From contig NC_090599.1 of the NCBI RefSeq assembly GCF_000497125.1, forward strand, positions 186,001 through 250,000: a stretch of 64,000 nucleotides of DNA. The letters are read 5' to 3'. A program made the position numbers and the translations under genes. The DNA comes from Spironucleus salmonicida. Its lineage: Eukaryota. Numbering within the stretch: position 1 is the stretch's first letter; each line of letters begins with the position of its first letter. Under the pieces are notes generated by a model. The model made no database searches, was not told where the DNA came from, and saw nothing but the letters and a program-made list of their open reading frames with translations. This document shows, in pieces, positions 1 to 64,000 of the stretch.

Positions 1-35
1 ATCTCCATTTTTATTTCCATTCCTATTTAAAAAAA

Positions 36-1562
36 ATGAATTTTATTCCCACAACAGCACTACCAGAGAGTACAAAGAAACTAGTTTATGTCCCACCATC
101 ACATGAAAAGAAGTAAAAAGATTCAGAGAATCAAGCATGCTATCCACTTTCTGAAGAATTACTTTTTAAATAATCAAATACAGTAAAACCACCACAGCAG
201 CAGGAGGTGTTTGTTACATCATCAGTTAATGATTAAATAGCCCCTTTAAAAACAATGGAATAATTTTTCGCGGTAATTCCTCCTTAAATTATTTTGAACA
301 TTAAAAAACTTTAATATATCAGTCCATCTGCGATTCAGCAATATACTATTCCAATAGCTATTACTGGATCAGATATTCTAGCAACATCATAAACTGGGAC
401 TGGTAAATCTGCAGCATTCCTCATACCGTCTCTTTCTTAAATTTTGACTGAAAATCTTAAGAAATTGACAAAGTCACCTTAAGAACATAAGTCTAATTAT
501 TCGGCAGTTGCAAAACCCTTTATCATTATTTTGTCGCCAACCCGTGAACTAGCTTTACAAAATTTTAAGGCCTCTTGCTAATTTTCTTTTAAAACAGGGA
601 TTTTGACGCGTGTTTGCTACGGAGGAGAAGGCTTAAAAGAGCAGCAAATAGCACTTAAAAGAGGATGTGATGTGTTAATTGGCACACCAGGACGTCTTAA
701 AGACTACATGAAATAAAAACTAATAGATTTTTCCTATATGAAAACTTTTATTTTAGACGAAGCTGACACAATGATCAATATGGGCTTCATCAATGACATC
801 AAGTTCATAAGGCAAGAAATTATTGAATAAACCTACTAACGGTCAAAATCCCAGCTGCAAACACTCATGTTTTCTGCCACATTTCCAAACTCAGTTAAGC
901 AAATAGCGAACGCATTTCTCAATTCTCCGTATTATATTCGCGTAGGGGATATTTTTTCTTGTGCGAAAAACGTCAAATAAATTATCTTGAAGCCGCAGGA
1001 CTTTAAGAAGCAGCTCTTCCTCAAATTTCTACTCCTCCAAAAGGGCGGGGCGTTGGTCTTCTGCAACACCAAAGCCACAGTAGCGAAATTAACGAAATTT
1101 TTGATTACTGAAATTCAGCAGAAAACGCTGCGCCAAATCCCCCAAATTCAGGCGGACGAGTTCGCCAAAATCACAGATTTTGACTTTTGCGAAACCGAAA
1201 TTTTACCGCAAAACGTGCAGTCGCTCAGCGGCGATAACACGCAGCAGGAGCGCAACGAAGCGATCGCAAACTTCTCCAACGACGCGCTGAAAATGCTCAT
1301 TTGTACGGACGTGGCGCAGCGCGGAATCGACCTGCCGAACGTCCAGTTCGTCGTGAACTACGAGATGCCGGACACATTCGAGGAGTACCAGCACCGCATC
1401 GGCCGGACCGGCCGCGCCGGAAAGGCGGGCACCGCTATCAGCTTCGTGGGCGAATTCGACAGCAAGGAGATGCTGAAGGGGGTCGCCGGGAACCTTGTCC
1501 GGAGCGAGAACGAGGTCCCAGCGTGGCTGTAGAGCATTTTCGAAAGAAAACGGCGCAAGTGA
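36..1562 (+). CDS. DEAD-box RNA helicase (Ded1/Vasa-like)
   Basis: Code-6 ORF from ATG36 to TGA1560-62, same frame as track ORF 987..1532. Motifs: Q motif (SAIQQYTIP), [37 protein letters not shown]. Confidence 0.93.
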
Positions 1563-1576
1563 GCAATTTATAGAAA

Positions 1577-4500
1577 TCAGTCCTTCAAAAACGAGTAGTA
1601 ACTAGCCTCCTCTTCGACCTCCTCCTTCTTGATGTCTGCGAGTATCTTCTCGCCAGAGCTTTTGAGCGTTTGGATGCGCGCCTCCAGCAGCTAAATTGCC
1701 GATTTAATGAAGTTTTTGTCGCTATCTAGGAAGGCATCCGAGTAACCTAGCTGCAGGTAGAGTAGCGATTCTTTGAGCGATTAAGACTGCGCTTAGAGGA
1801 CGACTAGAACATTGTTGATGCTGATGTTCAGATCTGCATTGTTGACTGTGGGTTCTTTGTTGCCGGCGAGATTAGGCAGTATCATTGGTAGTTTCATACC
1901 TATCTTGGGGGTCGTGCCCGAGGTTGGCCTTCTAGTTGAAAGGCGACCTGTATTGGGGAATTACTGCGTCTTTATTTTCTTGTTATTCTAAATAATAACC
2001 GAGTGCTGGTTCATATTGGGATACAAACTTCTAAATAACGCTAAAATAGTTGATGAGAAATTACAATGAACTAGATAACGAGCTTCGTCGGAAAGTGACA
2101 TAAAGGATTAAAGTGTATCGTCGCTATTAACTACAGGAATGAGTAGTTCCACATTATCTTCTCTTTCTTTTTTGATTCTAGACTAAGTTTCAAGAAGATT
2201 TACTCTTTATCTGGTAGGGCTTAAATTAGTTTTTCTTGATTATCTTCTAGAGTTAAATTAACTGGAGCTCGTATCATTTTTGATTGAACTAACTTCGAAT
2301 ATATTTCCTCTAGGAACCACCATTGTTGCTTTGAAAAACTCACTACTAGGTAGGACAATTGGTGAATCTTCGGTAAATGGACGCATACCTAAAGTTTATT
2401 GCCAGACTTAATAACATCTACAAAAAGCATCCTACATTTAAATTTAACCTTTTGTATATTCTACCAATTTATTATCAGCTGATATTAAAACATCAGTTAT
2501 AAGTCTAATTAAAATAAAATCTTAAGGCTACAGCTTAAAATCACCCTGATACTTAACTTTAATTAAATCCAATATTTGCTTAAAAATCCCACAATCATAG
2601 CATAATCTACTAGAAGTCAATCTTTTAGGTATACCAAATATACCATAACAACATAATAAACTTAAGTATTAAAAGTGATGTTATGATTATTGTAATATAT
2701 TCAAAAAATAATCTATCAATGTCTAAAAGTTTCCTTCTTGAATAATAGGTTATATTTCACCCAATTTAATAGCATAATTACAAATCAAAAAGGTAATAGA
2801 AGTTAATGCCATTTTTGCATTATTTGATAAATTATTTTATTCACATCGATCAAATAACTAAATAAATGAATCAATTGTTGATTCAACTAATTGTTTCAAT
2901 TTTTCCGTATTAAGAAGGCCTTCAAAATCATTACCTAATAATTTTGATATAAAAACACAAGAATGTATCTAATTTTGATTATTAACATTATTAAGGAAAT
3001 CAAATAACCCATTATTAATGAAAATATCCCACACCTTATCATTTCCTGATGGAAATGTAATAATAGCATAAATAAGCTACAATGCAGCATCCGTAGTCTC
3101 ATCAATTTATACAAACTTTACTGTTCCATCGACGAAATCTGAGTCCATATTTTACAATGATAATTTAATTGCCCTCGAAGGTGAAGTTCTTGAAAACATG
3201 CAGATATTGCTTAAAATTTAAAGCGTAAATATAATATAATGGACTTCAAACATTGTATCCAAACTATTAATTAACTGTGTAGCTGTTTTTTAAATTCTCT
3301 TAGTCGTAAGAGTATTTCTATAATCATCATTATGTATAAATTCCGTGGTAAATCCTTCTCTACCTACTTTTGCCTGCTCTAGTTAATATGCTCTTAATAG
3401 ACTAGCATCACGAATATCAAATTTTTCTTATGCTGCATACAATCTTGCTTTTCTAATATTCTCATATTTTGTTGATTTTTCTACTTTTTATAGTTCGATA
3501 CTATCTTGAACATGTAACTATTCGATACGTTTGTTGTAAATTTCACGCAAACTCGCAAACTTTTCTACTGTCAGTTTATTAAGTTATGTAAAATTGACTG
3601 TATGACCATCTGGTACATTTTATCTAATTTTATCTTGATTTTTAAGCGTTTGTTGTAAGTACACTTGTTACTTTCTAGACGAGTGGTATAGATTTTTTCC
3701 ATAGTTTTTAATGAGCTGAAGAAGATAATGGATAACAAAATTTGCAGGAGTTTAAGATGGTTGATTTTTAACAAAAGCTTATGACGTATGCTATTAATTG
3801 CTGGCAGGTTTGGACTCCGTTTCTTAATTCCCTTACAAAAATCTAGTTGGTGATGTGCTTCTTGATCTAAAAGGATCTACTGGGTTTTGCGGAAGCTTTG
3901 TAGTATTTCTTCTACTTTAATTTGATTTTAATTAATGCTACATTATAGTTTCTGCTCCATCTTCAAATGAAGAATTGTCACATCGAAGTTGTTTAATAGG
4001 CGATAAACTAGATAAATTAGTGTCTTATGGTTAAAGTTCTGAATCTGAGTCTTCATCATCTATAATTCTATTCTTATTAATCTTCTTTTTTTGAACTTTT
4101 TGAACTTAAAAATTATCTTGAATATTGAATGGAAGATCTTAGCATAAAAAAATAATAAATTAATTTAAGCTGCGTGTAGCTCGTTCTATTATATTTAAAA
4201 TTGCTAGTTAACTTTCAATTTAATATTTTCCCTTAACTTCTAGCCAACCATTTTAAAATAAAGCAATAGATAAAGTATGTGCAAATTCTTTTTGATCACA
4301 ACAATCAGGTACAAAAGTTAACCTTTACATGATTGTAAGTGTTAAAGTTGTCTATCTATTTAATATATCACCAGATAAGTACGAAATTAACTGAGATACT
4401 AAAGATTTTTAATTACCTAATTCTATAATAACAAATTACTCTTCACAGCTCTTTGTATACAAATCCAGAAAATATAACATCGTAACTGTAAAAACTTCTA

Positions 4501-5218
4501 AAATTTCTGAAGATATCTCCTTATAACTTTAAATTTTAACCGCAAATTTACCTATAGCCATTAAAGCCATATCATGAAAGCTTTATAAAACTTCTCCTTA
4601 TATAAGAGATCTAAAAACAACATTATCTGTGGTAAACTCAAGTACTGGTTAAATTACTTAATTAAGATTCTCTGACAATCGGCATACTGCTGCAAAAAAT
4701 GCAAAACATTCACAAATTGATAGTAATAAATTTTCCAGTTTTTAACTATCTGTAAGTTTATCTGTGTGTCTAATTTAATCTGGTAAATCTAGTAAAAATA
4801 CCTCTGCAATAATAGAAAATATTTCCTTAAGACAAGGTAAAAATTCTAACTGCATATTTGAAGTATAAAATATGCCTTTTGAAAGTAGTGTATTTAAAAA
4901 ATTAAAAACTGCCGGTATTAATGCCCAAGGTTAAAGCTCCGAATTTTAATCTAATTATATTGAAAATAGATCTCTAGCTAACCTTTTTTGAGTTAACTAT
5001 GTGAGTAGAATACTATTACCCACTGAATTTTCAGGTATTATCTATGTTTACTAAATGTTTTCTTAAATTATCTGCAGAAGATCTAACAATTCTGGTAATT
5101 CTTGTAATGCAATAGGTGCATTATTTCGAGATTCATTATAATACATCAATGCTCTAACCTATCTAGATGTATCTGATTTAATCAGACTATCTGTGAAAAA
5201 TTCCTAAATTTGCTCCAT
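1577..5218 (-). CDS. Large hypothetical protein (~1213 aa), helical ARM/HEAT-like regions plus Ser/Arg/Pro-rich low-complexity segments
   Basis: Starts MEQIQEFF at 5218 and ends ...SFLKD-TGA at 1577. Frame consistent at several sampled internal points. No diagnostic motif; the fold is a guess. Confidence 0.7.
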
Positions 5219-5226
5219 TTGCGGAA
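5219..5226 (-). promoter_or_regulatory. Candidate start-proximal element TTCCGCAA
   Basis: Minus strand reads AAAAATTCCGCAA-ATG. Confidence 0.45.
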
Positions 5227-5260
5227 TTTTTAATATAAATATTTCGATATAATATTAAAA

Positions 5261-6442
5261 TCATACGACTTCAAAACTATCTGAACAACTAAAATTTTCA
5301 ATAAATTAGCTATTTTAGATGATAAAACTTAATAAATAATACCGTATATTAAGAATATTCTTCGTACTATATTGAACTAGTTAATTATCTGCTAGTAAAT
5401 ATGCAACTAGAAATACAGCATAACCACAATCATATGAATTAACCTACTTCGGTAATTTTATCATATCTTGAGACCCAATAGTTTATCTTAACTCTTGGAC
5501 AATGCAAGTTACCTATTCTAATATTTCTAATGGTAAGCCTAAGTTAAAAGAATCAAATGAATATATCTTATTCTCAACATGATGATAATAAGCACCATAC
5601 CAATGTTGTTATATACAAATAGGAAAAAATATACTTTATTTATCTTATTTTTTGTACTTTAGTATATTTTATTCCCTAATTTAGTTAGACATTAAAAATT
5701 AACTATCAAATGTATAACATTGCAAAAAAAACTTTAGGTAGTCAATAATTTAATCATCCATCTTCTCTTTTATTAATAAACATTTAATATTCACTGATAA
5801 CTAAATATTCTCATTATTTTCCTCCTCGAATGTATTATTGAGTTCTATAAACTATAAATAGGTGTCGACAAAGCAGATTTAATTTTATAAAAATCTAAGA
5901 TTGAAATTATTATTTGTTTTCAAAAAAAAGTTAGACAATTATCTATACTATTTTTATAAAATTTCAGTCTTCAATAAATATTCTAGATCTAACTTAAATT
6001 TTTAGTAAGTCTTAATTAGATAAATTTTAACCTTTTACAATTGTTACTATTATTAATTTGGTTATATATAATTAGTAACTATTGGTGGATCAACTTCGGG
6101 CAATGGTGTAGATTCAGATTAACTAGATTTATTAAACTATATAATTGGTGAGGAATAAGATATTGGTAATTAATTTTTAATAAAATTACATTTGTTCTGT
6201 GGAAACAATACAGGAAATGTGGTCCTAACTTTAGTAGGAGAAATATATGATTACTCTGAAATAACTTTTTGTATTGGTTCACCGGGAGATTAATAATAAG
6301 TTACTGAATTATTATTTTTCTTTTTCGGACTATTATATATAATACTGCAACCTTTTGCTGCTGAATACTTTACATTAAGAGCATTAATCCGATTTTCTTC
6401 ATTTAATTATTGTTATAATTTTTATTTAATAACATTGTTCAT
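5261..6442 (-). CDS. Ulp1/SENP SUMO protease (peptidase C48)
   Basis: Catalytic triad motifs in frame: IFFPICIQQHWY (His), YSFDSF (Asp), PKQVNSYDCG (Gln/Cys). Confidence 0.88.
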
Positions 6443-6499
6443 TAAAATAATATACATTTTTATATAAATAATAATATAACTAATTTTAAATTTTTACAA

Positions 6500-9400
6500 A
6501 TGTCAGCTGCTGGTTCGAATAAGGTTTCTTATCCTAATGTAGCAGATCTTAAGTACTCTAATACATTAGATTTATTTAAAGTACTATCAATTCCACGTAT
6601 GAATTTTTCCAAAACAGGATAGGTTTCTTAAGAATTAGATCATGTTATCAAAAAATCAGTTGTTTATGTAAGAGGTCCTGTCTCTTCAGCGAATAGATTT
6701 TTAGTTCCCTCTAAAATTTCATAATAATTTTGTCTTCCATAGAGATATCTTTTTATTTAAATTTCCCCTGACATCTCTTTTCATACTGCTAAAGATATAA
6801 ATACATAAACTCACACTTCATTGACACTTTAAACTTAGTCTATTTCAGGTTAAACAGTACGATTTTAGCTTACAACTTTAACTTAAATCCCAAAGGTTTC
6901 AGCATCTTCGGTTATTCTTCCTCTAAGACTTTAAAGATGGTCCACTTTAGTTATTGACTTTCACCAATTATATAAACTTGCATATAATAATACTTTTACT
7001 TATAGAGGTCTCCTATAATTTGAAGCAACAGCTACTTGTGTGGTAAAAGGTGTTTATATGTCAAATTTAAAATATTCACCATTTGATCAAATCGAAATGT
7101 TGAGGTTATAAGCTCCATCTGGATTTGCTGGAGCACCAATTTCTAATCTTTTAGAGCATTATGACTGGATAGAATATGGAATTAGAGAATTTGATGTTGT
7201 AAAAAGACAAAACCTATAATATATAAGCTAAAGGGATATTTTTAGTTAAAATATATCACATGCAATGCCATTTATTTGCGATTTAACTGATTTTTAATCT
7301 GAGTTAATTGAATTTTAATAAAAAGAACAGTAGATAAAAGAAATTAAAAACTAAAGCAGGAATAAGCCTCTTAATAATCAAAATAATAGATTAAGTTAAA
7401 CTTTAAGCACTTATAAAGCAGCAAAGATTTAAAAGCCAAACATGCCAAAAAGCAAATTTAATAACGAGAATTTACTGTAAGGTTAATAAGAAACTTAAGA
7501 GATCAATTCAACCAGCGAAAATTCATTATGTCAGATAATTAATAACTAAGACACCTCTGAATTTGATACAGAATTAGAAGATGTAAATGTAATCAATTAA
7601 GATCCATCTATGGATACCTATGATGAAAAAGTTAACTAAATATCTGATTTACAGGAATCAGCCGTACTCAATTCTCAGTAGTAACATGATTTGTCTGGTT
7701 TATAATCTACAATGTAGAAATCAATTAAAATTAATACAGATATTTAAGTCCTTTAAAGTGCCTAATAGTAAAATGATTATGATCTTGGTATATTTTAGAA
7801 TACAAATGCAGATTTACCATCTCAGATTATTGAATAAATGATAATAGAATAAGCAAAAAGCAACTAATAATAAGTTACAGTTTCTGAATTATAAGAACTT
7901 AAAGAAGCATTTTAGGAAGGTAAATAACACTTAGATGATAACTTTTAGACATTAAATTAAACTGTTAGCTCTATTAAAGTGGTTAAAAATGATTTTTCAA
8001 AAGTTTACAAATAAAAAATGTAAGAATTACACTCATTATTTGTTCCTAATTTATAACTAAATACTGTTAATTCAGCATTAAATGTTAGAGGAATTATCGG
8101 ATGTGAAGTAACACCTAGATTTTAATTTTAAAATCAAGATGCTTTAGAAATAGAACAGCCAAATTTAAAAAGTATAGCAACTTTAGACCCCAGGGATTCA
8201 ATGAGTTAAGCTATAAATTGGATGAACTTCCACATAGGTGGTAAAATTATGTTTTAAGTAGATCAAGATGTAAAAGTTAATTTGACAGAAATTGTAGGTG
8301 ATAAACCTATCATCATTCCAAACTAGTATTTAACATTACTTTTAAACCATAAAATTGCTGCTAGTGTTGTTATTCCATAAAAAGAGATTTAATTATTTAT
8401 TTCTCATGATTTAGTCATAAGTTTGCTATTCAAAATTTAATAAAATAATAAAGACACTAGTTTATACAAGGAAATTGATGTATTTATATTGTAATCAAAA
8501 AAGTCAAATATATAATTCTTAGCCTCTGCTAAAAATTAACATTTTATAGTTGTTTTTGAATCATATAGTGCTATTTTTGAATTAACTGATAAATTAACAC
8601 TATCTTTACGTTGTCTTTTTAATAATTCTACTACAGGTATTTATAAAATTGAATTAGCGTAGTTTTCTAAAATGAACAATCGTCTATTTTTAATTGGTAC
8701 TAATTAAGCTAAATCATCTGTTGCTATAGCAGTATTTTCCTTAGATAATGTGATTACTTTAGGTAATGGATGGTTAAATGAATCTTAATCTAAGTTTGTA
8801 TTTTTGAAGTCACCTTTAATTTTAGAATAACTAAGTAACTAATAAAGACATGAATGTGTGTCTAGTTTAATTGAAATTAACTAGGAATAATATATTCTTC
8901 TTACAAATTAAAATATTAGATAATTAAGACTAAAAGATGGAATCGAGCTTAGAATGTCTGCAGTTTCATTAGATTTTACTAAATATAAAAATTAGCTCAT
9001 TAAAATTATGCAAAATATTCTTATAACAGAAAATTCAATGTATAATTCATGTAAAATGAAATCATAGCTTTTTGAGGAAAATCTTAATAAGTTAATTCAA
9101 CTTTTCATATTTTCAACAGGTCTTACTAGTGCAGGAATTGTACCTAGTAGTCATAATTAACTTCTTTTTTTAGTACTCTCAAATGTAGCCATTGTGTAGA
9201 TAAAATTAGAGGATTTATTTAATAATAACACGCCGGATATAGATGGGTTTTTACCACATGGTTTCATTTCACTTCTTTCTGTTGCTTGTAGCGATAATAA
9301 TTTCATAGTATCTTCAGATATTGCTGGAAATATACACTGTCATCGCGAAATTTGTGGCTAATAAAATATGTCTGCAAAATTTAACCAGCCGGTAATCCAT

Positions 9401-11014
9401 ATTGATAATGTCCGCTTTATAACAACATAAGAAAACTATAATGAAACAGAAAACTAAAGTTCATAATTATTTAATAACTCTAACTTAGAAACTTCTGTTT
9501 CGTCGTAAAAATTAAATGTCTAATAATTCGTGTCATTTTAACAATCAGGTGAGTTAGCAGTGTTTGAAATTAATGAAAATGGAGCTCAAGAATACACTAA
9601 ATACTACCACACGACCGTTTATAATATTCACGATTTTGCATTTGATCCAAATCATTTTGATGAAATGATGATTCTTACTGCATGTGATGCTAATGTGGTG
9701 AATGTAGATAAAATTTACGAAAGAAAAATTTAGTATAGTATCACAGTTAATAGTAAATATAAAGATATATCATCTATTAAGTATCAGAACTTGATTAGAT
9801 ATCATCCTACTAGCTATGTTACTGCCATATTTTACCCTGAAGAGTAAGAATTCATATTAACAGATTTGAACAATTCTGATATGTTATTTTGTAGTAAAAG
9901 GTTATTTAAATCGATCGGAGGTGTATATGACATAAATTTTACTCAAAATGGTAATTATTTATTGATTTCAAGCTCTATTAACGGATTAAAAATATATTCT
10001 ATCGAAAAATAAATATAATAATAAATACATATAAAAACTGATTTAATTTCATTTAAGACAACCCAAATTTTAAACAAAACTACAAAAAAGATGACCGAAA
10101 TAGTTGTTGGAATAACTCCTTAAAACCAAATCCTATTGGCTTCTATGGAAAATTTGATTTAAGATCAGGGATTTAGGCCTCTAAATATTCAAAAATAATC
10201 TATGGAATTTGTTTTAGACAAAAAATCTAAATAAAAATTCATTTCAGAGGAACATTTAAGCTCAAGTTTCTATCAAAATCAAATTAAATTTATCAGAAAT
10301 ATGTTATAATAAGGTATTATTTAAGGCTCTAAAACTAATTTTGGACTAATTTAGTAAATACCACTTACTCCTGATATGGACATAAGTAATTTCAAATTTA
10401 TCGAAAGAAAAGTTTTATCAATTTAAATCTCTCATTGCATACCTAATCTTCTAGGCGCAGTTATAGCCGATACTTATTTTATTTCATCAATGAACCCTTA
10501 ATCTAAGCTTAATTTCTTTATTACCGCTTATTCTTTAGAAACTTTCTCGTTATCAAATGGAATGCAAGTTTAATCTTTCCATTTTACGACTGTAATTACT
10601 AATCAAATCGAGTATTCTACACCAATCTTGCTCCAATCTAGAGTTCATGGGACATATTGTGTATTCTTACCATATCCTGAAAGAACGTTACTATATTCGC
10701 TTAATATTTTAGTACCTTAAATATGTAGTTAATTTAGGGTTTCTGAACTTCCATTTGAAGTTTTAAATGCCAAAATTTCATATAATGAGGATAAAATTGC
10801 TTTATGTCATAAAGGTAGTTCTGTATTTATTTTTGATTGGAATTGCACCGATTTTTGTGACTCTGAAGAATAAGTTCTTCTATAGAAAGAAGAACTATAA
10901 AAAGCAATCTTGGAGCTCCGACTTGAAAAAATTGTTATGGGAAGTGGAATTTGTGAATATGGTAATTAATCAAGCATGAGTGGAAGTATTAAAAGTGGGA
11001 TAGTTATTATATGA
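6500..11014 (+). CDS. WDR90/POC16-like protein (N-terminal CFA20/DUF667 domain plus divergent WD40 repeats)
   Basis: N-terminus GQVSQELDHVIKKSVVYVRGPVSSANRFLVP...LPQRYLFIQ resembles the CFA20 domain, followed by a long beta-rich region. ORF ~1504 aa. Confidence 0.72.
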
Positions 11015-11047
11015 TAATTAATGTGAAAATATTTTCCACTTTAAAAA

Positions 11048-12739
11048 ATGGAGCTGCTTAACTAAGCGCTTAAGCTGCTGAATTAGCTTCCGTCATAAAT
11101 AAAATAATCGACTTTACTCAGTTTATACCCTGAGTACAAATAAAATGTGTGTAAAATTGATGCTGTATTTGCAGAACAGATCGAAGCCATTAATAAATTT
11201 ATGAACCGAGACAATATAATATTAACATTCGACTTCCTGAACAATTAAATTAATCAGTTATTATCGCAATAAACTTAGTAGTCTACCTCAGATGTAACTA
11301 CAAAGTGCAGATCTATTATGACATTGCTAATTAACACTCCGGCGTCCCCCCATTAGGCATTTAAAGAGCTTCTTGTGCACTAAGAATTCCCAAAATTCTG
11401 TCCATTTGCAAGCTTCTAGCCCTATATATAACTTGACAAAAATTTGCTTATTTAACCTTCATAGGAACTCGATTTATAGAACTTTTCATCAAATTGGAAT
11501 GGAAAACATCCATTTGAGTAGATTATCACAGAATTACCAAGAAATACTAATTAGTTAAAAGAACTAATACCTAACGATGATGTAATCAATAATGCAATTT
11601 TCTACATTGAGACAAACTCCTAACTACTTTTAGAATATATTAATAGCGCAAATATATCATAAAGTAATAAACCTCCATCTTCACTTATTCTTCCCCTGTA
11701 AAATATATCCGCACTTGATCAATTCTAAATCATCCAAAAAGTATAACCCGCACTGAAATCAACTGCCTAGAAAGCCCTTTTAGCAACCTCAAAACTCATT
11801 CTAATCACCACAAATGAGGAACTTGCCTCAACTTGTGAATAACTCCTATAATTTCCAATTCTTGCTCTTGATGTCGAATTTTCGCCTTTTCATTCCTATC
11901 TTGGCAATACTTCACTCCTTCAACTGACCACTCCTTCTGGTGATGACTATATCTTCGATTTATTAGCATATTAAGATTTTACTCCGCTTAGAAAGCTATT
12001 TTCCAATCCTTATTCGCTTAAGATTATTCATGGGTGCTCAAATGATATATATTGGTTGCAACGCGATTTTCGTGTGTTTTTAGTTAACGTTTTTGACACA
12101 GCGGAACTTGCAATTTTATCGCGTTAACGTGCTAAACTGCAACATTTACTCGCAAAATATCACGTTTTTATCGATAAAAACGAATAATGCTCAGACTGGG
12201 CACTACGTCCACTAAAAACAACTCAAATTGAATATGCACGATAGGACAGTCACTGGCTCATCGGATTGAGTTGGGAAATGCAAGACTTAATCAATCGCGC
12301 ATTTTCTAAGAGAATGGTCGATTTAGAGCTTTTATCTGCTTCTAATCGAATAGATTTAGTAGAAGGATAAGCCATAAGGCCTATTAAATCTGCAAGTTCT
12401 AAGAGTTAGCTTGAAAATAGTTTGAACGAGTTGTGGCATGATGTTTACTGTCGTTTTTATGATTTACCAGTCGCTTAAGGCACGGAAAAATGTGTACAAG
12501 ACGATGAAATAACTTAAATCATCAGTGATTGGATGCAGAAATGTAACAATGATGGGTAGTTTAATGCCAGTAATTTAAAGTCTAAACATCCGATAAAGTG
12601 TGAAATTTGTGTTCAAAAAATTGAAATTCTAAGTGTTTTTAATCATTTTGGACACTTAAATTGCAAGTTTGAAACAATAAGACCAAGTTTATTAAATGAT
12701 ATCACAGATTAGTAATAGAAAATTCAGTTAATAGAGTGA
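11048..12739 (+). CDS. RRP6: Exosome 3'-5' exonuclease Rrp6/EXOSC10 (DEDD, RNase D family)
   Basis: LALDVEF..HSYLGNTSLLQLTT, KIIHGCSNDIYWLQRDF, VNVFDT, SDWALRPL...EYARQDSHWL. Confidence 0.88.
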
Positions 12740-12742
12740 TTC

Positions 12743-13654
12743 TCATACCTCATTCACTCCGTCGACTAGGGCATTCTCCTGCGCTATTACAATTTTTTGT
12801 TATTCCAAATAGCTAACAAATGCTGTTTCCTTGAGTACCTCATCCTAGATCATTTGATTCTGAATTTATTTCATCATTTCACGCTCCTAATCAGCGGAGT
12901 ACTAAATAGCGAAATTTTCCTAAACTGCATCCCAGAACCACCAAAAGAATCCAGGTTTCATTGTTAAGAAATCAACATCTACTTTCTCGCTGAGCAAAAT
13001 TCCTGAGCCTGAAAACTTTATATCATCCATTTCACGGAGCATACCGCCTATTAGAATTGTCTGGCGCTCGCTTGGTAATGCCTGAAGTTTCTTCACCAGT
13101 GCAATAACTTCTTCTAGATAAGGAGATCTGGCTTTATTTTACTTTTTTGGTAAAATCCCTGGAACTCTTCCTGGATGAAAATAGTAGAAAATTACTTCTT
13201 TGAGTTCTGAAAACTATCTAAATGCCTTCAGTTAATGCTTTTCAGCCTTTTTACAAAATTCATTGACGGCAGTTAAGAGTTTAGCTTCGTATTATTAACA
13301 TATTTCAAGAATAGAAGGTGTTTCACGATTGAAAAACCGGCAATTTGTAGCTACGAGCACCAGCTGTGTGAAACAATCACCTACATAGTAGAAAGGAACG
13401 ATATCTTATCTCGTATGTAGTCGGTCATTGATCTCATTAAGTGATACTGGTAGGGATATAAAATTTGGATATATATCATAAAGTTCTCTGAAATCTTCGA
13501 TAACGGGTCTTCGGAACAAGTCAAAATCAAATAAAGGTTCTATAGCTTCTTTCAATGCTGCCCGCATAGTTATTTAACAAGTCATGCATTAATCTCGTAA
13601 TTCTTTAACTAATAGTTTTGAGAATTAGTCCAGAGAAGCATACTATGGAGGCAT
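12743..13654 (-). CDS. Bromodomain protein, possibly with an ET-like C-terminal domain
   Basis: FDLFRRPV...YDIYPNFISLPVSLNEINDRL...LVATNCRFFN matches the bromodomain pattern with the conserved Asn. Confidence 0.75.
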
Positions 13655-13849
13655 TAATTAGTTTAAGGAAAATAGTATTATGGAATATAATAAGCATATT
13701 AAAATTGAAATTTTAAATTAATAAATTTTTATTAATAACGAGCTATAATATAACAACTGAGTAACAGTTTACTGAAAAACTGAGGTTAAATATTCATGAT
13801 ATAGTGTAAAATGCTTCAATATATAAAATTTTAAATACAATTGTAATGA

Positions 13850-14275
13850 TCATTTATTTTGTTCTTCCAGGAACTATTTGAAATTTTCTAACGCTGCAGT
13901 TATTTCCATTCTCAATACCTCAGCAGAATAATCTGGGAAGTATTCAGATTATATTCTTTCGATATCATCATCCCCTATAACCACTCCGACACGTTTAAAA
14001 CTAATAAGTTTCATTGTGATTAACATATATAATTCTTCTCTGTCTTATTTTTTAAATTCAGATCTTTCAAATAACTAATCTAATAAAAATTAATACTAAG
14101 CACGGCATTCATCAGCTGATCTACCAATATTTTATGCAACCTCTTACCAATTAACTGACATGTCATCAACAAATCTTGTAACTGGAACTCCTTCTAAAAA
14201 TGAGAATTCAAAGAATTTTTAGAGATTAATTTAATTATTTTGAACTACATCGTCTATATTTATTATGTTTGACAT
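13850..14275 (-). CDS. Small Myb/SANT-like domain protein (141 aa)
   Basis: VNWQEVAQNIGRSADECRAQY resembles Myb/SANT helices 2-3. Clean ATG-to-TGA ORF. Confidence 0.65.
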
Positions 14276-15362
14276 TTACTTTAATATTATTTATTATATA
14301 CGAAATAATATTAATATTATTATGAATTTTATTTTTATATACTCTTCTGAATATTAGATTAAATAAAATTATATCAACATTTTCTAATATAAATTTAATA
14401 AATAATTCGATCGTTTATCATATTCTCAACACATTTCATATGCATCAAATGATAAATATTAGTATTTTATTTGATCATATATATCTAAAACTATTAATTA
14501 AAACGTTCAATATTGCTAATTTACTGCATTAAATATAAATTTACATCATAAGATGTATAGATTGTATCATCTTATTTATTTGTATCTTCAAAAAAATAAT
14601 TTTAACTATAAACACATACGATTCAAAAGGTCAAATGAACCATATAATTTATTAAATTTACTAAAACTACAAATTGATTTAAAAATATACATTGCATCGT
14701 ATAATTTATTTTAGGTTAGAAGTAATGAATTATGATATTTTAATTAAGATTAAGTGTTGTAATCTAACTACGTATATTTATCTTTAATCTGAACATACTA
14801 CAACTAATTATAAATTACAAATTAGAATATGCATACTTTCTACTCCATAAATTTTATATTTATAACCAAAGAGATTTTATATTTGAGTAAGAATAAATAA
14901 AATTAAAAATAAAATGCTGATATTGAACAAAGTTACAACTTAATGAATTGAATATTTAAATTATTCCAGCTATAACTAAACTTGAATAAGAATTAAATGG
15001 CAAATTCCAAAATTTTATAATTAAAATAAATATTATCCGGTAAACAACGGACAAAGTACAACACAGTATTAATGATTAACATTATATAGCATCCTTAATT
15101 GCATTATTTAGTTGCAATTTAGATGTCTTTAATAATTTATTTTGATTATTGTTATCACGTAATATATTTATTAAATGATAAGATTGACTAGATGGGTTAA
15201 GATTATGTCTTTTCAATATAATATAGTAAATAGATGTAATATAAAATAGTAATATTTATTACCTTATCTTAAGTAAGTAGAGAAGTTATATAGTAATGGT
15301 TAATATCAATTATATATGTATTTATTTTCTTTTATATATAATAATAAGATAAGTTATAATAA

Positions 15363-16163
15363 ATGCAGAAAATAGAATCTATAACAGTATTTACAGAAGA
15401 AGCATATGTTTTATATCATTACTAACTATATTCGTAAACATTTGATACATTAGAAATGTTGCATTTAATTAGACTTTCGCATGCATTAATTAATTCATTG
15501 AAAGATGATTACTGCAAAACTATTTTAAATAACTTATCAATATAAGTCTATAAGTAAAATTTACTTTATATTTTACTATTATCACCAGATTACCTACCAG
15601 ATTAATAGAAAATTAACGTACATCTGATGCTTTCTGTATTTAATATGAAGTTCTAGAAGTATATTTTTTCTATTGCTAATGAGATCTAATATGCTATGGG
15701 TTAAATTGAATTAAACGGTATATAAGATAAATAAGATGAAAATAATATTGTTAAGGCATAAGCAGCGTACGATTTTATAGAGCCTTTTTGGGATCATTAT
15801 TAAGTATTTAATTCGTATAGAAAGTTAAGTTTTCTAATTGGTGACTTAAGAGTCTTTGAAGATTTGACGTAAGAAATTATTCTATTTTATTTTAACTAAG
15901 AGAAAGGTACATGGCGATAAATAAATGATTTTCCAATAAATAATTAAGCTTTATTTTCTGAAAGTAAAATTTATCAGGAAAATGCTGTTTTGTATACGTC
16001 TTATATAGACCAGAAATACCAAATTGCTTTTATGACTAGTTATGATCTACCAAATAATAAATAGGTTTATGATGTTCCTACGGCTCATTCTTAACTCTAT
16101 ACTACTGCAAAATAAATTACTTAACAGTATTTTCCCAAATAAGAAACGTTTAGAAGAGAGTGA
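15363..16163 (+). CDS. Hypothetical protein (266 aa), possibly longin-like N-terminus
   Basis: Code-6 ORF MQKIESITVFTEEAYVLYHY... ending GAG-TGA. The longin resemblance is by eye only. Confidence 0.6.
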
Positions 16164-16209
16164 TATATTATTATATAATATATCTAAACTATTTTATCTT
16201 TTCATTATA

Positions 16210-19200
16210 ATGTATAAAAATCCTGAAGATTAACTATAAGAATTAAAGGCATAATTATAATAGAATAAAGAGATAGATTTATTATATGGATATGATTTCC
16301 CTCCTGCTCCAGGAGAATATACAGGATTTTTGATTAATTTTTAAGAAACATAAATTATAAAAGATTCCATATTTTCTGCATTAGATTGTTATTTTATTTC
16401 ATCTTCAATTAATTTTAAAGTTTAGATTTTGTATAAGCCTTATGTATTAATATAAATTCCGAAACCTAATGAGTAAGTTCTAATTTTTATTGAGGAGTAA
16501 TTTTAATGTGAAGTTGAGTAATCTATAAAGGAAGATACTCAAGCACCGAACCACATAGCTGGTTAATATTCTAATTTTTATAAAATAAAGTTTGATAATA
16601 GATAGTAATTATAATAGTTTACTAAGTTATTTAAAGATAAATAAAATTTGAAAATATTAACTGAAGATGATAAAGTATCAAATATATCTTAAATGTTAGA
16701 GTGTATTTAGAAATTATCAGAATTTGATGTTGCCGATGGTTTACGGACGTCAATAGATTTAGATATCCGTTGTGGAAGCTGGTATAAGGTTAATTATAAG
16801 GAGGTAGTTAGTCTAGAAAAACAGCTAGATATGTTATTACACCCAGCAATTAGATGCTTAGCATATGATATAGAAACATCAAAAGCCCCTTTATGTTTTC
16901 CAAATGCTGAGAATGGTGATTCTGTAATGTGTATATCTTATATGTTAGATGGTCAAGGGGTTTTAATAGTTAACAGAAGCATTTTCTCTTCAGATATAGA
17001 GGATTTTGAATATTCACCAACACAAGAAATGCATGGTGAATTTAAAATTTTTAATTGTTAAAATGAAAAGGATACAATTTTAACTTTTTTTAAATAAATT
17101 TAATATTGTTAACCACATATTATAATCACATATAACGGAGATTAGTTTGATTTTAAATTTTTAGATTAACGATCTCGAATTTTAGATATTGATTTTTATA
17201 AAGAGACAGGATTTTTATAATCTTAATCTAAAGGTAGATTTGGATCAGTAGAATTCGAGTATAAATCTAGAGCTTGTTTACATATTGATTGCTATAGATG
17301 GGTTAAGAGAGATTCCTACTTACCATAAGGTAGTCAAGGTTTAAAAGCAGTTACAAAAGCCAAATTAAAATATTAGCCAATGGAGTTGGACCCAGAACTT
17401 ATGACACCTTATGCTAAATTATAACCATAAATTTTAGCCTAATACTCAGTCTCCGATGCAGTTGCTACCTATTACCTTTATAAGCAGTTTATACACTCTT
17501 TTATATTAGCATTGTGCACTATTATTCCATTGAATCCTGATTCTGTTCTTCGGAAAGGTACAGGAACACTTTGTGAAGCCCTACTAATGGTTAAGGCTAA
17601 CGCAGTAGATTTGCTGTATCCTGACAAAATAAATAACAAAGGTTTATAAATTGTAGATTTTGAAGCAGATAAAGCTATTGAAAGGTAGCTCTAAGATGCC
17701 CTCACTAGTAACCCTTCTGGAGTAAATTCTATTAATACTTCTAATTATCAATAGTTTTAAATCAAGGATCTCATTAATTTGTAAAAGTAAGAAGTGGTAA
17801 GTCAGGATAAAAAAGTACTAATTTCATAAACGTATGTTGGTGGCCGTGTAGAGGCAATTTAAGCAGGGGTTTATCGTGCAGATTTTTAGTATTAGTTTGC
17901 AGTAAACACACATAGCTAAGATGGCTATTAGGCATTAGTAGACTAACTTGACTATGATCTGAGCTTTTTCGTGTACACGAAATTTTAAAAGAATATAGAT
18001 CAAATAGAGAAGCAAAAACGTGTAAAAACAAAGCTATTTTTCCCACATGAATCTACTCAAGAATATATCAGTGAGAATATCATGAATTATAGTGAAATAA
18101 CTACTTAAGTAACTAAAATTTTACTTGAAATCAAAGATAAATGCAAGAAACCATACTAAGAAAAACCACTTATTTATCATTTAGATGTATCAGCTATGTA
18201 TCCAAATATTATTTTAACGAACCGGCTCCAACCTCACTCTATTGTCACAGACAAAAATTGTGGAACATGCGATTATAACTTTCCAGAAAATGACTGTAAG
18301 CGCTTCATGTCCTGGATTTGGCGAGGAATCTACTATCCTTGCACTATCTAGGAGTTTAATATGATCAGAAACTAAGTGGTCGAAAATTATCCCAGATTTG
18401 AACAAATGCCGAAAGAAGAGAAAGAGCAGGTATTGTCTGATGCCCTAGATATCTACTGCTAGAAAGTATACAAAACACGTTCAAAAACAATAGAAACGCT
18501 AAAATAGTCATGCAATTGTTAGCGCGAAAACCCATTTTTTGTAGATACAGTTCGCGCATTTCGTGACCTACGATATGTCTACAAAGGAAGACAGAAGGAG
18601 CATACTATATCTATGACGAATTACGATAATTAGGTCAAAAATGGTAATTTTAGCTCAGAAAGTGAGAGATAACAACTTATATAACGTAGTTAAGAACAGA
18701 AACAGCTTGTAGTTTTGAACGAATCTTTACAGTTAGCACACAAAGCAATTTTGAACTCATTTTACGGCTACGCGATGCGCGCAGGTTCGCGTTGGTATAG
18801 TCTTGAAATGGCAGCATGTGTTACATTTGTGGGCGCATAAATCATCAAATAAGCGCGTTCTCTTGTTGAGCTCATAGGCCTGCCACTAGAATTGGATACG
18901 GATGGAATCTGGTGCATGCTTCCAATTAATTTTCCAACTGACTTTACGCTCTAAATTAAAAATGGAAAAAACGTCAATTTTGAGTATCCTACGATTATGC
19001 TAAATGCAATGACTGCTAAATTGTTTTCAAATTTGCAATTCTAGACTCGTTAGAGCGATTTAGAGGACACTTTCAGTCATATTTTCAAGTTCAATCCAGA
19101 ATGTTCCATAGAATTCGAGCTAGATGGGCCCTATAAGTGCATGTTTTTATCGGGTGCAAAGGAGGAAGGGAGACAAATTAAGAAGAGGTATGCAGTTTTT

Positions 19201-22200
19201 GACTTCAATAATAAAATTTCAGAACTGAAGGGCTTTGAACTGAAAAGACGAGGAGAATTACAGATTATTAAATCATTTTAACAACGAATATTTGTGAAGT
19301 TCCTTGCTGGGGTGGATCTATAGTCTTGTTATGATTCTGCAGCTGATATAGCAGATAAATTTATTGATATTCTGTACAATGAAGGGAAAGGATATGATAG
19401 CCGTTTATTGTAGTTTTTACTGTAAGAATAGACGACGATGAAACTTTCACTGGTAAATACAGCTAGTAATAAGAAGGGGACTGCAGTGACTTGTGCACGT
19501 AGGCTTAGCTAAGCAATTGACCCAATTTTTGCATAAGTTGACGGTCTATGTTGTGTTTTCGTGATTAGCAGGTATCCTGAGGACTCTCCAGTTTCCGAAA
19601 GGAGCATTCCCTTGCAGATTTTCTCGTGTACCCCTGAAAAACAGCTCAAATACTTGAAATAGTGGACGAAAAAAGAGACTACAAATATAGCTGAAATTCT
19701 AGACTGGCCGTATTATTGGGACAGATTTCAAAATTAATTGTTCAGAATAATTGTTGTACCAGCGGGCCTATAGGGACTTCCGCATTCTCCAATAAGGCGT
19801 ATTCCATACCCTGATTGGCTGAAAAAAGCAGTTTCTAGAAAAGATGTGGAGATAGAGACAATTATGAAATTTGTTAATAATAATTTAAAAAACGACGATT
19901 TCTCAGATAATGAAGATGATGATACTTAAGTAATAGTTACAGCAGAAGATATTTTGATGCAGTATAACATTAATATAGAAGAGGTATTTGACATAGATTT
20001 GTTGTAATAAATGAGTAATAAGAAAACATAAGGATTAGACAGAAATGGGGATTATGAATAATGGATATAAGTTTAAAAGTAAAAATGGAAAGTGCTTTTA
20101 GAATTTTAGTAACTTAATAATTCCATTTAATAGTAGAAGTTTTTACGACAAAATAATAAAAAAGCAAAAGGCTCTACAATTTTTAGCTAATTAGGAAATT
20201 GTAGAGAGAACAACTATATTGTTATACATATTGAAAATTAATAGATATTAGGTTTGATAAACGTCCTCCTTTTGGATATTTAAACTAATATGTTTGCTTA
20301 GGTTAAAGTGTAAGTACCTTAGTACTTTTATATTAATACCTAAGAGGATCTTTCATAGTAGAATCTAGCATTTAAGGGTAAAATTGAAAAAGTTAACAAG
20401 ATTTTGCCTCGCAAAACGTAGATTTTTAATTTATTTGAGGTTACTATGCTTCAACAAGATTATTTACAGTAAAAAGAGTTTATTTAGTAAGTTAAGAATT
20501 CGCCATTAGTAGAAAATATATATGAACTGCAAGTAGATCCAGCGTCTAGATTTATATTAAACCTAGGTTGTCACATTACATTAACATAACAATCGGCCCG
20601 AGATTTATAGTATAATAATGTATTGCAATTTAAAGATATTTAAATAAATAGAAATGTACAGTTTGATAAAAAGTAAGAAACTTATTTCTTACATAAATTA
20701 ACTGACAAGCCAAAAATTAGAATAGGTATCTTGGCTCATTTATCCACTGCATAGGGCGATATTGCCATATTTATAAAAAATGATTTGATTATTTTATTTT
20801 CTAGCTGTTCTAATGAGATTTTAGAAGATGATAAATTAAAAGAGTTAACTATAGATAGATTAAAATCAAAACTTCATACAGATAACATTCAAGAAAGTGT
20901 ATTATTTTAATATTTTAATATTCTTAACTCTGATTATACATTAATTAAAGTTGAGCGTAGTGAAGATTTTTTAGCAAGGATACAATTAATCATAAATATG
21001 GAAATTAAGTAATCAGGTATTATCATCTATTCGACTAATTAGCATTAGTCTTAATTTTTTAAATTGTTAAAGGAAAATAGTTTATTTATTAATTTTCCCA
21101 TTTTATCTAAAAATTAATCGATTTCTGATAATATTATTGAATTAGTATTATAATTCCAGAATATGGATAGCTACATGCATCTGTGTTAAGTGCCATTAGT
21201 AAATTTATTGGATTCAAAATAAATATATAAAAAATAGGTATCACAACTACTTATCGCCTGTGATTTCTTATATGGAAGAATATTAATGAATAATAATTGT
21301 ATTTTGTGGTGGAGTAAAAACTCATAACCTGATTTAGGTAAGGATTTAAACATATCGTTAAATGTATTACCCGATTATAGTTTTACATATGAATATTCAG
21401 GACATTATTAAGGATATACAGTTGTTTTTGATTTTAAATATATAGTCGCTGAAGTATTGTCAAATATATTTAATAATCATAACATTAAAAAAGTAGAAGG
21501 TGGATTTTAAGTCAAATAATTTTAAAAGTTTATAAATCAAATTAACAATTCATATATTGGTTCCGCTATTTACAGTTATCTAGAATAATATATTAAAGAA
21601 AAAGAAAGCTTCCTTTTTGATGATTTGCATTAAAAAATTATTATAGAGTAATTAGGTTTCTATATTTAACAAATTTATAATTAATGCTTTGTTTCGGATA
21701 TAATCCCAGTTTTTATAAGTCAAAAATAGTTAATATTATCTACTAATAAGATTTAAGAACATTTAACAACGAATTAATTGAACATTTTTATTTAAAATCT
21801 ATAATCATCTGGGTTATTGCGAATAGCTAAATTAGTATACAGAATTTGTTATAAGTAGCTTCTTTATATTGATTCAGATAATTTTTATGCATTGTCTATT
21901 ACCAATACTTTAAATAAACGGACTCACCTATCGTATTTACTGCCATTATCGCTAAATAAGTCGTTAGAATTGATATTAGGTTGTTTTCTAATCCATTGTT
22001 CTAATATAGAAGGAGTTTCTTTACTATAAGTAAAATCACTTGCATCGCTTCCTACATAATTTTTTAAGTGGTTTAGGTTAAAGTAATTAGATTTATATTC
22101 CTAGGACTAAAAATAACAATATGAAATAATGCCATTTTCATTGTTATCATCTATTACAACTATCCTTTAACTATCAATGGTTTAGCCAGATACGATATAT

Positions 22201-22632
22201 TAAGAGAAGTTACTCTAAACCTATATAAAAGCCTCAGCATAATCACTTTATTTATAGTCTTTGCGTGATTTTCTATCATTATCGTAGCCAATATAAGAAG
22301 ATGTCAAGGTTCTTATAGATTCAATGGATGCAATTACTTAATCATCTACATGCAGTTAAATAAATTCATTAGTAATATCTATTTATTGTAATTTGTGCAA
22401 TGATTTTTATCATATAAATCTAAGCAAATAAATGTCTGAGGAATGCTTAAAGTGTGATATCTGTGGGAATAACTATGATAACTTGGTAATAGAAGAAAAA
22501 CTTATTTCTTAATTTAAAGAATAAATGAACCTAGCTTAGTTTTAAATAATAGATGATTATATTAAAGTAGCAGAAATTAGAGGGTTTAAAATACTTAAAA
22601 GCTGTGCCTAACAATGGTAAGCATGGTAGTGA
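16210..22632 (+). CDS. POL2: DNA polymerase epsilon catalytic subunit
   Basis: Exo [53 protein letters not shown]; CysX CGTCDYN...[24 protein letters not shown]-terminal CxxC..CxxC. ~2140 aa. Confidence 0.96.
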
Positions 22633-22802
22633 TCAAAAGTGAAGACAATGTTGCAATTTTTATATTAAAGTTATATATTCCATAGAATTATTCGAAAAAT
22701 TTGAGGATTAAATAATATCACTATTATATATTATTAAAGATAAACTTTTATGTAAGTTATTGATTTATTATATGTAGTTATATTAATCATAAATAAACAA
22801 AA

Positions 22803-25800
22803 ATGTCTATGAATTATGTTTTAGCTTAATCAATAGGGAGAGGTTCATATGGATCTGTTTACTATGCAATCGACCGTAAAACTAAGCAAGAAGTAGCAAT
22901 TAAGGTTATGAATAAAGCTATTTTAAAGAAATAGGTATTCTTTAATGATTCTACGGAAGATGAGGCACAAACCGGATTAACTTAAGTTTACGATGAAATT
23001 TAGTTTATGAGAGATTTTAATCATCCTTTATTACTTAGACTAGTTGAGACTATTGACTAAGATGAGAAAATTTATATAGTAATTTAATTAGCCGAAGGTA
23101 TCATTGCCACTATTCATTAAAGAGACTTATCTGATGATAAGTTACCTGACTGTATTAGTAATTTATTATAGTTAGAAAATGAAATTACTCCACCTCAAAT
23201 ATTATTAAACCTAGCGTTTCATACATCTATCGGACTTCTATATATGCACAAACGACATTACATTCATGGAGATATTAAACCTGCCAATATTCTTAGAACA
23301 CATAATGGGAGATATATCTTGGGAGATTTTGGTCTTTCTTAGCCGTTTGCTAAAGGTGCCAAGTATATGTAAATAGTTTCTCCAGCATTTTCTGCACCAG
23401 AATCGTAAGGATTAACTCCTTAAAATGATGTGTGGGCTTATGGTGTTGTTTTATTTTAATTGTTATTCGGAGAACATCCGGCAGTTCTTGCGGCATAATT
23501 GTGGAATGGAGAAAAGATAGCTCACTGGGGTTAAGCGTTAACTTCTAACCAAGAAAAATTTAAAGAACTATTAAATTTAAAAAGGGATGAATAAATTAAT
23601 AAACAGAAGCATGAGACCTAATTGGTGTCTTCTCATTATGATTTGAAGCTTAACTCAGATATTATTCATAATATATATGGAGTTTTGACAGAAATTACTT
23701 ACTTTTGTTTAATTGATTTGGAGAATAGAGTTTGCATGGAGAGTATTTATAACAGGCTCCTTGAATTTTATTGTAGAATTATTGCCGCTAAATACGCAAA
23801 ATATTTTTCAAAAGGATTTTTCTAATAACTTCATCCTATTTGTTAATAATTAGATATTATGAATGTTGATCATGTAGAATTTATATTATAGCTTAATTCT
23901 ATGAGGTTTTAACCACATATTCGCTAAAATTATTAACGAATATTTGAAGCATATACTGATATTAAATAAATAGATTTTTCATACTTTAAGTATTTGTATA
24001 GCACTCCAGAATAGACAATAAAATAGAATAACAAATCCTCAAAAGTGCTGATCGAAGACTCAACGGTAGAAGAAGAGATGAGCTATAACGATTTAATGAA
24101 TTATACTAAAACTTCATCAATATAAAGATAAATATCAAGTTAATCAATTAGAACAACTCCAAAGAAGTTAGGTAAAATTATAGACAATAATTAAGAACCA
24201 AATAGTCCAATAAGTAGTTTTTCTAGCACTAATAAGTTATAAATGACAGAATTCTAAGAAGAGGAGGTGCCAGTCAAAATAGATATTACTTAATAATGGA
24301 AAAAACCAGTAGGTTCTAGTTTAGCTAGTAAAATTGCGAATTTACCCCCTCCTAAAGTTATGACTAATGATTCTGATTCAGATAGATTTTTACCAGAGAG
24401 TAAACCTGTAGAATAATCATAAAATTTTAAGCCTCAATTTAAGAAGCCAGTAGCTCAAAGTTTAGCGTCAAAACTTGCGAGTATGCCTCCACCACCTGCA
24501 CTATAAAACGATAATATTTAATCTGATTCAGACGAAATGATTATTACTAAAAAGTAAGATAGAGGCTAACAACACCTATTGTAGTAATCAATACCAGCTA
24601 ACAAGAGGAAGAAACCAGCTAGTACAAGTTTAGCTAGCAGTATTGCTAATTTACCTCCTCCGTCATCAGCTGCCGTTGAAGATTCAGATTCTGACATAAA
24701 AACATTACAAACAAAAATAGAAGACTAAAAATAATAATCAGATGATTCAGATGGAGATCTTGGTTAACCTAAATAAACGTAAATTTAGTATGGTAAATTC
24801 AAGAAACCACAATCTCTAGCATCATCTATGGCTGCTAAATTAGCAGCATAGCCTCCTCCTGTTTAGGAAGAAGAAGATTCTGAAGGACCAATGGATATCA
24901 GAGGTGCTAAAAAGAAAGGAGAAACAGTTAAATACGCAATTAATTTTGATAAATTAAATCAGGAAGAAGTCGCACCAGTTTCAGTACCAATTCAGTAAGT
25001 AGACCAATAATAAATAGAAATTATAGAAGATGATGTTTTTGGTATAGAAACACCATAAAATGAGGTTATTAATTAAGAGACTAAGAAGGCAGATTTAGAA
25101 TAACGAAATCATTTCTTTTTGAAATTAGATTTGCATTTGGTAGATACAGATAATCTATCATCAAAATAAGTAAAATCACTGTTTAAATAAATTTCATACA
25201 CAAATGATGAATATAAACCTTTCAAATACGATCATAATAATGATTAAGCCAAAATATTAGGACTTGGATCATTTTCAAAGGATACCTTATCAGTTGGTCG
25301 CCGAGAATCTGAAGACGATGATATTTCTGATGACGATGATGACTTAGTTACATTTGATGATGATGGCGATGATGATTTTAACAATACTTTTGACTAAGTT
25401 TTCAATATTGAAGAGGATGAAGAAGATAAAGGGAAAGAGATTAGTGCTGCTGCTGCATAATCGTTAGTTAATAGAGGAAAAGGTAAATTTAAAACTTTAA
25501 GAGAGTCAGTTGATGAAGAAGAAGATATAGAGCCTCAGATGGTACCTACATTTAAAATTAACAATATTTTAATAGATGAAGAGGATGAAGATAATTTATA
25601 ATAATCAGACACATTTAATAAATCTAAAGACGATAATTTTGGATCATCTTTATTACCATTTGGATTATAAAAGAAGGATTCATCGGATGATGAATAAGTT
25701 TTTAAAATGAAATTTCAAGATTCTGATGATGAATAGCCATTAGACTTAACTGAAAAATCAGATGAAGCTTAATATATCCCCCCTAATAAATCAGTATTTT

Positions 25801-27158
25801 TATTGAATATTAATAAAATAAAAGAAGATGAAAAGGTACGATTATTTGAAGAAATATAAGATGAAGAATTTTAGACATAACTCACTCAGTAAACGACTAT
25901 ACCACTCTCAGCCCGTCATTTAGATGTTCTTAAAGAAGAAACATAAGATTAAGTAATACTTACACCGAAATAAATAGTTATATTCTTCCATCCGTTATTA
26001 TAACTTTTTATGGAGGTTAATTAGCATCTGACTCGAATAAATTCATAAATTTTAGTAAACTCAGATTATATATTTATGATTTAATAAGTTTAAGAGATTA
26101 TTGACGCATACACAAATAATATTCCATTAGTTACTGTAATTACAATTGAAATTATATTAGATCGATTGGAAATGTGGAAAAATTTAGTTGATTTAACACT
26201 ATAAGATCAAAATTAAAAAAGTTCGGTGAAATAAGTAGAACAATAACATTTAGTAGACCCCTAAAAAACTATTTAGTTTATTGTAGACATCCTTCTGGTA
26301 TAGTTTTAGAATATGTTTTAGGAGATAGAATTAATTTATGACAAATCACCTGCATTTTTAAATACAAAAACTGGCTGGTAAGTTAATAATCCATACACAT
26401 TATTTTAATTATTTGAATAGAAATTAAAAATAATTAATTCTTCACCTTCCAGAAAATATGGTGTTTCATTAACAATTAATGAGTAGCCTATGCTATCTTC
26501 ATTAGATAATAGAGAAGAATTTAATATTCATCTTTATATAGGATTGGATACTGCAGAATGTACACCAATTGTTGGGTTACGACATAAAATTGATGAAAAA
26601 ACTCTTTTTATATAATAAAGCTCACGTGCTTTTAAATTATAAGACACATAAGAGTAAATTTTACAATTTGCATAAATAGCATAAATTCAGGATAATAAAG
26701 CAGATGGGCTTACTAATTTTTAGCCTGTATTTATGAATTTCCTGTTTTTGAATTATTCTTTAGCATCAGATTACATATAAATTAATCATTAGAAGTCTGA
26801 TCTATTTAAATACTCATATATTAATCTTTAAAGATAAGCTATTCTACCAAACTTTTTTGCAAATTGCCTTTTTGAACTAATACTAAATTCGTACCAAAAT
26901 AGTCGTCCATCTATAATTAGAGCTAGTCTATTTAATGCAGATGGGTCATTTTATTTAGTTGTTTCTGACAGTGGAAACGGTTTATCATAGGACTAAACAG
27001 ATAAAATATTTTCTAATAATACTGGATCTTTAGGTACTGGATTAGCATATTTGCGAATGCTTGTAGGTTTTTATAATGGTATGATTAATGTGTCATCAGA
27101 TGATTAGTCAGGAACTAGAGTTATTGTAAAAATACCCATGGTATAACAAAATGAATGA
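22803..27158 (+). CDS. Ser/Thr protein kinase (CAMKK-like) fused via an acidic linker to a C-terminal PDK/BCKDK-like GHKL (HATPase_c) domain
   Basis: N-terminus: GRGSYG, VAIK, HGDIKPAN, DFG, APE, DVWAYG. C-terminus: LFELILNS (N box), VSDSGNG (G1), GSLGTGLA (G2), GTRVIVKIP. Same frame at sampled points, ~1451 aa. Confidence 0.82.
24297..24885 (+). repeat. Four imperfect peptide repeats (KKPxxxSLASKxAxxPPP...DS[D/E]) in the kinase linker
   Basis: KKPVGSSLASKIANLPPP (~24300), KKPVAQSLASKLASMPPPP (~24441), KKPASTSLASSIANLPPP (~24609), KKPQSLASSMAAKLAAQPPP (~24801), each followed by an acidic DSD/DSE tract. Confidence 0.85.
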
Positions 27159-27171
27159 TGATTTGAAATTT

Positions 27172-27660
27172 TCACTCTTTATCAACCCCAAATTCAATAA
27201 ATTAGTCAAAAGCCTTAAGTTCATCTTCACTGATATCCCTAGCACCTTCAACACCTGAGCAAGTACTACTAAAACTGTTTGAGTTAGAAGAACTACGAAC
27301 AATTTTTCGTTTTCGAGGTGGTTTGTCTAGAGTCGCCCTTGATTCCACTATTGAAAACAGCAATGAGACTGCTTAGTCCTCTTTATTAGATTACGTTAGT
27401 TTAAATATTTAAATAACAGTTGATTCTATTTCTTCTTATGTCATATTTATTTATTAATTACAATAAAACTCTACAAACTTAAATAATATACACCTCCAAT
27501 CTTAATCATCTTATTGAGACCTACGTTTTTCGAAGTACCATCTTCCCTCTGTTTATTTAGGAGTGGTCTATAATTATTCAGCAATAACTTTATAATGAAA
27601 TCTTCCAACTCTAATAACGGCTAAATATAAGTCTAAAAGATCTATAGAATGGGAGGACAT
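27172..27660 (-). CDS. Small Myb-like DNA-binding protein (162 aa)
   Basis: DLLDLYLAVIRVGRFHYKVIAEQLQTTPKQTEGRWY resembles a Myb repeat; basic PPRKRK NLS-like motif; ends GAG-TGA. Confidence 0.65.
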
Positions 27661-28653
27661 TTAACAGAAAATATTCTAAGTAATTACTTATTATATTATA
27701 TTACTACTTTATTTTTTATTTTGAGATAATTCTTGCTAGTAGGATTTTTATTATATTATAAAACTAAGTTCCATAGTTAAAATTTGTAAAGACTTGAAAT
27801 TTATTTTTTGTTTAGCATAAAATATGTAATTTTCTGCAGTAATTATGCTAATTTATAACTAAAATAAACTATACTTGGTATTATAATGAACAATTACTGC
27901 AAATTATTTTAATTATATATAAAAAATATATATTAGTTAACGATAATTTAGGGTTCAGTTAAATATCAGCAAGATATTTCTAATTTGTGCACTCAACACT
28001 ACTTTCTCTAAAAATTTATACTGAAACTTAATAAGAAATTAATTCTTAAGCTAAAGTTTTTATTGTAACACATATTTCAATAATTATTTTAGTCTTTTAT
28101 TCAAGATTTGTTTTATAATTATACAATCTTTATATCTTAAATTATTTAACATAATTAGGATATTTTACCATCTTGTTTAAATAGATAAAAAATAACCAAA
28201 AGTGAAATGATGAAAAATAGCTAATTTTATTTTTCATTAAACCAGCTAACAAGCGTAAAAATAACTAATGATTTTTACCAATAGTTATTTAAAGCAAAAA
28301 TAAGTAAAAACCACGATTTATTAGCTAAAAGAAGACCATAAAAGGGATGCTCGAAAATAATATATGTGAACAGACATTAAAAAATTATATTTAAAGCAAA
28401 ATTATTTATTGTTAAAATACGAAAATGATCTAGAAGAGAAGCAGAATTGGGTAAGATATAAGACTATAGAGTTACGAAATAGAGTATAATAGGTATATAA
28501 GATTTAAGTTATTCTTTCATTCGGTGGAGATATATGTATAGTGTATAGTAATACTTTTAGAAATAAAGACTATTATGCAATAGTAATTTATATTACATTT
28601 TGTAATATAAATGAATTTATATATAGATTCTTAATAATATTATTTCTTTTCCG

Positions 28654-29934
28654 ATGACACTTTTCCCTGGCTTCTCAGATTAAATAAGTTTATCAGAACA
28701 AATAATAAGTGAATACTATGAACATCTTTAAAATTATATTGATTCCTATTTAACAATTGCTATTCATTTTTGCAATGAAATTTTCACTGAAACTGAAGAA
28801 ATATTTGATTAATCTTGGAAAACTGACGTGGATAATATTTTTAACGATGAATCCATATTCAGCTGTATAATTCACGATCTAAATCCTATTTTTCTATAAT
28901 CACCTTCTTTTAAACTTTTCATCGAACTATCAAAAACCCTAGCATTACCTAACCATAATCATATCACAGAAAACATACAAGTCAATAATATTCCTTCTTT
29001 AAGGTCTAACATACACATCAATAAAGCCTGTTAAGTTGTATAATTCACTGATTTTTTGGAAAAGCATTATGACCTAAAAACGTTTAAAATCATCGATTTT
29101 GGAGCGGGAAAAGGATACCTTTCGACTTTTTTAGCATTTGATCGCTAGTATATCATAATAGCTGCTGAAGCATCCTTTTTACATGCAAAAGCCTTATTTC
29201 AGCGAATTTCGAAACTATCCAAAAATTATCCAAACTAGGATCGTCTCAATATCGCAATTGGTCTGATATCTCCAGAAACAGGTGCATCGGATGTAGTAGC
29301 CGGTGCCTTTCCATGGCGAGACTTCGAGAAATAGCGAATTTCGACTAGCGGCCATGAACCACACTCGCCAATTTAGGGCGAATGCGCCGCTCAATTTCGA
29401 AAGGCCGAGGTTTAGCACGATTGTCTGATTATTGGCCTGCACACCTGCGGGGATCTGGCGCAAATCTGTTTGAACTTGGCAAGCAAGCGCGTCAAAATCG
29501 CAACGATTGGATGTTGCTATGGGCATATCACGTAGAAGTGTTTTCCAGCTACTGAATAAGGTGATCAGATTGTTTAGCATATCTCGAAAAATAGTAAAAA
29601 TAATGGTCGTGGAATGAAAATGTTTGATTATTTTGTTCCAAAGGTGCTGTTTAACTATGCAACCGGCGATTTCGGAATAGACCTAGATGGGTGCAAGCAA
29701 ATGCTTGAAAAATTTATTTTGCGCGCAAAAAGCGATAGGAAAGAGGAGGATTTGGCCAATTAGATTTGGAAGATGAAACTGCATATAATAATCAGATTAG
29801 TTTTTGGCAAGGTTTTCGAGAGTTTTATTATAGTAGACCGATTGGTGGCATTAAGAAAGAGGGGGGTCGAAGCTGGGATATTTGCTATAATAAATTAATT
29901 CAGTCCCCGTGGGTTTGGAATTTGTACGAAATGA
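28654..29934 (+). CDS. METTL25/RRNAD1-like SAM-dependent methyltransferase
   Basis: IIDFGAGKGYLS (motif I), IIGLHTCGDLA, IGCCYGH, FESFIIVDRL, terminal FSPR. Confidence 0.85.
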
Positions 29935-30033
29935 TATAGAATATTATTATATTTACATACTATACTAAATAACATTAATATAAGATTTTATAATTATATA
30001 TAATACTATAAATAAACTTTTCTAGAAATTACT

Positions 30034-30041
30034 TTCCGCAA
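30034..30041 (+). promoter_or_regulatory. Candidate start-proximal element TTCCGCAA (dynein gene)
   Basis: Same 8-mer lies within 0-3 nt of the ATG of three genes (5218-, 30045+, 55245-). Confidence 0.45.
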
Positions 30042-30044
30042 AAT

Positions 30045-33000
30045 ATGTCGTTCAACTTAGAAGAGATTGTTAAAGAAGAAGAGAAGGTTATTTGTAGAGC
30101 CTTGCGTGATTCTAATAATCCCAAGATTGTTAAAGAAGATATGGCTATTTTTACGGGTCTTATTGAAGATTTGTTCCCAGGTGTTCGTATTGACCGTTTG
30201 ATAGACCCAACATTTGAAAAAATGATTGCTGAATCATGCAAAGATCGTGGCCTCTAGCCTGAGTAGTCATTTATGATTAAAGTGGTACAGTTTGAAGAAT
30301 TGTTATAAATTAGACATTCAATCTTTATCCTAGGTTTTGCTGCAGTTGGTAAAACCTCAGTTTGGAAAGTATTAGGTGATACTTATAAGAAATAAGGTAA
30401 AAAATTTGTTCATCATGTTATTAATCCCAAAGCTGTTACTACAAAAGAATTGTATGGTTACATTCAGCCAGCAACAAGAGAGTGGAAGGATGGAATATTA
30501 TCTACTATTATGCGTTCAATGGCAGAGTTGCCTGATACGCCTCAGATGCCAAAATTCTTTGTTTTAGATGGAGATATTGATGCTCTTTGGATTGAGTCAA
30601 TGAACACAGTCATGGATGATAATAAAATTTTAACATTGGCTTCCAATGAGAGAATTCCATTACGTCCTTCTATGCGTATGATATTTGAAATTGGATCATT
30701 AAAGTATGCTTCTCCTGCAACAGTTTCTAGAGCTGGTATCATTTATGTTAATGAGTCAGACGTTGGCTGGCCTTTTTACTTTTAATCTTGGATTGAAAAA
30801 TTAGAAAGTTCATTAGAAAGGTCAACTATTACAGTATTTTAATAGAAGTATGTTTAACCTTGTTTAGAAGAAATTAAGAGAAACTATAAGACTATTGTTC
30901 CTATTAATGATATGACTACGGTTTAAACTATTACTAGATTAATGACCTCCTTGTTAGATGATTATAATAAGAGCCCAGCAGCTAAAGTCAATTTAGCTGC
31001 AAATATGGCTAATTAACAGGCATAACAGTCTGGACAATCTAACTAAATGCCAGATTATTCAAAAGATGTTATAGAATATTTCTTTATATTTGCTGTTGTT
31101 TGGTCTATTGGTGGTGTATTGTTCAAAGATTAACTTAACAATGATTTCAGAAAGAACTTTTCTAAATTTTGGAGACCAGCTTTCCCTAAGGGAATAGTTT
31201 TCCCAGCTCAAGGCGACATATTCGATTATTTTGTTGAAGTTAATGCCGAAACTGGTCAACCAGACTGGAAACTGTGGTCTAGTCAAGTTTCTCCTTATGA
31301 TCACGATGCTGAATAAGCTGTGAATAATATCCACGTAGAAACAATCGATTCGTATAGAATCCACTACATTATGGATAATTTGTTAAGAAATGGTCATCCT
31401 ATTTTGCTAGCAGGACCGGCTGGTTTAGGTAAATCTGTCTTGCTAAAATCTAAGTTGAAGAAGTTAAACGATTAACAGTGGTAATTTGCCACTATTAGTA
31501 TGAATTATTATACTACTTCTGCATAGATATAGATGGTATTAGAAACTTATATAGAAAAGAAGGTTGGTAATAAATTTGCTCCACTTGGAACAAGAAAGTT
31601 AATTTACATGATTGATGATTTAAATATGTCCAAAGTCGATGAATATGGTACTTAGTAACCCATAGCATTGTTAAGGCAACACATAGATTATGGATTTTGG
31701 TATGATAGAGATAAATTAGTTACCAAGGAAGTATCTAGTGTTTAGTTTGTTGCCTCTATGAATCCATACGCTGGTTCTTTTGAAATTGATCCACAATATT
31801 AATGGCATTATTCTCCATTTTCAGTAGATGTTCCCAGTGAAGAAAATTTACTGCAAATATACAGCTCAATCTTAAATGCTCATATGAACCGTGAAGGTGT
31901 TAATTTTAAGAAGGAGTTATAGTAATGTGCTACAGCAACTATTAAGACTTTACTTAAAATACATTCTAAAGTTTCTTAAGAATTCTTGCCAACTTCAATC
32001 AAATTCCACTATCAGTTCAATTTACGTGACTTAACTAATATTGTTGCTGGTATTATGAAGGTCAAACCTGACCATTTTAAAGAAGGTCCAGTAAACTTGG
32101 TATAACTCTTATTGCATGAATGCGAAAGAGTTTATTGCGATAGAATGTGTGAACAAGATGACAAGGAAAAGTACGAAAAGTTAGTTTAGGATTTAGTAAA
32201 GTAAGAACTTAGCACCGTGACTGCTATTGATACAACACGTCCCAAGTCTGCGGCATCTACATAGATTAATATCAATATGGATTAAGTATTTTCTCCTGAG
32301 GCAAATTACTTTTCTAATTTTGCATTAGGTATCGGCGAAGGTAGTTATGCCCCATTATAGAAGTATGATAGAATGAATTAATTGCTTAATGAAGCGTTAC
32401 TATCACATAATGAAAGCAATGCCGAAATGAATTTAGTATTGTTTAAGGATGCTATGCAACATGTTTGTCGAATCTCAAGAATTATCAAGACCTCTGATGC
32501 TTTATTGGTAGGTGTAGGTGGTTCTGGTAAATAATCATTGGCTAGATTAGCTGCTTTTATCAATGAATACGAGGTATTTTCGATTACTATTTCTTCTACC
32601 TATGGTGTTGCTGATTTTAAAGCTGATTTAAGAAAACTTTATCGTAAAGCTGGTGAAAAAGATATACCAACTATGTTTTTGTTCACTGATTAGCAAATTA
32701 CTAACGAAGAATTTTTAGTTTATATTAATGATTTGTTATCATCTGGTTTCATAGCTGGATTATGGCCTGCTGAAGAAGAGGAAGAAGTTATTAATAATAT
32801 GCGGAACAGAGTCAAGGATGCTGGCATTCCTGACACTAAGGAGAATGTTATGTAATTCTTCATTTAAAAAGTTAAGGAGAATTTGCATGTAGTATTAGGG
32901 TTCTCGCCAAACGGTGATGCATTTAGAGTTCGTGCTAGGAAATTCCCTTCTATTGTTAATTGCACAACTATTGACTGGTTTATGCCATGGCCATATGAAG

Positions 33001-36000
33001 CATTAGAGTCTGTTGCTTTCAACTTTATCAAAAATAGAGATAAGACCAAGGAAAAGAAATATGATGATGTTATAGTTGATTTATCTGATGAATAATGCTT
33101 AGCATTAGCTAAATTTATGGCAAAAGCAAATGAATTAGTAAATACATTATCTGAGAAATATAAGAGGTTAGAGAAGAGATATGCGTATACCACACCAAAA
33201 TCATTTTTAGAACTTATTTCTCTTTATCTTAGATAGTTGTATTCTAGAACTCAACAGATTTAGAATTCAATCAATCGTTTAGAAAATGGTAATGCTACTC
33301 TAATTAAAACTGAACAAGATGTTGGAGAATTAAAAACAAGACTTGAAGATTAGAAAGTAGAAGTTAAAATATAATAAGATGCTGTAGCTGCTATGATTGG
33401 TGGTATTACCGCAGAGAGAGAAAAAGTGGGTGCTAAAGCCGCAGATGCTGAAATTGAGAAGTCTAAAACAGCTTTAGTCGAAGCTGATGTTAACAAAGCT
33501 GCTAATGAAGCTAACAAGGAACTTGAGAAAGCCAAACCTATTTAGGAAGAAGCAGAAAGAGCCCTAAACACCCTTAATAAGGATAACTTGACAGAATTAA
33601 AATCTTTCGCTAACCCTTCCTCCGAAGTCGCTAGAGTTATGGAAGCAGTTATTATTATGCTCAACAAACCTGGAGTTGTTCCTCGTGATTTATCCTGGAA
33701 GGCTGCTAAGAGTTTAATGGCAAATGTTGATAAGTTTTTAAAACAATTGTAAGAGTTTGATAAGGAAAATATTAATAATGCTAACAAATAGGCTGTTCTT
33801 AAGTATACTAAAGATGAGAATTTCACAGGAGAATATATTAAAAGCAAGTCAGGTGCTGCTGCAGGTATTTGCGATTGGGTTAGAAATATTATCAAATTCC
33901 ATGATGTATTCCTATTTGTTGAACCGTTGAGATAGAATACAATGGAATTATAAGTATCACTTGATGGTGCTTAGAAACGTTTAAAGCAAGTAGAGACATA
34001 AGTTAATTTGCTGAATGAATCATTGGGTAAATTAGAAGCTGAATTTAAAGCTGCTGAAGATAAGCGTGATGCGGTTCTGAAAGATGCAGATGACATGGAG
34101 AAGAGATTAGAACTAGCTAATAGATTAGTTAATGGTCTTGCTTCTGAGAAAGTCCGTTGGAGATAGTCTGTAGAGAATCTTAAATAAAGAAACAACACAC
34201 TCTTGGGCGATGTTTTGATCATTGCAGCCTTCATCTCATATTCTGGTGCATTTTCTAGAAATTATCGTACCGAAATGATGGATGGATGGATGATTTTGAT
34301 AAAAGAACTTAATATTCCTATTTAAGAGGAGTTTGATCCTTTATCATTACTTACAGACCCTGCGGTAATTGCCTAATGGAATAATGACAAGTTACCAACA
34401 GATCGATTTTCTTTAGAAAATGCTTCGATATTCTCGAATTGTGACCGTTGGCCTTTAATTATTGATCCATAACTTTAAGGTATGGAATGGATTAAGACCA
34501 GAGAAGCCAAAAATAATTTGAAAGTTATTAGATTAAATCAAAAAGATTGGCTTAATGTTGTTAAAGATGCAGTTGAAAATGGTTATCCAGTACTGGTAGA
34601 AAATATCGCTGAAACTATCGATGCCGTTTTAAACCCAATCCTAGGCCGTGAAATTGTAAATAAAGGCAAGGCTAATTAAGCTATCAGGATTGGTGACAAG
34701 GAGATTCCATATCATAACGATTTTAAAATCTTCTTCTAAACCAAATATCCTAATCCTCATTATTCTCCTGAAATTTAGGCCTAAACCACTCTAATCAACT
34801 TTACTGTCACAGAAGAAGGTCTTGAAGACTAATTACTCGCTGATGTCGTTCTAGAAGAAAGACCAGATCTGGAGGAACTCAAGACTAAACTCATGAGAGA
34901 GCAAAATGAATATGCTATCACTCTTTAGTAGCTCGAAAGCGACCTTTTAGAAAGACTTTCAAAAGCAGGAGATAACATTATTGAAGATATAGGCCTCATC
35001 ACAAATCTTGAGAAGACAAAAGCTACGTCCACAGAAATCGCAATTAAAGTGCAAGAAGCGAAGGAAACAGAAGTTAATATCAATAAAGCTCGTGAAGAGT
35101 ATAGACCAGTAGCTTCAAGATCATCAATGTTATATTTCCTCTTAAATTCTTTAGCTGTAATTGATCATTTTTATTAATTTTCACTTTCAGCCTTCAAAGT
35201 AGTATTCTTCAGATCAATTCGCGAATCTGAAAAATCAGAAGAAGTACAATAACGTGTTTTGATTCTTCTAGACTCTATTACTTATGGAATTTACTGTTAT
35301 ACTACAAGAGGTCTTTTCGAACGTCATAAATTAATTTTCAACTCATAGCTTTGTTTCAATATTTTAAGAAAAGCTAATTAATTACCTAATGCAGAATTCT
35401 AATTTTTATTGAGAGGAACATAGGCTGTTGGTCGTGATAATACTCTAGGAGAGTTCATTTCTAACTCGTCATGGGGATGTATTTTAGCTTTAGCATAAAA
35501 TATCCCTGATGTTTTTGCAAAATTACCTGATGATATTGAAGGTTCCGCTAAGCGTTGGAAAGAATGGGTCCAACACGAAACTCCTGAAAAAGAAAAATTA
35601 CCATAGGATTGGAAATCTAAGACGTAGCTATAATAATTATGTATTATTAGGGCGTTGCGTCCTGATAGATTATTGACCTCAATGTCACAGTTCATTGCAA
35701 ATTCTATTGAATCAAAATATATTGAGGCAGTACCTTTCAATTTCCCAGAAACTTTCAAAACATCATCTAAAACAGAACCAATATTCTTTGTATTATCACC
35801 AGGTGTGGATCCTGTCAAGGACGTTGAACTTTTGGGTAAGAAGCTGGGCTTTTCATTCGATAATGGTCTGATTAAGTCAGTCTCTTTAGGTTAAGGATAA
35901 GAAAAGAATGCAGAGAGATTTGTTGAAGAGATGTCCCAAAAAGGCGGATGGGTCTTATTATAAAATATCCATTTAATGAAAAACTGGTAAGTTAGATTAG

Positions 36001-37553
36001 AGAAGTTGATGGACTAGATTTGCTAGCCAACAGCTCACGATAATTTCAGATGCATGATTTCTGCTGAACCGAATCCAAATCCTACTATAGCTGCAGTTTT
36101 GCCTGGTATCGTTTAAATGTGTATTAAGGTTACAAATGAACCCCCTACTGGTATTAAAGCCAATATGAATAGAGCTATCGCACTATTTAATAATGATGTA
36201 TTCGAATCTTGTTCGAAAGCCAATGAATTCAAATCTATATTATTCTCATTGACGTTCTTCCATGCTATTTTGTTAGAAAGACGTAAATTTGGTTCAATTG
36301 GATGGAATACACCTTATAATTTCACGAATGGTGATTTGACCATTTGTAAAGATGTTCTATTTAATTACCTAGAGGCAAATGTCAAAGTTCCGTGGGATGA
36401 CCTTAAGTATATGTTTACTGATATCTTTTATGGTGGGCATATTGGAGATAATTTAGATCGCAGATTTATCAAGGCATATGCCAACGAGATTTTCTCAGAC
36501 GCTCTTTTCGAGGATGGCAAGGCTCTTGCTCCTGATTTCTTCGCACCTCCTCCTATGACTTTTGATGGATATAAGTAATATTTTAATGAAACGTTACCAC
36601 CTGATAATCCAAAAATGTTTGGTTTACATCCTAATGCTGAAATCACTTATTTAACTTCTTAATCTAACACTTTATTTGCTATGCTTATGTAAATGCAGCC
36701 TTCAGATGCAGCCGCTGTTGGTGAGGGTGGTGAGGAAAAAGATTTCAAGGATAGAATCGAGGAATTAATCTAATTAATCCCAGAATAATATAATGTTGGT
36801 GATTTGATGGAGCGTAATCCAGATGCTTTGCCATACAATTCAGTTTGTATTTAAGAATGTGCTCGTATGAATGCGTTAACTAATCAAATGAAATTGACCC
36901 TTACAGACGTAAAATTAGGTCTTAATGGTGAACTGACAATTTCTGAGTAGATGGAAAAGATTATTGATGCTGTTCGTTTAGAAATAGTACCAACTATTTG
37001 GAATAAGGTTTCTTATCCTTCATTGAAAGGGCTAGCCCCATGGCTTAAAGATTTAGAACATAGAGCAAAATAGTTATCTGATTGGTCTGCGGAATTAGGT
37101 TTACCTAAATGCGTATGGCTTTCGGGATTATTTAACCCTTAATCTTTCTTACGTTCTGTAATGTAGACTACTGCACGTGTGAATTAGTGGCCTTTAGATA
37201 TGATGGACTTAAATGTAGAAATTACAAAGAAAGAATTATCTGATATTACTGCTGCTCCTAGAGAAGGTGCATATATCACTGGTCTATTCATGGAAGGAGC
37301 CCGTTGGGATAAAAAATCCTCATCCATTAGAGATGCTATTCTTAAAGATCTATATCCTTAATTGCCTCCTATTTACTTAAAAGCTGTCACGAACGACAAA
37401 ATTGAAATTAAAGACACTTATGAATGCCCAACCTATATGACAAAACAAAGAAACGGCTTAACGTACGTTTGGAGCTTTAATGTTAAGACTAGGGAGCCTT
37501 CATCAAAATGGATTTTGGCTGGTGTTGCTATGCTTTTGGCTAACGATGTTTGA
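30045..37553 (+). CDS. Outer-arm dynein beta-type heavy chain, C-terminal part only (AAA1 lid, AAA2-4, stalk/MTBD, AAA5-6, C-terminus; ~2502 aa)
   Basis: [31 protein letters not shown]2 [41 protein letters not shown]3 [11 protein letters not shown]4 GVGGSGKQSL. Terminal [26 protein letters not shown] is typical of the DNAH9/11/17 class. Confidence 0.95.
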
Positions 37554-37749
37554 CATGATTCAAATTTTATTATTATATTTTTATAATATAGAAGTATTAG
37601 ATTTATCTATCTAATTTCTTATATTTTGAGATTCTTCCAATTCAATTTAGATAATATTTTATCCTATTGTTAAATTTATAAGAATAAACTATTTTATATT
37701 ATTTTTCAATTATAAGATATTATAATCAGTTATTAATATTTTATTGAAA

Positions 37750-39297
<1,548 letters not shown>

Positions 39298-39348
39298 TTT
39301 TCCTATAGATTATTTATATACTAATCCTAATTATTTTCATTCCTTAAT

Positions 39349-42300
39349 ATGGAGGACTTACAAGTTAACTTATTTTAGCTTTTTTAAGCATATCCTCAGT
39401 ATAATGAGGATCATATACTTGAACATACTATTGTAATTATTTAGAATTAAAACGAAGATATTGCATGCTCTGAATTAATTGATTTGTTAGGGTTCGATAT
39501 TCTAGACAATGGTTTGCTAGAGTAATTAATAATTTACCGATAATAGTTCATATAATCTTCTAAAGCATAAGTTTAAAAACCAGTTTAGTAAACGCCTGAA
39601 GTGTTGCCTCTTATCTAAAATCAACCACATACTACCTAAAAGTAGTTATACCGAACTGGAAAATATTTTGACTTTGCGTTCATTGATTCTAAGAGTAAGA
39701 TAAGTTTGTAAGTTGAAAGGAAGCCAATAACACTATTACCAAAAATATTTCAGTAGGTATTTGATTTTGAATTTTTTAATGACTTGCAATCAGCACTTTT
39801 TACTACGGCTTATACGAAAACAGAAAATATTTTAGTATCTGCACCAACATCATCCGGTAAAACAAATGTTGCAGTACTGTGCATAATGTAGATGCTTAGT
39901 TAAATAATGAGTCAATATAATATTGATTTGAATAATTGCGTTGCTGAAGATATTAAAAGAGTATTAAAAGAAACATAGGGACTTTGTGTTTATTTAACAC
40001 CTTTGAAAGCTTTAGCAAGCGAAATTACTTAAAAATTTAAAGGGTAGTTGAATAAATTAGGATTTTAAGTTTTAGAATGTACTGGAGATGAAAATCCACC
40101 AGTAGAGCTTATCAATTAGGCAAATATTTTAATTTTAACCCCAGAAAAATTTGATGTCATTACAAGAAAATAAGTAAATAGTAGTATATTTTCAAGATAA
40201 AAACTTCTAATTATAGACGAAATTCACTTGATTGGTGTATCTGGTCGTGGAAATGTGCTTGAAAGTATTGTATGTAGAACAAAGCTAGCTATTGAATAAT
40301 TATAATCACCACTGAGATTTGTAGGAATTTCAGCTACTATACCTAATTACAAAGATATAGCATAATTTTTAGAATGTGAATTATCAGGTACATATGTGTT
40401 TGATGATTCTTATAGGCCAGTACCAATGACATAATTTGTTTTTGGAATAAAGGAAAAGCCATCAAGTAATGTTCAATCAGATTTAGATATTTAACATTTT
40501 GCTAAAACTAATTCACACTTAAAATAAATTTTAGAATAAGTAGGGACAGTAGAGGAGTTTTATTAAGATGAAATGGCACTGAAATAAAAATTACTCAATC
40601 TAGATAAAAAAGAAGATAATAAAAAGAAGAAATAATAACAATAATTATCAGTAAAATATGATGATATGTTAGATGAGCTCTGTACTTAAATCTCTGTTTA
40701 AAATAATGAATAACTACAATCTACTATGATTTTTGTTCATTCAAGGAGAAAGGCAGTTGAATTAGCAAAAATTATAGCATCAAAAATGCCTTAGTGCGAT
40801 TTTAATAAAAATATTATTAAATAAGCTTAAGGATGTGAAAAAGGAGATTTATCTTTCTGTATGTCACGTGGTGTTGGATTTCATCATTCTTAAATTGATA
40901 AATCTCATAAACGATTAGTAGAAGATTCTTATAGATAAGGAGAATTAACGATAGTAGTATGCACAGCTACATTAGCATGGGGTGTCAATTTACCTGCCTA
41001 GACGGTTGTTATCAGAGGAACTGATATATTTTCAGAATTTGGTCAAAAGGATTTGGATATTTTAGATGTGAAGTAAATATTTGGTCGGGCAGGACGACCT
41101 CAATTTACTGGTGAAGATGGTAAAGGTAGAGGTATTATATTAACAAAATTTGAAAAAATACCATAATATATGAGATGGTTAGCTAATGACACTCCTATTG
41201 GGTCATAAGTTGGATCTAGGCTACCTGATATTCTTAATGCTGAAATAGTATTGGGTAATATTAGCACAGTAGGTTAGGCATATTAATTTATTCGAAAATC
41301 CTTTTATGCTATCAAATAAATAAATTATCAAGATATGATACTAGTATCGTTGTAATAATTATATACAAATTAGTTATTATTTTCGAGCTAAAAAATTGTG
41401 AATGATCCAAATTAAGTATTAATTCCTACAGAATTAGGTAAAATTTGCTCATATTATTATGTTTATTTTGATACGTTAACACATTTCATTAAAGAGATTC
41501 AAAAACTTCCAATAGGATCTTCAGTCGGGTATGATGAATTATTCCACCTTCTAAGTAGTATTCCAGAATTTTAGTCTTTAAAACCGAGAAGTGAAGAAAG
41601 AGAGGAACTAATGCAAATTTCAGGTCAGTTCTTAGATTAAGCAACAGAATAAGTATCAAAATTATAATCTAAAGGCATAAATAATAAGTAAATCAATTAA
41701 TATCTAAAATAAGGGTTAGGAAAAGCTAAGTACTCAATGGTACCAATATTAGCACAAGATGATTAACCAGAGTTCAAAGTTAATTGCCTTATTCAAGCTT
41801 TCATTAGCTAATATATACCTAAAAATTAATCACTTATATCCGATTAAAGACTTGTTATTTAATCTTTGCCTAGAGTAGCTTAAGCATTCTTAGAGTCTCT
41901 ATTTAGTATGAAGCGCTAAAATGAAGCTCTAAAGATGAATGATATTGTAAACTCATTATTATATTAGTCATGGTATTTTACATCATCCCCGTTTTTCCCT
42001 TTGATTTTTAATGTAGTTGGATCTGTTTCTCCAGGGTCAAAAGGGTTCTAAAGTAGCATGAACATTATTTAAAAACGTGGCGTTAACGATATAATATAAC
42101 TTTCAACTATTTAAAACTTTCATAAATTATATCCAGTTACAAATTTTGTTGATTACTCTATGCTGGAGTAACTTACCTATAATGACATAGTAGATAGGCT
42201 AGGTGATTACTAAGCCAATACTATTATTAAAGCAATAAAAATGATACCATAAGTATAGCTTGATGCTGTTGTAATACCAATTTCGAAAAAATTATTACGG

Positions 42301-45300
42301 GTTCAAGTAAATGCGATACCAAAAATATTATGGAACAAAAACTGTCATGGGTATTCATAATCAATCGTAATATTAATTTCTAGAGCTGATAATGGATAAA
42401 TATTACATCGGCATGAAGTAGTTTTAAATTAATATACGATTTAATAACCAATTAATATAGTCACACTAATAAAAATTAGTTAATGGAATAAGATTACCGT
42501 TCAAGGTACTAATGTAAAGAATACTCTCAGCTTAGGAAATATATCGACTGATATTGAATCTGATGAGTTTCCTGTCTTAAAGGTGGTAGCTTTTCCCAAA
42601 AATTGGACTGGATCTACTGCGGTTGTTTAGGAACAGATAATTTAGATAGAAAATATATATATTCAAGAGCATCAAAATATTGAGTATTAATAACTTAATG
42701 ATCCAAATATCGTATTTCAGTCAAAATTTTCATATTTTACCCCATTGCCTAAAATTTAACCTATTTCAACATTATCACTTCATTGGCCCGAGGCTTAAAA
42801 TTTATTTAGTTTTAAATTTTTTAATCCAATTTAATCCGTAATGTTCCACACTTTATTTTATTAAAGAGAAAATGTTTATGTGGGTGCGCCAACTTCTTCA
42901 GGGAAAACGGTAGCCGCTGAGTTAGCGATTTTATAAGTTCTTAAAAATTCGCCTGGGTAGAAATGTGTATATATTGCACCTATTAAGGCATTAGTAAGAG
43001 AAAAATATTTAGATTGGAAAACAAGATTTTCAGTTATTGGTGCTAATGTAGTTGAAATAACTGGAGACTATGTACCAGAAGCTATGCAGTTGTTAAGCAG
43101 CCATATTATTGTTACAACTCCTGAAAAGTGGGATGCGATGAGTAGATCATGGAAAAGTAAATAATTTTTACAATTGATAGGACTTATTATTATAGACGAA
43201 GTTCATTTAATCGGGACTAGTAGAGGTTATGTTATAGAAAGTGTGGTAGCTCGATATTAGCTAGTATGTAAAGAATTAAATAAATAGATACGGCTTGTTG
43301 GTCTATCTACACCAAGTTAAAATGTTAAAGACATTGCTTAATGGCTTAAGGTACCTTATTAAAATATATTTAATTTTGATAATGCTGCTAGACCTGTAAA
43401 ATTAGATATTCATATTCAAGGTTTTATCGGCGACAAATATTGTGAACGAATGGAATTAATGAATAGACCAGTGTATACTTCTATAAAAAAATATTCACCA
43501 AATTTACCAGTTCTTATTTTTGTTTAGTCTAGAAAATAAACTAGAAAGACGGCATATGCCCTTCTTAATTTATCTTTTGCTGATAATTAACCGCCGGAAT
43601 GTTTCTTTAAAATACCAAATGATAAGTTATCCGAAAATATATAAGATCCAGATGCTGCACATTGCATTAAATTTGGCGTTGGTATTCATCATTCGGGAAT
43701 GATTTCTTCAGATAGAGAAATAATTGAATAATTATATCTGACATAATAGATTACAATATTAGTTTGTACTGCAACTTTAGCGGCAGGTATTAATATGCCC
43801 GTCTATATGACAATTTTAAAGGGTTGTGAGTATTTTGATGGAAATATAAAAGCATATGTGGATTTTGATATCGTAGATGTTCAATAAATGTGTGGTAGAG
43901 CAGGTAGACCATAATATATACAATATAAGATTAAATCTTAAATTAAATAGCTTTTAGGCTAAGAAACTGTTAATTAATTAGAAGATTAAAAAGTATTTGA
44001 TTTTATGTATACGTTTAATAAGCAATTAATTAAAGATAACATTAAAACTAATATACCAGATTTAGATTCAATTTTAGATTATATCGAATAATTAAATATC
44101 GAATAACCTTAGTCTGTATCAATTATAATGTGCAGATAATCAGCTAAAGAAACCTACAAATAATTTTTTAATGAACCTTTCCCATTTGAGTCATCATTAC
44201 TTAATTAAGCATTAGGAAATGCGCTAGCATCCGCTATGCTTAAGGTTAAAGATATTCAAATTTCGTATTTTCCAGATTGTGTTAACGCTGAAATTTCAAT
44301 ATAAGGTACTTCACGACTTCAACTCAGAAATTGGCTATAACATACCTTTTTCTTCATTCGTGCTAGAAGGAATCCACTACTTTATGGAATTGATCTTAAA
44401 GATATTTTAGACGACATAGAAACAGTAGATTTATCATTATTCACTGTAGAATTTCATTCATATTCAAATGGACGCAATATTTTAGAACAGCCAAAGGCTT
44501 CGTTAGTTGATTTTTTCACAGTTCTCCGTATATATGCAAAACTTGATTCTACTCTAGATCTTTTAATTAGTATAAAAGCTATTTCATCTGACGCCTAGAC
44601 GAATTATTTTGAAGAAGTTTTCTACCAAACTGATATAGGAAAAATTGCATCAACTTATTATATTTCATACCATACTTTGTGGAAGTACGTGCATTTCGGT
44701 CAGATTACCACTCCTTATTTAGCTATAAGTCAAATCTCATAGGCGCACGAATTCGCGCAAATTCCCGTTCGATGTGATGAGGAAAAGTAAATGTCAAGTC
44801 TTGCTATCCCAGAACAGATAATTGCTGGCTCCGGAAACCAAAAAGCTTATTTTGTACTCACCAAATAGTATGAAAACGACATGAAAATGCCAACACCGGA
44901 ATTTAATCTGGACCTCAGAACTGTTATGGCATCCACACATAGAATTACAGCAGCCCTAATAGAAATAAAATTACGTTAAAACGATTTTGCTTCATCTATA
45001 ATTTTGTGCAAAATTGCACGAAATTTGAAAGGCATCGAAGAGTAACATTGCGTTTTTTGGCTTTTTGCGCGCGTTCGTGACGTTGGAAAGGAATGGAAAC
45101 TTGAATTTCGATTAACAGTGAAAGGAAATTGTAGAGGAATGGTTTATTTAGGTGCAAAAGGCGAATTTGGAAGAGGGAACAAAGAAGTGGTAATCGGATG
45201 CAAGGTAAGTGGTGAGAAGGAGGTGTTAGTTTTTGTTGGATCAGATGTTATAAGCCTTAATTAGACTATACCAGTTCTTGTTAGCTCAGTTGGTAGAATA

Positions 45301-45324
45301 TGGGAGAACGTTTAAGTTTAGTGA
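39349..45324 (+). CDS. ASCC3: ASCC3/Slh1-type tandem Ski2-like helicase with Sec63 domains
   Basis: Two cassettes (APTSSGKT/DEIH and APTSSGKT/DEVH). The second cassette, YIAPIKALVRE...RPVKLDIHIQGF...YCERMELMNRP, fits ASCC3 better than Brr2. Confidence 0.85.
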
Positions 45325-45475
45325 GGGTTAAGCTTAATTCTTTCTTTAGCAGCTTTTTATAGTATATCCTTTTAATAATTTATATAAAGCAATATTTCTT
45401 TTTGTGATATTTTATTTTAATTAATATTTAATTATTATATCAAAATAAATACAACACCCCATTTCTAAAAATTTT

Positions 45476-48400
45476 ATGTCCGAACTATCTCTTTAGGCTA
45501 GAATTGAGGCAAGGTTAGCGAAGCATAAATAATAGTAGAGTTCTTTAAAACCTTCAGAACTTATAGTTTAGCAGTCAATGACTGAGTAAAGTAGTACAGG
45601 CAAGAATCTGTTTTCTAATACTTCGATGAATGTCATGTCTAACACTTTACATTAAACATAGGCAGAAAATACAATATAATAAAGAGAGCTTACATAAACT
45701 AGATCTAAAATGATGTCTTTAGAAAGATAAACTTAAAACATAGAATAAGAATTAAAGAATAAGGATTAAGCACTTAGGAAAACGCTAGCAGAAGCAACTG
45801 GTGAAAGAGTCGCACTTGTAGAAGCACTTACTGAAGCTAGAGCTTTATCTGATAATCTTAAGATTGACCTTACTAGAAAAGATGATTTGATTTAAAAGTT
45901 AGAATAAAGATTATCTAAACAGTCATTAGATTTTGAAGAGCTACAAGTTAAGCTAACTTAAATTACCACAAATTACTCATCATAATAACATGATATAAGA
46001 TTTTTAAAAGAGCAAATAAATATGCTTGAGACAAAATCATCAATTTAGGAAAAAGAAAACGAAAAACTTACATCTGAATGCGATGAATATAGAGATTAGG
46101 CTTTGGAAAATAAAGTATTAAAGAATAAAGTGGGTTAAATTGATCATGAATATCAATCAATAACGAAAAAGTATAAAAATGAATGTGAAAATAATTTATC
46201 TATTAGAGCTGAGTTAGTATAATTGAAGTAAGAATATTCTGAAGTACTTAATAAATTTGCAAACTATACTGATGAATATGAAAAGTTTAAAAGAATTTCC
46301 GCAAAATATGATGAATTGTCAACTGATCATGATAAACTAGTGAAAAAGCATAGATAGTTAACTGATGATACTTCTGAAGTTACATATAAGTGCGAGAAAG
46401 ATAGTAGTGCTTTATCACAAGAGAGATAGGCTGCTTAAATGTTAGGAACCGTTATGAAATAAATGTGTTCCATGTAAGAAGGTGATATTGATGTGAAATT
46501 TTCATAAGTAGAAGATACCGTATGTTATATGCAAATATAACCTATTTTATTGAAGTTAAAATAAATTATTGATTAGAATAAATTATTTAGAGAAGATAAT
46601 AGCAGCAATACTAATTAATTATCAGTCCTCAAGAGAGATAATCAAAAATTGTAAAGTATATAAAATGAATTTATGATTAAGACTGAAACATTAACGAAAT
46701 CAAATGATCGACTAAATGCTAATTATGAGGAATTAAATAAAGATTTATAATCTGCTAAAGTTGAGTTATAAAATAAGGAAAATTAATATAATAAATTAGT
46801 TATGGAGTGCTAATTAGCGATCTAAACTTTCGGATAAAGAAATTCTAACCCAGAAGAAATATCAAAAGTAGCCCAAAATACAAACTCTATTATTGTAAGA
46901 TTATAAAAAGAGGTTGAAGTACTAAACTAAGAAATCGATGAATTGGCATTGAAGTATAATGGTTTAGAATAAAATAATTAGGGAATGAAGAATTAAAACT
47001 AATAATTATTATAGGAGTTGGAAATCAGTAAAAAGAAATATAACTCATATAGAGAAGAAAGTGGTAAGAAAGACTAAGATCTTGGGTCATAACAATCAGT
47101 TATAACTAATTTAGCCTAATTTATTGCTCTTTGCTTAAGATAAATTAATTAATTAGATAAAAAATTAGTTTATAATACCTAAATCAACCAAATATCTAAT
47201 ATTTCACTCAATAATTATATATAATAATACAAGTAGCTCCGTGAACTAGTCAATTTATAAGAAGATATTAAAGTCAAGCCTTCCAAAGCAGATTCAGCAA
47301 GGAAAAAATTAAGAAAAATGTTTATGGTTTAACTTTTCATTAACAAGCTTAAAATTCACACTCAAATAACATAGCAAACCAATCTTTTGGAGAGAAAGTC
47401 AATAGAAAGTGTAGCATAAAAAAGTATATAGTTTGGCTCAATAATATCTTCTTTAACATCCTCATTTGTATATTAATCAGGGGATATTGAAGGACATGGT
47501 ATAGCATTTTTATCTAATGATGATAGAAACAACGTCCTTCATAAAGTTCTATCTAGATGCTTCTAAGATGCTGTTGTTTTCCGGTTTGGAACTGCAGATA
47601 TTTTAAACCTTCAATACGGCAAATTTAATCAGTCTTATAAACTTGTAAATAGTGCATTTTAAGCCAAAGATTCTTTAATTAACGAACTCGCATTGCAGAA
47701 TTCCGATGTTTTGAATTAGCATGAATTGATAGTATCTGAAAATGATTAATATAGAAATTAAGTTTAAGAAATGAGATAATAATTTTTAGCAGAATAATAG
47801 CGCTTTTTGCAGTTACAAAATAATATAAGTTAAAATTACGTTATTATTTAAGATTTCGATGAATTGTAATCTCAAAATAAAATGCAAATTATTCAAATAT
47901 AAAACCTAGAATAGAAAATAACTGATATTATGAGTTAGAATTCGTCTATGAATGTTGAGATTTCATCGTATTAGAACGAAATATCCAGACTAAATACAGC
48001 ATTACAATCATCTGACTAATTAGTGAAGACGATTAATACTAAATTTGAAGAGCAAATGAGAGCAGCGGTTAATATGAGAGAGCTTGTCTCTACATATGAA
48101 AAATAATTGAAATAAAAGGATTTAGATGTAAATGAGAAAGTTATGGACTTGTAGCGTCTACATTAACAAGCTTAGTAGTTATCAATGGATGAATAGAATT
48201 TATTAAGGGAAATTGATGATTTAAGAAAGCAATTAAGAGATAGAGACCAGAAAATGTAAGAGATATAGTATGCCTTAGATAAAGAATCTAGATTAAGAAT
48301 ATTAGCTGAAAACTCATAATAGCAAAAATTCACATAGTAAACCTATCAAAGACCTCCGATGCCTGTTTCAACACGTATGGAAGCTAGTGAAGCTAGTGAT

Positions 48401-48493
48401 AGTTATCCTTAACGCGAATTTAAATCTGCTGTAAACAAGGGTGAAATATAAGATTTGCTCAAATAACTTAACCAAAGTCTAGGAGATGAGTGA
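45476..48493 (+). CDS. Long coiled-coil protein (~1005 aa)
   Basis: Continuous code-6 ORF rich in E/Q/K/L heptads; ends GAG-TGA. Confidence 0.8.
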
Positions 48494-48594
48494 ACGATTG
48501 TTATTTTCCTAAATTTATATCCTGATATAGAAAATAAACAATAATATTCAATTATTATATAATTATTTTGTTACGAGTAAAAATAAAAAGTTGT

Positions 48595-51500
48595 TCACTG
48601 GAAACTGGGGTAAGTTCTTTTCCTTAACTTATCTAATTCTCCAATTAAGAATTACATTTCTTCCTCTTGTGCTTTAGAAAGCTCTCTCATCTTTCTTAAT
48701 GCGGCAATCCTTCTGAATTTTTTAAGGGCATCATCTTTATCTTCATCTTGAACCTAATCTTAAGCTGTAAATTCAGGTAAAGCTTATCTTCTTTATTCAT
48801 TTTGAGCAGTTATTTCTTCAATCTTAGCTTTCATAACCTCATTAGTTGTTAATACTTTCTATAAATCGTATGGTATTTTGCTGAGTTTAACTTCTTAATC
48901 TTATTCAGTTAATTAATGAGATTTTCTAGCATGCTCCAGTTTTCTTTACATTACTCCAACTTCTCTAGCTTTTTTATTTGATATTGACATATTTTCTCGA
49001 ATCATATCATGCATATCTTTCGAAACTCTAATCAGTTAGAAAGATTTAGTCTGAGCTTAATAATCTTCTTGGTTAAACTATAATATTTCTATTTCATGAC
49101 TAAGAATCTCTTGTTTTTGACGGAATTTAGCTAATGATGAAAGCTTATTAACTCTTTGCTACCCCAATTATGTTAAGGAATTATTGAGATTCTTTAAAAA
49201 TTCTAGATCAATAATAACAAACTATGAGTCATCTTTTATTAACAAATTATGTAACACATCTTCTTAATCAGTTTCCTGTTCTATTACATCTTTACTTAAA
49301 AATCTAAGCTTTTTAGTATCAAAGTAGGAATCCCAATCTCTATAAAGTTCTAGTTAACCTAATTTAAACATACACAGTAATGAAGGATTCAAAAATTAAC
49401 GGTTAACTACCTATATATTTTAAAGCTATGCTTACGAATTCTCTTCAATTAAATTCTGGTATGAATTTTCTAAATATTATGAATAAACATTAAAATTATT
49501 ATAAATTTATAGCTTCTAATATGCTTCAGTCTATTATAACTCTAAAAGAGTTTTACAACAGCGGCAAACATCAAACAAAATCATTTCAGGAGATTAAAAG
49601 TTTGGTTTAGTAGTTTGTTAAGCAAAATCTGGAAGCTATTATATTGGGAACAGTTTTGAAATAAGTTGGATATAATATGCATTATAAACTATAGGTTTTG
49701 ATAAAATGCTATTCAAATTGACAATAGGAGACTATTATGGAATAAGTGGTTCAAATGAGTTTAATATAGTAAGATTTTCTGCAAATTTATCTAATAATTC
49801 CATTTCATTTTACTAGATTTACTAATAATTTTCATGTAAGATTTCTTTATCAAAAAATTAACAGGTATTAAAAATAATTTCCAATGAGCCTATGATCTAT
49901 GAATAAGAGAGACCCGCTTTTTAAATTACTAACTTATTAAACTACTATTTTATTTAATCTTTAACTGCCTAGTAGTTAATTTTAAAAGATTAAAAAAATT
50001 TTTATAAGTCAGGATTTTAGAAAATAGTTTTTCTATTCTAATCTATATAGCGACTAAAATTACGTATTGTTTATAGTTTCTCAGACGAACCTTTTAATCC
50101 ATCCTCAACTATCCTTAAATGATTTCCTAATTCTTTCCAACATACTTACATTTCAGTATTTTTCTAGTCGTTAATTTCTTGGAATTGTTTAAATTTATAC
50201 TTTTAAATCGAGTAATTTAGTAAAGTACTGGATTGAAGCTAATAACTTTATACTAATATTTCATCTTTGAAACGTTTATCTCTAAATTACTTAATTACAA
50301 CATTATCAAACTGTTTACACAAATCTTCAGCTTACTCTCTGTATTTTATGCACTACGCTGCAAGCTACTTCTTCTCTTTATTCCTTCTCTCCTCTATTTC
50401 TTAAAGCTTGATATTATATGCAGAAACTACCGCTTCTTGCTCTTTATTAAGCTTAGTAACACCTAATGCAGGAGGAATAATAACATCGCGAATTGTTAAT
50501 TGATTTGATGCATCTATAGAACCCCTCATCATTTCATAAATAGCACGTTTATACGCGGCTGCAAGGCGTAACACTCTTTCTGATATATTTTAATTAGTTT
50601 AAGTAATTTTTTTAATCTCTGTAGATAGTAATGTTGGAAGATTTTAAATATGGAACAATTTATTATTAGTAAGTGATTAAAGCTAAATTAGTAAAGGTTC
50701 TGGAACTTCATTATAAATAATGTCTTTAATTTAAGACATAAGATTAAGAGCCGTTTTTTCTAATTAAGATTAATTAGATATTTTTCTTAGTTCATTGGTC
50801 TAGTTCTCAATATTAAACAAGTCATATTTTATAGCCTTTTCGACATTTTCATTTCTAGTAACCTATTCAACTTAAGATATAAGTAACGAGAAGTCTAATA
50901 ATGAAAAATCAATTAATTCCATAGCTTTTTCAGCAATAACTTCATCTGAAGGCAGCTGGGAAATAGCATTTTTAGCAGCCCTAGAACAACATTCTTCTTA
51001 AGCTAAGCCTTATGATAAATAGTGTTCGTAAAGATTCTACCTTTCTTATTCAATTAATTTCGTCAGCGTCTCCTCTTTAGCATGATAAGTAAGCTCCTTA
51101 CCTATTTCTTTTATAGACTATACAATCTCCGAAATTTTATTAATATTTCTGAATTTTTAATCTCTTATTTTAGTAAGAGATTAGTTAGTTTCAGAACATA
51201 CTGATGCAGCCTAATGTCTATATAACAATGCCTGCTGTCTGGCTCTAATTTAAGCAGTTACTTACGTTTCCTAATAAATTGATGCTGAAATTGATGCTTG
51301 TGGAAGAATAAACTCTTTAACTTAAGGTATTAAGGCAATATTTTTATCAAATAGACTACCCCCTTATTCAACCCAAATTGTTTCAATTTCAGGTAGTGAA
51401 ACAGAATAAGATTAAACTGAATTCAAGGTACCAGAATTCTCAGATTATTGAACTGATTATATTTTACTAAATACATCTGTATTCCTTGTTCTATTCACAG

Positions 51501-54500
51501 TCTCATTAGGAAAAGCATATTTTCCGATTCCATTTTTTACTGAGACAGGAGGAGAGTATTTAGCGAAAAGCTCACATGCTAATTAAGTAGTTCTTAACAT
51601 AATGTTTTATTTTGGTACTTATTATGGTTTGTAAGCAAATCCTGGAACATATGATTTTTTATCTAAAAGACCGGACACCGCTTCAGCTGAATTTTATAAA
51701 ATCATGCTTTCTTAAAAGTACTAAAATGTCTTGACTTTAAGAATGTCACTTTTATATGCTTTTTCGTATTATCCGAATTTTTCAAAAAACTTTACTCTTG
51801 AGGCGTTCACTATTTGATCTGAGACATGAATAACATTTTCATCTAAATATTAAGTTGATTTTAATATTTTACTCGGTTCTGTATCTTCAACTGGATCAGT
51901 TTCTGTAATTAGTGCTTTAATTCTTGGAATTGTTGATGTTTTAGATATTATAGTTAAATTTTTTTCTGCCAAAACATTCATATTAGTATTATCTATTTCT
52001 TTCAGAGATTCTGCAATTTTTTAGCTTTCTTCAATTAATTTTTAATTTATTCTCAACCTCAGGTTAGAACTAATAACTAGTGATATTAATCTAGGAACTT
52101 TTTAGAATGGAACTTCTAAGGAACCAGAATAAGTCTTTAATGACATCGCAGATATTCTGTTTTAAATATTATTTTTAAGATTTTCAGCGATAGAACTTTC
52201 ATCATAATATTATAATGGTACTTTCTCTCTGTAAGAAAACTTTTAATTGAGAATTTAAGAATACGGGTGTTAAATACCAGTTTCATCCATTGTTTAAATT
52301 GAAAGCAATAATTAAATTATATTTTAATCTTACTTTGGTTGTCTAACTTATACTCTCTTTTCGAAATTTAATTTTAGTTACTACTTAGAGATTTGAGTCC
52401 CATCTGCCTGAGCCGATTAAGTTTATAATGTTTAAATTACAAAACCTTTCACGAATTGATCTATTTATTCAATAATTGTCTAACACTATGCAGTAAATTA
52501 AGCGGGGACTCTAATTCTATATGTCTCATTTTAACATGACTGTACATCTACAAAAATGGTGTCTTTCTCTGTTGATAAGATGAAATAGTGAGGTTCATTT
52601 CTTAGTAATTAAATTTGGACGGATGTATCATCTTAATATACAGGTATCTGATTTTACTTAGAGTTTATTTAGTTAGACTGATCAATGATTACTACTTCAT
52701 TAACTAAAACTTCACCAGATACTAAGCTTTAAACAACATCATCATTTTTAGCCCAAACTTATGATATTTTTTTAAGATAGTTTAATTAAGGAGAAACTGC
52801 CTGAGTAAAAATAAGCTAACCAAATGAATCAGTTATTGCTACTACTCCATTTAATACTTCAATCTACTCTACTTTTGAAGACATTTTCACGATTTCTTTT
52901 GAAATCAATGGGAAATCTAGTTTAACACTCTATATTGTCTACTCATAATCTGTCTTCACCATAAAAACAAAGACTCTTCCATCAGATAAACCAGCATAAA
53001 TGAGATCAGATAAAACAAGAGGTGGTGGTACAACACACTCATCTACAAAAAGAGTAGAAATAGCAAGCTATGTTTTTAAAATCTAAGGTTTTAAATCTGC
53101 AATATTGATTTGATTTTACTAGGTCATGCTTAAATATCTATTTTCTAACATTTCTAATTCTCTTTAGGATGAAGAAGTCAATGTTTCGAGGAAATCTTAC
53201 AATCTTAATACATTTGAATTTTCTATTTATGTTAAAACCCTTTCTGATGAAGGGAAGAATAATTTATAAATATTACCATTTGAAACTGAGATATAAGCAT
53301 AGCTATTACAGATTCTAATACATGTTATAGAATAAAATATACCATTTTCAACAAATGGAGTAGTTAATGGCTAAATTTCTTTTAAATCTATATTTTGAAA
53401 GTAATATTATTTAGTTGATTCAGAAGATACCTGCTTAGGTTTAATAATACTTCCTATTAATTATCCTTATTGACATAATTATTGTTTTTAAATATTAATT
53501 ATTCCTGTATCTTATTGGTCACATTCCTCTAAAAATGTCTTAACCCCTGCACTAACACCACCAAGCTCTCCTATTTGAATATGCCCTAGGACAATAAACT
53601 CTTTTTCGACACCAGATATAAAATAAACAATACCAAATGCATCTGAGACCACAATTTAATTTGTATTTCCAGAAATTTTTAATAAACCTACTGAACTTAG
53701 TCGTAATTTTTATATCAGTCTTGTTTAGTTTTAATAATCAACAAAAACTCTCATATTACCACTAGAATGACCAGTAAATATGAAATGTTCAAATACACAC
53801 GAGCATAAAACTGGATCTGGAATTTCTTATTCAGATAAATAGGAGATAACAGATTTATGATTATTGACTCTACCAGAAAGATCAGATTTCGGTGATTATA
53901 AATTTTTAACGCTAAGTTACTGTGTAGAAACATATTTCATAAATTCTGGATAATTGCCAGAAACTGGGCAATATTAGAAATCTTATAATTGCTACAGAAT
54001 CTCAAACTCACATTTATCATTAATGTAGCCGATAGATTCATTAAATACAATAATCTTCTTATCGTTATTATTGAAAATATATTTACAAGAGGATGACCCT
54101 TAATAGAATAAATTATGATGTTAAACATAGCCATTAGAATAACCAAAAGTTGAAGGTGCCGAAAATGCGGTAAGTAACCCATTGTATTGCATATCTAAAA
54201 TATACGATAATGATTTCTTAGGATGTAAAATATTTGCAACAGACTTAGGAGGAATAAGCAAAGGAATTACAATAATACCAAAATATTGATCCACAATAAT
54301 AAAAGTTTCATTAAATACTAAACTTATTTAAATTTTCATAACTTTTCCAAAATTTTAAATTTAATGTTCATTAAGCATTTCACAAAAAGCTCTACTATCT
54401 GTTTTTTCTATGCTAAATTGTTGGTTAATTATATTCTCTAATGCTAAATCAGAATTTGAAGAAACTTTAATTTAATGTCCAAACATAACTTGATCTTCAA

Positions 54501-55245
54501 CACTATTCTTATTAGGATCTACATAGTTTTAGAGAACCTGTAACTCTTTATCTTTATCTTTCTAAAAAACTAAATGACTCGCGGTAGTTTATTAAAGGTA
54601 TTATAAATTATCTTCTAGTTATACCGACTCATAGTTAGTGGAATCTTTAATATATTAGGTTTATTTTTAATCTGACCATTTATCAATATTAATTTCTTCC
54701 TCATCTTCAATTTCAAACTCTAAAGTCTTAGTAAATTATTCAGGCATAATTGGACACACATCACAATACCAGTATGGAGCGATTTACTATAATAGTATTT
54801 AATATGATTCCGATTCGAAACTAACTAAAAAATTAGATTATATAGTCAACAATTATGAACGCTATCTTTACCTACCAGTAAATGGGATGCTGACCTACTA
54901 TAGTTTTAATAGTGATGATATCTACAAAGCAAAGATATTCAAAACAATGTTCGGAAAATCAGTTAATAATGCAATATAATTTGAAGAAACACTGATAGCA
55001 ACTGGTGTACAATCATGTGGAACCTCGTATATTACTGGATCTTAAAATTATTAAAAAACAGCAATAAATCCTTCATAACAAATAAAGAAGCTAGACTAGA
55101 AACACGTAAAACACTATATTTCTGATGGGAAAGTTCTTAAAATTTAACCATCAAGAGAGCAGAATGCTCTTCCTGAAAAGAAATGACCTGCTTATACGTC
55201 GTTTGCTGCATATAAATTCAGTTAGCTGACGGGTTATGTTTCCAT
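48595..55245 (-). CDS. CFAP43: Cilia- and flagella-associated protein 43-like (WD40 plus coiled coil; ~2216 aa)
   Basis: C-terminus IRRIAALRKMRELSKAQEEEMQFLIGELDKLRKRTYPSFQ matches the conserved CFAP43/WDR96 tail. N-terminal region is beta-rich; frame consistent at sampled points. Confidence 0.78.
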
Positions 55246-55246
55246 T

Positions 55247-55254
55247 TTGCGGAA
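55247..55254 (-). promoter_or_regulatory. Candidate start-proximal element TTCCGCAA (CFAP43)
   Basis: Minus strand reads AAAATTCCGCAAA-ATG. Confidence 0.45.
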
Positions 55255-55309
55255 TTTTATAGATAAATATTAATAATATAGAGTATATTATATTATTTAT
55301 TATTAATAT

Positions 55310-55867
55310 ATGAGCTAAGTAAAATCACTTGAATAGCAAATTTTATCTGAATAGAAGTAGTTAGATATAGAATTAACGAAGTTGAAGCAGTTAGAATATC
55401 AGTTTTAGCTTGAAAGAGATTTAAAAAAACGATAAGAGTCAAGGTAAAAACAAAGAAAAATATAGGAATAATAAAAAGAAGAAGAGAAGATATAGAAGGA
55501 AAAATAGTTTAAGAATAGAATAGAGGAAATACATAAAATAGATTATTAATCTCGAACTTAAAATAATCAGAACAAAAATCAAATATAAGGAAGATCGAGC
55601 TAAGTAAAAGAAACAACAATGAACGAGATAAAGTAACAAATGGAATCCAGAAAAATCGCTGCTTCGTAAAAATGGAATTAGATTATGATAGAAAAGCATT
55701 AAAGACAAAATATCAAACTTTAATAGGCTAGTAGTTAAAAATTAAATGCTTAGAAAATTTAAGCATCTAGGGGCTAATACAGTGCATAAATAGAAGTTTA
55801 TAAGAATCCTCAGCTAATTACTATTCCAAAAGGAGTAGTTACAGCAAATGATATAATCGAATGGTGA
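55310..55867 (+). CDS. Hypothetical coiled-coil protein (185 aa)
   Basis: Fully translated code-6 ORF rich in Q/K/E, divergent from CFAP43 across 64 nt. Confidence 0.7.
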
Positions 55868-55936
55868 ATCAATTTATTAAAATAATTTTTGAATATATTT
55901 AGATTATTATATAAGTTATAATATATTAAATTTTTA

Positions 55937-56194
55937 ATGTAATCTTTAAATATTGAAAAACTTTCGTTATTACCTTATGTATAAATTACTCAATAAGACA
56001 TAAAAAAAGTACAACAAGTTACTAATCATCCGTCTTATATAACATTAGATGATTTTCAGTTGAGATCATAGCTAGCAGATTTTACTAATTTTGTGGATTT
56101 CAACAAAATAAAGGAACTTGGAGCTAAAAATGCTCAACTATAATTACATGTATTTAAAATCACTGAAGCTTAAACCTAACTAGACTTAGAATGA
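55937..56194 (+). CDS. Small hypothetical protein (85 aa)
   Basis: ATG-TAA(Gln)... ORF that exactly fills the gap between its neighbours; no motif. Confidence 0.5.
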
Positions 56195-56200
56195 TTAGTT

Positions 56201-56776
56201 TCAGTCACTTTCCTCATCCTCAGCATTAATTACTAGACCTCTTTTAACAACTACAACTTCTTATTTTGCCTCAATCACGTTCTCTTTTACTATTTAACCT
56301 TCTTATGCTCTCTTACGTTACATACCAAAAACTACTTCTTATCCTGTCACATCTTCCTTGTAACATCCTATTTCTTTTAATTATTTAACTGCATCTAATG
56401 TGCACTTTTAACTAATATCCAGCTTTATTTCCTCATCGCTTTGACTCAGATTTTATTTTAATAGCTTTTTAAGACCTTTTGGCTTTCTTGAGAATTAAAT
56501 ATCTTCTAAATTAACTAATGTCGTTTCTAAAAGGTCTGCAATTTACTCAAATTTTTCAATTTCCTAAAATTAAGATTCAACATTAGCTAAAAGCTTCAAA
56601 AGTGGGTCAAAATGTACCGATTATGGTGATTTTAATAGTGGTGATGCAATTGTAGATAGCTATGTAAACTAATCATTTACTTAGTTTAGTAATTAGAGTG
56701 TCTAGTTTACAGACATCTAGAGTGGTTGGTTAGTAAAATTTAAAGCTTTCTCCAAATCAATAATTGTTTAGTCCAT
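56201..56776 (-). CDS. Hypothetical helical/coiled-coil protein (191 aa)
   Basis: ORF MDQTIIDLEKAL... ending in acidic NAEDEESD-TGA. Confidence 0.65.
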
Positions 56777-56907
56777 TATGTTGATTTCTTAATATAACTT
56801 TGAATTATATATACTTACTACCTGAATTTAAGTTAATAATATTTACTTTTAGAATTCATTGATTATATGATAATTATATAAAGAATTGGTAGTATTATAC
56901 TTTGAAA

Positions 56908-59079
56908 ATGGGATGCGGTTGTACGACATCTCAAGAAACTGGTAGTGTCGTAAACTAATTTATTGCTCATGATCCATATTATTAAATGATTTAAACTAAT
57001 TTTAAAGTATTAATGGGCAAAGTACCTAATTGTAAATGTTTTAAATTCAGTAGGCAAGATGTATTTTAAAATCCTGTAATTCCTCACGAAAAATATCTGA
57101 ATGGTAAGTAATTATTATTGCTCTCATAGATTTAACAATCTATTTTGTTATAGAAAAATATACTTGTATTAGTAATCCCTGTTACAGAGATTGATGCATT
57201 GGAAGTTCTATTTATATTAAATTTATATACAGAATTAAATTTTGACTTTATATTTTTAAATTAAGAAAGAGAAATAAAGATGATATTTATGTCATTCCCG
57301 ATTTAATTTTTTTCTATATAGTTTTCACGGTGTTGTTACTTAACACATTAAAATACTTAATTTAAATTTAATATAGAATATAAGAGCTAACGATTCCTAT
57401 ACTTTTCCGAATAATTTAGCGAATTTATATTAAAAGTTATGAATTATGATATTAGGTAATTAAGTTTATATTAGCTAAAAAAATTTGGATTTTAAACAGA
57501 TAATACACCATATTTTTTTGATGATAAGATCACAGAACCTTTAAACGAGCTTTTACCTAGTGCTATCTCACGCAGTTTGTAACTTAGAAATAGTTGTAAT
57601 GGACTTAAAGAAGGAAAAGACGTTGAAAATATAATTTAAAGTTTGATAACGGATCTAATAATGATAAGCGATGAACTGCAAGATATTTTTATAAATAGTG
57701 TTAAAATTTTAGTTGTGACAAATAATTTAATTATATTTTAAGTATTTTCTTGCATTTCAAATAGCTTTTCATTAAAAGTATCAAAAATTGGAAATTGTTG
57801 CAAATATGAACCATTGTAATCATCAAAACTTACCACATTAGAATAAAAATTTTAATAATTCAATATCAATTTATCAAAGCGTCGCTAACCACTTTTTTAA
57901 TAAAATGATATACTTTTTGAGAATATGCCTTCACTTAAAACAAAAATGTTAACTTAATTTCTTCCAATTACTTTAAAAGATTGTATTCGACAACTTCTAG
58001 ATGGTATTAATAAAATTTCAAGTAAAATGTCAGCTTTAGAGTTTAATTAACTAGTTTTTGTTTTATAAAGCGAATATTTTGAGTTAAGTAATATTTGCTT
58101 AACTTATTATGTGGATATGTAATTATTAACAGTTAATTTAGTAAATATATCCAATTCTGAAAATCTATTGTAATAATCATTAAAATTAATAAAAGAATCT
58201 CATATCCATGATAAACGTGTCATAGGAGCATATTATAAAGACCACGAAATAGATTTATTATATAGAATTTTTAACTTTATTAGCATAGAATTTGACTAAA
58301 AACTAAATTTTAACGAATGTATATAATATAAATCTGAGGCTATGAATACTTCGTAGTTTATTTAAGCCCTCTACACATATGTATGCTAAATTTATGGATT
58401 CCGATCATATACAATTTAAAATTCTATAGGAGCTACGATATCTATTGTTCAAGTGAATAAAAATGGTGAGATCCTAAATGCAGCTGTCGATTTTGCTTCC
58501 AGATTATTTTTTGTGTCAGAATCCCAATTACCTTATTAATATTAACTCAAATTCAAGTTAAACGACTCAATGAATAACATTAAAAAAAAGTTCCTTTTTT
58601 ATTTACCTAATGCCTCGCTTATGAAAAAATTGGTTAAAAACCTTATTGAAAATTCAGACTAGGCAGTTAATTTATAATCTTCTTTTGCAAATTCGTTAGT
58701 GAATACTTAACGTAGTATTGCAGATCAAAGTGGTCGAATAGACCTTCTTGAGAGGTCCGGACGATGGGAAGTCCGATGTTGGGTCGAGGGCTAGGAGAGC
58801 TATGACTATTTTATTGATTATTTTGCTTCTGCTCTATGCAAACCTAATGGGTAATTGCCATTAGGACTTAAAATATAAAATTTTGGACAAATTGTACAAT
58901 TAAATTTGAGCTTTTCTGATCCAATAAGAGAGTGGAGTAATTATTTTTTAAATAAGAGTGGTGTGTTTCTTGTTTAATAAAATGAACTTCGTGGTATTAT
59001 AGAAAAGACAAACTGCCACTTCATAGGTGTTATGAATTTAAATGGTCTCAATTTGCTAATTATTGAGTATGCAGATTGA
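56908..59079 (+). CDS. Hypothetical protein (723 aa) with N-terminal dual-acylation motif MGCGC
   Basis: MGCGCTTSQE start (Gly2 plus Cys3/Cys5); long code-6 ORF. Confidence 0.72.
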
Positions 59080-59115
59080 TTATTATATTATTTTAATATA
59101 TTATAATAAATTCAG

Positions 59116-60003
59116 ATGAAATTTACGATTTCTTAAACTTAGGTTAGAGGACCAGGGTAAAAAGTTAATAATATTAAAACAGATTTTAAGTGGATAGATT
59201 AAGCTAGATTTAATCTAGATATGTTTAAAGAAACTGCTAACAAATAAGATGAAGCTTTAACAATTAAATAATCAGTTGCATCTATGTACCGATAGCCTAA
59301 GAATGCATCACTATCAGAATTACAAGTTATATAATAACCATATGAATCTATATCTTCAAATGTATAAGTATAGGACAGTATGGATTTTTCCGAATAGTTT
59401 TAAAATCAATAGAGTTATACTAAACTGGCAAACAAAGACTTTTAATCTAACTTACGTAAAAATCATTTTAATAATTTAGATGATAGTGATAGAAAAATCA
59501 TTAGATTTAACGACAAATCATATTTACTTGCTTAATATGGTAAAACTTACAAAGATTCTTAACTTTAGTAGTAAATTATTGATTCTGTTAATGAATAGTA
59601 ATAATATTAGTAATCAGTTATTTAATAAAACCAGTAACATAATAGTGAGGTAGAATCTATCGTACCAATCCAATAATAAGCGTAATTTAATAAATCAGCT
59701 GTTTTGCATAAGTTATCTGACAAAATTTAATAAATTGATGATTTGAATTTCTCTGAATACGATTTAGCTAAGTCGTATTTAAACTATTACACGGAGGATA
59801 TTAAATTAGAATAGACTACGTATGATGATTTTAATATTTAAATATATGAAATTTTAAATATTTAATAAGGACCCTTATCAAAAGTGTAGACATTAGATAA
59901 ACTTAGAGCAATAATAATATAAAATGAACAACTCATTACTGAAAATAATAAGCTTAAGTCTAAACTTATAGGTATAAATAATGACTTGGGATAATTTATG
60001 TGA
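59116..60003 (+). CDS. Hypothetical Gln-rich protein (295 aa)
   Basis: Code-6 ORF from ATG59116 to TGA60001-3 with a C-terminal coiled coil. Confidence 0.65.
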
Positions 60004-60015
60004 TATGATATATTT

Positions 60016-62571
<2,556 letters not shown>

Positions 62572-63498
62572 TCGGCGAAAAGATCAAAATTTGCATTAAA
62601 TTGATTTCTTATATAATAAATATATACTCGTTTGAAAATATAAACTTTTAACATTATTTATATCATATTCATACACATCAAAAATAGAAGAAATGCAAAC
62701 ATTATCAAAAAATAGTCGGGTATAACTATTTATAATATTATAAACCAAAAAACTATCACGAAAATAATAAACTAATATATCAGTTTTACACAAATCCACA
62801 ATATTTTGTGTGCTTTTTAACAACAAATATATTATAAATAAAAATTTACCTCGTATTAAAACTATCATAAGAATATCAGTCAAATAGAGAATCCTTCTTT
62901 TATCTAAAAATTCCACTTTTTAAACCATCCTCCATATGCCATCTCCTCAACAAGAAATTCAAAGTTTATATTTTAAATATCAAGCCGCATATTATCGATT
63001 GTATATAAAGGATATTTTGTTTTCATGAACCTATCTATAGTCTTTCCATATTTATCTTTACTTAACACTACTTGATCCCATACAACTTATTTCTACTATC
63101 CATTAATTTTATCATCCCATATTGCTATCACTGCAATGTAAAATTATTTTGTAGTAAACTAAACCATATTATTGATATCATATTTTAAATTAAACATCAA
63201 ATAAGAACTTTACTAGTTATTTTATACTTTATGCCCATATAATGAACAATTACTTATTTACAATATCTGAGGCTCCTTAGTAGTTATTCTAGATAAATAC
63301 TGAATGAATATCATTGACATCATGAGTGTAAACATTTAAAATGTTAAAATTCTATATAACCTTTGCCCAGCCGTAAACATTATTTTATATAATATTCTTA
63401 TTATTTTACTATAATAATATTAATTTATAACTAATTCCATATCTTTTTCTATAAATATTATATAATATTACATCGAAATCATTTCCGCTCTTAAAACC

Positions 63499-64000
63499 AT
63501 GAAATAGGATAAACTCTCTTTATCATCGAACACAACTATTTCAGATCAGCTACAGACTGATTCATTCAAGGAGTTTACTAAAGTTTCTTCAATAACAGCA
63601 AACTACCCTCATTATAATCTCTGCGTTATTTTAAATAAAATCTGTTTCGACTTAGCCTCTCAAACTACCAAATCGACTCCAAAAACTCCAGCCAAACATA
63701 TTTTAACGACTACACCTGCTACAGCGAAAAGGGAGGTATAATAAACCCTTCCTGAAATGGATCTTCCGAAATCATTTGAAACTGATGCTAACACAGACCT
63801 TCAAAATGGTGCTAAACATCAAAATAAATCATTTTCAAATGATATTTTTTCAGATTTCAGTTATTTGACACCATCTACATCAAATTTTAAATAGATTGTT
63901 ATCTCTACCCCTTAAATAGAGAAAGCGCGCGAGATTTGTGCATATTTAAGCTCAATAAAAAGGGCATAAATACATAGCAAAAGCTAATTATTGAAGATTT
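63499..64000 (+). CDS. Hypothetical protein, 5' part (runs off the window)
   Basis: ATG63499 is preceded by TTTCCGC; no in-frame TGA up to the window end. Confidence 0.6.

Follow-up and report, generated by a model that had tools for sequence, protein, structure and literature searches.

A CAMKK-type kinase fused to an ATP-binding tail that looks derived from a histidine kinase in Spironucleus salmonicida

Introduction

Kinases of the CAMKK class phosphorylate the activation loop of AMPK-family kinases; among them, only the metazoan CAMKKs have a calmodulin-binding autoinhibitory segment. In PDK-type kinases the N-box Glu is the general base; the same acidic N-box residue serves ATP hydrolysis in Hsp90, MutL and gyrase, and it also occurs in some true histidine kinases (HKs).

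Fungal group X hybrid HKs, as set out in PMC6324907, consist of an S/TK-related domain followed by GAF, HisKA, HATPase_c and REC, and thus join a Ser/Thr-kinase-type domain to a histidine-kinase core in one chain. The modified HKs covered by PMC5054060 (CSK, phytochromes, ETR2) have an HK-derived ATP-binding domain outside the His-Asp relay. According to PMC3218828 (Manning 2011), Giardia is without classical HKs, neither Giardia nor Trichomonas has kept PDHK or BCKDK, and LKB1 is counted among the losses of Giardia; in PMC6324907 the number of HKs given for both S. salmonicida and Giardia is 0. GL50803_10403, proposed as a Giardia HK in PMC4670223, is a different gene from GL50803_96363, the orthologue considered below.

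We analyzed an ORF of S. salmonicida located in a window of 64,000 nucleotides (contig NC_090599.1), which the original prediction had described as possibly an undescribed module combining a Ser/Thr kinase with a PDK/BCKDK-like GHKL kinase. The word "undescribed" was partly right: Additional file 1 of PMC3218828 records HATPase_c at E 2e-06 in a Giardia CAMKK whose kinase it classes as active, but the main text never mentions this HATPase_c. A literature search with subscription papers mostly outside its reach found no paper discussing a CAMKK-HATPase_c fusion, which seems to have been listed in 2011 and apparently never studied.

Results

One Reading Frame Encodes Both Domains

Table 6 was used as the working code because table 11 leaves just one ORF of at least 150 aa in the whole window. 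Under table 6 (TAA/TAG = Gln) the frame has 1451 open codons, 112 of them TAA/TAG read as Gln, and TGA occurs at the end only, so that no in-frame stop had been overlooked; from the TGA frequency of the window, a run of 1451 TGA-free codons would arise by chance at about 1e-12. Pfam places Pkinase at residues 5-228 (E 1.1e-35) and HATPase_c at residues 1352-1446 (E 1.2e-8, above cut-off) in this single frame, as had been proposed, and every motif quoted in support of that proposal was found at its place in the ORF (Table 1).

The same domain order is found in full-length proteins of four species, S. salmonicida, Giardia intestinalis (GK045 / GL50803_96363, "Kinase, CAMKK"), G. muris (TNJ30186) and Hexamita inflata (CAL6040960 / CAL5994260), and the orthologues are annotated CAMKK. 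Each carries an N-terminal CAMKK, the linker island, the insert motif and a C-terminal HATPase_c; the search for this architecture elsewhere was therefore positive. Since whole-length orthologues exist in three other species, we conclude that the locus is a single gene and that the kinase-plus-HATPase_c fusion is genuine. Contigs of four runs from one study (RNA type guessed, none on record as RNA) show no variant letters, indels or joints in the ORF. One of them spans 23991-26138, the entire linker, and does not prove a single transcript; no listed piece covers the complete ORF. The latter point, together with a Hexamita record pair divided into 319 and 1491 aa, is what could be said for an artefact in which two genes were joined by the TAA/TAG = Gln reading or by assembly. 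However, both domains occur together in orthologues from Giardia (2721 and 2177 aa) and from Hexamita (1807 and 1819 aa). These refute the artefact, against which the lack of indels and joints in the run contigs also speaks, and we assign next to no probability to it.

The window protein is the most compact of the family (1451 aa versus 1807-2721 aa in the orthologues), and its tail can therefore be modelled as one module. When the tail by itself was the query of a word-indexed protein search, the sole match among 4263 candidates was the window protein, and metagenome scans gave no relatives. Alignment-based searches found Hexamita and missed known Giardia proteins within the length range, so the lack of a match in other metamonads carries little weight. 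The 11 T. vaginalis CAMKKs among the rows listed are short, stand-alone kinases, and "HATPase" is absent from their file.

Table 1. Features of the fusion protein (window coordinates)
Feature	Position	Strand	Basis
Whole ORF	22803..27158	+	1451 aa under NCBI table 6; orthologue of Giardia GL50803_96363 (GK045, CAMKK)
CAMKK-type Ser/Thr kinase domain, about residues 1-330	22803..23792	+	Pfam, PDB profile, invariant columns
Hydrophobic extension behind the kinase, residues 331-410; Hexamita aligns up to residue 383	23793..24032	+	Alignment
Low-complexity Ser/Pro/acidic linker, four S[LM]A..PPP repeats	24033..25082	+	Sequence
Conserved linker island, residues 765-835, two short motifs in all four species	25095..25307	+	Orthologue alignment
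Second acidic stretch, residues 836-1027, 31% Asp/Glu	25308..25883	+	Composition
Four long predicted helices, residues 1055-1180	25965..26342	+	Model, pLDDT about 45-66 here
First strand-helix-strand of the GHKL CA domain, residues 1190-1226	26370..26480	+	CA structures align from residue 1190
Inserted domain, predicted beta-rich, about 110 aa, inside the CA domain	26481..26813	+	Model, invariant columns
Main part of the GHKL CA domain	26814..27143	+	Pfam, PDB profile, invariant columns
CA boxes: N box E1358/N1362; G1 D1389-G1391-G1393; F1403; G2 G1411-G1413; G1437-T1438; terminal P1445			

The Kinase Is of the CAMKK Class and Is Followed by a Variable Linker

Solved CAMKKs are the best matches of the kinase profile in the PDB (CAMKK2 5e-28, CAMKK1 2e-25, next family 2.6e-18), in agreement with the CAMKK-like assignment made earlier and with the annotation of the orthologues. 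The likeness to the CAMKK/SAK1/GRIK class extends to an insert between the VAIK and alpha-C motifs. K34, E65, D157, N162 and D175, invariant in 4/4 full-length orthologues, are retained in the window protein, as is APE. Where the class has HRD, the diplomonad proteins have HGD or HAD; the window kinase, with HGD, is non-RD.

The long acidic repeat linker noted at the outset was recovered both as acidic composition and as S[LM]A..PPP repeats, which begin at residues 506, 553, 609 and 675. Hexamita carries its own repeat array at this position, and linker lengths differ by more than 1000 residues among the orthologues.

The Tail Contains a Conserved ATP-Binding Domain

The GHKL fold of the tail was borne out by the Pfam match, by structure matches and by the box residues. 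N1362, D1389, G1391, G1393, F1403, G1411, G1413, G1437 and T1438 are invariant in 4/4 full-length orthologues, and the ATP-contact residues are intact. Identity to G. muris is 37.7% for the CA domain and 38.6% for the kinase, so that the two are similarly conserved. A single-sequence fold of the tail (pLDDT 35) was set aside. Structure alignment of the model gives a Bergerat fold (Z 11.4-11.6, rmsd 2.6-2.7 A over 124-134 residues); against the VanS CA, 134 of 139 residues align at 2.6 A (Z 11.4), and the alignment with CA structures starts at model residue 163, which is protein residue 1190. In the ESM Atlas the tail matches HATPase_c clusters at 0.96, and a BFVD search retrieved viral histidine kinases only. 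The window copy is the most eroded of the family: its ATP lid is short, the N+4 aromatic is missing and so is the first Gly of the G2 box.

The ATP-Binding Domain Resembles Sensor Histidine Kinases More Than PDK/BCKDK in Sequence

Descent from PDK/BCKDK, as the original prediction had it, was not upheld; the tail looks derived from a histidine kinase rather than a PDK, every sequence test placing its ATP-binding domain nearer to sensor HKs of bacterial type. The CA profile matches SrrB (3.3e-11) and HK853 (1.9e-9) in the PDB, PDKs following far below at 0.16-0.28, and a single-sequence search returned no PDK/BCKDK among 35 matches. With hhalign, the CA part scores 52 against five PDKs and 131-163 against 12 random five-sequence HK sets (baseline of PDK against such sets, 92-100), although the HK scores are inflated because these sets were drawn from the query's own matches. 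The BCDHK_Adom3 profile, which a very diverged form could escape, matched none of 13 family rows but all four true PDKs used as controls (E 1e-30 to 1e-53). An aromatic residue occupies N+4 in 6/7 family rows and 51/76 scored HK segments, versus Ala in 5/5 PDKs, and the terminal Pro of the family is likewise an HK-type hallmark. In a free tree the tail stands beside two HKs (support 87/84), and the long branches of tail and PDK do not join.

Some observations nevertheless fit a true PDK/BCKDK descendant kept through fusion once pyruvate dehydrogenase was lost. An AU test did not reject a grouping of the family with PDK (p-AU 0.425), the window protein has the N-box Glu, and the model places four helices ahead of the ATP-binding domain. 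The helical part scores 20 against PDK by hhalign (E 0.053) and 11-17 against the HK sets, none significant. Structure does not separate the groups, the Z scores of HKs (11.4-11.7) and of PDK/BCKDK (10.1-10.9) lying within about 1 of each other, but alignments with PDK structures begin only at model residue 141-165 and are confined to the ATP-binding domain. Together with the BCDHK_Adom3 result, the profile scores, the free tree and the HK-type N+4 aromatic and terminal Pro, this makes PDK descent improbable in our judgement. PDK and BCKDK share with the tail the GHKL fold, the lack of the His, the N-box Glu and, as far as the low-confidence helix prediction goes, a helical bundle ahead of the ATP-binding domain; they differ from it in matching BCDHK_Adom3 and in lacking its short lid, its HK-type hallmarks and its place in a large protein.

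The PDK-like character of the N box itself, in contrast, was confirmed. The residue four before the N-box Asn is acidic in 7/7 covering family rows (Asp in 6/7; E1358 in the window protein), whereas it is Asn in 74/76 scored HK segments and Glu in 5/5 PDKs. This residue is an argument that the tail may be a second working protein kinase, derived from an HK and turned to Ser/Thr phosphorylation like PDK, phytochromes and ETR2, with E1358 as base. Its target would be the CAMKK domain, the linker of the protein itself or some metabolic enzyme; PMC5054060 does list modified HKs that became Ser/Thr kinases. We consider such a kinase unlikely: an acidic residue here serves ATP hydrolysis in other proteins and occurs in some true HKs, the shorter side chain of Asp is present in 6/7 rows, and the lid of the window copy is short.

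The Helical Region Lacks the H-Box Histidine, and the CA Domain Carries an Insert

The helical region expected before the ATP-binding domain is present as four helices in the model, the last two of which superpose loosely on the DHp hairpins of histidine kinases. The claim that an H-box His is missing also held: Pfam finds no HisKA in the window protein, the superposed helix of the model contains no His, residues 1064-1074 and 1076-1148 are free of His, and no His of the helical part is conserved across the four species. In a non-significant profile alignment (E 0.24), the H-box position is Tyr in the window protein and Val in Hexamita. Searched alone against PDB sequences, the helical part gave three chance matches; with the insert, it matched in the ESM Atlas only unnamed clusters (0.90) and one HisKA-41% cluster (0.87), which are leads only.

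The insert within the CA domain has no sequence match in Pfam, PHROGs or the PDB, and its modelled topology is, as a by-eye guess, KA1-like. Its invariant residues are G1247, L1248, A1251, E1252, P1255, V1257, G1258, R1260 and H1261, of which the last two do not vary in 4/4 full-length orthologues or in any fragment that includes them. H1261 stands 101 residues ahead of N1362, and a global profile alignment sets it on the H-box His. These observations could point to a non-canonical histidine autokinase in which H1261 replaces the H-box His and its phosphorylated form gates the CAMKK without a receiver. However, the global alignment was forced and a local alignment leaves H1261 out; the model predicts strands and a loop around H1261 rather than a DHp helix; and the H1261-N1362 spacing is more than 300 residues longer in Giardia. 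Neither REC nor HPt was found in the organism's own genome, and we give this autokinase little credence.

Compared with Class I sensor HKs (WalK, SrrB, HK853, ZraS, VanS), the diplomonad tail agrees in CA sequence and fold, in the N, G1, F and G2 boxes and in a preceding helical hairpin. It differs from them in lacking the H-box His, in the acidic residue instead of Asn at N-4, in four helices per chain, in the 110-aa CA insert, in lacking sensor and receiver, and in being joined to a Ser/Thr kinase.

Partner Genes

REC (PF00072), HisKA and HPt (PF01627) gave 0 matches in the S. salmonicida genome, where diverged genes may escape; the same profiles were positive in 12, 12 and 9 of 14 genomes. 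PF10436 likewise gave 0 matches, with no control positive. The genome has an ordinary AMPK-gamma, and eight AMPK-class kinases are listed for S. salmonicida. The idea that the tail replaces AMPK-gamma was rejected because gamma is present.

That AMPK-gamma already senses nucleotides could also be taken to mean that the tail is without catalytic activity and serves as a scaffold or for dimerisation/targeting, any bound ATP being structural only. Such a domain would agree with the eroded lid and G2 box of the window copy and with the huge insertions in Giardia, but the ATP-contact residues are invariant in diplomonads while the nearby surface is variable, and we regard idleness as very improbable.

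Discussion

We propose, with confidence about evenly divided, that the protein is a kinase that activates AMPK and carries in cis a His-less switch binding ATP/ADP. A diplomonad CAMKK would have been fused, in the diplomonad ancestor or before, to a sensor histidine kinase core of bacterial type, comprising helical hairpins and CA domain. The ATP pocket of this core would have been retained and the 110-aa insert acquired, while both the H-box histidine and the receiver partners disappeared. The tail presumably still binds ATP/ADP with Mg, and may turn ATP over, probably slowly, via the acidic N-box residue. Acting in cis by way of the long, flexible linker, its nucleotide state could control the kinase or the access of the kinase to AMPK; the tail would thus be a nucleotide-gated switch, neither a phosphorelay nor a pyruvate dehydrogenase kinase. 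The cytosolic regulatory role suggested by the original prediction is likely and counts as supported. On the other side, a second nucleotide sensor is not needed because the genome has an ordinary AMPK-gamma. The erosion of the window copy in lid, N+4 and G2 box also speaks against a switch, in which the invariant His of the insert has no explanation.

In a further reading, the tail is a live autokinase that phosphorylates His1261 of the newly evolved insert, or a Ser/Thr in cis, and so gates the one AMPK-activating kinase that diplomonads have conserved. We think this quite unlikely; if true, it would amount to a one-protein relay from a bacterial-type core to eukaryotic AMPK signalling, operating without a receiver in organisms held to lack HKs.

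Fungal group X hybrid HKs, compared by description from PMC6324907, retain HisKA, REC and GAF, whereas a domain profile search found none of the three in the window protein, whose CAMKK is catalytically intact and whose His side is dismantled. The modified HKs, as PMC5054060 describes them, differ in having sensor domains and no fused eukaryotic protein kinase.

The family reveals a probable histidine-kinase core under selection across diplomonads, a group described as without HKs and PDK/BCKDK; in Giardia, it is joined to the only CAMKK of a lineage that has lost LKB1. If the tail gates the kinase as a switch, it would explain the activation of AMPK in these anaerobes and represent a new reuse of two-component parts. 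In contrast to host CAMKK, this single-copy kinase would also carry an ATP pocket specific to the parasites, and the compact window copy is the practical one for expression and structure solution. The other HATPase_c genes of the genome resemble, by eye, MutL/PMS and Hsp90.

A CAMKK and a GHKL Domain in One Conserved Reading Frame

The window is read with the diplomonad code: a single ORF of at least 150 aa is found under translation table 11 versus 100 under table 6, with recognizable genes among the latter. The only TGA of the ORF studied here under table 6 is its terminal codon, and a search for an overlooked in-frame TGA found none before the end. Pfam recognizes Pkinase and HATPase_c domains, both above cut-off, bearing out the original prediction of a Ser/Thr kinase and a GHKL domain in one ORF. 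Among the pieces listed, contigs of four runs from one study, presumed to be RNA, showed no other letters, indels, or joints along the ORF; one crosses the linker, and none of those pieces covers the whole ORF. The tail is single-copy in its own genome (14.5 Mb, 42 contigs).

Coordinates of the features discussed (window nucleotides unless a locus or protein residues are given)
Feature	Position	Strand	Remarks
CAMKK-GHKL ORF	22803-27158	+	1451 aa
Linker-crossing contig	23991-26138		
S[LM]A..PPP repeats	24318-24863	+	four; acidic Ser-Asp run after each
Linker island	25095-25307	+	~70 aa, within low-complexity linker
Dynein heavy chain ORF	29931-37553	+	2540 aa
Pkinase	residues 5-228		Pfam
Four long helices	residues 1055-1180		AlphaFold2, low confidence
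GHKL domain	from residue 1190		AlphaFold2
Insert in GHKL domain	residues 1227-1337		~110 residues, mostly beta; pLDDT mostly 70-86
HATPase_c	residues 1352-1446		Pfam
Hsp90 ORF	L004:1-2235	-	small contig C29
PDK/BCKDK-family genes	L011:969-2144; L013:1062-2150; L014:1020-2177		three Sumerlaeota MAGs

The last 432 aa served as query for a full phmmer scan, which recovered 206 proteins with E-values of 0.001 or lower, the best 150 of them listed. The best matches are a 2721-aa protein of Giardia intestinalis and one of 2177 aa from G. muris; both are named 'Kinase, CAMKK' and carry Pkinase first and HATPase_c last (Pfam). Six unnamed fragments (P0003, P0005, P0008, P0009, P0010, and P0019) were further top matches; ten other matches scanned with Pfam were ordinary sensor-kinase proteins. 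A local kinase profile run over all stored tail matches revealed no additional kinase. Alignment search yielded Hexamita inflata orthologues of 1807 and 1819 aa, aligning with the window protein at 40% identity in the kinase and 29% over residues 503-1426; identity to G. muris is 38.6% (kinase) and 37.7% (ATP-binding CA domain). The same architecture, sought in relatives, is present in all three species. Outside diplomonads the searches turned up no relative, but two of the three word-indexed ones also overlooked known Giardia members. The fusion is real and conserved, and an artefactual ORF is extremely improbable. Among the Hexamita records (P0184, P0185, and P0167), one copy is split into proteins of 319 and 1491 aa, and the C-terminal end of another diverges; frameshifts in the assembly are the probable cause.

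Additional file 1 of PMC3218828 enters GK045 (GL50803_96363) as a CAMKK with HATPase_c (E 2e-06). In the supplement of that paper, at least 11 Trichomonas CAMKK rows are short stand-alone kinases, and 'HATPase' is absent from the Trichomonas file. The accessible main text likewise lacks 'HATPase', its accessory-domain section being silent on it, and a literature search for a CAMKK-HATPase_c fusion found no paper on it. The fusion is catalogued but seemingly unstudied; new here are the hexamitid copies, head-to-head tests of PDK against HK, an anatomy of four helices and a split CA domain, an unrecognized insert with an invariant His, and an acidic N-box.

The Tail Is Probably of Histidine Kinase Origin

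AlphaFold2 modeling of the tail on 13 family rows (pLDDT 65, pTM 0.62) predicted four helices followed by a GHKL domain split by an insert. Isolated CA domains align across the split (134/139 residues, 2.6 A, Z 11.4). The insert motif E-x-[TS]-P-x-V-G-x-R-H is invariant in 4/4 full-length orthologues and in covering fragments, and the insert had no match in Pfam, PHROGs, or PDB sequences. ATP-contact positions N1362, D1389, G1391, G1393, G1411, G1413, and T1438 are invariant; the roles that the N-box and the G1-box play are set out in the available text of PMC5054060.

A single-sequence PDB search with the tail placed ZraS on top, with PDK in 0/35 matches, and Foldseek was led by HKs (7e-7), the first PDK2 entry ranking 49 (2.8e-5). 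With hhalign, the CA part scored 52 when compared with the five PDKs, versus 131-163 for 12 random five-sequence HK sets; these sets carry a bias, having been picked from this query's own matches. PDK against six such sets scored 92-100. An aromatic residue four past the N-box Asn occurs in 6/7 family rows, 51/76 scored HKs (of 78 segments), and 0/5 PDKs. In a tree of 35 CA domains over 129 columns (5 family, 5 PDK, and 25 HK segments picked randomly from the 78), the family (98/100) stands beside two HKs (87/84), apart from an equally long PDK branch. We conclude that the tail is probably of HK origin.

Descent from a true PDK is improbable. An AU test did not reject a family+PDK grouping (p 0.425), and structural Z scores lie near each other (HK up to 11.7, PDK/BCKDK up to 10.9); PDK structures align with the model over the ATP-binding domain only. 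For the helical part, hhalign gave 20 for PDK (E 0.053) and 11-17 for HK sets, none significant. The original prediction of a PDK/BCKDK-like GHKL kinase holds for the GHKL domain and for the acidic residue four before the Asn (Asp/Glu in 7/7 family rows; Glu in 5/5 PDKs; Asn in 74/76 HKs), but not for the profiles: PDK reached 0.16-0.28 versus 3e-11 for SrrB in a profile search of the PDB, and BCDHK_Adom3 matched neither the ORF protein nor any family row (0/13) versus 4/4 controls, the four Pfam-scanned members of our five PDK-family sequences. PDK-like chemistry by convergence is possible, and the tail acting as a second Ser/Thr kinase is unlikely.

The PDK/BCKDK family is usually called mitochondrial. 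The putatively bacterial Sumerlaeota genes are full, uninterrupted ORFs with BCDHK_Adom3 (E 1e-43 to 1e-53) and HATPase_c. Partial PDK-family ORFs of two actinobacterial MAGs (L015 and L016) end abruptly after the G2 box and may be eukaryotic contamination with introns.

Phosphorelay Components

As originally predicted, no H-box His is evident: HisKA was unmatched in the ORF protein (Pfam), and the helical part has no His conserved across the four species, H1063 being common to the window protein and Hexamita only. In a non-significant alignment to the HK helical hairpin (E 0.24), a conserved PL and the second helix's end line up, and the position of the His is taken by Tyr, or by Val in Hexamita. 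Receiver, HisKA, and HPt profiles found no match in the S. salmonicida genome, while controls matched in 12, 12, and 9 of 14 genomes. The accessible part of PMC6324907 counts no HKs in S. salmonicida or Giardia and seven hybrid HKs in Trichomonas; its inclusion rule demands two of HisKA, HATPase_c, and REC, and the ORF protein would therefore be skipped. A His autokinase acting on H1261, which lies in the insert, is improbable.

The CAMKK Domain and a Possible Role for the Tail

Against solved structures, the family kinase profile matched CAMKK2 (5e-28) and CAMKK1 (2e-25), the next family reaching 2.6e-18; the next-best kinase in the window protein's own genome scores only 1e-13. K34, E65, D157, N162, and D175 are invariant in orthologues, and the Arg of HRD is replaced by Gly or Ala. 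The protein joins a conserved CAMKK, its catalytic residues intact, to a His-less HK core whose ATP pocket is intact and whose relay partners were not found. In Table S2 of PMC3916229, S. salmonicida has two CAMKKs along with eight AMPK-class kinases, PMC3218828 enters LKB1 as lost in Giardia, and bioRxiv 10.64898/2026.09.26.754375 attributes AMPK activation to the CAMKK class.

We consider it an even call that the HK core binds ATP/ADP, may slowly hydrolyse bound ATP through E1358, and would thereby control the CAMKK in cis. Counting against this reading are an AMPK-gamma gene in the same genome (E 2e-27 to human gamma-1) and the window copy itself, whose ATP lid is short and which has lost two usual HK residues. 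An idle scaffold, set beside the invariant ATP contacts, is marginally less probable than either PDK descent or His autokinase activity.

The linker island is common to all four species and could be a docking element; in the Giardia protein, the first of its motifs follows shortly after the kinase extension. The acidic runs behind the S[LM]A..PPP repeats are possible CK2 sites; the repeat array of the Hexamita linker is different, while its acidic runs are similar.

Other Genes

The dynein ORF begins partway through the first AAA domain (matched by the AAA_6 profile at 233-327), without the N-terminal tail, and a methyltransferase gene lies directly upstream; the dynein gene is possibly split. 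In Giardia, a dynein gene is split, and Hsp90 is split and trans-spliced. The Hsp90 ORF found here is one long frame with two TAA/TAG codons in 745 aa. At another locus (L020), a long simple trinucleotide repeat lies immediately 5' of the start of a ULK-like kinase.

Follow-up and report, generated by a model that had tools for sequence, protein, structure and literature searches.

The gamma chain of Giardia dynein is obtained at full length through trans-splicing. For the outer-arm beta chain, the sections of Kollmar 2016 (PMC5100056) on diplomonads, citing Roy et al. 2012, state that Giardia makes two polypeptides that are combined in the outer-arm complex, and that the junction in the AAA1 lid is not spliced, the parts on either side of it being translated separately. 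The C-terminal part is there further divided over three genes with two trans-spliced introns (Roy 2017; Kollmar 2016, PMC5100056, in the parts concerned). A preliminary description of the locus analyzed here had characterized the Giardia beta chain as fragmented, partly trans-spliced and made as two polypeptides, in agreement with these sources. In Spironucleus salmonicida, according to the same sections of Kollmar 2016 (PMC5100056), Giardia's three trans-spliced parts correspond to one single-exon gene, and a gene of its own, present as a duplicate and translated independently, encodes the N-terminal part; the C-terminal single-exon gene is used with either N-terminal copy, and partial-gene duplications of dynein are described in this species.

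Split heavy chains are also described outside diplomonads. The passages of Kollmar 2016 (PMC5100056) on Basidiomycota name the split cytoplasmic dynein of Ustilago maydis (Dyn1/Dyn2; Straube 2001) and DHC1 of Wallemia sebi. Compared by description, these resemble the diplomonad case in that a motor ring is formed from two separately translated polypeptides, with the Wallemia cut also reported to lie within AAA1; they differ in that the chain is the cytoplasmic DHC1 rather than an axonemal one, in that they represent independent fungal events and, for Ustilago maydis, in that the cut falls in AAA4, before the stalk.

We analyzed a window of 64,000 nucleotides from S. salmonicida (contig NC_090599.1, positions 186,001 to 250,000; all coordinates below are positions in the window). 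The gene at 30045-37553 very probably encodes the C-terminal part of an outer-arm dynein beta chain that is naturally split, a member of the DHC4 class of Kollmar 2016, which is DNAH9/11/17-like.

Domain content of the dynein gene

Translated with NCBI table 6, in which TAA and TAG encode glutamine, the plus strand carries a single intact open reading frame (ORF) from 30045 to 37553 with 92 in-frame TAA/TAG codons, all decoded as Q; with table 11, ORFs in 27000-40000 reach no more than 153 aa. The following features were identified in it:

30045..37553, + strand: CDS for the C-terminal polypeptide of an outer-arm beta dynein heavy chain; 2,502 codons and a TGA stop (table 6)
30045..30356, + strand: acidic new N-terminus and the rest of the AAA1 small (lid) domain, residues 10-104 (Pfam AAA_6, profile positions 233-327)
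30333..30356, + strand: AAA2 Walker A motif GFAAVGKT, residues 97-104, reached by the AAA1 lid stretch
31299..31829, + strand: AAA3, residues 419-595; its Walker A motif, GPAGLGKS, is at residue 457 (Pfam AAA_7)
32427..33230, + strand: AAA4, residues 795-1062, containing GVGGSGKQS (Pfam AAA_8)
33273..34286, + strand: microtubule-binding stalk, residues 1077-1414 (Pfam MT)
34374..35039, + strand: AAA5, residues 1444-1665 (Pfam AAA_9)
35769..36638, + strand: AAA6, residues 1909-2030 (Pfam Dynein_heavy) and 2062-2198 (Pfam AAA_lid_11)
36657..37538, + strand: dynein heavy chain C-terminal domain, residues 2205-2498 (Pfam Dynein_C)

The AAA1 profile is matched only over its last part, 233-327 of 327 positions, after which Pfam domains follow in the order Dynein_AAA_lid, AAA_7, AAA_lid_1, AAA_8, MT, AAA_9, Dynein_heavy, AAA_lid_11 and Dynein_C, ending at residue 2498. 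AAA2 to AAA6, the stalk and the C-terminal domain are thus all present, with E-values from 1e-21 to 4e-88 and every motor domain well over the Pfam cut-offs. Pfam found no DHC_N1, no DHC_N2 and no AAA1 P-loop in this ORF. In other words, the tail, the linker and the AAA1 P-loop, which a beta chain carries on the same polypeptide, are not on this one, which is the split itself, and the product is the C-terminal subunit of the beta chain, not the whole chain. The preliminary description had proposed a gene of about 2500 intact codons that begins inside the AAA1 lid and misses everything before it. All three points hold: there is no internal TGA under table 6, the tail and linker domains are missing, and both the truncated AAA_6 match and the alignment with long-form chains place the start in the lid. 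A protein with identical sequence, start and length is already in the public record (NCBI, UniRef and EukProt).

A single AlphaFold prediction of residues 1-420, made from a 15-row alignment, gave pLDDT values below 50 for residues 1-44 and 46-49 and mostly above 80 for the rest; residues 50-420 were placed confidently and the first two helices were not. Such low values at the N-terminus would fit lid helices that lack their partner, and could equally reflect the shallow alignment.

Class assignment and comparison with described genes

Ranked by matches in the PDB rather than by a tree, the best solved relatives were DNAH9 (3.9e-113), DNAH17 (9.9e-112) and Chlamydomonas OAD beta (7e-104), followed by the Chlamydomonas alpha (2e-86) and gamma (2e-55) chains, with inner-arm chains at 1e-67 or weaker. 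The protein is therefore nearer in this ranking to beta chains than to alpha, gamma or inner-arm chains, which bears out the outer-arm beta class given in the preliminary description. Among the matches listed from protein databases, the named ones are DNAH9/11/17 or "dynein beta chain, ciliary". Over 2,497 alignment columns, identity to residues 1931-4350 of the amphioxus ciliary beta chain (4,351 aa) is 47%.

A close counterpart is the "Outer-arm_dynein beta" of Hexamita inflata (P0005, 2,536 aa), likewise a single short-form ORF with the same start position and 60% identical from end to end (2,542 aligned columns). It belongs to a different genus and differs by an N-terminus that is four residues longer and by a 22-residue insertion after AAA2. 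Identity to the Giardia pieces is 56% (P0127 over 1,361 columns; P0128 over 1,356). Giardia has the same protein class and the same AAA1-lid breakpoint, but there the C-terminal part lies in three genes with two trans-spliced introns, whereas the gene in the window is continuous. The end of the Giardia muris piece P0127 aligns with residue 1335, within the stalk, and past this piece end the Giardia-like P0128 continues with about 34 non-dynein residues. The S. salmonicida ORF runs straight over residue 1335 to its stop, with no interruption by half-introns at the piece boundary; the preliminary description was thus right to call the C-terminal half one contiguous gene without split introns. 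As the single-ORF C-terminal state coexists with the cut in AAA1, the further trans-spliced fragmentation in Giardia is separate from that cut.

With the S. salmonicida DHC4, as portrayed in the relevant parts of Kollmar 2016 (PMC5100056), the gene in the window agrees in every respect tested and no difference could be demonstrated: both are single-exon C-terminal genes, with an N-terminal part encoded separately in that account and presumably here too, and the alternative genetic code and promoter-like motifs are shared as well. The two-polypeptide reading is therefore supported but not new, having been in print in 2011-2016. What the present analysis adds is small, namely the start of the Kipferlia gene and the conserved acidic new N-terminus, both described below.

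Position of the break in the AAA1 lid

Eight short-form sequences have their initial Met at one shared alignment position: besides the gene in the window, these are from Hexamita inflata, Giardia muris, Kipferlia bialata, a Giardia-like Logan cluster and three ENA fragments. The C-terminal gene hence begins with Met at a conserved point of the AAA1 lid, and the comparison of breakpoints that the preliminary description had proposed yields the same Met-initiated position in Giardia muris and Hexamita inflata. In one alignment, all six short forms (the gene in the window, P0005, P0127, P0128, P0129 and P0175) have their Met within 0-9 residues of a single column, which all seven long-form chains cross, including that of the fornicate Aduncisulcus (P0008). 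A further search returned five matches, four of which start at the break (P0393 and P0395 being new), with the fifth (P0394) starting 32 residues later. When residues 1-260 were searched against a representative library, P0127 was the sole split-type representative in the best 150. Judging from these alignments, the break is shared with other genera and is no local accident. Several candidates were rejected as split forms: P0170 and P0248 (both starting VAGSL) and P0321 (starting VLRVAG) are canonical fragments without Met, P0325 and P0372 have a Met start upstream of the break, and in P0285, P0329 and P0301 the upstream sequence is present.

Relative to the DWGLRA of long-form chains, the start of the short forms lies about 14 residues further on. 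On one point the preliminary description has to be corrected: it had placed the segment E..VLMRALRD directly after HYDWGLR, and in long-form chains about 20 residues lie between the two. In unsplit chains, the break falls in a presumably loop-like segment rich in Gly, Pro and Asp, which in all split forms is exchanged for a conserved acidic stretch, LEEI.KEEE.V. The strictly conserved pattern of the new N-terminus is [NQE]LE[ED]I.[KR].EE.V; the first residues are MSGLNLEEIFREEEKV in Giardia muris P0127 and MSSFNLEEIFRQEEKV in the Giardia-like P0128.

Upstream region and start of the gene

The sequence ahead of the dynein gene contains the following features:

28654..29934, + strand: methyltransferase gene, 426 aa, ending in TGA, unrelated to dynein (Pfam Methyltransf_32, E 5e-14)
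29935..30044, + strand: intergenic spacer, 110 nt, 14% GC, without CTRAC or GTATGT
29986..30015, + strand: TATA-like AT-rich stretch TTTTATAATTATATATAATACTATAAATAA, 30-59 nt ahead of the ATG (by eye)
30034..30044, + strand: C-rich TTCCGCAA, then an A-run and T, abutting the ATG (motif count and comparison of starts)

The preliminary description had reported only a short AT-rich spacer and an unrelated methyltransferase gene upstream, an ATG that carries the same element as other genes, and no ACTAAC branch point, and the analysis upheld each of these observations. The motif TTCCGCAA occurs five times in the window, against 0.98 copies expected, and at least five copies were reached in none of 100 shuffles; three of the five abut the ATG of a long ORF (at 5218 on the minus strand, 30045 on the plus strand and 55245 on the minus strand), and the other two lie within ORFs. 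By eye, a stretch of the TTATTATAT type also precedes other gene starts in the window. For S. salmonicida, the promoter sections of Xu 2014 (PMC3916229) describe a TATA-box zone between -60 and -20, a C-rich motif of 11 nt that lies about 10 bp ahead of the start codon and, in front of the ATG, an A-run. By analogy, the stretch at 29986..30015 would correspond to this TATA-box zone, and the element at 30034..30044 to the C-rich motif with its A-run, within what these sections describe. The segment 30045-37553 stands alone as a gene: it has a promoter-like layout of its own and starts with a conserved Met.

Alternative explanations

The ORF might instead serve as a 3' exon in trans-splicing: an upstream dynein exon with its transcription site elsewhere would be joined to it at an acceptor within the spacer, such as TTTTCTAG at 30018-30025, and the mRNA would yield one full-length chain. 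Dynein pieces are trans-spliced in Giardia (Roy 2017; PMC5100056, in the parts concerned), a pyrimidine run followed by AG is found 20 nt before the ATG, and the table 6 frame remains open upstream to 29766, with an ATG at 29931. However, the upstream in-frame translation (..INFSRNYFPQN) is unlike dynein, and the possible extensions (from ATG 29931 or TTG 29766) were rejected as coding, considering that they overlap the end of the methyltransferase gene and the spacer and are of low complexity. Neither CTRAC nor ACTAAC, nor GTATGT, occurs on the plus strand in 29600-30200. The eight short forms come from several genera and all have, after the Met at this position, a conserved new N-terminus, and the same junction in Giardia is the one reported as unspliced and separately translated (PMC5100056 citing Roy 2012, as far as its account goes). 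In addition, two transcriptome screens of S. salmonicida speak against trans-splicing in the sections that deal with it: Roy 2017 found no trans-spliced intron in RNA-seq data, and Xu 2014 (PMC3916229) no obvious split intron. We regard a trans-spliced full-length chain as very unlikely.

It is extremely unlikely that we are dealing with a truncated relic, or with a partial duplicate made redundant, while a complete beta gene elsewhere does the work. Partial duplications of dynein are reported in S. salmonicida (PMC5100056, in its account of this species), and the search space for a full-length paralogue was the window rather than the whole genome; none of the 14 other long ORFs of the window contains a dynein domain. 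The ORF, on the other hand, runs through 2,502 codons without TGA, with strong matches in all motor domains, and its identity to the equally short Hexamita gene and to the Giardia pieces implies long-term constraint on the short form. Furthermore, the inventory of Kollmar (PMC5100056) gives, in its Spironucleus entries, the C-terminal part as a single-exon gene that goes with either copy of the N-terminal gene, and no long diplomonad beta chain appears among the best 120 listed matches, a point that weighs only weakly. The preliminary description had judged that this does not look like a pseudogene, and the intact frame, the strong domains and the full-length identity to the Hexamita short form agree with it.

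Contigs from all four of four sequencing runs, which belong to one study, whose RNA nature is only guessed and which show neither a transcript start nor the absence of trans-splicing, are collinear over the dynein ORF. One contig of 7,498 letters equals 30056-37553 with no differences and no gaps. Contigs over the ORF start at 30050, 30056, 30088 and 30059, and in the four runs none covers 29933-30049, 27651-28287 or 37554-37794; no contig joints are listed in these runs, and the sole loose contig ends, at 27175 and 30546, are Illumina adapter letters. An assembly artefact, in which a mis-join at about 29.95-30.04 kb severed the gene from its true 5' half, is hardly credible: the stretch 29933-30049 is unbridged by these contigs, but the same Met-start break is found in independent assemblies of other genera, the spacer is laid out as is typical for gene starts of the window, with TATA-like and C-rich stretches and an A-run, a proper TGA closes the methyltransferase gene at 29934, and the window contains no N.

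Proposed assembly of the motor

For the naturally split beta chain, the tail, the linker, the AAA1 ATP-binding core and the first lid helix (to about HYDWGLRA) would come from a separate gene elsewhere, in keeping with the Spironucleus sections of PMC5100056, and the two parts would be separate translation products that come together in the outer-arm complex, as given for Giardia in the passage of PMC5100056 that cites Roy et al. 2012. From the general architecture of dynein, we infer that the motor is re-formed from the two chains with no covalent bond between them. The orphan lid helices that open the C-terminal protein would pack on the lid helix of the N-terminal half and on the AAA1 core, AAA2 would give its face to the AAA1 ATP site, and AAA6 would close the ring on AAA1, with the linker of the N-terminal half docking across the ring. 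A main ATPase module of dynein that is built from two polypeptides is a striking example from nature, both of motor mechanics and of the evolution of gene fission. A literature search for structural or protein-level studies of the split outer-arm heavy chain of Giardia returned nothing on point.

Age of the cut

In the free-living fornicate Kipferlia bialata, the gene model P0175 has its start at this very point and shows the same derived acidic sequence (..MSFTAAELEDIKKKEEEV), and the fornicate Aduncisulcus retains the unsplit SLKRAEPEMPEEN version; a search of the literature for Kipferlia dynein found nothing on point. We tentatively suggest, as a possibility that falls short of a probable one, that the AAA1-lid cut is older than the diplomonads and that the acidic new N-terminus is a dedicated docking helix that re-joins the chains. 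If true, the organisms with a split chain would be a natural experiment on a non-covalent lid of the main ATPase of dynein. In addition, that both of the canonical fragments P0170 and P0248 start with VAGSL hints at an old exon boundary at the cut.

Coding sequence and domain content

The window has a GC content of 29% and belongs to a compact, AT-rich eukaryote. Under translation table 11, the longest open reading frame (ORF) in the 27-40 kb region is at most 153 aa; under table 6, with TAA and TAG read as glutamine, long ORFs tile the window. The dynein gene lies among the following features:

6500-11014: CFA20-domain protein, 1,504 aa (Pfam)
16042-22632: DNA polymerase epsilon catalytic subunit
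ending at 29934, upstream of the dynein ORF: Methyltransf_32 gene (Pfam)
29935-30044, + strand: intergenic spacer, 110 nt, 14% GC
30045-37553, + strand: dynein C-terminal ORF, 2,502 codons, TGA end, table 6
37750-39297: AAA ATPase with AAA_lid_3 (Pfam)
39349-45324: helicase with DEAD, Sec63 and SNRNP200_wHTH (Pfam), which we take to be Brr2-like

At the start of the dynein ORF, the Pfam match to AAA1 is confined to the final third of the model (AAA_6 positions 233-327 of 327, residues 10-104), followed by the full rest of the motor: AAA2 lid, AAA3, AAA4, stalk, AAA5, AAA6 and C-terminal domain. Tail, linker and AAA1 P-loop are absent from this ORF, and a dynein domain was found in none of the 14 other long ORFs of the window. 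Together with the spacer and methyltransferase gene upstream, this confirms the preliminary description of a heavy chain gene that begins inside the AAA1 lid, lacks tail, linker and P-loop, and is preceded by an AT-rich spacer and a methyltransferase gene. The locus is a self-contained gene for the remainder of the lid, AAA2 to AAA6, the stalk and the C-terminal domain. The ORF is also present, collinear and free of differences, gaps or joints, in contigs of four public runs from one study; as these are contigs and none is recorded as RNA, they bear on the sequence of the ORF rather than on transcript ends or expression.

Upstream region and shared start elements

The layout before the dynein ATG matches that of the other gene starts inspected in the window, and comprises, by inspection:

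30-59 nt upstream of the ATG, + strand: TATA-like AT-rich stretch
about 4-11 nt upstream of the ATG, + strand: C-rich element TTCCGCAA
before the ATG, + strand: A-run

Xu et al. 2014 describe this architecture for S. salmonicida, where a TATA zone extends from -60 to -20, a C-rich motif sits close to -10 and A's precede the ATG. The C-rich element occurs five times in the window, against 0.98 expected, and three of the five copies stand immediately 5' of the ATG of a long ORF, in keeping with the earlier remark that the dynein gene shares this element with other genes. Besides the dynein copy, these are:

5219-5226, - strand: TTCCGCAA directly before the ATG of ORF 1577-5218 (1,213 aa, no Pfam match)
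55247-55254, - strand: TTCCGCAA directly before the ATG of ORF 48595-55245 (2,216 aa, no Pfam match)

Possibly, it is a regulatory element common to a set of genes. A 14-mer of the dynein start region also recurs identically:

46297-46310, + strand: TTCCGCAAAATATG, inside the coiled-coil ORF 45245-48493

This second copy is probably a coincidence, because it is read in frame there, as ISAKYDE.

A full-length chain might still be produced by trans-splicing at the AAA1-lid junction, which we consider very unlikely. The + strand from 29600 to 30200 contains no CTRAC, ACTAAC or GTATGT, so that the reported lack of an upstream ACTAAC branch point holds; the in-frame upstream extension of the ORF, tried and rejected, translates into sequence unlike dynein; and neither Roy 2017 nor Xu 2014 found a trans-spliced intron in S. 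salmonicida.

Class, integrity and database status

The best solved relatives of the window protein are human DNAH9, DNAH17 and the Chlamydomonas outer-arm beta chain, with alpha, gamma and inner-arm chains scoring below these. The ORF shares 47% identity over 2,497 columns with residues 1931-4350 of an amphioxus ciliary beta chain, and 60%, end to end, with the Hexamita inflata 'Outer-arm_dynein beta' (2,536 aa). In the 2,502-codon ORF, AAA2 and AAA3 retain their Walker A motifs and AAA4 retains GVGGSGKQS, in agreement with the description of the gene as intact. Given these identities and motifs, a decaying fragment would be a poor description of the ORF, and a truncated relic beside a full-length paralogue is more improbable still than trans-splicing.

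An identical 2,502-aa protein is present in NCBI, UniRef and EukProt, encoded on a 1.70-Mb contig. Together with the use of code 6, the promoter layout and the 60% identity to Hexamita, its presence there points to S. salmonicida or a very close relative as the probable source of the window. It was missed in the near-length homology search because the representative of its 90% cluster (P0001) is an ENA fragment of 77 aa; other diplomonad dyneins could be hidden by similar masking.

The breakpoint and its possible age

We aligned 13 sequences across the breakpoint: seven unsplit (long-form) chains, including that of the fornicate Aduncisulcus (P0008), and six short forms, namely the window protein, Hexamita inflata, Giardia muris, a Giardia-like Logan cluster, a Hexamita-like ENA fragment and a Kipferlia bialata gene model. 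All seven long forms are continuous at this point, and all six short forms start with Met about 14 residues past DWGLRA, with a conserved acidic stretch in place of the loop-like segment of the long forms. A later search added two further short-form starts, P0393 (81% identity to the window protein) and P0395, as well as a fragment (P0394) starting 32 residues after the breakpoint. Because the breakpoint is common to many short forms, it is a shared, constrained feature rather than a local accident of annotation or assembly; mis-assembly, which the same Met start in assemblies of other genera speaks against, is the least likely of the three alternatives.

An AlphaFold model of residues 1-420, built on a shallow alignment, is confident from residue 50; its first two helices are not, as we would expect for lid helices without their partner.

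Kipferlia is a free-living fornicate with many introns; its gene model (P0175, 263 aa) has its start at the breakpoint and carries the derived acidic motif of diplomonads. With Aduncisulcus unsplit, the fission may be older than diplomonads; alternatively, P0175 may be a truncated gene model. The text of the Kipferlia genome paper (PMC5874029) does not contain the word 'dynein', and our literature searches returned no report of a Kipferlia split.

Two canonical, non-Met library fragments (P0170 and P0248) both start with VAGSL, right at the diplomonad cut, and a third (P0301) changes from junk to dynein at RGDP. These starts near the fission point may reflect an exon boundary of other eukaryotes.

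Proposed assembly of the motor and comparison with published dyneins

From general dynein architecture, we infer that the two chains would re-form AAA1, with the orphan lid helices packing against the lid helix and core of the separately encoded N-terminal half. The halves would be held together by the AAA1/AAA2 and AAA6/AAA1 interfaces and by the linker docked across the ring, and the acidic N-terminus could serve as a docking element.

According to Kollmar 2016 (PMC5100056), which cites Roy et al. 2012 for Giardia, tail, linker and AAA1 core are encoded by a separate gene, the two parts are translated separately, and the gene for the dynein N-terminus is duplicated in S. salmonicida. In that species, the same paper states, a single-exon gene corresponds to the three pieces that Giardia joins by trans-splicing. 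The window gene fits the published picture (Kollmar 2016; Roy 2017; Xu 2014) exactly. The split dynein is therefore real and was correctly interpreted, but it had been described previously and its protein annotated. Three small additions to print, on thin evidence, are the Kipferlia start, the apparently conserved acidic N-terminus and the VAGSL fragment starts.

The Giardia muris piece stops opposite residue 1335 of the window protein, in the stalk, whereas the window ORF continues uninterrupted, in agreement with the proposal that this half is one contiguous gene with no split introns. The Giardia-like Logan cluster (P0128, 1,375 aa) can be aligned as far as residue 1334 of the window protein; the roughly 34 residues that follow in it are not dynein, as expected if its called ORF extends into a split intron's 5' half.

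Other observations in the window

Several table-6 ORFs have a first ATG upstream of where translation probably begins, for example at 16210 in the pol epsilon gene and at 45476 in the coiled-coil gene. All four runs have contigs over about 27175-27650 (in one run, 27242-27609), at a depth of 48-67, with Illumina adapter letters adjoining 27175 in three of the four. The covered stretch corresponds to a short ORF on the minus strand (within 27172-27774; internal Met, MSSHSIDLL..), right after the end of the kinase gene.
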